55,585 nucleotides of DNA from an uncultured Planctomycetales bacterium (lineage in GTDB: Bacteria; Omnitrophota; Gorgyraeia; Aquiviventales; Aquiviventaceae): contig CAYJRJ010000003.1 in NCBI GenBank assembly GCA_964372775.1, positions 1-55,585 of the forward strand. Reading direction: 5' to 3'. Shown one piece after another: positions 1 through 55,585 of the stretch. A program made the position numbers and the translations under genes. Numbering within the stretch: the stretch's first letter is position 1; every line of letters begins with the position of its first letter. The notes beneath the pieces are model-generated. The model did no database searches. It was not told where the DNA came from and was given only the letters and a program-made list of their open reading frames with translations.

Positions 1-845
1 TAGCCCGCATGCTGGTAGGCGTAGAGGTTGTTGAAGATGTAGTACTCCAGCGTCGTCGTGGATCCATGCGGGCCGCCCTTCGTCAGGATGTAGGCGCCGA
101 GGAACCCGCCCTGAAAGCCGCCGATGATGCTCATCGTCAGCATGAAAAAGGTCGCCGGCGTGATCATGGGCCAGGTGACATTCCAGAACGTCCGCCAGGC
201 CCCCGCCCCGTCGATTTCCGCCGCCTCGTAGAGCTCGTGAGGAATGCTCTGCAGCGCGGCGAGGTAGTAGATCATGTTCATGCCGCCGACGAGCGTCCAG
301 AAGCCCATGAGCATCAGCGCGGGTTTGGCCCAGGCAGGATCGCTGAGCCACTGGGGCCCGACCAGCGGTATCCTGATGAGCTGGCCGAAGCTCTCGATGT
401 AGTCGTTGACCAGCCCGAACTCCGGGTTGTACAGCCAGCCCCACAGCAGCGCCACAGCCACGGCGGAGGAAATCGAGGGGAGAAAGACCAGCGTGCGAAA
501 CAGGACCAGACCCTTCATGCGCTGGTTGAGCATGATGGCGAGCAGCAGCGACCCGGCCATGTTGAACGGAATGGCGAACATCAGAAACAACGTGTTCCAC
601 GTGTACTTCCAGAACAAGGGGTCGTTCGCCGCCCACCGGCCGCCCTCCTGGTGCCACCCGAGCAGCTGGACATAGTTGTCCAGCCCGACGAACGTCGGCG
701 GCCAGCTGATGATGTCCCATTCAAAAAAGCTCAAGGCGAGCGAGGCGATGACCGGCAGGGCGGTAAAGGCGAGAAATCCGAGGATATTGGGAAGGAGGAA
801 GACGAGAGCGATCCACAACTCTTGCCGCGGGCGTTTGGATGACAC
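1..845 (-). CDS. Sugar ABC transporter permease (MalF/UgpA type); only the N-terminal part is in the window, the C-terminus lies beyond the left edge
   Basis: Not in the ORF track because there is no stop in the window. My reverse-strand translation reads (V)SSKRPRQELWIALVFLLPNILGFLAFTALPVIASL... and contains the permease EAA loop LYEAAEIDGAGAWRTFWNVTWPMITP. The start is ambiguous (GTG 845, TTG 860 or CTG 863) and follows directly after the TAA (864-866) of the upstream gene. Confidence 0.8.
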   Translation of the reverse strand, partial: MSSKRPRQELWIALVFLLPNILGFLAFTALPVIASLALSFFEWDIISWPPTFVGLDNYVQLLGWHQEGGRWAANDPLFWKYTWNTLFLMFAIPFNMAGSLLLAIMLNQRMKGLVLFRTLVFLPSISSAVAVALLWGWLYNPEFGLVNDYIESFGQLIRIPLVGPQWLSDPAWAKPALMLMGFWTLVGGMNMIYYLAALQSIPHELYEAAEIDGAGAWRTFWNVTWPMITPATFFMLTMSIIGGFQGGFLGAYILTKGGPHGSTTTLEYYIFNNLYAYQHAG

Positions 846-863
846 TCCTGCATTGTACAACAG

Positions 864-2843
864 TTATGGCGCGTTCGCGAGAGTTTCTGAGCCAAAGAAG
901 CGCTCTTCCTTGAGCAGCCACTCCGCGCGCCGCATGATCGGATCCGCGCGAAATCGCCGCTGAATCGCGCCGTTGTTGAGATGGTTATTGAGCGCAATGA
1001 GGCTCATGCCCTGGTCGAGCGCGAGGTACTTGTAGGCGACATCCCCCGTGGCGACATCCACCGAGTCATACAGGCCGTACGGCCCATACATGGGGTAGCG
1101 CGTCAGGAACTGGCGGATGTTCTCCTCGGCGGCCTCAGGCGCAAACGGCAGTGCCAGCATCGCGACGTGCGGCGTCACAATGGCCTCGTCCTTGTAGCCC
1201 TTGGCCCCGAGTGCTGCAACCCCGTACTCGGAGTAGCCGCCGTGGCGATCGTTCGGCGTTGCGCAGGGTGAGAGGCCCCACACCGGGAACTCCCGCTCCC
1301 GGAGGGCGTAGCGGATGTGCAGATCGACCGCCCGCTGATCGTTCAAGCCCAGGCCGTGGGGGGCGAGCCGCTGCTCATCGATGATCATCGTCGGCATCAG
1401 GAACTCAAAGAGACTGCCGCCCCAGCTGGGCACGATGGGAATCGGCTGCGAGTCGGCCGTGTAGGTGTAGTAGCCCTGGAACACGTCATAGCCACGGTAG
1501 GTCTGGAACTGCCCCTGGGGCGCTTGCCGCTGCCACGTCCACTCTTTGGGGAGGGTGCGGTAGATGCGAAACCAGTGCCGCTCAGGCACATCTCCCTTGC
1601 CGATCGCGATGACGCTGATGATGCGCGCTTCCGTGGCCAGCAGCCCGTAGTGGTAGGGCGCAAACTGCCCCTTCTCGGTGTCATAGCCCAGACGAATCTG
1701 CCCGACATCGGGATCGTAGAAGATTTCGAAGTCCATCGGATCCAGCAGCGCGTTCGCCAGGTGTGCGAGCTGCGGAAACGCCTGGCGGATCACGATGAGT
1801 GCTGCGGCCAGCCAGCCGTTGTCGACGCTGGAGATGTAGCGGTTGGTGATTTGGAGGTTGGTGGTGTTGTAGTAATTGTAGAAGAACGATTTCCACCTGG
1901 GGAGCTGCTGGAGCTGCTCAAGCGTCTGCTTGATGCGCTCCTGCGCCGAGGCGTGATCGATGAAGTCGAAATCGACGGCGCTGACCACGCTCATGAGGTA
2001 CATGGCGACATCGGTGGTCGACGCGTAGTCGCCGATGCGCCGCTGGGGGGCCAGCTGAATGTAGTTCAGCGGCAGGTGGTGACGCCGGTCGACGAGGTCG
2101 CGAAAATACCCCCAGGTGTCGCCGGCGATCGCCCGCAGCCGCTCCTTCGGCGGCAGCGACAACAGATGGCGCGGCTTGACCAGGACGGCGCGAGGGCTGC
2201 CAAGCAAGTTATCTTCGAGCGAGCGGGTGAAGAGCAGCGCAGGGCCGACAAACTCGATGTCATCAACGGCGAGCTCTCCTTTGACCGCCTCGCGCTGGGC
2301 GCCGATGCGCAGGATGAACCGGCCGAGCCGGTCGAAGTTGATGCCGGTAAACGTGCGGGCGGGAATCTCAATCGGCTTCCAGCGCCCCCCACCGGGAACC
2401 ACCACCTCGGCCTGGGCGCGCGCCCCCGCCCCGTCCACCAACTCGATGTGGAGCTTCTGCGGGGGCTGACCCGTCACCTTGAGCCACAACCGCACCGCGG
2501 TGGCGGCGCTGATGTCCAGATCATTGAGCCCGGTGCCCCAGCTGGCCGCTACACCGGCCGGCAGCTCGTACGTCATGCTCAGCGCCATGTCCCCTTCGGA
2601 TGGGGTGGGCATGCGAAGGATGGCGGGGCTCAGGCGCGCGGTGGAGGGGGTCTGGGTGAACGACTCGCCGCCGATGAGGTTGGGTTCGGCGCCGTCGTTG
2701 AAATCGTCGATGAGCTTCACGCGGCTGGCGGCCTGGAGCTTGAGCGCGGGGCGCGCCTTCCACCACAGGAAGGCTCCCATCCCGAGGCCGAGCAGACTGA
2801 CACCGAGGACAATGAGGAGCGCGCGCAGAACCGGTCGCCTCAT
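864..2843 (-). CDS. Secreted/anchored glucoamylase-family (DUF3131 / GH144-like, putative endo-beta-1,2-glucanase family) protein with an N-terminal carbohydrate-binding-like region
   Basis: ORF track, 659 aa. N-terminal hydrophobic anchor RALLIVLGVSLLGLGMGAFLWW. C-terminal (alpha/alpha)6-type motifs recognised from memory: NYYNTTNLQITNRYISSVDNGWLAAAL, VPSWGGSLFEFLMP, YGLYDSVDV...ALDQGMSLIALNN. Confidence 0.7.
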   Translation of the reverse strand: MRRPVLRALLIVLGVSLLGLGMGAFLWWKARPALKLQAASRVKLIDDFNDGAEPNLIGGESFTQTPSTARLSPAILRMPTPSEGDMALSMTYELPAGVAASWGTGLNDLDISAATAVRLWLKVTGQPPQKLHIELVDGAGARAQAEVVVPGGGRWKPIEIPARTFTGINFDRLGRFILRIGAQREAVKGELAVDDIEFVGPALLFTRSLEDNLLGSPRAVLVKPRHLLSLPPKERLRAIAGDTWGYFRDLVDRRHHLPLNYIQLAPQRRIGDYASTTDVAMYLMSVVSAVDFDFIDHASAQERIKQTLEQLQQLPRWKSFFYNYYNTTNLQITNRYISSVDNGWLAAALIVIRQAFPQLAHLANALLDPMDFEIFYDPDVGQIRLGYDTEKGQFAPYHYGLLATEARIISVIAIGKGDVPERHWFRIYRTLPKEWTWQRQAPQGQFQTYRGYDVFQGYYTYTADSQPIPIVPSWGGSLFEFLMPTMIIDEQRLAPHGLGLNDQRAVDLHIRYALREREFPVWGLSPCATPNDRHGGYSEYGVAALGAKGYKDEAIVTPHVAMLALPFAPEAAEENIRQFLTRYPMYGPYGLYDSVDVATGDVAYKYLALDQGMSLIALNNHLNNGAIQRRFRADPIMRRAEWLLKEERFFGSETLANAP

Positions 2844-2882
2844 AAGGCTAGTTCACACGCCACCTCATTGAGGCGATGACCC

Positions 2883-3467
2883 TCACCCCTCGAAGAGGAT
2901 CTCGTCGATGTAGATTGTGCCGACCTTCTTCGTCGATGTGATATCGTCAAACACGATGACGAACTCGGTCATGGAGTTCCACTCGGTGATTCCGGCGAAG
3001 TCCTTGAGCGGAATGCTCACCTTCTGCCACTCGTCGCTGATCCCCTTGAGGAGGTAGCGGCCGACTTCGCTGCCGTTCTTGATTTCCACCTTGATCTGCG
3101 GGGTGAAGCCGCGCGCCGCATCGCCCTTGATGTAGAAGCTGACCGTTTTGTAGGTCGTCAGGTTCGTGTTCTGGAGCTTCATCCAGAAGCCGTTGTAGGC
3201 CGGGTTCGGCGAGTCGACATCGTAGTCCAGACGCAGCGAGTAGCCGGCATTGCCGAAGGCGTTGGACTTGTCAAAGGCGATCGTGCAGCGCTGCGTGGGG
3301 TCTGAGGGATCCTTGTCCCACGAGCCGTAGTCCCCGCCCAGAGCGTTGGGCTTCTCGCCCCGGTCAAAGTCGTCCACCAAGAGCATCGCCGCCGCACTCG
3401 ATGGAGCTGACACGAACAGCGCTACGGCGCACCCCACCAACACGCCAAATCCAACCGTCCGTTTCAT
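2883..3467 (-). CDS. Secreted carbohydrate-binding-module-like protein (CBM11/CIA30-like beta-sandwich)
   Basis: ORF track, 194 aa. Signal peptide MKRTVGFGVLVGCAVALFVSAPSSAAA. LVDDFD...GG.YG.W start typical of CIA30/CBM11-like modules. RBS AGGAGG lies 6 nt before ATG 3467. Confidence 0.6.
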   Translation of the reverse strand: MKRTVGFGVLVGCAVALFVSAPSSAAAMLLVDDFDRGEKPNALGGDYGSWDKDPSDPTQRCTIAFDKSNAFGNAGYSLRLDYDVDSPNPAYNGFWMKLQNTNLTTYKTVSFYIKGDAARGFTPQIKVEIKNGSEVGRYLLKGISDEWQKVSIPLKDFAGITEWNSMTEFVIVFDDITSTKKVGTIYIDEILFEG

Positions 3468-3530
3468 GTGACACCTCCTGTTTGCATAGGGAAACAGCGT
3501 TTCTATTTTACCACATCTGAGGCGCCCTGG

Positions 3531-5987
3531 CTACTTGCCCAAGATGACGCGCACCTGGTGCGCCTGCCCGTCCCGCAGGTCCGGCAGCAGGGGGTTCTTC
3601 AGCAGTTTGCCATCCAGCCAGACGGCGCCCACCCCCCGGCAGACGTGCCGGGGATTCTCGACACTAATCTGGAAGGTCGTGCCGCGGAAGTAGCGGACCA
3701 TGCGAAAGCCGTTCCACGTGGCAGGGATGCAGGGGTCCACCAGCAAGCCCTTGCGGGTGGCCCGGATCCCCAGAATGTATTCGGTGGACACGCGAAACAG
3801 CCACGCGGCCGAGCCGGTGTACCACGTCCACCCCGCCCGGCCGAAGTACGGAGTCTCGGGGCCGTCGGTATTGCCAGGCATCACATACGGTTCGCCGGCG
3901 TAGAGATCAGGGTCCATGCCCCGCTTGGGCGGGCAGACCTTCGAGTACATCTCATAGGCCAGATCGCCCTTGCCCAGCAGACACTCGGCTAAGATCGCCC
4001 ACATCGCCGCGTGGGAGTAGACGCCGCCGTTTTCCCGCGTGCCCGGCGCGTAGCGCGTGATGTAGCCGATGCTGGAATCCGGTTTGGTATACGCCGGGGT
4101 GAGCAAGAGCGGCCCGTACTCTCGATTCAGCAACTGTTCCATCGAGGCCATGGCTTTCTTCGCGCGCTCGGGTGTGGCGGTGCCGCAGATGACCGACCAC
4201 GTCTGGGCATTGAGGAAGATCCGGCCCTCGGTGTTCTTCTTGCTGCCGATGATCTCCCCGTTGTCGCGCGTCGCGCGCCAGTACCACTGGCCGTCCCAAC
4301 CATAACGATTCACCGCGCGCTTCAACGCCTCGGACCGCGTGCGGTAGCGGCGGGCGTTGGCGGCGAGTGTCGTCTGGCTGAAGCCGGAGATCTTGATCTT
4401 GGACTGGCGGCTGAGCTCTTCGCACAGCGCCGCCCATCGCTGGAGCATCCCATAGAGGTAGTGGCCGAGCCAGATGCTCTCTCCCTTCCCCAAGGCCCCA
4501 ACGGCCGAGAGCCCATCGTTCCAGTCGCCGTGGCCAATCAGCGGAAGCCCCCGCTTGCTGAAGCGCTTGAGCGTCAGCTCAATCGAACGCGTGCAGTGGT
4601 CAAACAGCGGACGTGCCGGGCCGTCGAGATACGCCGCCGGCTCTTTCAGCGCGGCCAGATCGTCGGTCTCATCGAGGTAACTGAGCGCAAGATACACGAG
4701 CCACAGGTGGGGGTCGCTGAGGCCCGAACGGGGCCCGGCCTCGGTGAGCGGAAACCACCAGTGCAGCACGATACCGTCGAGGTGCTGGTGACGCGCATGC
4801 AGCAGGATCTGCTTCTTCGTCAGCTCGGGCGAGAGCGGCAGGAAGACATGGCTGTCCTGGAGCTGATCCCGGTAGCCGTAGGCCGCGCTCGACTGATAGA
4901 ATGCGGTGCGCGCCCACATGCGCCCGCAGATCGCCTGGTATTTGAGCCAGACGTTCGTCATGAGGTTGAAGGCGGGATCGGGCGTCTCGACGCGCAGCCG
5001 GTTCAAGAAGGGCTCCCACTGGCGCTTCACACCGTCGAGCGCCTTGCGCACGCCCTCGATGCTGCCCCAGGTGTGAATCATCGTCTCGGCCGCGTCGCGG
5101 CTCTCGTACTTGCCCAGAAGAAACACGGTCTCCTGCGTGTCGCCGGCAGCGATCTCCAGCTGCACGTGGAGGCTCGCTGCCGAGTCGCCCCACCGGCCGT
5201 GCGTGTTGCTCAGCTTCCCCGCCTGAACACCCTCCGGCTGGTGCAATCCTCGGACACGGCCGAGGAAATGCTCCTTGTCGCCTTCATGCGAGACAACCGG
5301 CCGGTTCACCGAGTGAAATCCTGAGAGCGGCCACTCGGACATCCCCGTGCTGATGTGGGCCGGCATCGCCAGCGGCCGCTTGACGCCGATGACCGCGCGC
5401 AGCGTCTCGTCATAGTTGGTTTCGATGAACGTCTTCTGGAACTCGCGGTGCCAGTCCGTGCCGTTGCCCAGGCACCATTCGAGGTACGAAAAGAGGCTCA
5501 GGCGGCGGGGCTTGGCATCGAGGTTCTTAACCTGCACGTGCCAGATCTCGAGCGCGTCGTTGGGCGGGACGACCAGCGTCCAGCGCGTCTCGATCTTGTT
5601 GACCCGCTGGATGAATGTCGTGGAGCCGATCGAGTGGCGCACTTCGTAGTGCTCATAGGCCGCGCGCACCGGAGTCCAGCTCGCCGACCAGAACTCGCCG
5701 GTCTCCTCATCGCGGATGTAGAGGAATTTGCCCGACTCGTCGCGGATGATGTCCTGCGTCCAGGAGGTCAGCCGCGCGAGGTTAGCGTTTTCCCACCAGC
5801 TGAACCCCCCGCCGGTCTGCGAGATGATCAGCCCGTAGCTGCCGTTGCACAGGATGTTGATCCAGGGCCGCGGCGCATCCGGGCGCGTGATGACATACGT
5901 CCGGCCGTCGTCCTGGAATTCGCCGTATTTCGTTTTAAACAGCGGCTGACCGGTGCGCACCTGTGACGTGGCTTGCGACGAACCCAT
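3531..5987 (-). CDS. GH94 glycoside phosphorylase (cellobiose/chitobiose/beta-glucan oligosaccharide phosphorylase family)
   Basis: ORF track, 818 aa. Family motifs: PRPWINILCNG, GGGFSWWENA, TRENGGVYSHAAMWAILAE, GEPYVMPGN, WTWYTGSAAWLFRV, LLVDPCIPATWNGF. Confidence 0.85.
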   Translation of the reverse strand: MGSSQATSQVRTGQPLFKTKYGEFQDDGRTYVITRPDAPRPWINILCNGSYGLIISQTGGGFSWWENANLARLTSWTQDIIRDESGKFLYIRDEETGEFWSASWTPVRAAYEHYEVRHSIGSTTFIQRVNKIETRWTLVVPPNDALEIWHVQVKNLDAKPRRLSLFSYLEWCLGNGTDWHREFQKTFIETNYDETLRAVIGVKRPLAMPAHISTGMSEWPLSGFHSVNRPVVSHEGDKEHFLGRVRGLHQPEGVQAGKLSNTHGRWGDSAASLHVQLEIAAGDTQETVFLLGKYESRDAAETMIHTWGSIEGVRKALDGVKRQWEPFLNRLRVETPDPAFNLMTNVWLKYQAICGRMWARTAFYQSSAAYGYRDQLQDSHVFLPLSPELTKKQILLHARHQHLDGIVLHWWFPLTEAGPRSGLSDPHLWLVYLALSYLDETDDLAALKEPAAYLDGPARPLFDHCTRSIELTLKRFSKRGLPLIGHGDWNDGLSAVGALGKGESIWLGHYLYGMLQRWAALCEELSRQSKIKISGFSQTTLAANARRYRTRSEALKRAVNRYGWDGQWYWRATRDNGEIIGSKKNTEGRIFLNAQTWSVICGTATPERAKKAMASMEQLLNREYGPLLLTPAYTKPDSSIGYITRYAPGTRENGGVYSHAAMWAILAECLLGKGDLAYEMYSKVCPPKRGMDPDLYAGEPYVMPGNTDGPETPYFGRAGWTWYTGSAAWLFRVSTEYILGIRATRKGLLVDPCIPATWNGFRMVRYFRGTTFQISVENPRHVCRGVGAVWLDGKLLKNPLLPDLRDGQAHQVRVILGK

Positions 5988-6015
5988 GCGTATGCAATCC
6001 TTCCTGTATCTCAGA

Positions 6016-6102
6016 TGACACAGATTTCAACAATTGATTACACAGATTGTTGCGAGCAGTTTGATCTGTGTAATCGAATTTCATCTTCTGTGACATCTGT
6101 GG
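6016..6102. promoter_or_regulatory. AT-richer intercistronic element with four CACAGAT heptads arranged direct-direct-inverted-inverted
   Basis: TGACACAGAT (6016-6025), TTACACAGATTG (6038-6049), TTGATCTGTGTAA (6061-6073), ACATCTGTGG (6093-6102). The inner pair forms a 10-bp inverted repeat, TTACACAGAT/ATCTGTGTAA, around a 16-nt loop. Confidence 0.35.
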
Positions 6103-7380
6103 TTACGGTTTCTGTTTAGCGAGTTCGGCGTTGACTTGCGAAACCGCCACGTCCATCGCCTCTTTCGCGCTCTTCTGTCCGTTAAACACCAGGTCGAGCT
6201 CAGGCCCGATGTAGCGGTCGAACAGCTCGCGCCACTCTGGGATGAACGGCTCGTACATGACGTGCTTCACCGCCTGGTTCAACATCTTCTTATTCAGCGG
6301 CGGCAGGGGGCTGCGGGCGAACGCCTCGCTCTCGGCCACCTGTTTGAGCGCCGGCTGTGTGAGGCCGGTGTCGGCGAGGCGCGCCTGCGACTCCGGTCCG
6401 GCGAGCGCCTTGAGCACCTCCCACGCAAGGTCAGGATGCGGGCTCGACTTCAAGATACCGTAGCCGGTGCCGCCAGTGCCAAAGGCACGCGCGCCACGCG
6501 GCCCCTTAGGAAACATCACGACATCCCAACCGAACTCCTTGATCTGCCGAAGAATCGGCACCTCCCAGTGGCCTGAAGAGAACATCGCGACCCGCTGCGT
6601 CATGAACAGCTGCTGCGCGCCCATCGCGAGGTTGCCCAGCGCAATCGGAGTCGGGGCGACATGGTGCAGATTCATGAGGTCGGCGAAGAACTGCAGCCCG
6701 TTGACGGCCGCCGGTTCGCTCAAGAGACAGCGGGTCGGTTTGTACAAATCGTCGACGAGCGTGCCTCCGTAGCTGTACACGAAGTTCTGCCACGCCCAGG
6801 CGTAGAAGCCGTATTGGCTGATCTTGCCATCGGGACCGGTCTTGGTCAGCTGCTGCGAGATCTCCAGTAGATCGTTGAGCGTCCACTCATCCGTCGGGTA
6901 CGAGAGCCCGGCTTCGTCAAAGAGCTGCTTGTTGTAGTAGATGCAGGCGAAGGGCGCGGTGTCGCGCGGGATGGCGTAGACCTGATCGTCGACGGTAAAC
7001 CGCTCGATCACCTGAGGGAAGAAGGAAGAGGAATGAAACTGCGGATCGCGCTCCATGAATTGATTCAGCGGGAGAAACACGCCCTTGGCCCAGAGCGTTG
7101 GAAACAGGTTGACTTCAACGGCCATGATGTCCGGCGCAACATTGCCGGCCATGCGGGTGAGGAGGCGGCTGGTGTAGGCGCTAAATGGGGTGTGCTCCAG
7201 GCGCACCTTCACGTCCGGATGCTGGCGCTGCCAATCGGTGACGAGCGACTGGATGATGGCGATTTCTTCCGGCCCGCCCCAATACGCGACTTTGATCGTC
7301 GTCGCGGCGGCGTGTCCCGGCGTCTTGCCGCAGCCGCACAGCAGCCCCATGACAACCAATACTCCTGCAAGGTGACGCAT
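6103..7380 (-). CDS. ABC transporter extracellular solute-binding lipoprotein (family 1, sugar-binding)
   Basis: ORF track, 425 aa. Lipobox-like N-terminus MRHLAGVLVVMGLLCGCG. Typical SBP_bac_1 features: KVAYWGGPEE, LVTDWQRQHPDVKV, PDIMAVE. Confidence 0.85.
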   Translation of the reverse strand: MRHLAGVLVVMGLLCGCGKTPGHAAATTIKVAYWGGPEEIAIIQSLVTDWQRQHPDVKVRLEHTPFSAYTSRLLTRMAGNVAPDIMAVEVNLFPTLWAKGVFLPLNQFMERDPQFHSSSFFPQVIERFTVDDQVYAIPRDTAPFACIYYNKQLFDEAGLSYPTDEWTLNDLLEISQQLTKTGPDGKISQYGFYAWAWQNFVYSYGGTLVDDLYKPTRCLLSEPAAVNGLQFFADLMNLHHVAPTPIALGNLAMGAQQLFMTQRVAMFSSGHWEVPILRQIKEFGWDVVMFPKGPRGARAFGTGGTGYGILKSSPHPDLAWEVLKALAGPESQARLADTGLTQPALKQVAESEAFARSPLPPLNKKMLNQAVKHVMYEPFIPEWRELFDRYIGPELDLVFNGQKSAKEAMDVAVSQVNAELAKQKP

Positions 7381-7413
7381 GATGGTGTCCTGGTGTTGGT
7401 GGTGCGTGATCAG

Positions 7414-7429
7414 ACGTCCGGCAGGACGT
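7414..7429 (-). terminator. Weak hairpin after the PilZ genes (ACGTCC-tgcc-GGACGT), with no U-tract
   Basis: 6-bp GC-rich stem read directly from the sequence, 8 nt after the TAA at 7437-7439. Confidence 0.2.
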
Positions 7430-7436
7430 GTGCGGA

Positions 7437-7904
7437 TTACCCGGTGCGGGGAATCGCGCTCAATGCGGTGAGATCTTCCATAAACTCCACGGCGACGCCG
7501 AAGCGCTTACGCTCGGCATCCTGTGTCGACAGCTCATGGACGCGCACGACGCGCCCTCGTCCCGACAAACGGGTGAACGGGAACGCGCGCGTCTGCGGCT
7601 CTGGAATGGCGATGGAGGCCAGGATGATATCGTTGGCGCTGAGGCGGTCGCCGTGCTCGGTCTCGAAGTAGAGGCCGGCCAGGCTGACGTCGCGGGTGGT
7701 GTGATCCTTGAGCACCTGCGGTTTCGACGGATCCAATCGCCGAATGACGACCGGCGCTTCGACAGTGGCCCGTCGGCTCCGGCGTCGTTCAAGGTGTCCC
7801 TGCCCCATGCGTGTGTGCTGCCGCTCCGGCGTGTCGCGGATCGCGATCACGCGAGTAGTGTAGTACAGCCCTTTCCTGTTCTCAAGAACAATTTCCCTAT
7901 TCAC
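7437..7904 (-). CDS. PilZ domain protein (putative c-di-GMP receptor)
   Basis: ORF track, 155 aa. ERRRSRRATVEAPV (RRxxxR) and DVSLAGLYFET (DxSxxG). The GTG start overlaps the stop of the upstream PilZ gene by 8 nt. An internal ATG (7808, MGQGHLERRR) is an alternative start. Confidence 0.75.
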   Translation of the reverse strand: MNREIVLENRKGLYYTTRVIAIRDTPERQHTRMGQGHLERRRSRRATVEAPVVIRRLDPSKPQVLKDHTTRDVSLAGLYFETEHGDRLSANDIILASIAIPEPQTRAFPFTRLSGRGRVVRVHELSTQDAERKRFGVAVEFMEDLTALSAIPRTG

Positions 7905-8292
7905 GAGACATGGCCGCCAGCGCGGTCACATCTTCGCCAAGTTCCAGCGCGACGCCTGCGAGCGCCTGTTGGCCCTCGTTGGCGCCGGCCAGCGGAATCA
8001 TGCGGACGACCCGGCCAAGGCCTTCGACCAGCGTAAACGGAAACTCCCCCGTCAGCTCCTTCGGAATGCTGGCGGAGACCACAAACATCCCGTCGGACGC
8101 ATACGACTCGGGGTGCTCGGTCTCGAAATACACACCGGCCAAATTGAGGTTCTTCGTCAGCTCGTGCGCCACCGATAGCGCCTGGCCTGACTCAACGCGC
8201 CGAACCGACAGCGGCACCTCCAGGTTGACGCGGCGTCCTCGACGACGCTCCGTCATAGCAACACCGCCATATTGGTGTTGGCCCTCCATCAC
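7897..8292 (-). CDS. PilZ domain protein (paralog of the downstream gene)
   Basis: ORF track, 131 aa. TERRRGRRVNLEVPL and NLNLAGVYFETEH. RBS AAGGAGGTGA lies just upstream; GTG 8292 and ATG 8289 are both possible starts. Confidence 0.8.
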   Translation of the reverse strand: MMEGQHQYGGVAMTERRRGRRVNLEVPLSVRRVESGQALSVAHELTKNLNLAGVYFETEHPESYASDGMFVVSASIPKELTGEFPFTLVEGLGRVVRMIPLAGANEGQQALAGVALELGEDVTALAAMSRE

Positions 8293-8295
8293 TTC

Positions 8296-9036
8296 TCACC
8301 TCCTTTTCCTCTCGTCTCTCCCGAAAGACACAAAAACGCCCGGCGGGCGCTGGGCACACACCACACCCCAGGCCACGTACCGGGTCCGTATGACATTGAC
8401 GATTGACGATTGACGATCGTCGAGTGACGATTGGTGGGGCGATGCGCGTGGAGGACCGCGTGACTGGAGCCACGACAACCACACACCATCCCAGACCCAT
8501 GAATTCGCCACCACCACGGTCGCCGTATGACGCAGGCCAATGAGCATGCGCCGACCAACCGCAGCAATTACCAACACCCTGCCCTGGGCAGCCAACTCGT
8601 CTAACAGAGTGTGGAATGGGGAATGCGGAATGCGGAATGGAAAGAGGTACGAAGAGGAAACTGCTGCTTCCCCGTGAGGCATGACGCGTGGCACTTGAGA
8701 TAGAAGCGCGATCGAGGACATGCTGCGGCGCAGCATCGCGTTGAGCATCGCAGCGATTCGGTCGCGCAGTCGCCGAGACCCACCGGCCTCTCGCGCACCA
8801 TGGGGGCGAACCGCATGCGAACGGAGGACTGGTGCGTCAACGTGTTGGACCGCGATTGCCGACGGATGCGTCAGCTCCATCGACAGTTGCTGCGAAATGA
8901 GGCTGCTGCTGGCCGTCGCCAGCGGCCGCAGATAGGAGTTGGATGAGGACGCTGACTCCTCAGTAGTACGCGCAGCCCACACCGGGCTCGCATGGCTGAA
9001 GAGCATGATGAAGAGTGCGAGCTGAATCCTGGTCAT
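8296..9036 (-). CDS. Hypothetical small signal-peptide protein; the 3' extent is doubtful
   Basis: ATG 9036 sits 1 nt after the TAA of the PEPCK-like gene (taagATG). It reads MTRIQLALFIMLFSHASPVWA.... The downstream two-thirds of the open frame is low complexity and runs through two heptamer repeat arrays and a terminator-like hairpin. Confidence 0.3.
   Translation of the reverse strand: MTRIQLALFIMLFSHASPVWAARTTEESASSSNSYLRPLATASSSLISQQLSMELTHPSAIAVQHVDAPVLRSHAVRPHGAREAGGSRRLRDRIAAMLNAMLRRSMSSIALLSQVPRVMPHGEAAVSSSYLFPFRIPHSPFHTLLDELAAQGRVLVIAAVGRRMLIGLRHTATVVVANSWVWDGVWLSWLQSRGPPRASPHQSSLDDRQSSIVNVIRTRYVAWGVVCAQRPPGVFVSFGRDERKRR
8332..8349 (-). terminator. Small terminator-like hairpin CGCCC-gcc-GGGCG followed by TTTTT
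   Basis: Read on the minus strand about 40 nt upstream of the PilZ RBS. It has only a 5-bp stem and a 3-nt loop, so it is weak. Confidence 0.3.
8396..8416. repeat. Tandem heptamer (TTGACGA)x3, with a degenerate fourth copy at 8425-8431
   Basis: Counted directly: 8396-8402, 8403-8409, 8410-8416. Confidence 0.9.
8613..8640. repeat. Tandem heptamer (GGAATGS)x4
   Basis: ggaatgg ggaatgc ggaatgc ggaatgg, counted directly. Confidence 0.9.
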
Positions 9037-9037
9037 C

Positions 9038-12000
9038 TTATCTCGAGCGGCGCGTCTCTCTCGCGCTCGCAACTTTCCCGTCGAGCTCCTGCGTCCGGCT
9101 CACGCCGCGTGTTGGTGCTGTGCTCGTGATCTCCAGGGCCGGGTCGAGCCGCCAGGTCGGCCCCGCGGCGTCGCCCGCGGCGGCCATCGTGATGTCGCCA
9201 CCGGCGCCACCTGATGCTGGGGTCGTTCGTTTCGGCAAGGGCAAACCGGAGGTGTAGAGCCCACTCTCAAAATCATCGATGGCGCGTGTCGCCGTTACCC
9301 CGCCAAGTGCCTCGACCTTCTTGTCGAGGACCCGCGTCACATCCTCTTTCGATGCAACGCCTAGCCAGAGCGCGGCCAGTGCGTCCTTCGCTTCCCCATC
9401 GCTCGTGTGGGCGTCAATCAGGTCTTGCACCGTTGGTCCATCCGTGATACGTGCGAGGCGATCATACGCACCCGCGACCAGTTGAGCCACCCCGGCCATG
9501 CCCAAAACCGTGCCTTCGCTGCCGGTCTTCCACACCGGCGAATCCGGCCCGCGGCTGACCGGACCCTGCGCGGCGGCCATCTTGATCTCGCCGCCCTTTC
9601 CAGGCGCAGGCTCAGGATCGCGCGGCACGGGCGCGGGCTCCCACGCCTCGGCATCGGGCAGCGGCGCATCGGGTGCGGAGCCGTCGAGCTGGAGACGAAT
9701 GAGGTTGGCGGTCAACTGCACCAAGTGCTCCCGATTGCCGTAGAGCATGCGCAGGCCGCGCCAGTGCGTGCTCGAAATCCGGATGCCGAATTCGCTCTCC
9801 ACGTTGGCTAGAAACAGATAGAGGCGCTTGGCGTCGTGCCGCAAGACCCCCGCCCCTATTTCAAACTCGTTATCGGCCGCCCATTGCGTCAGCAGGCGAT
9901 CCACCGCGGCACGCAGCGCCGCGTCCGAAAGTCCTGCGAGCCGGGCGCGCGCGGGCGCCAACGTCAACCGTCGGATTTGCTCCGAAAGCTCCGCCAGGAG
10001 CCCCCCGGACGGGGCCGGCTCTCCGCCGAGCCATAACCGCACCCGAGCAGCCGATTGCCGTGCCACGCCTGAGACCTCAAACGCCGTGAGGCCCCCATAC
10101 CCTCCGCGGTGGATGAGAATTCCACCCTTATATAAAGCGTCAGCTAGACGCTCAGCCGCAGTGGTCCTCATCTTCAGGGCGCGCGCCAGCGCGGCCACGT
10201 TGACCGGACCCCGCCGGCGCCGAAGGAACACCTCGAGTGCTTTTAAGAGCGGGCCAGTGCTGAGGCTCTCGCGACCTCCCGGCCTGGCCATGCCCCGCGG
10301 TTCATCCTCGGTCTTGCTCGTCAGCTCCAGGCGCGGATCCAGCCGCCACTGTGGAATCGCAGCCTCACCTGCGGCGGCCATCGTGATGTCGCCGGCCAGC
10401 AACGCTTGGTGCGCGGCGAGCTGGCGCGCATGGGCCTCACGGATGATGGACGGCAGCCGATCCGTGTGGAAGCCGGGTTGAGCCAGCCACTGCTCGCGAC
10501 GCTCGAACTCGCCGGTCCACTGTGCGGCATCATACGAGAGCGCTTGTTCCACGCGCTCACGGCTGACGCCGACTGACTCGAGCGCCTCGAGCTTCAACGA
10601 CTCGACCGTCGGGACGGCACCGATCGGTGTATTCACCGCAACGGCCGTGGGATCCTGCTTGACCCGCCGGATGATCCACTCGAGGACAGAAAAGTTTCGG
10701 CTGTAGCCTGGCAGGAGGAACTGGCCATCAGCATCCTTGCGGAACCAGTTCACGTGAAAGACCGTCGGCGGATGCGGCAAGGACGAGAGGACTCGGAATT
10801 GGTGGGCCGCATAGGAGGCTTCGTCATAGGAGAAGAAGGGCCGCTGCGCGAACGGATCCGGGCGGAACTCCGGCGCGCCCTCCTTGGCCGCCGTGGTGAA
10901 CGCCCCCATCAAGAGACCATCTGCCACTCCGCTCGCCAGGTCGGGCAGCTGCCGAACGAACGGTTCAAAGGTGTGACGGCCGCCAAAGAGCATGAAGCTA
11001 ATCGGCACGCCCTCGGGGTGATCCCAGTCAGCCGGGCGCTCGGCTTCAGGACGGCTGGCCACGTGGCCGATCCATGTCGGCGCGTTGGTAATCCTCGTCG
11101 TCACGCGGGAGTTCGGATGCGCCCAGGGCTTGTTGCGATCTTCCGGCGAGCGATCGCGAATGGGCGTGCCGGTCCAGTCGCGCCAGCCTTCCTCGGTCGT
11201 CATCTCGCCGCGGTCAAGGCGCGCACGCTCGGCGCCGGCCTCGGTGTAGGGCGCTTCATCCGTGCGCCCTTCCCACCACATCTGCTCAACGATCAACTCC
11301 CCCTGCGCGTCGCGCACAAATTTCGCCGCGACGTTAGTGAAGAGGGCGCCAGAGTTCTCCCCCATGGCGCGCATCGCGTTGGGGTTCGTGTTCGAGTTGG
11401 TCATCGGCACGACGCCGAAGAAGCCCCACTCGGGGTTGATCGCCCGCAGGCGGCCATCGGAGCCCGTATGCAGGTGGGCGAGATCATCGCTGACGATGAA
11501 CGTTTCGTACTCCTCCTTGAACTCATCGGGCACCTCGATCATGGCCAGGTTGGTCTTGCCGGAGGCGCTGGGAAACGCGCCGGTGCCGTAGATCGTCTCG
11601 CCGGTCTTCTTGTTGCGAATCCCGATGATCAGCATGTGCTCGGCGAGCCAGGAGCCTTCCTGCCTCGCGCGATACATTGACAGGCGCAGACTGCCGAATT
11701 TCTTCGGGCCGAGCGCGTTGCCCCCGTAGGCCGAACCGAACAAGTACGCGACCCCCTCATCAGGCACCGCGACGAAGTAGCGCTCGTCGTCAGCGCCGCC
11801 GCGCTTGATCGCATCGAGGTCGCCAGTGCTGTGAATGATGCGGTCGAACGTTTGGCCCTGAGCAACGCGCTCTTTCGCGGCCTCGAGCGCGACGCGGCCG
11901 ACTTTGTAGAGCTGGATGAGGTTGAGGGCCGCATACCGGTTGTCGGTGACTTGAATCCCGACCTGCCGGTTGGACGAGTCGACCGGCCCGGCGATATACG

Positions 12001-12661
12001 GGACGACGTAGAGCTTCTTGCCCTTCACGGTACCCGCCATCTTCACCTTGACCGCGGGGATCAGCTCATCGGTCGGCCGCCAGTTGTTGAAGAGGCCGCG
12101 GTCGCTTGCGTTGCGGGTGGCGACAAACGTGCGCTCTTCCGAGCGTGCGGTATCCTGCGGGTGCGAGCGCGCGTAGTAGTTGCCATCACGAGTGCGCCAG
12201 AGGACACCGGCGGCGACCTCCTCCTGCTGCAGGCGGGCTTCATCGGCCTCATCCACGAACTCAAGGCTCTCCGGATCCAGGAGCATGATCTGGTCGAGCA
12301 AGAACGCTTCGATCTGCGGCTCGCCGATGTTGAGCGCCTCGACCATCGTCTTGGCGCGTGAGAGACCCTCTGCGGTCACGCGATCAGGAAGCGGGGGAGT
12401 GGGCACAGGGGCAATCGGAACAGCGGGTGCAACCGGTACGCCGGCGGCGTTGGCGAGCTGGCGCAGCTCCTGCTCGATGCGTTCCTCGGCATCGTTGCTG
12501 GGGTTGGCGCGCGTGCCGCCCGCGCGCAAAGCCCACGCGGATGGCATGGAGGAGCACAGCATCGCAACAGCCAGCACCAGATGAACAAACGCTCGGCACC
12601 GTCCGAGGTGCCGGGCGTTCTTCGATCGAGCCTGCATGATGGCTGCGAGCACAGCGCGCAT
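9038..12661 (-). CDS. Signal-peptide-bearing GTP-type PEP carboxykinase-like protein fused to a ~450-aa C-terminal extension
   Basis: ORF track, 1207 aa. N-terminus FVHLVLAVAMLCSSMPSAWA. See the domain feature below. The tail contains a wHTH-like segment (LLKALEVFLRRRRGPVNVAALARALKMRTTAAERLADALYKGGILI) and three copies of a GDITMAAAG motif. Confidence 0.85.
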   Translation of the reverse strand: MRAVLAAIMQARSKNARHLGRCRAFVHLVLAVAMLCSSMPSAWALRAGGTRANPSNDAEERIEQELRQLANAAGVPVAPAVPIAPVPTPPLPDRVTAEGLSRAKTMVEALNIGEPQIEAFLLDQIMLLDPESLEFVDEADEARLQQEEVAAGVLWRTRDGNYYARSHPQDTARSEERTFVATRNASDRGLFNNWRPTDELIPAVKVKMAGTVKGKKLYVVPYIAGPVDSSNRQVGIQVTDNRYAALNLIQLYKVGRVALEAAKERVAQGQTFDRIIHSTGDLDAIKRGGADDERYFVAVPDEGVAYLFGSAYGGNALGPKKFGSLRLSMYRARQEGSWLAEHMLIIGIRNKKTGETIYGTGAFPSASGKTNLAMIEVPDEFKEEYETFIVSDDLAHLHTGSDGRLRAINPEWGFFGVVPMTNSNTNPNAMRAMGENSGALFTNVAAKFVRDAQGELIVEQMWWEGRTDEAPYTEAGAERARLDRGEMTTEEGWRDWTGTPIRDRSPEDRNKPWAHPNSRVTTRITNAPTWIGHVASRPEAERPADWDHPEGVPISFMLFGGRHTFEPFVRQLPDLASGVADGLLMGAFTTAAKEGAPEFRPDPFAQRPFFSYDEASYAAHQFRVLSSLPHPPTVFHVNWFRKDADGQFLLPGYSRNFSVLEWIIRRVKQDPTAVAVNTPIGAVPTVESLKLEALESVGVSRERVEQALSYDAAQWTGEFERREQWLAQPGFHTDRLPSIIREAHARQLAAHQALLAGDITMAAAGEAAIPQWRLDPRLELTSKTEDEPRGMARPGGRESLSTGPLLKALEVFLRRRRGPVNVAALARALKMRTTAAERLADALYKGGILIHRGGYGGLTAFEVSGVARQSAARVRLWLGGEPAPSGGLLAELSEQIRRLTLAPARARLAGLSDAALRAAVDRLLTQWAADNEFEIGAGVLRHDAKRLYLFLANVESEFGIRISSTHWRGLRMLYGNREHLVQLTANLIRLQLDGSAPDAPLPDAEAWEPAPVPRDPEPAPGKGGEIKMAAAQGPVSRGPDSPVWKTGSEGTVLGMAGVAQLVAGAYDRLARITDGPTVQDLIDAHTSDGEAKDALAALWLGVASKEDVTRVLDKKVEALGGVTATRAIDDFESGLYTSGLPLPKRTTPASGGAGGDITMAAAGDAAGPTWRLDPALEITSTAPTRGVSRTQELDGKVASARETRRSR
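10412..12379 (-). other. GTP-dependent PEPCK homology region (aa ~95-750)
   Basis: ARSHPQDTARSEERTFV, FPSASGKTNLAMI (P-loop; canonical FPSACGKTN from memory), IVSDDLAHL, NPEWGFFGVVPMT, FHVNWFRKDADGQFLLPGYSRNFSVLEWI. Confidence 0.8.
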
Positions 12662-12690
12662 CAGAGTCGCCTTCTTCAGGAGCGCGTGCG

Positions 12691-15600
12691 TTATACTCCG
12701 CTGGTGGCCGCTGCGATGGTCGTCTGGTAGCTGCGAACCTCGGCTTCCGTTTCAGGCTTGATGTCGAGGTTCTGCGGCACAACCAGATCGCCTTCTTGGA
12801 GGAGCTTCAGCTGGGCCGCCAGCTTCGGATTGAGCTTGCCGCCGGCCGCCGCAGCTTCTACACCGGCGACAATGGCCGGCGCGGCCGAAGCGATCTGGCC
12901 CGTTTCCTTCGCAGGTTCCACAGCAACAGCAGCAACTTCCTCTGGCTTTGGAGAGGCCTCCTTAATTGCCTGCGCCCAAGCCGACGGACCGATAACACTT
13001 CCCACGATGCTGCCGGCAACCCCGGCGCTCAAGAGCCCCAACAACTCACCGGGCTGCTGCTGCGCGGGAAGGACCAGATCAAACATCCCCAAGTCGAACT
13101 TCGCTGCTCCGTTCGATGCGGATGGTATCGCTTTGGCGAGCGCCTCGGCCTTCCGCTGCGCCTCATCGGGCGTTGACGCGCCATCGACGACCAGCGCGAA
13201 GTGAATCGCCTTCGACCCGTTACCGAGGACCTGGCGCAGTTGGCGCTGGATCAGCTCCTGCGCGATCGCCGCGTCAGGCCCCTGGGCATAGACCGAGGAG
13301 TGCACCACGATCCACCGAGGATTCGCTAGATCCGCAGCCTGCTCCGCGACCTCAGGCGAGATCGTGTAGTCGGTTGCATCGGGGAACTGCTCCACGAGTC
13401 GTCCCTGCTCCACCGCGGCGACCGTCGTATCGCTCACCGCCACGGCAAACGGGGAGTCCTTGGCGACGATCTTGTTGCGCGTCTTGCGAGCCGGATACGC
13501 CGCCTCGATGTCCCGGTCGATATTGGGCCCGTGCGGCGTGAAGCCGCCCTGCGAGTTGATCCACATTTCGTTGAACCGGACCACGCGCTCACGCGCCGCG
13601 TCAAATGCCGCGCCGGCATACATATCCTCGCCGACCGCCAAGCCCGTGGACGCATCCGCCTTCACCGTGCCATCCTGAGCGACCGCGTAGCGAATGGAGA
13701 TTTCGATGGGGTTGCTCCACTTCACGGCGACCGCGGTGTCGCGGCCTTCCGGCCGCATCGCCACGTAGTGCGATCCGCGGGCGTTGCCGATGTTGACCCG
13801 AACCGCCACTCTGGTGATGGCCCGATGCAGCGAGGCAAAGGGGTCAATCGCGATCATGACCGAATCATCCTTGCCCACGTACTCGCCACCCGTGACCGCG
13901 GCCAGCTTTTCCGTGGACACTGAGGCGATATAGTCTCCGCCGAGAAACTCGGCCACCTTGTACAGCTCCACGAGCCGTGGCCGGACCTGCTCGAGCACCG
14001 TGTCAAGCGGATCGTTCAGGATGGCGCGTTCCCACGGGTTGAGCAGCTCGGGGGAGCGGCCTTTCTTGTGGTCCGCCTGCCACGCGGCCACCTCTTCCTG
14101 CAAGTACGTTTTGCGCTGCTCATACTCGGGCCGTAGCGCCGACAGCTCGCCCTCCACGCGCGCATCAATCGCCGCGACCTCCTCCGGCGTCAGATCGCTG
14201 ATCCAGCCGGCGCGCTTCTTGGTCCAGATGCGCTTGATGTTGTGATCGTTCGCAGCGCTCAGCAAGGAAAGTAGCTGCGCGTCTTCGGTCTCCGCGTCGA
14301 TAAACGCCCGCGAATTGGGCAGCACGTCCCACGTTTCGAAGACGAGTCCATGTTGGATCATCTCTAGAAACCGTTCCAGTTCTCTCGTGTGTTGCAGATC
14401 GCTCCCGTGTTTAGACCACACTTCATCAACTAAGTCTCTGACGAACTTCTTCCGATTCTCTTCCGGGACATCGGGCATGCGCTTTGCAACCTCTTCATCG
14501 AGACTAGTGGAGAGTCCTGCGAGGTCAGGTATTCCCCCAGGAAACGCCTGTCGTAAGAGGAGGGAGAGGCGGGTGGCCCAGTAGGCCGGGTAATTGAACG
14601 CCCCGGCTGCGCCCTTGTCGTTGGCGATCACACTCCACCGCGGGAATCGTCCAAGCTCTCCTGCCGAGAGCGTCTTTTCGGCAAACCCGATGCCCATGCC
14701 CCGCACGTTGCCCGGCAGCAGGAGTTCGACGATCTTGCCGCTGGACTTGCCCTGCTTGAAGTTCTCGTACCCCCGACGGATTTCGCCCATGCGCGCCGCT
14801 TCTTCCGGCAGCGACTGGATCTCTTCTGCCAGCGCCTTGATGAAATCGTCGTTGAGGTTGGCGTAGACGTCCAGCTTGCCCGCCTTGATGAGCTCAACGA
14901 CCTTGGGGTCCACGAGATCTTGCATGAACCCGTACAGCTTGTACTTCAACCGCTGCGACACCCAGCCCGCCCGGAAGAACGTGGCCCAGGCCAGGCCGTG
15001 AATCTCGGCGTTGTCCACGCCGCGCTTGTGGAACAGGATGAAATGGTTATCATCGCCGGCCGCCGCCACATCGAAGCCGTCGATGAGCCCCTGCTTCACC
15101 GCAACTTTCAAGCTCGCGATGAAGGCTGCGCGATAGATCTTGTACGGCAGCTGGTGGCCGGTCGCCCCGATATCCGCCTTCAGGTCGCTTACCGTGACGA
15201 CCTGGCTCGCGTTCGACGCTTTCAGAATAGGATCGATCCTGACGATGGGCTTGCCGTCGGCTCCCACGACCGTCTTGCCTTCGGTGTCACGCTCGGTCAC
15301 GGCGGGAATCTCATGGTAGCGAGGCCCCATGGCTTCCACGGTGTGCTCCGCCCGCCGCGTCGCCTCCGGGGCGGTGACGGCCGGCTGGAACGAGCCCAAC
15401 AGCATCAGGCTGTCATGCACAAACCGCTCGTCCTCACGGGTCGTCTGCACATCGGTGCTGATAGCGACCTGGTCGTGCACTTCGCTGTGCGGAATCCGGC
15501 CGTTGTCATACGACTGGTACGTGTAGGAGACCATCTGCACGAGCCCGTCATCTGCGAAGGTGCCGGCGTCCGCCTCCTCGAGGGTCACGGGGATCACGCC

Positions 15601-17589
15601 GCGGTGCACAGTACCCTCCCGTGGACCCGAGGTGGTGAGGTAGAACTGCGTCGTCGCCGACACGAACTCGCCGATCGCCGGAGCACCCGACTGCTGCTTG
15701 GCGACGAAGATCGGGCTGAAGCTCTCGCCGTCTTGCGTTGCGTCGCCGACCTGATCCACCATGACGTTGAGCATCGGGTCCTGATCTTCAGGCGCCTTGG
15801 TCACGTCATAGAGCCGCGAGCCGGGCCGCGGCAGGACTTTGGTGATGACCCACTCGGTCTGGTCGTCCACCAGCGTATGGATGTAGGGCGCGCTGCGCGG
15901 AAAGACAAACCGGTAGGCGGTGCGGTCGGTCTTGCCCGCGAGAATGTCCGCGATGCGCTCGACGACGACAATGTAGCCTGGACCTTCTTGCTCCGCTTCA
16001 TAGGCGAGATTCGCCGCGTTGAACTCGAGGTCTTGCGCAAGCGCCTCGTCGCCCTGCTCTTTGGCCGTTCGGTATTTCTCGTACTCCGCGCGCAGCACCT
16101 TCAACTCATCCTCCCGGATCCCCTCGATCTTCAACTGGTTCTCGATCGCCTCATTGAGCAGGCGCATGATGACCCAGTTGAAGGCCGCCGGGCCGCCGCC
16201 GAGTGCTGCGCTGACGTAGATCGGCTCAGCGCCGCGCTCGTTGAACGCGAACTCGCCAGTGCGGATGCGCAGCGCCTTGGCTCGCTCAGCGTACGGACGT
16301 GGTGTCAGTTTGGTCCCGGGAGTTCGAAACCCATCGATGAACTCCGCTTCGCGAGTCCAGAGCTCTTCAAACGCTTTGGTGAGCCGCGGCCGCTCTCCGG
16401 ACGGGGTGAGATCCACCACCACATCGCTTACCAAATCCACAACGAGTCGATCTACCTCAGGGTTACGCTGGGGGCCGTTGGAGTGCACCTCGAGCAAGAC
16501 GTGAGAGCCAAAGCGCCTGACCAGCGCATCCTTAATCGTGCCTGCTTGGGCCGCCTGGGCAAGACGCGTCTCAATGTTCTTGACCACATACTCCGGCACA
16601 CGGCCGCCCTCAAAGAACCGCCCAAGGCTTATGAGGTATGGCACAAGCTGCACGCGCTTGGCGAGCTTCTCCGCGTTCTTGCGGGCCGCGGTCTTGCGCG
16701 CGGCGATCTGCTCGGCCCGATGCGCCTCGTTCGAGGCCGCCTGCGCTTGCTGGGCCGCTTGGGACTTTTCGAACACGCGCGCGATCGCGCCGTTGACCGC
16801 TTCCGCTACGGAGGAGGGCTCATCGAGATGGAAGCCGCGAATGGCATCGTTGACTTCATGCCGCAGGAGGAACACGAGGGCATCGTGGCCCGTCGGACCC
16901 TCTGCGATCAACCCTTCAATTTGTTCAAGGCTCAGGTACACGCTCTTGGGTCCGAGCACGTTGCGCACCTGTTGTCCCAATCCTGTCACCGCCTCCTGCC
17001 ATCCCTGGAATGCGTGCTGGCCTGAGTAGGCCACCAGCGCCTGGTGGGTGGGGGTGCCGCGGATGCCTTCGGTCACCAGCGCCGGTGTGCCGGGCTCATC
17101 GAGTACGAGAACGAATCGTCCAATTTCGCTGGCCTGGATACTCTCGACGCCGGGGAGATTGGGGGAAACCATGATGGCATTGACGACATGCGAGAGTTGT
17201 CCCTGCGCGCGCGCCAGTCGCTCCTTCAGCGCGCCCTTCTGCGCATCGGAGAGCGCGCGACCGGTGCGGGCTTCATGCCGGCGAGCGTAGTCGGCTACCA
17301 GATCATCGGTTGAGCGGGACCCGGGCCCAATCAGCGGGAACGCCCGGCCTTCGGCGAAGGCGGCGGAGACGATCTCCTTGCCCATGCGCACAAGGTTCGC
17401 TCTGCCAAGTTCGGTGAGGTTGGCGCCCGGAGCGCCCCAGACCCACGCTCCGTCCTCCCGAATCTTCTCGCCGGTGACCCCGCTTTGGCCTGCACCCTCC
17501 GGGCGCATGGCATACGCCGCGGGGGTCAGCTGCGAGAGTGACAGCGCCCAGGCGAGTACTACGGCCACCGGTCGTGTCCACTGGCTCAT
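12691..17589 (-). CDS. Signal-peptide-bearing 1632-aa protein embedding a class V fructose-1,6-bisphosphate aldolase/phosphatase-like domain
   Basis: The ORF track frame is 12691..17643. I place the start at ATG 17589 (MSQWTRPVAVVLAWALSLSQLTPAAYA) because AGGAGG lies 6 nt upstream, and only 19 nt separate it from the stop of the preceding gene. Confidence 0.85.
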   Translation of the reverse strand: MSQWTRPVAVVLAWALSLSQLTPAAYAMRPEGAGQSGVTGEKIREDGAWVWGAPGANLTELGRANLVRMGKEIVSAAFAEGRAFPLIGPGSRSTDDLVADYARRHEARTGRALSDAQKGALKERLARAQGQLSHVVNAIMVSPNLPGVESIQASEIGRFVLVLDEPGTPALVTEGIRGTPTHQALVAYSGQHAFQGWQEAVTGLGQQVRNVLGPKSVYLSLEQIEGLIAEGPTGHDALVFLLRHEVNDAIRGFHLDEPSSVAEAVNGAIARVFEKSQAAQQAQAASNEAHRAEQIAARKTAARKNAEKLAKRVQLVPYLISLGRFFEGGRVPEYVVKNIETRLAQAAQAGTIKDALVRRFGSHVLLEVHSNGPQRNPEVDRLVVDLVSDVVVDLTPSGERPRLTKAFEELWTREAEFIDGFRTPGTKLTPRPYAERAKALRIRTGEFAFNERGAEPIYVSAALGGGPAAFNWVIMRLLNEAIENQLKIEGIREDELKVLRAEYEKYRTAKEQGDEALAQDLEFNAANLAYEAEQEGPGYIVVVERIADILAGKTDRTAYRFVFPRSAPYIHTLVDDQTEWVITKVLPRPGSRLYDVTKAPEDQDPMLNVMVDQVGDATQDGESFSPIFVAKQQSGAPAIGEFVSATTQFYLTTSGPREGTVHRGVIPVTLEEADAGTFADDGLVQMVSYTYQSYDNGRIPHSEVHDQVAISTDVQTTREDERFVHDSLMLLGSFQPAVTAPEATRRAEHTVEAMGPRYHEIPAVTERDTEGKTVVGADGKPIVRIDPILKASNASQVVTVSDLKADIGATGHQLPYKIYRAAFIASLKVAVKQGLIDGFDVAAAGDDNHFILFHKRGVDNAEIHGLAWATFFRAGWVSQRLKYKLYGFMQDLVDPKVVELIKAGKLDVYANLNDDFIKALAEEIQSLPEEAARMGEIRRGYENFKQGKSSGKIVELLLPGNVRGMGIGFAEKTLSAGELGRFPRWSVIANDKGAAGAFNYPAYWATRLSLLLRQAFPGGIPDLAGLSTSLDEEVAKRMPDVPEENRKKFVRDLVDEVWSKHGSDLQHTRELERFLEMIQHGLVFETWDVLPNSRAFIDAETEDAQLLSLLSAANDHNIKRIWTKKRAGWISDLTPEEVAAIDARVEGELSALRPEYEQRKTYLQEEVAAWQADHKKGRSPELLNPWERAILNDPLDTVLEQVRPRLVELYKVAEFLGGDYIASVSTEKLAAVTGGEYVGKDDSVMIAIDPFASLHRAITRVAVRVNIGNARGSHYVAMRPEGRDTAVAVKWSNPIEISIRYAVAQDGTVKADASTGLAVGEDMYAGAAFDAARERVVRFNEMWINSQGGFTPHGPNIDRDIEAAYPARKTRNKIVAKDSPFAVAVSDTTVAAVEQGRLVEQFPDATDYTISPEVAEQAADLANPRWIVVHSSVYAQGPDAAIAQELIQRQLRQVLGNGSKAIHFALVVDGASTPDEAQRKAEALAKAIPSASNGAAKFDLGMFDLVLPAQQQPGELLGLLSAGVAGSIVGSVIGPSAWAQAIKEASPKPEEVAAVAVEPAKETGQIASAAPAIVAGVEAAAAGGKLNPKLAAQLKLLQEGDLVVPQNLDIKPETEAEVRSYQTTIAAATSGV
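13489..15201 (-). other. FBP aldolase/phosphatase (archaeal-type class V FBPase) homology region with two large insertions (track aa ~815-1385)
   Basis: Compared from memory with the Sulfolobus enzyme: VSDLKADIGATGH / VIKADIGSLAGHH; AAGDDNHFILFHKRG / HVGDDLQLIMTHTRG; LPGNVRGMGIGFAE / FSGNVRGLGPGVAE; VIANDKGAAGAFNYP / FMADKTEPGAYNLP; GGEYVGKDDSVMI / AGKYVGKDDPVMI; ARGSHYVAMRP / MRGSHYGPLMP. Confidence 0.65.
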
Positions 17590-17608
17590 CGAAAACCTCC
17601 TGTTGGTT

Positions 17609-19192
17609 TCATTGTTGATTGGCGATCGCCATGACCTCATCAAAGCTGCCGAGGCCGCTCTTGTATTTGACCACGGCGTGATAGAGTCGTTCGTCAGTCG
17701 GGGTGCTGATCTTCGGCGTCACGACGACCGCCCCGACTCCGCGATCCTTGAGCAGCTGGGTAATCCGGGGCCCATGAAAGCCGCCGGTGATGAGGACCGC
17801 GAGGGGCTCGCCGGTCTCCTGCAGTTTCTTCAGGGTGTTGTTCACGAGCGCCGCATCGCGCTGCTGCGCCACGTCATAGAAGCGCTGGACCGCGCGCAAG
17901 GCTGAGGCGAGTTCTGACAATCCTGTAAATGGCTTGGGGGATAGGCCGTGGTGGGCGAGCTGAGCCTGGAAGAACGTCTCCCAGCCGCTGATGGTCGAGG
18001 ACCAGTCGAGTGTGGCCTGCCGCTCGTACTCCGCAGGCGAGAGCTGGAAATCCAGCAGCTTCTCGACCAGATCAACGTCCTGCTGAATCCGCGTCAGCGC
18101 CTGGCTCTCCGATGTCACGCTCAGCGCGTCCCGCAACTGCGCTGAGGCGGCGTCGAGCTCATCGGCCAGGTCAGTCGCGACGATCGCGTCGCTGGCAGCG
18201 AGGTAGCGCGTGTACCGGCTCAGCGCGGGGTAGGCGGCGAGATCGATGCGGGAGGTTGCGGCCAGTTCTTCGAGCAGCGTGTAGAACTCCACCGGCTTTG
18301 CGGTGCCCTGCTTCATCGCAGCACTCGTGGCCACCAGCCGCTCTAGGTCCGCCTCGCCGGCCTGCTCACTGAGCTGACCAATGAGGCGCTGTTGCTGTGC
18401 GCGCGCTTCTTCCACATTGATCTCCGATTCGAGACGGTGGACCTCAAGAAACCGCTGCAGATGGGGATAGCGCTCCAACGCGCTGCCTGCGCGCTCGGCG
18501 AAGGCGGCGAGCGCCTGCGCATAGTCGGCCAAGTCCAGTTCGTGCGCCTCAAACGCCTTGGCCTTCGCAGCGAGCTCCACCGCCGCCGGGTTCATCAGCC
18601 GAGACTCGAGCTCCTGGCACGATGCCAGGATGCTCTCCAGTAGAGGGCGGGCCGAGGCTCTGATCGACTCGGTCTCGAGAAACACCTTGACGTTCGCATC
18701 GTACAAGGCGCGCTGCTCCACGCCCCAGAGGATGAGCGGGTCATCCGAGACGATGTCCAGATACTCTTCCGCGCTGATGATGCCGGCCTTCAGATATTTC
18801 TCGGCCACCTGCCGGCGATTCTCCGGCGGGCCGTATTTGCGCAGATAGGTCAAACTCGCGTCGCCTTCACTGCCTTCAACCAGGATCAGCTTGAGGCCGT
18901 GGTGCGCAATGAGCTCTTCGAGGATCGTGATGATGTGCTGCTGGCCTTCGTAATTGGTGTGGGCTTCCTGGATGTGGACGACGATCTGGGGGTGCGAGGC
19001 GGCAGCGGCGTTCGGTTCGTGGGTCTCAAGGATGTAGCCGGCTTCTGACGGGATTCGAATATCGGCGGCGCGGGAGACTTCTGAGGATCTCAGGGAAGAT
19101 GCGGGGGATTGCGCGTAAGAAAGCGCTACCTTGCCGGCGCAAATAAAAATGGCCGACCAGGCCAACATACGTAGACGAGCCCCTTTCCCCAT
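17609..19192 (-). CDS. Signal-anchored 527-aa hypothetical protein; possibly TraB/Tiki/ChaN-like (GxxH) fold
   Basis: The ORF track frame is 17609..19369. I place the start at ATG 19192 (MGKGARLRMLAWSAIFICAGKVALSYAQSP) with AGGAGG 9 nt upstream, because the track's upstream 59 codons lie in an AT-rich promoter region. Motifs IVVHIQEAH...LILVEGS and LAVLITGGFHGPRI resemble the TraB/Tiki family, a weak call. Confidence 0.75.
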   Translation of the reverse strand: MGKGARLRMLAWSAIFICAGKVALSYAQSPASSLRSSEVSRAADIRIPSEAGYILETHEPNAAAASHPQIVVHIQEAHTNYEGQQHIITILEELIAHHGLKLILVEGSEGDASLTYLRKYGPPENRRQVAEKYLKAGIISAEEYLDIVSDDPLILWGVEQRALYDANVKVFLETESIRASARPLLESILASCQELESRLMNPAAVELAAKAKAFEAHELDLADYAQALAAFAERAGSALERYPHLQRFLEVHRLESEINVEEARAQQQRLIGQLSEQAGEADLERLVATSAAMKQGTAKPVEFYTLLEELAATSRIDLAAYPALSRYTRYLAASDAIVATDLADELDAASAQLRDALSVTSESQALTRIQQDVDLVEKLLDFQLSPAEYERQATLDWSSTISGWETFFQAQLAHHGLSPKPFTGLSELASALRAVQRFYDVAQQRDAALVNNTLKKLQETGEPLAVLITGGFHGPRITQLLKDRGVGAVVVTPKISTPTDERLYHAVVKYKSGLGSFDEVMAIANQQ

Positions 19193-19253
19193 ACGCTGGA
19201 ACCTCCTACAGCTCAACGTGTCAACCGTTCCTTCGCGTTGGAACAGTGACCAT

Positions 19254-19282
19254 AATATAGATGATTTGAAAGACTTTGTCAA
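19254..19282 (-). promoter_or_regulatory. Sigma70-type promoter TTGACA-17-TATATT for the 19.2-9.0 kb operon
   Basis: On the minus strand the -35 TTGACA is at 19282-19277 and the -10 TATATT at 19259-19254, with a 17-nt spacer. It sits inside the only strongly AT-rich island of this region (19193-19325), about 60 nt upstream of ATG 19192. Confidence 0.6.
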
Positions 19283-19325
19283 GCAATTTACTATTACAGT
19301 TGTTACCATATTTACTCCTTTGATC

Positions 19326-22300
19326 TCAAATGCCTCGCTGGACAGCACGAACGGATTGCACGATCCCATTCAGTCGAGTGGAGTTAGGCATACTCGCTTC
19401 CTGGCGGCGCCACTCCATCCACTGCAGCACCAGGCTTGCCGCCGTCATGACGAGCGCAGCACCCCAACTCCAGACGCTCTGCGCCGCACCCAGCAGCGCG
19501 TCATTGAGCCACACCACAGCCGGCACCCGCAGCTGCATGACGGACACCACCGGTGTTGTGCGCATCCCCGAGAGCGCGTAGTTGCGCAGCGCAATCCCCA
19601 CACCGCCCAATACACTCGCGGCGCCCAGCAGCGCTGCCGCCGGCACGCTCCAGCCGCCGAGCGCGACAGGCGCGTGCCACGCGAGCGATGGCAGGCTCAC
19701 CCCGTAACCTGCCGCCGCGCCGATCGCCATCCATACGCCCACGCCCAGCAGCGCCGCAATCAGCGCCCAGAAGTGGACCAACCAGCTGCCTACCCTGGCA
19801 GGATAGCGGCCGTCCTGATGCTGCACGCGGTTGAGCGCCACCACATTCCAAGTCGTTAGCAACACCGCCAGCGTTGCCAATCCGGCGCCCAGCCAAGTCT
19901 CCAGATTCCACAGGGGCCATTCCATGCTGTGCAGCCAGATCGTCCCGACCAGACCCGCGAGCGCGGCTGCGATCTCCGCCGCGTGCCGCCGGCTGAGCTT
20001 GCCGGAGAGGGCATGACGCGCCGCAAAGTACAACGCCGCCAGCGGCACCTGCGCTCCCAGAATCGTAAAGGTCAGGGCCGGGTCAACGAAGCTCAGCGAC
20101 CACGCCACGAGCGGGCCGGCGAGGGCCATATTCATGGCCAGTATCCACTGGTCTCTCAGGCGCACGCGGGTGAGCATGGCCAGGGCGGTCTGCGTGAACC
20201 GGCGCGGCGAGTAGGCGCTCGAGGCCGTCCAGAACAGCGGCATGACCACGACATTCAGCGCCAGATAGAGCACGTGCGCCGGCGCCCACCCGAAGACCTC
20301 GACCAGCGGCTTCCAGATCACCGCTTCCACGGCGCCGATGGCCACGCGCGCCAGCGCCGCCGCCACACCCTGCCAATAGGTCGCCCGCGCGGGACGCGCC
20401 AACGGCGCTGCCACTCGGTCGTCCGTCATTTTCAGCTCAACCGTGCTGGATCGCTCGACGGTCAAGGGACGCGTCGGATCAAACGCGCCGAGCCGATCGT
20501 GCAGCCGGTGGCCGTCCACCCAGACCTCGAGTGCCCCCAGATCCCGGCCCTGAGCCATGGCGTGCGCGAGCTGATCGCCCAGCGAGAGAATCAGCGAGTC
20601 GTGGATGGCCTGCGCATGCGTGAGCCCCTGCACTACAATGCTGATGGCCCCGTCGGCCAGCGGCCGGCCATCGGTGCCAAGGCCGCGCGCGAGCGCCGGG
20701 TTCACGATGCCGTCCGAATCGATCTCAGCGAACCAGCCTCCCATGCGCTCCATGCGCAATCCCTCCCGGACATTACCCGAGGCGCTGGTCGTTGAGATGA
20801 AGACCAGGGGCCGCGCCGCGCCGGCCGGCGCGTGCCGAAGCTGAGCTTGGAGCCGGCTCACAAACGCCCGGCCGCGCCATGTCGGCAACAACTGCTCCAG
20901 CAGAAAGAGACGGCCCAGGAAGAGCCAACGCAGGGCCCGCTGCAGCCGCACCCATCGCGCGGCTCCTTTGGTCAGTTGCAGTGCGGCATTGATGAGCAGC
21001 AGCCCGTCCGGCTGGCTCGGCCCGCCGTTGGCCCAGTGGCGCAGTGCCAGCATTCCTCCGACGCTGCTGGCCACCATGATCACGCGGCCCGGGCGCTGCG
21101 CGCGCAGATGCGCGATCACATCCGCGACGCCGCGCTGCACCAGCGTCTCAACCGGCCGATGCAGGCCGCGCCGAATGTGGTGCAGATCCACAAGCTCCAC
21201 GCTGGCCACGCGCAGTCGGCTGGAGAGCTGGCGCGCGACACCCTGCATCCAGTAGACATCCACCTGGCGCCGCCCGAACGATGCCTGGAGCTTGCTCAGC
21301 AGAAACTGCTGCAGCTCCATCATGACCATGCCGGGCAGCATGACGACGGTGACATCCGGCACCTCGGGAGCATCGGGCCCACCGATGAAGATCTGCTGGC
21401 CGGCCGGCGTGACGTCCTCGAGGAGACGGCTGGACGGCGACTCGATGGAGAGATCCTCTCCTGCCACCACGCTCCAGAATTGGCGCCAGCTGCTTCCAGG
21501 GTCGCTGACCAGCCAGGCGAGCGCCATCGCTGAAATACCCAGCACCAGCAGCGGCCATCCAGTCGCGCCAGCAAGGCTCAAGCCGATGCCGGAGATGGCG
21601 ACGATCGCTCCCGTGATGATCATGAAACTCGGCCAGCGGGCCAGCGCTGCCCGCAGCGAGCGGAGCAGATTCGGGAGAAAGGTGATGAGCATCCCCACCG
21701 GCGCGGCGAGGGCCAGCTGGCTGAAGGCTGAAGGCTCAAGGCTGAAGGCTAACCCGGGGCCAAAAATGGTATCAGATACCATTTTTCCGGAGCCATCGCC
21801 GGCCAGCGCGGGGGCGGCCAAGACGAGGATCAACAGCAGGACAACGGGAAGAAGCCCGGCCACTCGGAGCGCCTTGCGCAACTGCCGGATCCGCTGCGGG
21901 CTGACGCCAAACATCTTGGCGTGCCGCGCCGATGTCCATGTCGGATGGTTCCGCATCTGATCCAGCAGGACGTCACGATCAACTTTTTGCGCTGGGCCCT
22001 TCGAGGAATACGGAATGCCATGGCGGAGCATCCACCGCCGCATAGTGGACTGGCTCACCTGATAGCTGTCCGCGAGCCGTTTCTGTGTCGCATCGGGATC
22101 AGCGTCAACACGAGCCCTGAGCTCCTCGCCGGACGGCCGCACGCGCGGCCGTCCAGAGAGCCACCGGGCGGCTGCGAGGACGATGAGCAGCGGCAGCGTG
22201 GGAGGCCCGCCGAAGCGATACCACGCCATGGCCCGCAGGAATCCCGCATGGAGGAGTCCGGTCATCAGGAGGAGAGGGTTGCCGGCGCCCCGCTCCGAGT

Positions 22301-25300
22301 CGGTGCGCAGTCCGAACCGCGCGTCCTTGATGACGGCCCGCACCTCCTGCAGGATGACGGAGGCCCCCATCCCGGCCTGCGCATAGGCCAGCGCATCCGC
22401 AATCACCGGCCGCTGGCGCACCGCAATTTCGCGCAGGCGCCCCGCTACCTGGCGCATCCGCGCGGGATGCATCCAAATGATTCGATCCTCCGCATCGTGG
22501 ATGCGCAGCAGAACGCCCTCGGGCGAGAGCCAGAGCCGATGGGCGTCATCCGCTTCCACCTCCTCGTCCCGCAGCAAGCGCTTCACCCGTACCGGCAGAA
22601 GCACGGAAAAATCCTCTCTGCGAGTGAGCCATAGCGTGCCAGCCTCCGCACGAACGCGCGCCGCGGCCTGCGCCCCGGGCCGGTAAGCCCGCCCGTCCCA
22701 TTCGATCCACTCGCCAGCCACCAGGACGTGGCGATCATCGAGCGGCTGATCGAGCGCGCGCCGCGCGGCGGATGGCGCCGGGTCGTCCACCAGACGCGAG
22801 ACCTGCGTAACCGCATGCCCCTTGGGCAAGCCGGGGGTCTTTTTCTGATACGGCAGCTGGTGCGCTTTAATCGTCAGCGCAACCGTGCCTTCGGTGCACC
22901 CCAACGCTTCGCCCAGCTGCTTTTGGGTCCATTCGGGATGCGCCGCGATCAGGCGCCGAAGCGCCTCAGGGTCAATGCGGCTGCGGCCGCGAAAATCCTG
23001 CCCGTCCCGTTTGGCCGCGCCGGGGCCTTCGCCGGTGCCCGGGCCTTTTTGCCCCACCGCGAGAAGGGCATCCGGCAACCGCGGGAACTCCAGGACCTCC
23101 GCGCGCGCTCGGGACCACCGCTGCTTGATGGCATGGCGGATCTTCCGGATGCGCGCGCGGCGCAGCGCGGCGAGCAGGGGCCCGAGCACGATCGCGCTTA
23201 CTGATGGCGCAACGGGCGCGCGCGACTGGGGCTCCCCCGGACGCTGCGGGGGCGCAGGCAGACGCTCCAACGCCCACGCCGCAGCCTGCAACCTGCGCCG
23301 CACCATATCGAAGACCATCTCCAGGGCGGCTACGCCCGGCTTCCAGGTGGTCAGGAACCGGATTCCCTCATCCAACTGCTCATGAATGCGTTCCGGCAGC
23401 TGCGGCCGCACCTCGCGCAGCCAGAAGAGCAGCGCATCGCGCTTTTCCACCTCCGTCATGGAGGCGTCGCGGAAAATTTCATCGATGTCGTCCGCGATTT
23501 TGCGCAGCACCCAAATCGGGGAGGCCTTGGCGTCATATGCCTGATGCTGCTCCCAGCCCTGCTCCGCGGGACCGGTTTCCCGCGCCGGAGCCTCGGGAGC
23601 AACTCCCAAGCTCAGCGCGCCGGTGAGCAACAGGGCCGCGAGGAACGAGCGGAACCAGCGGGTCCATTCGTGGACGAGGTAACGAATCGCACCCGGGATG
23701 CCTCCCAAGAGTCGCGCCGCGAAGGCTCCCGCATCCATGAGGACGACCAAGGGAGTGGTCAGGTGATACAGCACCCGACGCAGCAGGGGATGCTTTTGGA
23801 TCGCTTCGATCAGGGTGAGTCCTGGATGGGCGCGGACCCAGAAGACGAGCCCGGCCAGCGCAAGGGTGCCGCCGCCAAGGAGTCCGAGGCCGAGCTGCCA
23901 GTGACCGAGCTCGGCGGCGGCCATCGCGGCCAGGTACGGCAGGATGTGCAGCGCAACATTCCAGCCTTCAGAGGAAACGCCGGCCGCGTGGAGGCTTTCG
24001 TGCGGAAGGACCACGAGCCAGTGGACGAGCGGATGATACGCGCCAAGCCGTGGAGGCCCGCGGATCGTGCGCGTGGATGGATCATACATCGACAGCCATG
24101 TCACGAGCTCATCCGACACGATCCCCACCGGCACCTCGCGCTTGCGGCCATCACGCTGCAGCACCATCCCGCGTGCGTCGATCCATCGGCCCAGCCGCGT
24201 ATGCGACCAGCGAGTGAGCAGCCACTGATTCACTCGCGCGCCCTCCGTACTCGCGGCGCGGCCTACGACCATGGCAAGTTTCCGCTCATCCTTTGCCATC
24301 TGCGCCGCCACACTCAGCAGCCATACCTCGAGCGCGTATCCGCCGATCACCAGCCCGCCCAACACCAGCGCGCTATCCATCGGCGGCCGGCCCCAGAGCC
24401 ACAGCAGACCGAGCGCCCAGACGAACACGATGGCGCGCGCCCCCTGAATCGCCCCGGCCAGGCTCGCTACCACGCGGCTGGTGATGGGCTGCGGCTTGCC
24501 GGGGCCGTTCATGCGCACGCCCTCATACCACTCGAGCGCTACGGTGAGCTGGGTTCGCATCGCCTTGACCAGCTCCAGGGCACGCGTGCGACTCCCATCG
24601 GTGTCGCCGTGAAAGAGGTGAGCCCAGTTCAGACGTCCGTTGTGCTCAAGCGCCACGGTGAGGCGCTTGGTAGATTTCTGAACCGATCGGAGCACCGTGG
24701 CGGTCTTACCGGTCAGGCTGTTCTGCGTGTGGTTCGGCACAGACTCGACCAACGCTTGAAACCGCTCCGTCAAGCGCCGGAGCTCTCGGTTGGCCGTCTC
24801 CAGCGTCTCCCAGAAGAGCTCTTCGTCTTGATCCCCATCCTCCCGGGCGCTGCGAATCATCTCCTGGAGAATGGTGAGCCGGTTGCCCACCAAATCACCC
24901 CACGCCTTCTGGTGGAGCGCAAATCTCGCGTCGTGGCTTTCCTCGCCTTCCAGGATCCCATCATCCGTCGGCGCGCTGATGCTGTGGCCTGGCCCTCTCA
25001 CCAGGCCGCGTTGCCCGTTGCGGCCGTTGGCAGGAGCTGATTCGGCCGCGGCAGGCGCCGCGTCCTCGATGACGTCGGGCACATGCATGGTCGCACGCTG
25101 CGCATCGGTCAGGACCATCCCGCGCTCGCGCGCCAGACGCCCAACGGCCCGGCCGATCCGATCAAGCCGGCGGTAAATGGCCTGATGCGTAATCGGGGTG
25201 CGCTTGGCGAGCTGCGGCACGCTTTGGTCGGGATGCTGCAGCCAGAGCTCGGCGATCGCGTCATCCTCAATGGTCGGCGGCCGGTATGTCTTCGCCACGT

Positions 25301-28300
25301 TGCGCAACTCCTCAAGCGTCCAGGGCACACCGTCCGCGCGCAGCTGCTCATTGATGACCGGCTCAAGCCGGTTGAGCTGTTCCGCCACCCAGTCGAGTGA
25401 GACGCCCCACGTGTGGGCCAGCGCGGTCAGCTGAGGCGGCGCGGGGTTGCGGCCGCGGGCAAATGCGCGAGCCCCTCGGAGATAACTGTGAAGCAGCTGA
25501 GGATCTGTGACATGGGTTACGACTCCTTTTCTCTCATACTCAAGGCCGTGTGACGAAATGAACTCCGAGAGGTACGTGTGATTCACTTTGAAATGGTCCG
25601 CGATGTCTCGTTGGGTTTGCCCCGGGTGCTCGTCTATATAGACCTGCACCTTGCGAGGATCGAGCGGGCGTCGCTCGAGATCAGCATCCGTCACGCGCAG
25701 ACCGGCGGCTCGTCCGGTCAGGACAATGAGGCGGCGTAAGGAGGCGTCGTGCCTCACGCGGCGGCCGAGCTCGGTGTCATCGAGGCCCACCTGCCGGGCC
25801 ACGAACATCTTGCTCGGCGCGCGACCATGCTCCTGGTAATACGAAATCCAAGTTGAAGCCACCGTGGAGTTGTCAACTGTGCGATGCCGACCTTTCGGGT
25901 ACCTGTTGTGGTGACTCCAGTACACCATGAGGCGATTGACCTGTGCCCGGTTGCGCACGGCGACCGTGAGCACGCTCCTGATGACCCGCCACGTGTGCTG
26001 AAGTAGACGCAGTCCCTCCACGGCGCCGAACCGCGCATTCCAGTTGAGTTGCTGCGAGACCAGTTGAAGCGGATACGGCCGCGGCATGCTTTCCCTTGCA
26101 CCCTCGCGTCGTTCGCGCAGGCTTCTCAGCCGCACGCCCTCCTGCGCCGCCAGCGCCTTTACCTGCGCTTCCAGATGAGTCAGGTACGCGTGTGTGTCCG
26201 CGGCACTGCGGCTTCCCATCAGTTCCACCGTGATGCGCTGCGGCAGCCACGTTCGCAAGGTGACCAGTAGTTCGGAAAGCGTCCCTTCACGTCGCGCATG
26301 CGCGATGGCTTCCCGCAGACCGGTCAGAAGCTCTTCAAGCGGCATGGGACGCTCCAACGTGCGAATCATCCTGTGCGTCCCGGGAGGCGCCCCCATCGGC
26401 GGAACGATCGCGAGGGTGATCCCGCTCGCAAGCGCAGCCGGGTATCCCCACACGACCCACAGTGTCGCGAGCCCCACGGCTGCCAGGGAGAGCCCGGCGA
26501 GAAGCGCCCAAGCACTCGACCCGCGAACCCAGCGGCCGCCGCGGGTGCGCCCATCTGGTGATGGGGCCCAGAGCGCTGCCAGGTCGCGGCGGATATCTTC
26601 AAGATTGCGGCGAACGGCCGGCGCGATCGATCCGCCACGCTCCGCCACGCGCCGCTGCAGGTCTGCAATCGTCAACGCCAGGGTGGCTGGCGGGCGCCCG
26701 CCGGCTTCGTCATAGACCGCGTGCAGCAACGCGTCGCGGCCCTCGACATCCAATGCCTCTAGCACACGGATCGCATCGGTCAACCGCCCGATGATGATCT
26801 TGGCCAGCCGCCCGCGGATGCGCGTTTCGCGCTCCACATGCGCGATCATCAGGCGCATGGCAGCCACAGCCTCTTCTCGGCGGCGCGCGGCATGCCCGTT
26901 GATCGCCAGCGCCGCCTCCATGGCCGCCAGCTCCTCGCTGAACGCCTTCTGCAGCGTGCCGCGCCTGGCCAAGAAGGCACGCAGGCTTAGCACCATACGG
27001 CGCGCTCGCTCAAACCCGTGCGCGATGAGCTCGGTCCGAACCAGTGCTGCCTCCGGCTCGCGCGCAAGCCATGCGCGCGTGGCCTCAAGCCGTCGGCGCG
27101 CCGTCACCAGTGCCTCGGGTGCGGTCGTAAACGGCGTCTTGCGCAGCGCCGGCTCCAACGCGGCCAACCACTGATCCTGCGATTCGAGGTGTGACGGGAT
27201 GCGCCGGGTCAGTTGGCGCACGCGCTCGATCCACGCCTGCTCCTTGCGCTGCTGCCGCAGCAGGCTCACCGCCTGCCTGACGACCGCCTCGCGGATGCGC
27301 TGAATGTCCTCGATGCGCCCCTTTCGCAGCGCGTTCTTGGCGTGCTCGATCTGGGCCGCCGCCAGGTCGGTACCCCCCTGCGCGAGCGCGGTACTCGCCT
27401 GTTCAAGCTCAATGAGCGCATCGCGCTTGCCCTCGACGTGCCCGCGCTCGAGCCAGACGATGACGTCCGCCAGCTGCTCTCGCGCGCGCTGCACGCGCCG
27501 GTCGCTGGGGCTCTGGCGCAGCTGCAGCTGGATGACGCGCAGGTTGCGCAGCTGCTCGAGGATGCGCAGGAATTCGGCGTATTCGGTTTCGAGTTTGTGG
27601 TGCATGCCGCGCAGCGCCGCAGCCAGCGAACGGTACGTGACGGTGACTGACCGGCGCGCCTTCACTCGGCGGCCGCTGAGGATGTTCACCGTAAAGCGCG
27701 TTTCTGGAATGCGCAGGCGGCCATCGGGCGTTTCCTGGATCCCGTACCCGGAGAGCCCGAGGACCTCGAAGATCGCTCCGAACCAGGACGCGGCGGTGAA
27801 CGTGTCGCCGCGCGAGCCGGTCGCGTAGGCGCGCAGCTGCTCCATCGCCAGCTCCATCTGCCGCTGGCGCAAGCCATCGTGAGCGCTCAGCAGCGTGGCC
27901 AGCGCCGCCGGGATGTTGCCGCGCGCGAGATGCCGCTCGATCAACCCCGCCTGCATCGCGATGCGACGCAGCAACAGCTCCTGTGCGCGATGGTTGAGCG
28001 CGCCCAACGCCTCGCGATCGCCGGCCTGCTCGAGGCGGACAAACTCGGGCAGCAGCGCGAGGTACTTTTTCGCTAACGCTTGGCTGCGCTCACCGCTGAG
28101 CTCTTCAGCAGGCACCTCAGGCAGCGTGAGGATGCGCCGCAGGTCGGCGAACGTTTTCGCGGCATCCACGGGGACCGCGCGCTGCGTCGTGTAGGCCACG
28201 TGCAGCTCGCGATGCAGCCGCAGCAGACTCCGCGCCGCCTCCTCGGTGAGCAACTGCTGATCGGTCGGGGTGACGCGCCCAGATGTGGGACGCGGACCTG

Positions 28301-31300
28301 ACGGAGGACGCACCATGCGCGCGATGCGCTGCACCATACCGCTGATGCCGATCCCTGAACGCGGCTCGAGCCCGGCGTAGCGGTGGCCCCGCGCGGTGGA
28401 GTATCCGAACAACAAGTCATGGTGCCGTGCGCCGCGGCCACGCCTTGCGTTCGTAGGTGCCTTGGGCAGCGCGAGGCCGAACGCCCGAGCGGCCTTATAG
28501 AGGGCGCGATCCCCGTCCTCGGCGGCGGGTTTCCGCAGGGTGGCGGCGTTGTTCGCGAGGCCGGCGGTCTCGCGGCGGGCGAGCTCGGCCGTGACCGCGG
28601 CAGCATCGGGGTACGTGACGATTCGGCTACGCGGCCCACCCACCACGTCCCGCACCACTCCTTCGAGATGGTATGGAATCCTGCCTTGCTCGAGTTGGGT
28701 ACGCAAGAAGTCGCGCAGCTCACGTCCGTCGGCCTCCAACTGATAGAAGGCTAACTCTAGGCGCCGCGGCCAATCCGTCCCGGAAGGTCGAGCGAACTCC
28801 CTCAAGAGATTATCAACCGCCCGCACCAGTGCGGGTCCCGTGAGACGGCCTCCCACCATGCTTCCTGACCCAAAGCCCCGGCGCATCCTCGCGGCTCGCT
28901 GCGGCACGCCACCAAAGCCGATCCCTGAACGCGGCTCGAGCCCGGCGTAGCGGTGGCCCCGCGCGGTCCGATCAACCAGACGGCCGAGTGATAGCCTGTG
29001 GTAGTTCGCGGAGTGAGACGGACCTCCGCGTGTTGGATCAGCCTTCGCTCGCAACGCGGTGAGCCATGCCTCCGCCGCGCGCGCGAGACCGTTCGCCCGA
29101 TCAAGCAGATGGTGAATGGTGTGGGTCGCGCTTTCATCGGAAGGCGACGCGTTCTTTCTGAGACGTGGCAATCGCCGCGCAAGACGTCGGGCCACCTCCC
29201 CTGCGCCATGAGCCAGCTCTTCAACATTGCCCTGTAATGCGGCAAGCGCGTACGAGGATTCTGTTGATGAACGCACGTGTGCGGGCTGCTTCGGTTGGTG
29301 GAACAGATCGGCATACCGCCGTTGAGACCGCTGCAGGGTTTCTTCCGCCAGCTCAATCAGCTCCTGAACTTCTTCAAGAGTCTGAATGCGTTGATGCGCC
29401 GTAAGCTCTCGCTCACCCGCTTCATCTTCTGTCGACTCGTACGCTCCCCTGTAATACCACACGATCCGGTTAGCTGCGACGAGCTCGTCACTCGCCGTTC
29501 CCATCTCGCGAGCAAGCCCCCACAGCATGTTGGCGCTCGATCGCACGCTTGGCTGTGCGGGCTCGCCGGCGTGCTGGGGTGCGGCGGGCTCAAGGAGCGG
29601 TCGGCTGAGCCACCGGGCGATATTCACGAGTTGAGGTGCGGTCCAGTAGCGACGAGTGCGTGGGAGACTGCGGAGGTATACGGCCGCCATGCGCTCAGCT
29701 TTCTGTCGCACCGCGGCTTGACGATCGTCTGAGAGACTTCCGCGTTCGAGCGCATACGCGATCTCAATCAACACACGGCGCAGCACATCATCAGCCGCAC
29801 GAGCGTCAGTCTCCGCCATGCGGAATGTGGATTGCACCAGTCGTTTCGTCAACTGCGCCGTCACATGATGCTCGAGCCGACCGTAAGACGCCCCGGGTAC
29901 CAGCGGCCCGCCGCCAAAGCCCAGAAACTCAAGCTGCAGTTGCGTGGCGCCTGCCGGAGCCGGGAGACGGCGGAGGAGCCGAACCGGACCGAAGTCTCGA
30001 TGGCGCCACACCGATGGCGCTGGCGGATGCTGTACACGCCGCGCGTGACGTCCTGAACGGCTCTTCGACACCCCAAACCCGCGAACACCAGCCCGGCCGA
30101 GCAAACCATCAGATCCTCCCACGCCGAGACGTCCTGCGTACAGGTGGCCGCGGCCATCGAAGCGTCGAATTTGATTCAGTGAGGGATCGTGGTGACGGGC
30201 GAGACCTCTCGGTTCGCGTCCCGAACCGTGCAGCGGACGCCGGGCCAGCTCGCCCAAGGTGTCTGGAATGTCCAGCGCTTCCCACGCCTGCGGGAACTTG
30301 GCGCTTCCAACATCGATGGTGAACACCACATCGAGGCCGACGTCAGGATCCAGGACCCGCACCTGTCCAAAGCGGTCCGCGCGGCGGTCATAGCCCGTGA
30401 GAAACCGTGCGGCTCTGATGAACGCCCGGTAGAGTGCGCGGCTGATCCTGGCGTCGGATCGCTGACCAGCCCGCCCCTGCACCTCGCTCAGCGGAGGCTC
30501 GAAGAACAGCCATCGCCCATCCGGGGCGTACACGCCACGAACCTGGTGCTCATGTGCCGCCTGGCGGCGGCCGAACAGCTTGTCATGGGTGATGCCGCCG
30601 GCGTCGAACCAGGCGTGGTCGTCATGCTGCGAATCAGCGATGATGCCTATGGCCAGGCCCCAATCTTCATCATCCAGACGCCGATCTCGAGTGACGGCCC
30701 GATCTATCGCCGCTTTGGCCTGTGTCCGGTTCCGGTAATACCGACGCGGAAGTTCCTCGTGGGCCCAATGCGTGGAGGCGATGAGCAGCGGAGCCGCTGC
30801 GGCGATGCCAAGCGTTGCAAACGCCGCGTAGGCCAGCGATGAGGCGAACCACAGCACGAAACCATGGACGAGCTTGGAGCCCCACCCGCCCGTCCGCTTA
30901 GACGGCGTACCCCCTCGCGGCGGCAAGAGTCCGATCCCCACCGCCAGCGCTTCAAGAACCTGCTCAGCGTAGCGCGCGTCACCATCGAACTGTTCCAACA
31001 GCGCCGCGCGTTCCGCGGAGTCCGTGGAGAACAACATCTCGATGTGCCGGATAACCTCTCCGGCAGCCACCCAACGCATGACCTGCGCCTGCTCGATTGG
31101 GCTTAGGTAGGACCAGACGAACAGCCGTTGAATCGCCGGCCACGCTCCGCTGGACGCCAACGTGCCGTCCGTCACGCCGGTTTCATCTTCGTATTCGACA
31201 GACACGTTCACCCGGTCATCATCGGACCACACCTGGGCGTCCTCGACCCACAAGAGGCGGGTCGGCTGATCCGACAGCTGCTGGAGCACCTGCCAGCGCT

Positions 31301-34300
31301 CACTCAGGAACCTCAACAGCACCGCGGCGGTATCGGGCAGGGCGAACTGCAGCACAGGCGCTTCAAAGGCATCGCGAGCCGCGTCATAGGCCTGATCGAA
31401 TTGACCCGCCGCCCTCGAAGCCTCTTCCCATTGCCCTTGCTTGAGCGCCTGGAGCATCCGACCCAGGTGCTGCACGAGCTTCTCGTAGGGCAGCGCATCC
31501 GGCAGATCCAGGTGCACAAGCTCCAGTTGGCTCTGGATGGTCGTCGCAAGCCCGAGGAACGCGCTGCCGACGCTGCGACCATACGTCACCTGCCAATTCT
31601 GCGGCGGGATACCCGGTTCTTCCGCGACAGACTCGTCCGGCTCCGCAGCAACCGGCTCCGCTGGTGCGGACGGCATCTGAGACGCCCGGCGCAGTAGCGC
31701 ATCGTAGCGGTCTCCCACCGCCCGCTCCGCATCGGCTTCCGAATCAAACACACCGCCGGCGAGCTGCTCCACGATCTGTTGCGTAATGTGCTCAGGCGTA
31801 TCGCGCGGCAGCAACTTGCGGACCGTGGCCTCATCCAGCTCGATCAGTTTGCGGATACCAGGTAACGACTCGATCAGCGGCAGATGGCTTCCGCCGATCA
31901 CCACCAGCACCTGGGACCTGCTTGGAAACTTCCCAAGCGTGGCGCGCAGCGACTCAAGACTCTTGCGATTGACGACCCTGGCGACCGTCTCCATCGTTGC
32001 GAGCCGCAGTCTCCCGTAGGCCGCCGGGTCCTCCTGACTCAGACGATGGACGCGCCGCATCGCGCCCCGGACCGCGCGCCACGGCAGATGTGGGGCGACC
32101 TGCGTGATCGCTTCGCGGGCCGCGTCGTCGTCAGCCAACCGCCAGTCAAGATCCCCTTGCCCCCGCAGCCGCCCCATGTCTTCAGCCAAGCAATAGCTCC
32201 AGGTGCCAACCGTCTCAATCGGCGTCATGCCTGCGAAGCCTTGCTCGCTCAGCCGCCCAGCCGCTTCCTCATAGATCGATGGGTCATCACCCTCGTACAC
32301 ACTCGCCGTGCCCACCGGAATCGCCAGCCGCTGCGCAATGGCGACCGCGTAGCGCACCTCGGGCGGAGCCAGCGTCAGGTTGTCCTTGATGGGCGAGTAG
32401 CTCTCGATGGCCACCACCCAATCATCCGGCGCGTCAACCATCTCGGGTGCCATCACCTGCCGGATCCGCTCTGTCCCCTCGATGGAGAAGTAGTCCCCAT
32501 GCAACACGTGGATCACTTTGTCCCCGTAGCGATACACGTCAAGCTGTTGACGTTGAACGGGCGGGACGATCGTCCGCACGCCCAGCTCCCGCTCGAAGAG
32601 CGGCCCCTGGATCTCGCTCAGCAGCCGCTGCGCTCGCGGATCCCGCGCCGCCGCGCCGAGGCTGCGGGGCGGCTCGCGGGTGGCGCGCAGCAGACCCACA
32701 GTCCCATAGCCGTGGTGATCGCCCTCGGTGATCTGCTGCACGCTGAATCCGGTATCCTCCAGCCGCTCTCGTGACGCCCGCCACGCCAGCTCCTGTTCCC
32801 CGTGGAGAGTGGCGCCGGCCATGCGATCGAGCGCCGTCGCCCCTGCCTTGCGCGCCACCGCCTCGTCCATCCACTCCAACAACTTCTTGGCAGGCGCCGC
32901 CCCAGACGTTGGGCCGGCTGATGTTGGACCACTCTTCTTGGCGACATACCCCTGCTGGTCAATGGCCAACGTGAAGTCTGGTAGCTCGACGGCCGCCACG
33001 ATCTCCTCCTCGGAACGGTGCGTGCGCGTCTCCGTCATGTACTCGTCCACGAGGGCGCTGACATGCTTGGGCCCATCGGCGACGCGTTGCGTGAGGTCGG
33101 CGGCGAGCTCGCGCAGCACGGAGGGGCTCATCCAGATGGTGCCGTTGTCCGGCTCCTGCTGAATCCGAGTCACGCGCACCACGTCCGGGGACTTACCGCT
33201 GAACCAGATCCGGTAGGACGTCTTTCGCTCCTCCCCGGTTATCACTAATTCGTGGAACGGGGTGCGGATGGAGGAGCGTTCCGGCAGCTCACCCTTGACT
33301 TTCTCGATCAGTTCGTAGTGGTCCTCCGTCCAGCGGAGCCATCCCTCCTGCTCAAGTGGATGGTTGGCGCCTAAGCGCCGATGGAGCACCACTCCCCGCG
33401 GGAGGCCAGACCACCTCGGTCCACGCTTCGGCCTCTCCGAGCTGCGCCGAGTTGGCATCGCCGTCGGGGACTCCACCGTGAAGGATGAGATGGCGAGCTG
33501 CGAGCTGATACCGGGCTGCTGCGCGGCGAGCTCAGCCAGCTGCTTCTGGTGGCCCTGCGCCGGCGCTTGCCGGCTTCGTTCCCAGCCCTGCACCCCACCT
33601 ATGCCGATCTCGAAGAGGCGTCCGAACTGCTTCTGCGTGAGCCCAATCGCCTCGCGCAGCAGACGCACCCGACGATGATACTCCGGCTCCTCGCGCAGCA
33701 ACACCGCCAGCGATCGGCCGTGGAGGATGTGGGTGACCTCAAGGCTCGGCCCAAGGTGCTCATTCCCAAGGTGCTCACTCACGAGATCCACCAGTGCGCG
33801 CAGCGCCGGCAGCCGGAAGGAATAATCCGTAACCCATCCGCCGCCTTCCTGTTTGATCAACCCCTCCGGAAGGGGCACTTCCGGACCCAAGGCTTCCACA
33901 ATGGCATCGAGCCGCTGATGAACGGCTGATGGGTCATCGCCAACGATCTCCTCGAGCCTCCTGATGAGCGCCGGCGCCAGCATCCCAACGGCGGCATCAA
34001 CCAATCGACGCCGCTCGAGCCATCCAGTCCGTCCTTCTGGTTGCGGCGTCCACGTGGGCGGGGGCTCGTAATACGCAGGGTCGGCGAGCCACGAGAGCAT
34101 CCACGCGTCGAGTCGCTCCGGTGAGACGTCGCCCTTCAGTTCAGCGACGCCGATCCGAGCGAGCATGGCTTGCTCCCGCTGAGTCAGCAGCGGACCGCGG
34201 GATGCGAGCGTCACACGCCACCGCTCATCCAGCGTGCCGTCCGGCTGGGTGAAGTGCGCGAACACCGCATAGGCCTCGCGCAGCGCCGGGTGGTGCGAGG

Positions 34301-37300
34301 CGATGTCCAGCAGATAGGACCTGAGGTCCGCCGCGCCCTGCGCCTTCGCCAGGTGCTGCGTGTAGCGCCATTGGAGCGCATAGGCCTCCATCTCATTGTG
34401 GATGCGCATGGCGACACTCTTCTTGAACTCGTGGCGGCGATGCGACTCCAGCTCCTGCGGCGGGATGCCCTCAGGGACACTCGGCAGCGCGCGCAGGATC
34501 GACATCGACGCGTCATCGCGTCTGACCTGAGCGCGACTGAGGTGGCTTAGCTCATGCACCAGGTGCGCCTCCACCTCCGCCTGCGGCAGGCCCTCGAAGT
34601 TCGCCAGGTTCACGTAGAGGGATCGGCTCTCGAGTTCCATCGCCAGGAAGGATTTCGAGATGAGCCTGGCGTCGAACGACAGCCGGGGACGCCGGACAAA
34701 TACGCGCAGCAGCTCGAGCAGCTCGTCCGTCTGTGGTGAGCGCGGCAGCCAGCCCTGCTCGATGTTGGCGATCGCGCGCGTCGCTGCGTCGAGCAGGTTC
34801 GCGCGGGCCGTCTGCTCCCGGTCCTCAGCCGCCGTGGGAGGCGATGCGCCCAGCCGTCGAATGATCCACCACCCACTCGCCGCCACCACGAGGGCGCCTG
34901 CGCCAAGACCGACCCACTTCAGGGCTTGCCGGCGCGTCAGACCCGGCGCGCCCGTTGCGGCGGCGCGCTCTCGTCGGCGTCGCTGGGCCCGCGTGTCCTT
35001 CGCTGCCCCGCGGCTCTTCGAGGGCCCGCCCCGCCGGACCCCGCCAAACCCAACTCCCGAACTCGGGTTCACCGCCTGCGCATACGGATGACCCCGGCGG
35101 CCGAGGACGCGCTTCGCTGAATCGTAGTACTGCGCGCCGCCACTCGGGCCGCGGCCGCCCAACCTCCCTCGAATTCCCGGCGTCCCTGAGCCGACGACGG
35201 GACTCAAGAGGATGTCGACAACCTGATCGACCTTCAGGTCCGTGTCCACTCCCTCCAGCTCTCCCACATCGACGCCACCAACGAGCACTCGGACGCCTGC
35301 TCGAAGCCGTTCATGGCCGGGCAGCCCTGTCACCAATTGGTCGCGCAGACCTGGCGCGTACCGATCCAAGCGCTCCAAGAGCTGGCGAAGCGTGCCCGCC
35401 GTAAGGTGCAGGACCCGCGCGCCATTTACCCACCCAGCCAGCGCGGCGGACAGATGCACCTCGATCGATGGTCGTCGGGCGAGCACATCCAACAGCCGGT
35501 ACTGCCGCCACAGCAGGCTGTTCGTCCCCCAGTGCTCTTCGACCGATGCGTTCGCGCGCGCCGCCATCGCCGCGGCTTCCTGGGGCTTGTCCAGAATCTC
35601 GTTGATCGCGCGGGCCGTGTCCTCAATCGATCGCGGCCGATCAAACTGCCCGGTCTGGGCATCGATGCCGACGACGTAGCCGGTGCCATGCTGCGGGTCT
35701 TGCCGAACGTCAATCACCTGCGAAGCCAGAGCGCCCACCCCACTGACGATGACCGGCTTGCCATGCCACATCGCCCCAAGTGCTGCAAGCCCCGAGCCTT
35801 CATTGAGCGATTTCAGGACGATCGCCGACGCCGCACTCTGGAACGCGTTCACCTCCAAGTCGTGCAACTCTCCGACGGTGAGTTCGTCGTAGCCCATCGC
35901 TTGCGCAGCGTCCGCCTGGGCCGCTGAGGGATTCGTCAGCCGGCCGGGATTGATCTGCAAGCGCAAGAGCTCCGCGTGCAGACGCACCCACGCCCACAGC
36001 AGCGCCCGCCGGGGCGAGGCTGGCAACAGCGGCACGACGAGGATGTTCTTCGTGAGCGAAGCCGGCACATGGGCCGCTTGGAGCCCGTCCTCGATATACG
36101 CGCGCAGCTGGCGCAGGGTCCTAAAGGCGTGCGCGTCATCGGGTGCGAGCGGCAACGTGAAGACCAGCCGCGGGAAGGCGTGCGGCTGCTTCCCTGGATC
36201 AAAACGGGCGAGGCGACTGGCCATCACCTGCAGGTAGGCATCGACCACGCCGAAGGGATCCCGCAGCACATCTGGGCGCGCGTGCTGGAGGATCAGCGGC
36301 CGATCAAGCGGCACCTCGTACTTGTCGAGCGTCGCTTCAATGAAGGCGTGGTCCAGCGGCATGTTGCGCGTCCCGTTCAAGTCGATCCCGGGCGAGACGT
36401 CCCAGTGCGAAGCCATGGCGTCCGGCGGGAGGAACTCGGGGCGGTAGACGGTCACGGCATCATACTGGTTGATGAAGGGTCGCAGGATACTCCAGGCGGA
36501 ACGGCTAGGATGCAGCGGCTCATCGCTGATTGCCGTGGCCACATTGCCCTGCCAGATGAACTGCGTCTCAGGAAACACGACGCGGAGCAGCTCGATCATC
36601 CCGGCCGGCTGGTGATCATGGATGACGATGACATCGGGAGCCGGCAGCTGCCGCCGTTCCTTCACGTCGAGGAGCGCTAAGACGTTGGCCACTTGCATCC
36701 GGCGCCAGAGATGGAAGTCACCGTCCGAAAAGCCGTCGGGCAGGCCCTGCAGGGCACGAGTCATCCGGCCCGTGACGTCATGGAAGCGCTGGTGGCGATC
36801 GGCTCCCATCACGAACCACCGCATCCGCAGCCGACGCTGCGGACGCATCTGGCTGAGCGCGTTGTTGAGCGCAATCAGCGGTTCGAGTTGATCCGCGACG
36901 CTGCCGCCGGCCCCTGAGGAGTTGAGGTGCCAGACCTCGACGTGCGGCTTGCCCCGGCCGAGCAGTGGAGTCACGCTGCGCGCGCGCAGCGCCAATCGGA
37001 CCATGCGCCCTACCCCGACCAGCCGACGCCATATGGCGAGATCCGCGTACGTCACACGACGTTCCTCGATGGGTTCAAGCTCCAAGTCCTCCGAGGGTTC
37101 GACGAACACGCCCGGGCGCGCCCGCAGCTCGACCAAGCGCCGCTCGGTGGCCAGCTGGCGCAAGGCGAGCTCCACGTCCACAGGATCCATCCGACGATGG
37201 AGCCGCTCGCTCAACTGTTGCGCCACGACATGAGGGGTGTAGGCGACCAGCGGCCGAGTGGTCAGGAGGGAGAGAATCTCGTCACGTAACTGTCCACTCG

Positions 37301-40300
37301 GCAGCTCTTCTTCGGGCACGACATCAGTGTCTGGACTGAGGAACTGGAGCGATCGCAAGAGGAGGTAGACCTTGCGCAGGCGGTCTTCTGGGGTGGGCGG
37401 GGAGTCCTCAGTGAGTGGGCGGGGGGATCGCAACATCTCCGCCACGGGACGCAGGAGATCCTCCAGCGCCTGGAGGACCTGTGGGGCGTCCGCGGCGCCA
37501 TGCAACCAGTCGTGCACGATTGGCGGCGCGCGCTGCTGGAGCTGGGCGCGGCTGAGCCCCTCGACCTCCGCGAGAATCGCTTCGAGCTCCACGCGGTCGG
37601 TGCTCAACACATCGACGAGCAACGTCTGGGTGTCGCGCGCCTCGCCCAAGAGCCTGCGCACGGCGGGATGCGACAGCAGCGTCTGAATGGTCTGCGCACG
37701 CCGGCCCACAATCCGCAGCATCGCGGGATGACCGCCGGCCGACGGCACCTCCACCACTCCTTCTGCCAGGGTGAGCGTATCGGGATGGAGCAGGGCGGCG
37801 GCAAATTGGTCCACGCGCTCCGGCGCAACACTGCTGGCGATTGCGAGGGGAGCCGCGCGTCCTTGGGTGTGGCGCGCGAGCATGAGACTCAACCTCATGA
37901 ACGCCGAGTCCGCCCCAGGATGCGGCGGTGACCAGGTGTAGAGCGCGTGCCACAGCGCCTCGGCGGAGGGATCCATCGTGACCTGCCCTTCGCGCAGTTG
38001 CCGAATGAGGCCGTCGAGGAGGTGGCGTGTCGGTGGCGTCCACCACCGCACCCACTGCGCTTTGGTTGCGGTTAAGAGATCCAGGAAGACCGACCGTTCC
38101 TTCAACGCGAGTCGTCGCCCCATCCACCACTGTCCGAGTCGCTGCGTGAAGGAAATCGGCGGGCGATGCAGCGATGGCACCTGTCCGGCGTTCTCAAAGA
38201 ACGCGTCCACCAGGTGATTGACCGTCCGCGGCGCGGTCCAGAACACGCCATGCCCCGCCCTCGGTACTTGAACAAGACGAATGCGATCCCCAGGATTCGC
38301 CTTCGGCGCGCGCTGTTTCAGCGCCTCGATGAGCGCGCCATGCCACGCGATGATGGCGGGATTGCCGACCAGCGTATCCTCGTCACCGAGGAGGATGAGG
38401 AGATTGCTGGTCTCGCCGATCGTCGCCGCGAGCTGCTCGGGCGCCCACTCGGCGCCGGCGGCCAGCATCGCCTCATACGCCTCGACCACGATGTGTGGCT
38501 GGACCCGCTCAAAGATCGGCCGCAGGTGTCGCTCGTAGACCGTGGGGTCGCCGGCGTGCAAGAACCGCCCGTACACCCATCGCGCGATCCATGCCTGCGC
38601 GATGATCACCCGCCGCCACACCACCTCAAAGAGCCCGAACCGATGCAACGCCAGCACCAGGGGCCTGATCGCTTTCGTGAGCCGCCGTACCGTTCGTTGA
38701 CCCAGGATCATATCGCCTGCCAGCGCAGGCGTGGAGAGCACCGCCGATGAGATCCGATCCGGCACCAACTCCCACAAGGCCAGCGCCGCCATCGCACCCA
38801 TGCTGCTGGCCATTACGCGCACCGTCGCACCGGCCGCCACTTCCTTCACCATGACCGACTGCGCATCGCCGGCCACCCGCTGGAAATAGTCGGCGCGCGT
38901 CGCCTGACCCAAGCTCGAATGACCATGGCCCCGCAGATCCACGGTGATGACCCGCCAGCCCTTCATGACGAAGTGCTGGACCTGGTGGTACCACACCGTC
39001 TGATCCATGAGATAGCCGTGGAGCAAGAGAAGCGTGGGCTGGTCGCGATCCTCCGGGCCGAAGACGGTATAGTGGATGGCAGCCCCGTCCGGGGCCAGCA
39101 GCACTTCCCTGCGGCTGGCGACAAACAGCTCGTGGCCAAGCTCAGCCGCCGAGCCGAATCGCACCAACTGCTGGAGGGCCACGCGCACCGCTTCGAGGGG
39201 CTCGTGCAAGGCATGCGCGATGGCCTCAGCGCTGAACACCTCATCGCGATGGCCCGCGAGGAACGCGTGCACCTGCTCGACCGGGGGTGCGACCGCCAGC
39301 GCGGCCTCCTGGGCCAGAAATGCGGCGTGCTCCTCTTGGGTGATGTCGCCCCCGCTGACCACAATGACGAGCCGCTCGCTCTTCGCCAGCTGCTTCTCGT
39401 GCACCGGATCCAGCAGCGCGGCTAGCGCAAGCGCGCCGCGCGGGGGAATGCGCACGCCGGCCTCTCGCCACAACAGCTCCACGGCCTGGCGCACGGACTC
39501 TTTGGAGACGGTGATGATCGGCGCGCCGTGCGCCTGGGCAAGTGCCGTGGTCCACGGGTCGCGCTGAGGGTTGCCTGCCAGCTCCACTCCAATGAGCTGC
39601 CGACGCTGCCCTTCCAGCGCCACGGCGATCCCTGCAAGGTTAGCGCCGGTCTCGACCGGTATGACGAGCGTGTCGAACGTCGGGACCTCTTGTTCAATCT
39701 CCAGGGCGAGTGTGCCTCCCCCCATGATCCGCTGCTGATCGTCGGGATCGAGGAACACACTGTTTGCGGTCGTGAAGGCCGCCTCAACGGCGCGCTCGCG
39801 GGCCTGCCCATAGGAAAGGAGCGGTGCGTCCTGCACATGGGTGATGAGCGTGGCTTCAAGTTTCTGCACGCGCTGGGCCACTCGATCATCGAGGACTGCG
39901 GCGGCATAGATCCGAAGCCGAGCGTGGAGCTGGCGCGCCGCCTGGGCCAGCGCCACCGCCTCGTCGCCATCACGGGCCACTGCGACAACCGTCGTCCGAT
40001 TCCAGGTCACCGCCTCGACGCCGCGTCCCAATTCGATGAGGCGCGCGAGCGCTCCCCGCATCGCAATGGAGCCGGTCGGCAACTGGTCCTCCCGCTTGAG
40101 CCACACCTCCCGACCCAGAAGCGCGCTGAGCTTCTCCGAGCGAACGATCGGGCTCGGCGTTGCCAGATAATGGCCAAGCTGGTCCCTTGCGCCTTCCAAT
40201 GTGGCTCGAGTGATCGCAGTGCCAGCGACGGAGTTGCCACCCTGGACCACCGGCGGTACCATCGCAAGCGAGAGCCAGGCCGCGGTAGCCGACGCCCCGA

Positions 40301-43300
40301 GCGCCCAGTGGAGCACCCAGAGGAGTCCGATCGCCAACGTGATCACGGCTGCGACACCAGCCTGCAGCCGCTCCTCGCGAATCTGGTCGGTGAACGTCCG
40401 CCGCATCTCGCGCCACCAGGAGCGATCCAGCGCTCGACGTGGCGAAGTCGCCAGCGCGATCAGCGTCGCGAACGCATACGCCCCGATCAGTTCCGTCACG
40501 CGTCGGGCCTGTCGCAGCATTGCGCGTATCTCATCCAGCGCACGCGCCTCGACCTGGCTCTGATACGGCGCATCGAGGATCTGACTGAGCTCGCGCTGTG
40601 AGATGGTCGGTACGTAGGTGCCCTGCGGCTGGTCCTTCTTCCCTGCGACGGACGCACCGAGGGCCTCGAGCCGGTAGATGACCCATTCGTGAGCATCCAG
40701 TATGTCATCGGGTTCGGCATCCCCCGTCATCCTCACCAGTTGATAGCCGAGTGCTTCCACCTCACGCAATGCCGTCTCCGTGCGCAATCGCTCTCCTGAA
40801 TCTCCGTCATCGTACCAACCCACAATCAAGTAGCCTCCGGGCACCAGCGTCCTGACGACCTCGTGCACGATGGCCTTCTTTTCGTCGCCCGTAATGGACG
40901 GGGCGGAGAGGACGCTCATCATGACCACCGCGCTCAGCGAGTGGTCCGGCAGCCCGCTGCGCTGGAACGCCGCATGCGCTGGCGACGCTTGACGGCCCTG
41001 CGCGCCTGTGGTATCGTCGACGATACGGAGGACGTGATCCGATGCCAAAGAGCGCGGTGAAGTTATCGACGAGGCAGGCCCAACGGTTGCTGGAGCAGCT
41101 CCCACCGGTCGTGAAGATTCATCTGGTGCGGCGCTGGGAACAGCAGACGTGGCCTGTGCGGTTACGCCAGCTCTTGGCGCGGATCGATCGACGCCTCGCA
41201 ACGTCTCCTGGACTTGCCCGAACGGCGCGGAAGAGTGTGGGCCCGGCTCGTCGGGCATTCCATGCTGCGCGCCGTCATCGACACTAACGTTCTCTTGAGC
41301 GGCTTGTTGGGTGGCCGCACGCGTCCTCTCCTCGGTGCGTTGATCGCCCGTCGGTTCCACCCGGTGGTCTCCCCCCTGCTCCTCGAAGAGTTGCTCGATG
41401 TCGTGAGTCGGCCCGCGTGGCGTCGTCTGCTCACTCACGCTGATCTTGGCGACTTGCTGACGATCCTCCATAGCGCGACTGCGCTCGTCATCCCCACCGA
41501 ACATCTCACGGTCTGCCGCGACCCCGAGGACAACGTCCTGCTTGAGTGCGCCCTCGCCGGTCGTGCCGACTTCCTCGTCACCGGAGACAACGACTTGTTG
41601 GTCCTCGATCCCTTTCGCGGCATCCGTATCCTGCGTCCGCGCGAGTTCCTCACGCTCCTGTCCTGACTTCGCGGCGGGCGCTGGCGCCGGCTCGTGGGCC
41701 GGGGCTGGCCCCGTCTCGGGAGTCGCGTCAAACGGGGCTGGCGGCGGCTCTGATCCAGAGCTGGAGCGCGTCGGCGGTTCGCTCTGACGAGCTTTGGGGA
41801 AGCCGCTGACGGTGATCAGCGTGCCTGTGGTGACTCCACTCGACGTATGTTCGCTCGGTTGCGGCTCGAGCTCGCCAGCTCTCCGGTCGCTGGCGCGGTA
41901 CACCACCCGTTGCCCCAGGGACTCTACCGAGAAGTCCAACCCATTCGCGTTGGCGGCCTGGCGCGCCAGCGGCAGCCCAAGCCCATGCAACACTGAGGGC
42001 CCGCGGGTTGAGGTCGTGGTCCCAACCGGCATGCTTCGCGCAATGTCAGCGATCCCTGGCCCTAAATCCCGCGCGAGAAGCTCGAAACCGCGTCGCCCGC
42101 CCTCTTGCTGCTCACGGATGAGGATGAGACCTGGCCCGCGCGCATGCGTGAAGTTCTTCGCGAGCTCGCCCGCTACGAAGCCTGGCGCATCCCCGCTGAG
42201 CCCCAGGCTCTGCGCAAAAAGATCCACAGCCGCCAAAATTTCCATCGCCCGCTGATCTGAGCCGTCAGCGGGATAGACGCGATAGCCGAACTCCTGTTCG
42301 AGGCGCGCCCTAGCAGCGGCGACCTCCTCAGATGTAGCCACCGGGGGCAGCAGCGTATCCATCAGCGCACGCGCCTCGATCTGGCGCTGATTCGCGGCGC
42401 GTGAGGAAGCGCTACCCTCAGAGGCCAACAAAAATGCGGCGAGCGCCTCATCGAGCCGTGTGATCGCATCGGTGACGGCGCGCCGCTGGGCGTCGGCGTC
42501 ATCGCGCGGCGCGCTGAGGAGCTGCTGGAGCACCTCGAGGAAGCGATCGCGCATCGCGTCACTGACCGAGGCATCCTCACCCCACCGCTCGCGCAAGGTG
42601 GCGGCGAGATCCTCCACCCCCACACGCCAGACATGCGGCGGCTTGTCGGTCATCAGCTCATACAGCATGTGAGCTAATCCGTAGGCCCAGCTGGGCGACC
42701 GATCGGTGTTAGCTACGTAGTCAATGAATCTCATGGTTGGCGAAGCGGCTTCCCCGGCGACGAGCACATTTTCGATCTTCGGGCTGAAATGATGAATGCC
42801 AGCTGATGCCACTTCGCTCATGCCAAGGGCCAGCTCTCGCGCCAGGCGCATCCGATCCGCCCAGGAGGGCTGTGTGTGCGCGATCCATTGGTCCATGGGC
42901 TCGCCGTCCACCCACGACCAGCGCAGCAGCGTCCAGGGGCGGCGTTCTTCTTCCATATCCTCATGGCGCCTGAGCGCGTCACCGGTGTAGTTCTGCGCCA
43001 CCAGCATCGTGTGGCCCGCTTTCCGATCGTCGGCGCGCACATCGAGCGGTTCGGTCGCCTCCAATACCACAAGGCGAGCCGGTGGCGGCGTCAAACGCCG
43101 GCGCACATCCGCGACGCGCTCGGCGCTGAGGTCTTCGTGCGGCACCTTGGGAATTTTGCCGAACCACTGACGGCCCTGCGCATCCAGCAGGACCACTTGC
43201 ACGCTGTTCATCCGCGCCCCGAGGACGTCGAGCAGATGGTAGCCCGCCCGCTCAAGCGGCGCGCGCAGCACGGCCTGCCACGCCGCACGCTGCAGCGGCA

Positions 43301-46300
43301 TCGGCGGCAGAGCCATCGCGCTGACCGGCGTCCCGGACGCCTCGCGCAAGGCGCGCCAGGCGCGCAACTCGATGAGCGCTTGCCCCATCGCCGCGCGCTG
43401 CTCGATCACCGCGTCAGGCGGCAGCGCCATCAGCTCCCACAGCAGCTGCGCGAGCGCTGCGCGTTCGGCATCCGTAACGGTCGGATCAGCGCCCCACCGC
43501 TCGCGCAAGGTGGCGGCGACATCCTCCTCACCCACGCGCCAGACATGGGGCGCGCTGTCGGTGAAGAGCTGGTAGAGCATGCGCGCCAGGCCTGAGGTCC
43601 AATGAGGGCGCGTGTCGTCGTGGCCGATATAGTCAATCTGCAGAAGCGACATGCGCCCGTGCTGTTCGCTGACGAGCACGTTTTCCATGACGGGGTCATT
43701 GCGGCGAATCCCGCGGCCAGCTAGGGCAGCGGTGGATGCGACGAGCTGTTCGGCAAGCTCCAGGCGCTGCATCCACGAGGGCTCGCTCGCCGTGAGCCAT
43801 GCATCGAGCCGCTGGCCGTCCACCCACGACCAGCGCTGCACGGTCCATGGCCTGCTTTCGTCGTCCATCCGCTCCTGGCGCCTGAGCGATTCCCCAGAAT
43901 AGTTGTGCGCAAGAAGATGCGCGTGACCCGCTCGTCGATCGTCGGCGCGCACATCAAGCGGCTCCACCGTCTCCGCCGGCACGATGTGTGCGGGGACGGG
44001 CGTCAACCGTCGCCGCACCTCTTCTACACGCACCGCCGAGAGATCCTCGCGCACACCAATCGGAACCTTCCCGGCCCACACGGTGCCGGCCGCATCGCGC
44101 ATCCGCACGACCACGCTATCCACCCGCACGTCCGCCACCCATTCAAGGTCATAGCCCGCGCGGCGCAGCGGCTCGCGCAGCACCAGCAACCAGGCCGCTT
44201 GACGGAACTCTTTCGGCGGATTGCGGCCGCTCGGCGGCAGGCCGCCGAGACCAAGCGCTAGAGCCGGAACCAGACTCAGCCATGAGACGTCCGTCGCTGA
44301 TTCCTGAGCGATAGCAGATATCGTCTGTGAGGGAACGATATCTGATATCGAGGGGAGGGCGGCTGCCGCCGAGGCCAGAGCGAGCGAGCCGGCCAGCGCC
44401 GCCGGGGCGAAGAGCGCGAAGACGCCGGCCCGCGTGCCACGACCACGGCCCCGGCGATCGGACGCGCCTGGTGAGGAGCCACTTCGGCCGGTCGGACCGC
44501 CTGGCATGGGGGCCGCCCAGCGCTCCTCGGCGTAGTCTTCAATCATGCGGGCGACGCGCTGCGGCCGCTCTAACACGAGCACGTGCCCGTTGAGCATCCG
44601 GCCCGGATTCGTGAAATACTCCCAGGGAGAGTTGATCTCATCGGCGATGGCCTGCGCCTGATCGTCCGGGATCAGCGCATCACCTTCGACAAGCACCGTG
44701 ACGACGCGGCGGCCCGCGGAGTCGTTGTTGAACTTACGCATCAGCGGACGGGCCCCGAGGAACCGTTCCCACAGCTTGGCCTTCAACCAGATGTAGACCG
44801 CCGCATCGATCTCCTGGCCAATATGCCACGGACGGAACGTGCCGCCTGATGCTACCACCCGCCTCTGCGCGATCTTGAGCAACGGCTTTGAAATCAGGCC
44901 AGCGGAGGCCAGAGGCGCCAACATGCCCAGCCACCAGGTGTCCGGGAAGCGTGCTTTGGTTTGCTCGCGGACCGTATCCGCCAGCGCGAGCCACCCTCGC
45001 ACCACCAGCCCAGGCACGCGGCTCTGGATCGCCAGCCACGCGAGGGGATAGGGTTTTGCCAGCAGGACAAGTGACTGAAGCGGCGCTTTCAAGAGCCGCT
45101 CGAGGAGTGCCGGCCCAGGCACCGGCAGCGCGTCAACACCAAGTTTGACGACGCTGTGAAAATCGCTGATCGACATCGACGGATCAAATGGCGTGATCCG
45201 CATCACCCCGCGCACCAGGTGGAGCACTCGATCCTTGGGGGCAGCCGCGTCATCCTGGAGCACGACTTCCTGCCAGATCGTGTCGGCGATCGAGTGCGTC
45301 ACCCAGAGGATGCCGTCCTCCTGACCGAACCGCTTGATGATGGCCCGGCGCTCCTGGGCGTAGCGCTCCATCAGGTGCAGCCGGGATTCCTCGATCGTGT
45401 CATAGGGGGAGCTGCGTCGAGGGGCGATGACGGTGTAGTCATCCTTCAGGAGCTCCATCACCAGATCCCACGAGAGCTGGCCGGCCGCCCCGTGATCAAG
45501 TCCGATGACCGGCTTCCCTGGTTTGCCCTTTCGAAAGTCCACGATGACTTGGCCGACAATCGCGCCATGGTCGTCCAGGACGTCCACGGGCTCGGTTTCC
45601 CAGGTCCGCGACTCCTCATCGAGGTAGAGCCGTACCTTGTCGCGGCCGAGTTTCTCGCCCAGCTCGTGGATGATGCGCCCGGGCGTCTCTTCCACCGAGC
45701 CCTCGGGAGCGAGCACGCGTCCTGCTGCCATGCGCTTGTGCTTGATCAGCCCGCCTGTCACCACCATGATCGCCTTGCGGGTCCTCAGGAGCCGCCGTCG
45801 CGAGGCGGTCACGCGCACGGTGCCCGACTCATCGACCATCACGCCGTACGGCGGCACGTCGCGCCCCCTGCGCAGCAACGGATCCCGCGGGTGCAGGCTG
45901 GCGGTCTCCCCTCCCTCGCCCAGGGCGAGGAGTGTGAGATCCATACGGCGCCACCCGACCTCTTCGCTGTAGCGCTGCGCTTCCTCCTTGGCGTGGCGCA
46001 TTGCCGCACGCTGGGTCTTGAACGACCCCCTTAAGATGCGATGGACCTGCGGCGCCACAGGGAGCTTGGACAGGAAGGTCTCATGAAACACGCGGTAGTG
46101 GCTTCCCGCGTGCGAATCCGGCACCATGCGCTCATCGGTAAAGTAGATCTCCCACTTCGACCAGTCGGCGTCACGGGTCGCGAGCAACGCATAGATCGGC
46201 GCAAACGTTCGGCCGCTGGCGATTTGGAGGCGGAACACGCCGCGCGCGCGAATCGCCTCGTCGGCCGCTGTGGTGATGTCATCCACCACATCCCTGGCGA

Positions 46301-49300
46301 CCTCCCGCCCGTGGAGACGTTCCTGCACGCCAAACGGCAGTTCGTACCCGCCATTGCCGTTCGAAGCCTCAGGCGCCGGCGACTGGAGTCGCGGGCTGTC
46401 GGAGCGGGAAATCCCCAGCGGGAGATGGAAGCGCTCCTGGATGATGTAGAGCGCGCGGACCAGATCGGGAAGACCCACCGCGTTAGGCGCGCGGGGTTGG
46501 ACGACGTACTGCAGCAGCCTGAACAGGTGCAGGACCGCCATCGCCATCGGCCCAGCCACAGAGTAGGCCACGATCATTGCGCTGAGGTACTGGCCCTGCT
46601 GGACAAGGTCGATTGGTGCGCGCCAGGCGTGGCCGAGCAGTAGCAGACCCGTCAGCCCAATCCACGCCAGCGGTGCGCTGGCGGCCACGAGGAAGGTCAA
46701 CCACGAAGTCGGATGCTCCGCGATCCAGCGGCTCTGGACATAGGAGCCGGTTGACGACACAAGACTGCGCTCCACCGGCACGCCGAGGGCGACTGCGACC
46801 ATCTCATGCAGGGCCTCCTCGATCCAACTGAAAGGCAGGAGGAGCGCCATGGTGGTGGGGCTGTGCATGTCGGTTGACGGACCGAGCGAGGGCGCCTGGT
46901 AGTCGCGCGGGCGAAACGCCGGCTCTTCCATGACGCGTTTGAGTTCCCGTTTGACGATGACGGATTCACGACGGGTCAACGGGCGGCCGCCACGTGTCAG
47001 GTACAAGGAGTTGTCCGCCAGCCCGCCGCGCCACCAGTCATGCCGCGTGATAGGGATGATGTCTTCCACATTGAGCCCAAACGAACGCAACACATGGAAG
47101 ATGCGCACGAGCAGGCCCGGGTAATCACCGGTCTCCATGTCCAGGCGCGTCCAGCCGTCGTTCCGGCGCATCCGGATGCGCGTGGATGCCAGGCCCTCGG
47201 GACGCGTCATCACCCGCGGCAGCACGTCCTCGATGGAGCGCGCGCCGTTGAGCAATTCCTGCAACTGGGCTTCCAGGTCCTCGACGCGGCCCACACCCTC
47301 CGCGCCCACCCGCGCGGTTTCCACGGCGAAGCGGATCAAGACCAGCGGTTCGGCTCCCCGCGGCGGCCGCTGCTCGATGTGCGGATGCATGTCATGCACG
47401 GTCAATCCCCACCTGTACAGCAGGGCGATGACGGCGTCACCTAGGCCGGGCCTGTCACCCCGCAGCACCACCACGAGCTCCGAGATGCCTCTCGGATCCG
47501 CCGACGGACGAACCGCGAGCACCGCAGAGAGACCGCCGGTAAGCAGCCGATGGACGAGGCGAACCTCCTCCACATCCTGGCCGCGCCGGCGCAGCGAGCC
47601 GGGATCGTTGGCCACGAGATTCGCGTAGCGGCGCGCGGCCTCCGGTGAGACATCAGGCGCGACGTCGTGGAGCACGGCAACCATCTCCCGCATCCGTTCG
47701 CTCCTGCGCGGCACCCAGGAATCCGGATCCGCGACGGCGGACGCATCGATGCGGTAGAGTGCTTGCAGCTCCTCGTAGATCGGCACCGCAGCCACCCGTC
47801 CACGCTGGCCGTCCACCGCGGCGATGGCCAAGAGCAGCATCGTCCGGTCGAGGTTGCGCCGCATGACGGCGTTCAGGAAACGCACGACCGCCGCCGGGGT
47901 GGCGGTGTTGACTTCGCGGCTCCAGGACTCCAGCAGCAGGAAGTGCTCCACCGCCCAGCGCACATCCGCCCCCCGGCCCCGGTCGGACGCCAGCCCGTAG
48001 CGGGCCAGCAGGTCTCGCAGAAACGCGCGGCGGACCTTCGGATGACGCGCCGCCGTCACGGTGAAGAACAACACCGCCAGCCGCAGCGGCACCCAGAGCC
48101 GTGCTCCCGCCGCGCGGATGCGACGGAAGACCGGCGCAGTGCCGAGTTTCATGGCCCGCTCATCTGCCCGCAGCTCTCGGGTGTGGAACCACAGCATCCG
48201 CTCCAGCAGGCGGACGTCCGAGAAGATCTGGGCCCCAACGGTCGCTCGCCGCTGCCGGTCAAATGTCGGCATGTACTGGACGGCATCAAACCCTGGAATA
48301 AACTCATCCAGGATGCCGATGACTTGCATCCGCCGCAGCGTGTAATACAGCGACTCGCGAGCCGAGACCAATTGCACAAATTGCCGGTAGCGGGCCGCCG
48401 CGAAGTTCGCATCATGTCGCATGGTCTCCTTGAAGGAGCCCGCATGCTCCTGCAGCGCATCAAGCAGATCGGGTGCGAGCCGCAGGTTGTCGTGGGTGGG
48501 GTCGGCGGTCAAGAGCAACAGCTGCAGATAGAGCTCAGGATGCTGGGCCAGCGCCGCCGGATCGGCACCACGGTCCAGCGCCACTTCGTAGCGCTCCTGG
48601 TAGCTAAACCCGTCTTCGAGCGTAAACAGCCAGCCGGTGCGCTTGATCAACACGAATCCCTCTGGCATACCCTCACGCGTGACCTCCTCCACCGCGGACG
48701 GCGAGGCCTGCTCGACCGATCGGCGGATCACCTTGTAGGTCACCAGGAAGAGGGCCTCGGCATGCCGGTAGTAGTCCTCCATCAGCGCCGCCGCCGCATC
48801 CTGATCCCGGACCCGCTGATACGCCGGCAGCGCCTGCGCCACGCGCACCTGCAGTTCCCTTGTCAGCGTCGTGCCGAAGCCGCCCACCGCTTCCATGGCG
48901 CCGCGCACCTCTTGCAGGAAGTTGAGGGCGCGCTCCGCCTGATCAATCTCCTCCTGCCGCAGCAGACCGCGCTCCACCAGCCCCATGAGCACCGGCTCGT
49001 GAATGCCCTGCAGCTTGGCGAACCAGCGGATATAGTCGTATTCCCGCAATCCGCCGGGGCCTGACTTCACATCCGGCTCGTGCGCGAAGAGCTTCCACAT
49101 GCCACGCTGTCCGCTCGCATCCGGCCCTTGGTATCGCTCGCTCCATTCCTTGGACAGCAGCTCGATGACGCGCCCGCGCATGGTGGCCCCAGCCAATCCG
49201 CTCACCTGAGGCTGGCTTAGGAACTCCTGCCACTGTTGCCGTCGAGCGTTGATGAGCTCCCGATCACCGGCCACGTAGCGCATGTCCTGCAGGTGGTTGA

Positions 49301-52166: not shown

Positions 52167-52238
52167 CGCCGCCGGCGCGGGAGTGGTGGAAGCCGTCAGC
52201 GGTGTCTTGGCTTCGCCTTCAAGCCTCCGGGCGAGCGC

Positions 52239-52267
52239 TTGACGCGCAGAGTCCTCTACGGTATCCT
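52239..52267 (+). promoter_or_regulatory. Cassette 1 promoter TTGACG-17-TATCCT
   Basis: Counted directly. AGGAGG at 52275-52280 follows. Confidence 0.5.
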
Positions 52268-52292
52268 TGACCACAGGAGGTTGTGTGCCACC

Positions 52293-52556
52293 GTGCGACG
52301 TGTTCAGATCTGGTGGGATGACGAGACGGCGGAGCACCTTGCCAGGCACGGGGTGGCGCCAGAAGAAGCGGAAGAGATCTGCCGGGTGCGCCCCTACATC
52401 TTGCGTACGCGGCGGGGCCGTTACCTGGTCCTTGGATACACTGGAGCGGGGCGATATCTGACTGTCATCTTGGAGCCAGTGGGAGGCGGCCGGATGAAAA
52501 TCATTACGGCGCGAGCGATGACGCCGCCTGAACGCCGACGGTATCTGGAGCGTTAA
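52293..52556 (+). CDS. brnT: BrnT-like (DUF497) type II toxin
   Basis: VRRVQIWWDDETAEHLARHGVAPEEAEEI...GRYLVLGYTGAGRYLTVIL...KIITARAMTPPERRRY. Taken with a GTG start; an in-frame TTG at 52281 is an alternative. The ORF track frame is 52131..52556. Confidence 0.7.
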   Translation: MRRVQIWWDDETAEHLARHGVAPEEAEEICRVRPYILRTRRGRYLVLGYTGAGRYLTVILEPVGGGRMKIITARAMTPPERRRYLER

Positions 52557-52559
52557 CCC

Positions 52560-52793
52560 ATGAAAAGTCATATTCCAACGTTCAAATCCTTGGACGAGGA
52601 GCGCCGATTTTGGCAGACGCACGACGTCACGGAATTCTGGTCTGAACTGACCCCGGTGACTCTGAAGTTTGGAACGTCCAAGCGTGCGCGGTCGATTCAG
52701 TTGACCGTCGTTGAGTTGCGCGCCCTCCAAAGCCTCTTGAGGAAGCTTGTGACCGCTGAACGACCGCCTGCCGAATCCCACCGGAAACTGTAA
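52560..52793 (+). CDS. brnA: BrnA-like antitoxin
   Basis: MKSHIPTFKSLDEERRFWQTHDVTEFW.... It starts 3 nt after the brnT stop, in the toxin-first order typical of brnTA. Confidence 0.7.
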   Translation: MKSHIPTFKSLDEERRFWQTHDVTEFWSELTPVTLKFGTSKRARSIQLTVVELRALQSLLRKLVTAERPPAESHRKL

Positions 52794-52799
52794 TCCGAA

Positions 52800-53060
52800 C
52801 TGCCGCACCTCCCGCCAGATCGCGCGCCAGTCGGTCGAGCCATCCGGCGTGAGCCACTGCCGCCCGAAGAGCCGGCCGATCCCCGCAATGAGGTGGAGGC
52901 CGCTGTGGGCGAACTTCGTGTCGTCATCCGCCCATATTTTTTCCAATGTCCCGCGCAGCCAGGTCCACGCCTGCCGCGCCCAGGCGAGCAACTGCGGCAC
53001 TGATGGCACGCCGCCGTAGACGTCGCCAGTCGGAGCAGCCGACCCCGGCGTTGGCTGGTC
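52800..53060 (-). repeat. Conserved 5' coding fragment, copy C (261 bp)
   Basis: 259/261 identical to copy B. Encodes ...QPTPGSAAPTGDVYGGVPSVPQLLAWARQAWTWLRGTLEKIWADDDTKFAHSGLHLIAGIGRLFGRQWLTPDGSTDWRAIWREVRQ. Confidence 0.95.
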
Positions 53061-53079
53061 CGCCGTCGGCGCGGCGCTG

Positions 53080-53109
53080 TTGACACGAGTCGTCGACGTG
53101 GCGTATACT
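53080..53109 (+). promoter_or_regulatory. Cassette 2 promoter TTGACA-18-TATACT (CGTCGACG palindrome in the spacer)
   Basis: Counted directly. The predicted TSS is only a few nt before ATG 53120, so the mRNA is leaderless or nearly so. Confidence 0.5.
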
Positions 53110-53119
53110 TTTGGACGTG

Positions 53120-53374
53120 ATGATTGCGCGAACGAGATTGTTTCCGAAACTTCTCCAACGCGACTACGACTGGGCGTTTTCCCGCTATCCACAGCTCGCG
53201 AGACGCTACCCGAACCAGTGGGTCGCGTTCGCGAATCGCCGAGTCCTGGCTGCGGGACCCCGTCTCTCTCGCGTGCTGGCCAAAGCTCACGAGGAAGTTG
53301 ATTGGCCGCATATCCCCCACCTGTTTGTCGAGTCGGGAATCCACGTGTATCCGGTGAATGCGCATCGCGCTTGA
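53120..53374 (+). CDS. DUF5678-like small protein
   Basis: MIARTRLFPKLLQRDYDWAFSRYPQLARRYPNQWVAFANRRVLAAGPRLSRVLAKAHEE.... The ORF track frame starts at TTG 53111. Confidence 0.6.
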   Translation: MIARTRLFPKLLQRDYDWAFSRYPQLARRYPNQWVAFANRRVLAAGPRLSRVLAKAHEEVDWPHIPHLFVESGIHVYPVNAHRA

Positions 53375-53798
53375 AATCGATCGCGTCCCGGATCCCCAAC
53401 GATTGCGTGCTCGTCGACGAACCTTCCTCTACCGGCTCTGGGCGCGCATCCGATTTCGCCAGCCTCATGGATGGAGTGATTACCACCTGGCGATCCTCGA
53501 TACGGGTGCCCCCTACTCGGTGGTCCCCCTCTCGTTGTGGCCGAGTCTGGATCGTCAGGAATTTGACACGCTGCCTCTGCGTGGGCTGGTGCCTGGCGCG
53601 AGCGTGCAACTCGACGCGACGCTGGCCAGGCTCTCCGCTCAACTGCTGGATGCCGCGCACACCTCTCCTCGCCTGCCGCTCTGGGCCATGCTGGTCCACA
53701 CGGACAGCGTGCCGTTGATCCTTGGCTGGGCTGGCTGTCTGGACCGAGCCAAGCTGACCCTCGACGGACCCCGTCATCGATCCTGGCTTGAGTTCTGA
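53358..53798 (+). CDS. Retropepsin-like (clan AA) aspartic protease
   Basis: HLAILDTGAPYSVVP (DTGA signature)...PLILGWAGCLD. It overlaps the upstream gene by 17 nt. Confidence 0.65.
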   Translation: MRIALEIDRVPDPQRLRARRRTFLYRLWARIRFRQPHGWSDYHLAILDTGAPYSVVPLSLWPSLDRQEFDTLPLRGLVPGASVQLDATLARLSAQLLDAAHTSPRLPLWAMLVHTDSVPLILGWAGCLDRAKLTLDGPRHRSWLEF

Positions 53799-53816
53799 GG
53801 CCCGCACCCCTAACGC

Positions 53817-54077
53817 CTGCCGCACCTCCCGCCAGATCGCGCGCCAGTCGGTCGAGCCATCCGGCGTGAGCCACTGCCGCCCGAAGAGCCGGCCGATCCC
53901 CGCAATGAGGTGGAGGCCGCTGTGGGCGAACTTCGTGTCGTCATCCGCCCATATTTTTTCCAATGTCCCGCGCAGCCAGGTCCACGCCTGCCGCGCCCAG
54001 GCGAGCAACTGCGGCACTGATGGCACGCCGCCGTAGACGTCGCCAGTCGGAGCAGCCGATCCCGACGTTGGCTGGTC
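53817..54077 (-). repeat. Conserved 5' coding fragment, copy B (261 bp)
   Basis: Exactly 1017 bp (339 codons) from copy C. Confidence 0.95.
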
Positions 54078-54102
54078 GGGTATCGCGTCCTCCTGGGGTG
54101 GC

Positions 54103-54131
54103 TTGACACTCCCCTCGACGGATGCTACACT
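54103..54131 (+). promoter_or_regulatory. Cassette 3 promoter TTGACA-17-TACACT
   Basis: Counted directly. GAGGGAGG at 54147-54154 precedes ATG 54161. Confidence 0.5.
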
Positions 54132-54160
54132 TCCCGCTGTGGGAACGAGGGAGGAACTCA

Positions 54161-54409
54161 ATGGACGATCTCCTCGAGAAGTACGTAAGCGTTGATCCGC
54201 AAATCCACCATGGGAAGCCGTGCTTTCGAGAGACCCGGATTCCGGTGTATCTCGTCCTTGAGCTGCTTGAGGGCGGCGTTCCCCCGGAAGCAATCGTCGG
54301 AAAAGATTACTATCCTGAATTAAGCCTCGATCATGTGCGGGCAGCGCTTCATTTTGCCGCCCAATACGCGAAGAATCAGGAGTATATATCCTTCGAGCGA
54401 CCTGCTTGA
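54161..54409 (+). CDS. DUF433 antitoxin-like protein
   Basis: MDDLLEKYVSVDPQIHHGKPCFRETRIPVYLVLELLEGGVPPEAIV...YPELSLDHVRAALHFA. The ORF track frame starts at 54122. Confidence 0.75.
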   Translation: MDDLLEKYVSVDPQIHHGKPCFRETRIPVYLVLELLEGGVPPEAIVGKDYYPELSLDHVRAALHFAAQYAKNQEYISFERPA

Positions 54410-54417
54410 AGGCGCCG

Positions 54418-54756
54418 ATGAGGTTTCTTGCCGACGAAGATGTTCCTTGTAAGCTCCTCGTCGCGCTGCGAGCTGCCGGCCACGATGCGGTGAGAGTTGA
54501 CCAAGCCGGCTCCGACCAAGCAATCGCCCACCGCGCCAAAGCAGAACGAAGGATTATCGTCACCCTGGATAAGGATTTCACCAACAGGGCGCTGTACCCA
54601 CCCAGTGAGTTCACCATTATCCATATACGAATCCACCCCCCGTACGCCAGGGACCTCATCGAAGCCTTCATGCGACTCTTAGATGTGTTGCCCTCGGAGA
54701 AATTCCACGGGCTGATTGTCCTCCAAAAACTTGGCTCGATCCAAGTTTCGGAATAG
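54418..54756 (+). CDS. DUF5615 (PIN-like) toxin-like protein
   Basis: MRFLADEDVPCKLLVALRAAGHDAVRV...IIVTLDKDF.... It is visibly lower in GC than its surroundings. Confidence 0.75.
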   Translation: MRFLADEDVPCKLLVALRAAGHDAVRVDQAGSDQAIAHRAKAERRIIVTLDKDFTNRALYPPSEFTIIHIRIHPPYARDLIEAFMRLLDVLPSEKFHGLIVLQKLGSIQVSE

Positions 54757-54830
54757 GCCCACGCGCGCCGCAGCCCATCCCACAGCTGTTCGGTCGACGA
54801 CCCGCCGCCGTAGGCGTGGCCAGTCGGAGC
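54757..54830 (-). repeat. Conserved 5' coding fragment, truncated diverged copy A' (upstream part only)
   Basis: Encodes APTGHAYGGGSSTEQLWDGLRRAW, versus APTGDVYGGVPSVPQLLAWARQAW in copies B and C. It shares gccgccgtagRcgtSgccagtcggagc. Confidence 0.7.
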
Positions 54831-54840
54831 GGGGGGTGTC

Positions 54841-54869
54841 TTGACAGCGTCGAGGACCCGTGTTACGCT
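54841..54869 (+). promoter_or_regulatory. Cassette 4 promoter TTGACA-17-TACGCT
   Basis: Counted directly. The predicted TSS coincides with GTG 54876 / ATG 54879, so the mRNA is leaderless. Confidence 0.5.
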
Positions 54870-54875
54870 TGAGCC

Positions 54876-55163
54876 GTGATGAGACGAGCGAACGGCCGCG
54901 TCAAGAATGGCACTCTGCGTGGGCGCATCTCGACCAACCCCAAGATCTGCGGGGGACGGCCCTGCATCCGCGGGCACCGCATCCCCGTAGAAGTCGTGCT
55001 CGACTTCCTGGCCTCGGGCGTGGCTCCCGAGGAGCTCTGTGGTCCCCGCTATTTCCCCACCATCACGCGCAAGGACGTGCTGGCCTGTCTTGCCTACGCG
55101 GCCCAGCGCGTCCACCGCGAAGTCGTCCTCAGGACGGAGGGACCCTCGGCCGCCAGGCGCTGA
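54876..55163 (+). CDS. DUF433 antitoxin-like protein (second copy)
   Basis: ISTNPKICGGRPCIRGHRIPVEVVLDFLASGVAPEEL...ITRKDVLACLAYA. Confidence 0.75.
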   Translation: MMRRANGRVKNGTLRGRISTNPKICGGRPCIRGHRIPVEVVLDFLASGVAPEELCGPRYFPTITRKDVLACLAYAAQRVHREVVLRTEGPSAARR

Positions 55164-55526
55164 ATGCGCTTTCTGGCGGACGAGTCGCTCACCGGTCAAA
55201 CTCCGACGTTCCTGCGCGCGCTCGGGCACGACGTCCTGACGCTCCACGCGCTCGGGCGCGTGGGCGCCACCAACGGCGAGGTTCTCGCGTTGGCCCGTGC
55301 GAACCAGGCGATCCTCATCGCCGAGGATCGAGGATTTCTCAGTCTCCCCACCTACCCGCTGGGTACTCACATCGGCATCATTGTGCTCAAGATCCGAGGT
55401 GCTGGTGAGATCGACCCGGTCCACCGCCATCTTGCCCGCGCCTTGGTCCGTTGGTCGGCCGCCGATCTGCGTGGCAACCTGTTGATCATCGACCGCCGGA
55501 AGGCCCGTCTGCGCCGAGGCGCCTAG
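55164..55526 (+). CDS. DUF5615 (PIN-like) toxin-like protein (second copy)
   Basis: MRFLADESLTGQTPTFLRALGHDVLTL...ILIAEDRGF.... Its ATG overlaps the TGA of the upstream gene (TGAATG). Confidence 0.75.
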   Translation: MRFLADESLTGQTPTFLRALGHDVLTLHALGRVGATNGEVLALARANQAILIAEDRGFLSLPTYPLGTHIGIIVLKIRGAGEIDPVHRHLARALVRWSAADLRGNLLIIDRRKARLRRGA

Positions 55527-55530
55527 CCTT

Positions 55531-55585
55531 CGCACATCCCCCCAGATCGCACGCCAGTCGGTGGAACCGTCGCGCGTGAGCCACT
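55531..55585 (-). repeat. Conserved 5' coding fragment, copy A (runs off the right edge)
   Basis: Encodes ...WLTRDGSTDWRAIWGDVR. Compared with copy B, 5 codons differ in 44 nt, 4 of them synonymous. Confidence 0.85.

Follow-up and report, generated by a model that had tools for sequence, protein, structure and literature searches.

The 55,585-nt stretch of DNA analysed here (the window) carries on its minus strand a giant open reading frame (ORF) made up of a chain of metabolic enzyme domains, and five toxin-antitoxin (TA) cassettes are nested in it on the opposite strand. The frame is open through all of them, and the best explanation of the data as a whole is probably that the cassettes are translationally transparent and that the frame is maintained by selection.

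The giant open reading frame and its cassettes

The giant minus-strand frame can be read from about position 19329 to the end of the window, 12,085 codons, and shows a GC3 coding signal; the domains encoded on its sense strand are GlnD-like, 6-phosphogluconolactonase, PALP, alpha/beta hydrolase and TreT-like glycosyltransferase (Table 1). In the region 52167–55585, antisense to eight TA genes, it has no stop codon; the remaining minus frames contain 27 and 33, and the plus frames 18, 27 and 24. The preliminary description of this DNA had already reported the open 3.4 kb, and Pfam supports the TA assignment of the genes crossed. The closest matches to the PEPCK (46%) and PIN (about 60%) of the window are both in the same single Omnitrophota MAG, suggesting that the nearest relatives of the source organism in our comparisons are high-GC Omnitrophota.

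Table 1. Features of the giant ORF and its nested cassettes in the window.
Feature	Position	Strand	Remarks
Giant ORF	19326–55585	−	At least 12,085 codons; open to window end, 5' end beyond window
32-nt direct repeats	40536–40567, 42363–42394	−	91% identical, 1827 nt (3 × 609) apart
PIN cassette	40985–41680	+	About 11 kb into giant ORF
Promoter-like site, PIN cassette	40989–41017	+	Consensus match
Antitoxin, PIN cassette	41042–41287	+	
PIN_3 toxin	41262–41666	+	Pfam PIN_3, also matches TIGR00305
Repeat copy A	52041–52170	−	ADDDTKFAH...WQAIW; joined to ORF body
Cassette 1	52171–52799	+	BrnT and CopG-type antitoxin
Promoter-like site, cassette 1	52239–52267	+	Consensus match
AGGAGG, cassette 1	52275–52280	+	
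BrnT	52293–52556	+	Pfam
CopG-type antitoxin	52560–52793	+	Pfam, model 2–51 of 79
Repeat copy B	52800–53060	−	261 nt, 99% identical to C
Cassette 2	53061–53816	+	756 nt; DUF5678 and 146-aa partner
Promoter-like TTGACA-18-TATACT, cassette 2	53080–53109	+	Consensus match
DUF5678	53111–53374	+	Pfam
146-aa partner of DUF5678 (X146)	53358–53798	+	Only a weak retropepsin-like match, none significant
Repeat copy C	53817–54077	−	261 nt, 99% identical to B
Cassette 3	54078–54758	+	DUF433 and DUF5615
Promoter-like TTGACA-17-TACACT, cassette 3	54103–54131	+	Consensus match
DUF433, cassette 3	54122 (or 54161)–54409	+	Pfam
DUF5615, cassette 3	54406–54756	+	Pfam
Truncated repeat copy A'	54759–54848	−	APTGHAYGG...RRAW; N-terminal part only, in phase
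Cassette 4	54849–55530	+	DUF433 and DUF5615
DUF433, cassette 4	54876–55163	+	Pfam
DUF5615, cassette 4	55164–55526	+	Pfam
Repeat copy D	55531–55585	−	Cut by window end

The cassettes have the layout of type II TA operons, with paired small genes that are adjacent or overlapping, one of them with a recognised toxin domain. Each of the toxins BrnT, PIN_3/TIGR00305 and DUF5615 (PIN-like) has next to it a CopG-type partner, a DUF433 partner or, upstream, a small antitoxin-like gene, and the Pfam models are covered over nearly their full length except for the CopG-type antitoxin and the 146-aa partner. Four promoter-like sites were found where 0.6 are expected, three of them on the plus strand and each directly 5' of a cassette. 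Promoters of the σ70 type are predicted, as consensus matches only, 5' of cassettes 1–3 and of the PIN cassette, and none is predicted for cassette 4. The inserts are 630–760 nt long and flanked by host-sequence duplications of 26–261 nt, and no terminal inverted repeats were found. In the giant protein a region that weakly matches HATPase_c borders the PIN cassette on one side, and on the other lies a methyltransferase-like domain, represented by its C-terminal half; the module that contains it (40536–42394) is bracketed by the 32-nt direct repeats.

Repeat copies are in phase

The CCA triplets that correspond to the minus-strand W codon are located at 52053, 52815, 53832 and 55542, all coordinates divisible by three, with copies A, B, C and D spaced by 762, 1017 and 1710 nt. 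The truncated copy A' lies 777 nt from C in register, and hence 933 nt from D, so that all four spacings (762, 1017, 777 and 933) are multiples of three; the common frame first proposed for the copies, A' included, therefore agrees with both the CCA positions and the repeat comparison. Homology of copy A to B and C begins only at 52170, and the first 48 codons of B/C are absent from it. Copies A, B/C and D have mutually diverged by 10–24% and have distinct junctions. Between A and B, pS is 0.29 and pN 0.045 (pN/pS about 0.15), and between D and B pN/pS is about 0.06, indicating that protein-level constraint in the giant frame has shaped the divergence of the copies. B and C share 99% identity across 261 nt, so mis-ordering of the copies by a short-read assembler is conceivable, and alternatively cassette 2 could occur in only part of the population.

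The copies had at first been labelled 5' fragments, with an implied gene start near 52166, which is doubtful since the frame continues past the window edge, no Shine-Dalgarno motif with a start codon was found near copy A, and equivalent repeat-cassette arrays are interior to giant ORFs in two loci of other genomes (L293 and L132). They are probably internal repeats, and as the window ends inside copy D the assembly probably broke at that repeat.

The open frame is not explained by chance

High-GC genes often have open antisense frames, and a 3.4-kb open frame might thus need no explanation. The longest open non-coding frames elsewhere in the window do reach 822, 611 and 535 codons, each codon-aligned antisense to a single gene, and six of the ten cassette genes start at a coordinate divisible by three, in the codon-aligned phase. 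This count, given in the preliminary description, holds; its binomial probability is about 0.08, which is weak evidence alone. Against chance, the antisense stop densities of the window's genes (per codon, 0.0088 for the codon-aligned phase and 0.023 and 0.033 for the others) predict about 16 stops in the array, and synonymous shuffles of the eight array genes, a check suggested at the outset, put the joint probability of a stop-free result at 6e-6 to 6e-5. The four genes out of phase, which include DUF433 and DUF5615 of cassette 3, are also stop-free, as first described, and in the read frame alone: the giant-frame offset holds no TTA, CTA or TCA triplet in any of the ten genes, while each gene has 3–7 of them in at least one other offset, and another offset is empty in just two gene-offset pairs (DUF5678 offset 0 and X146 offset 1). 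Counted per cassette block, there are no stops in the giant frame and 3–10 in each other minus frame, and the spacers and promoter regions between cassettes likewise have none in the giant frame. Stop avoidance thus tracks the giant frame and not each gene's own frame. The pattern recurs in other genomes, in some of which open host frames run for 10–20 kb at 37–49% GC, and the other antisense frames of these loci contain 120–600 stops. Chance in a GC-rich genome, already judged unlikely on first reading, is refuted by the densities, shuffles, offset and block counts and other loci, and we give it practically no credence; the uninterrupted frame is far beyond chance, and selection is supported by both the window statistics and the recurrence elsewhere.

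Nested cassettes in other genomes

A survey of PIN homologues, in line with the survey of related genomes for a frame-preservation bias that the preliminary description had suggested, gave at least 10 other loci, mostly in Omnitrophota, with ORFs of 4–20 kb and 37–55% GC that are stop-free through antisense TA cassettes of the PIN, DUF433/DUF5615, MazF-like and DUF4258/DUF2283 types. Those with a nested antisense PIN are L104, L132, L287, L289, L290, L291, L293, L296, L307 and L317, with partial cases in L131, L285 and L310. About 15 nested PIN cassettes, along with several TA cassettes of other kinds, are crossed by at least ten long ORFs besides that of the window. Enzyme domains are encoded on the sense strand of the host ORFs, and the direct repeats flanking the cassettes are in phase. 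The arrays of L293 and L132 are equivalent to that of the window, and the read offset is free of stops in all nine genes of L293, whose cassettes are of the PIN, DUF433/DUF5615 and DUF4258/DUF2283 types. The reading phase is fixed per clade, with offset 0 in three high-GC loci and offset 2 in 12 of 12 low-GC cassettes. Tyrosine is absent from 11 of the 15 nested PIN proteins, compared to 3% of 151 non-nested homologues, and an alignment of five nested copies shows no variation in the PIN catalytic acidic residues. Between loci, the giant proteins show similarity almost exclusively over the cassettes, a sign that these are mobile modules. A corresponding survey of DUF5615 gave no nested case among 80 distant homologues, and generality beyond the PIN family is suggested by the window, L131 and L293.

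In three loci outside giant ORFs (L305, L314 and L286) a bridge ORF, formed by the antisense frame of the cassette, links the host genes on either side. In L305 and L314, both from Bacteroidota, it is a separate ORF of 249–263 aa, with its start overlapping the stop codon of the host gene upstream and its stop overlapping the ATG of the one downstream, which supports polarity as a rationale; in L286 it lies in the gap between the host genes with no overlap. Three further loci (L339, L184 and L182) have an antisense frame open over the PIN gene and no flanking host gene on that strand, so the property can persist without current use.

Alternative explanations

These last three loci would fit a gene that started at or after copy A, with the open frame upstream being a passive legacy, currently untranslated, in which the cassettes had inherited their stop-free antisense frame and the repeats came from earlier ORF contexts; in addition, residues of the giant protein with homologues begin only about 157 aa after the start of copy A. 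A late start is nevertheless unlikely, because the four spacings and the junction to the gene body share one phase, for which the probability in the absence of selection is about 1/81 or less, the spacers and promoter regions are open as well, and copy A has neither a suitable start site nor the first 48 codons of B/C. It also cannot bypass the internal PIN cassette, and the arrays of L293 and L132 are interior to their ORFs. Somewhat less probable still is dual coding, in which the peptides antisense to the TA genes would be functional parts of the giant protein and selected for their product. The antisense translations of the cassettes are 30–48% identical between loci and their phase is conserved within clades, but the conservation of PIN and antitoxin would be expected to produce such similarity by itself, Pfam finds no domain in the antisense reading, the two phases of the two clades give unrelated peptides, and unrelated TA families are equally tolerated.

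That strain variants with different cassettes beside one repeat were concatenated into an array by the assembler is very improbable. The window does end within a repeat and B and C are nearly identical, but the 10–24% differences and distinct junctions of A, B/C and D argue against it, a simple variant bubble does not create the cassette-to-repeat adjacencies needed, and equivalent arrays are present in independent assemblies, one of them a complete-chromosome record. The preliminary description had offered two explanations, translation through the cassettes and survival of only frame-preserving insertions; selection for the open frame is upheld, and the two are not mutually exclusive and cannot be separated.

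Comparison with known systems

Rickettsia palindromic elements are about 100–150 nt long, palindromic and gene-less, and are reportedly in-frame selfish DNA inside protein-coding genes. Like them, the cassettes are mobile inserts in an ORF that preserve the frame and have no stop in it; those elements are translated as an extra peptide segment, and the cassettes may be as well. Unlike them, the cassettes are 630–760 nt, carry intact two-gene TA operons on the opposite strand, mostly with a predicted promoter, and are flanked by host-sequence duplications of 26–261 nt. A short palindromic non-coding element is ruled out by the TA genes and the lack of terminal inverted repeats.

Chromosomal (super)integrons contain TA cassette arrays, which like the present one are co-oriented and compact, of several families, with their own promoters (here predicted) and separated by repeats, and a stabilising role against deletion is plausible in both. 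The separators here are instead host-gene coding fragments under purifying selection, the entire array is antisense inside one ORF, and Pfam scans of the large ORFs found no integrase domain. An integron array was rejected since the separators are in-frame coding sequence with pN/pS about 0.15, an indirect argument by which attC sites were also set aside.

The orphan C-terminal toxin and immunity pairs of Rhs/CdiA polymorphic toxin loci are preceded by core-motif fragments, and they follow the main gene in its own orientation without being read through. Both there and here, small two-gene modules stand between repeated, divergent pieces of a large gene, as would fit stacking through homologous recombination in a conserved fragment. 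The modules of the window are antisense and within or upstream of the main ORF, whose frame continues through them, and Pfam scans found no Rhs or CdiA domains, so an orphan toxin-immunity array was rejected. Inteins and self-splicing introns are mobile elements whose insertion into an important gene stays phenotypically silent, and are functional analogues; the cassettes would be silent by being translatable and not by splicing. Both were rejected, as Rfam gave no family match anywhere in the window and Pfam no intein/Hint domain in the giant frame over the array.

The host ORF resembles the very long ORFs known as giant genes of Omnitrophota (10.1101/2023.11.21.568195; 10.64898/2026.06.07.730766). 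Neither report speaks of PIN/TA genes, or of any antisense or nested gene, within a giant gene, and no description of TA cassettes nested antisense in giant ORFs was found in the literature searched.

Proposed mechanism and significance

We propose that five type II TA operons settled on the strand opposite the giant ORF, and that each cassette is translated, as its reverse complement, into a linker by ribosomes on the giant mRNA, which is possible because the cassette lengths are multiples of three relative to the repeats and the read frame has no stop. Selection would keep this arrangement, as a stop would truncate the protein, uncouple translation from transcription, and have a polar effect on the tens of kilobases that follow. 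The sequence suggests translation through the cassettes, with polarity as the presumed selective agent. The stop-free antisense frame appears to be heritable in the PIN/antitoxin family, where it is best documented. If the cassettes are transparent, insertion against a translated ORF is not polar, and they could live in giant ORFs or between operon genes with the host unharmed. The flanking repeats would be in-phase duplications of the host gene, probably produced by homologous (Campbell-type) insertion and excision of units of fragment plus cassette; no recombinase or defined recombination site was identified. The TA genes may in turn bring a benefit, e.g. by stabilising the giant gene against deletion.

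Whether a whole lineage of TA cassettes has evolved translational transparency for polarity-free antisense insertion into ORFs and operons, with Omnitrophota giant genes as main habitat and the repeats as exchange handles, is in our judgement evenly balanced. It would comprise at least PIN/antitoxin and probably DUF433/DUF5615, BrnTA, MazF-like and DUF4258/DUF2283 cassettes, with the antisense frame kept stop-free even by purging tyrosine from the toxin. Recombination-based, frame-preserving cassette exchange may also help to assemble giant mosaic ORFs from modules.

To our knowledge, splicing (introns and inteins) and tiny in-frame repeats are the known ways in which a mobile element neutralises its own insertion, and the mechanism, if true, would be a third, in which whole gene operons are readable as harmless protein on the reverse strand. 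It would also mean that bona fide protein-coding genes overlap in antisense over about 230 codons in a conserved manner, an overlap that we believe to be unusually long for bacteria. Gene callers can be expected either to miss the TA genes or to split the giant genes, and both classes are probably mis-annotated in Omnitrophota. At the sequence level, the data are evidence of strong selection on giant bacterial ORFs for uninterrupted translation, and they suggest that TA modules might pin giant genes against deletion and that head-on transcription might couple TA expression to that of the giant gene.

Giant open reading frame

The minus-strand giant frame has an unbroken GC3 signal from 19.3 to about 52.2 kb, and its sense strand encodes Pfam domains of the GlnD-like, 6-phosphogluconolactonase, PALP, alpha/beta hydrolase and TreT-type glycosyltransferase families, so the ORF is real. 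The long plus-strand ORFs antisense to it have no Pfam match and are therefore taken to be ordinary high-GC antisense ORFs. Though unusually long, the open run antisense to the FBPase-containing ORF, also with no Pfam match, probably represents the codon-aligned antisense frame that is ordinary at high GC. In one stretch of about 1.8 kb the GC3 of the giant frame falls from about 0.8 to 0.56–0.67 with no plus-strand gene evident; this stretch may have been gained recently as a sense-strand module. The giant protein contains four occurrences of a motif in which RGHxYAG precedes a Gly-rich stretch (e.g. GIGFGGV). Two of them enclose a module of 570 nt (84-nt repeats, 85% identical), and the motifs may represent module junctions or sites of processing.

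Two ordinary gluconeogenic enzymes, PEPCK and a class V FBPase, form parts of much longer ORFs directly downstream of the giant gene. One Omnitrophota MAG of 65% GC provides the best match of both the PEPCK-containing ORF (46% identity) and the PIN toxin (about 60%), and there, too, the PEPCK (in L001) is embedded in a longer ORF; taxonomic placement is here by best hit only. In this lineage, very long proteins seem to arise by fusion of metabolic enzymes.

Antisense toxin-antitoxin cassettes

Four compact toxin-antitoxin (TA) operons lie antisense to the giant frame near the end of the window, separated by copies A, B, C, A' (truncated) and D of a stretch of the giant ORF, and a fifth cassette with a PIN toxin lies further inside. 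Sites resembling the σ70 consensus directly precede three of the four array operons; the array region has four such sites where 0.6 would be expected, and three of the four are on the plus strand. Only the PIN toxin was named by an NCBIfam scan of the window, and a BLAST search of plasmids with the array had no hit. The PIN cassette is flanked by a weak HATPase_c-like match on one side and, on the other, by the C-terminal half of a methyltransferase-like domain that may have lost its N-terminal half at the boundary with the cassette; no short direct repeat was found flanking this cassette.

Divergence between the repeat copies is low at non-synonymous sites of the giant frame (pN/pS about 0.15 for A against B and 0.06 for D against B), so the repeats have probably been translated in this frame. 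Repeats B and C are a recent duplicate with 99% identity, and given this identity cassette 2 could be polymorphic or circularisable. The window ends within repeat D, which is consistent with an assembly break at a repeat family and suggests that the assembly broke there; the array may continue upstream beyond the window.

Features of the window and of loci from other genomes (L numbers)
Feature	Position	Strand	Description
PEPCK ORF	9038–12661	minus	1,207 aa
FBPase ORF	12691–17643	minus	1,650 aa
Open run	14557–17022	plus	822 codons
Giant frame	19329–window end	minus	12,085 codons
RGHxYAG motifs	~28391, 28961, 30152, 35096	minus	
Low-GC3 stretch	28600–30400	minus	
Methyltransferase-like domain	40398–41000	minus	just downstream of PIN cassette; covers only positions 48–95 of the 95-position Pfam model
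Fifth cassette	~40985–41680	plus	promoter-like site, antitoxin, PIN_3/TIGR00305 toxin; 11 kb further into giant ORF
HATPase_c-type region	41700–42398		weak (E 0.05)
Four array operons	52171–55530	plus	
Cassette 1		plus	BrnT + CopG-type antitoxin; AGGAGG upstream of BrnT
Cassette 2		plus	DUF5678 + 146-aa partner (weak retropepsin-like match only)
Cassettes 3 and 4		plus	two DUF433/DUF5615 pairs
Window end in repeat D	55531–55585		
L001	1713–5569		PEPCK in ORF of at least 1,285 aa
L104			ORF of 3,988 codons, the entire contig; 47% GC
L104 motif	541, 2869, 4216, 5311, 6235, 7117, 8230, 9487		GC-rich, partly palindromic, 20–32 nt
L131			PIN 66% identical to the window's; MazF-like cassette adjoins
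L131 MazF/PemK-like cassette	2037–2599		toxin + small upstream partner
L132			ORF of 3,522 codons; two cassettes
L132 HATPase_c-type region	aa 543–654		clear Pfam match
L285			nested PIN; same MAG as the PEPCK match
L285 HATPase_c-type region	ORF 7793–10750, N-terminal part		seen by eye
L287, L289, L291, L293, L317			ORF of ~6,500–6,800 codons, the entire 20-kb locus
L293 array	9000–13500		three PIN cassettes, DUF433/DUF5615 pair, DUF4258/DUF2283 pair; antisense
L296, L307, L310			nested PIN inside very long ORFs
L305 bridge ORF	3615–4364	minus	
L314 bridge ORF	9691–10482	minus	

An open frame across the cassettes

A preliminary description of this DNA had noted that the Trp codons of the repeats share one phase at spacings divisible by three, and that the giant frame has no stop over 3.4 kb, making chance unlikely. 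The codons are found at those positions, all in phase, and the repeat spacings (762, 1017, 777 and 933 nt) are each divisible by 3. Between 52167 and 55585 the giant frame has no stop while the remaining five frames have 18–33, and about 16 would be predicted from the antisense stop densities in the three phases of the window's own genes (0.0088, 0.023 and 0.033 per codon). When the eight array genes are shuffled synonymously, the joint P is 6e-6 to 6e-5. The most telling control comes from the genes themselves: all ten TA genes have zero TTA, CTA or TCA at the giant-frame offset, and 3–7 in one or both of the remaining offsets. When whole cassette blocks are counted, spacers included, the giant frame contains no stop and every other minus frame 3–10. 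Of the two DUF433/DUF5615 pairs, which are paralogous, each is stop-free in a different offset, the one that fits its own placement. The open giant frame across the cassettes is not due to chance. As causes, translation through the cassettes and survival of frame-preserving insertions only had both been proposed, and both are supported.

Long-term adaptation is indicated by the nested PIN genes, which are read at offset 0 in the three high-GC cassettes (window, L285 and L131) and at offset 2 in all 12 low-GC cassettes. At offset 2 stops arise mainly at tyrosine codons; tyrosine is absent from 11 of the 15 nested PINs, which hold only four in total, compared with a mean of 2.4 in 151 non-nested homologues, only 3% of which are Tyr-free. 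The catalytic acidic residues are invariant in the nested copies, and since tyrosine is lost while these are kept, both strands are constrained. Judged from these sequences, the open frame is inherited with the cassette and is more than a filter acting at insertion.

Nested cassettes in other genomes

Loci encoding PIN homologues were surveyed for any antisense frame open across the PIN gene. In the first survey all three frames carry stops in 37 of 44 loci, and the closest PIN relatives are nested inside very long ORFs. The nested loci have no stop in the host frame and 120–600 in the other antisense frames, and the host ORFs encode AlaDh, HATPase_c, TPR, methyltransferase and HAD domains on their sense strand. 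Two candidates, L106 and L112, were rejected, their signal coming from runs of masked N and from an antisense artefact of high GC. In L310, a complete chromosome, the 5' end of the nested case is masked by N and the start of the host ORF is hidden. No nested DUF5615 was present among 80 distant homologues surveyed.

Locus L293, with a host ORF of about 6,800 codons at 46% GC, contains an interior array of at least five cassettes of three families, all nine cassette genes having no stop at the read offset. Its direct repeats (55–91 nt, 93–98% identical between the closest copies) are spaced by 1431, 870, 846 and 612 nt, and the architecture is the same as at 52–55.6 kb in the window. In-phase repeats also flank cassettes in L132 (798 and 819 nt), L131 (1470), L285 (810) and L307 (735). 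In L131 the MazF/PemK-like and PIN cassettes are both antisense in one open frame, with 79-nt repeats 1470 nt apart outside. The resemblance of the giant proteins to each other is confined almost entirely to the cassettes, which thus have the look of mobile modules carried by mosaic hosts. That recombination probably moves them is inferred solely from how the repeats are arranged; no recombinase or defined recombination site was found.

No homology is detectable between the PIN-cassette flanks of the window and L132. In three loci (window, L132 and L285) the nested PIN cassette has a HATPase_c-type region upstream; the flanks are otherwise not alignable, and the region may be there by chance or be a travelling module. 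The spacings of the L104 motif along its giant ORF are all multiples of 3, and the copies read roughly as AAPAG-type linkers; two bracket the PIN cassette and some resemble intrinsic terminators on the plus strand. That these repeats mark other plus-strand cassettes is unsupported, the remaining plus-strand ORFs being without Pfam match. In the literature searched, Omnitrophota giant-gene papers included, TA genes nested or antisense within giant ORFs are not described; a description may exist beyond that set.

Start of the giant gene

The repeats had been regarded as 5' fragments of the giant gene. This is doubtful, because copy A is without the first 48 codons that B and C have, no start codon with a ribosome-binding motif was found near it, the frame runs off the window end, and the comparable arrays of other genomes lie within their ORFs. 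Neither the repeat fragment nor the ~150 residues that follow it has a homologue in the collections searched: word-indexed protein searches and a DNA pattern scan of genome contigs gave nothing for the fragment or the N-terminus of the giant protein, and metagenomes scanned with an alignment of the fragments gave no match. An exhaustive HMMER search matched only residues 157–455, a domain also found inside other giant proteins such as that of L081, where homologues of the window's TA genes are absent.

Bridge ORFs and a model for read-through

Two Bacteroidota loci, L305 and L314, have a cassette of this kind antisense between two co-directional permease genes, and the cassette's antisense frame constitutes a bridge ORF of 249–263 aa, with an ATG overlapping the upstream permease stop by 8 nt and a stop overlapping the downstream ATG (ATGA). 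The L314 bridge ORF starts with a copy of the host permease N-terminus. A similar one, in L286 (Omnitrophota), occupies the gap between two paralogues and overlaps neither. Such bridge ORFs are expected if the role of the frame is to keep ribosomes from leaving the host transcript while they pass the insert. Read-through of the array in the window would yield junction peptides such as AIWREVRQALGVRASELKPG. Ribosomes kept on the host transcript would preserve translational coupling and avoid Rho polarity, and inside a giant ORF the same ribosome-retaining property would show as an in-frame fusion.
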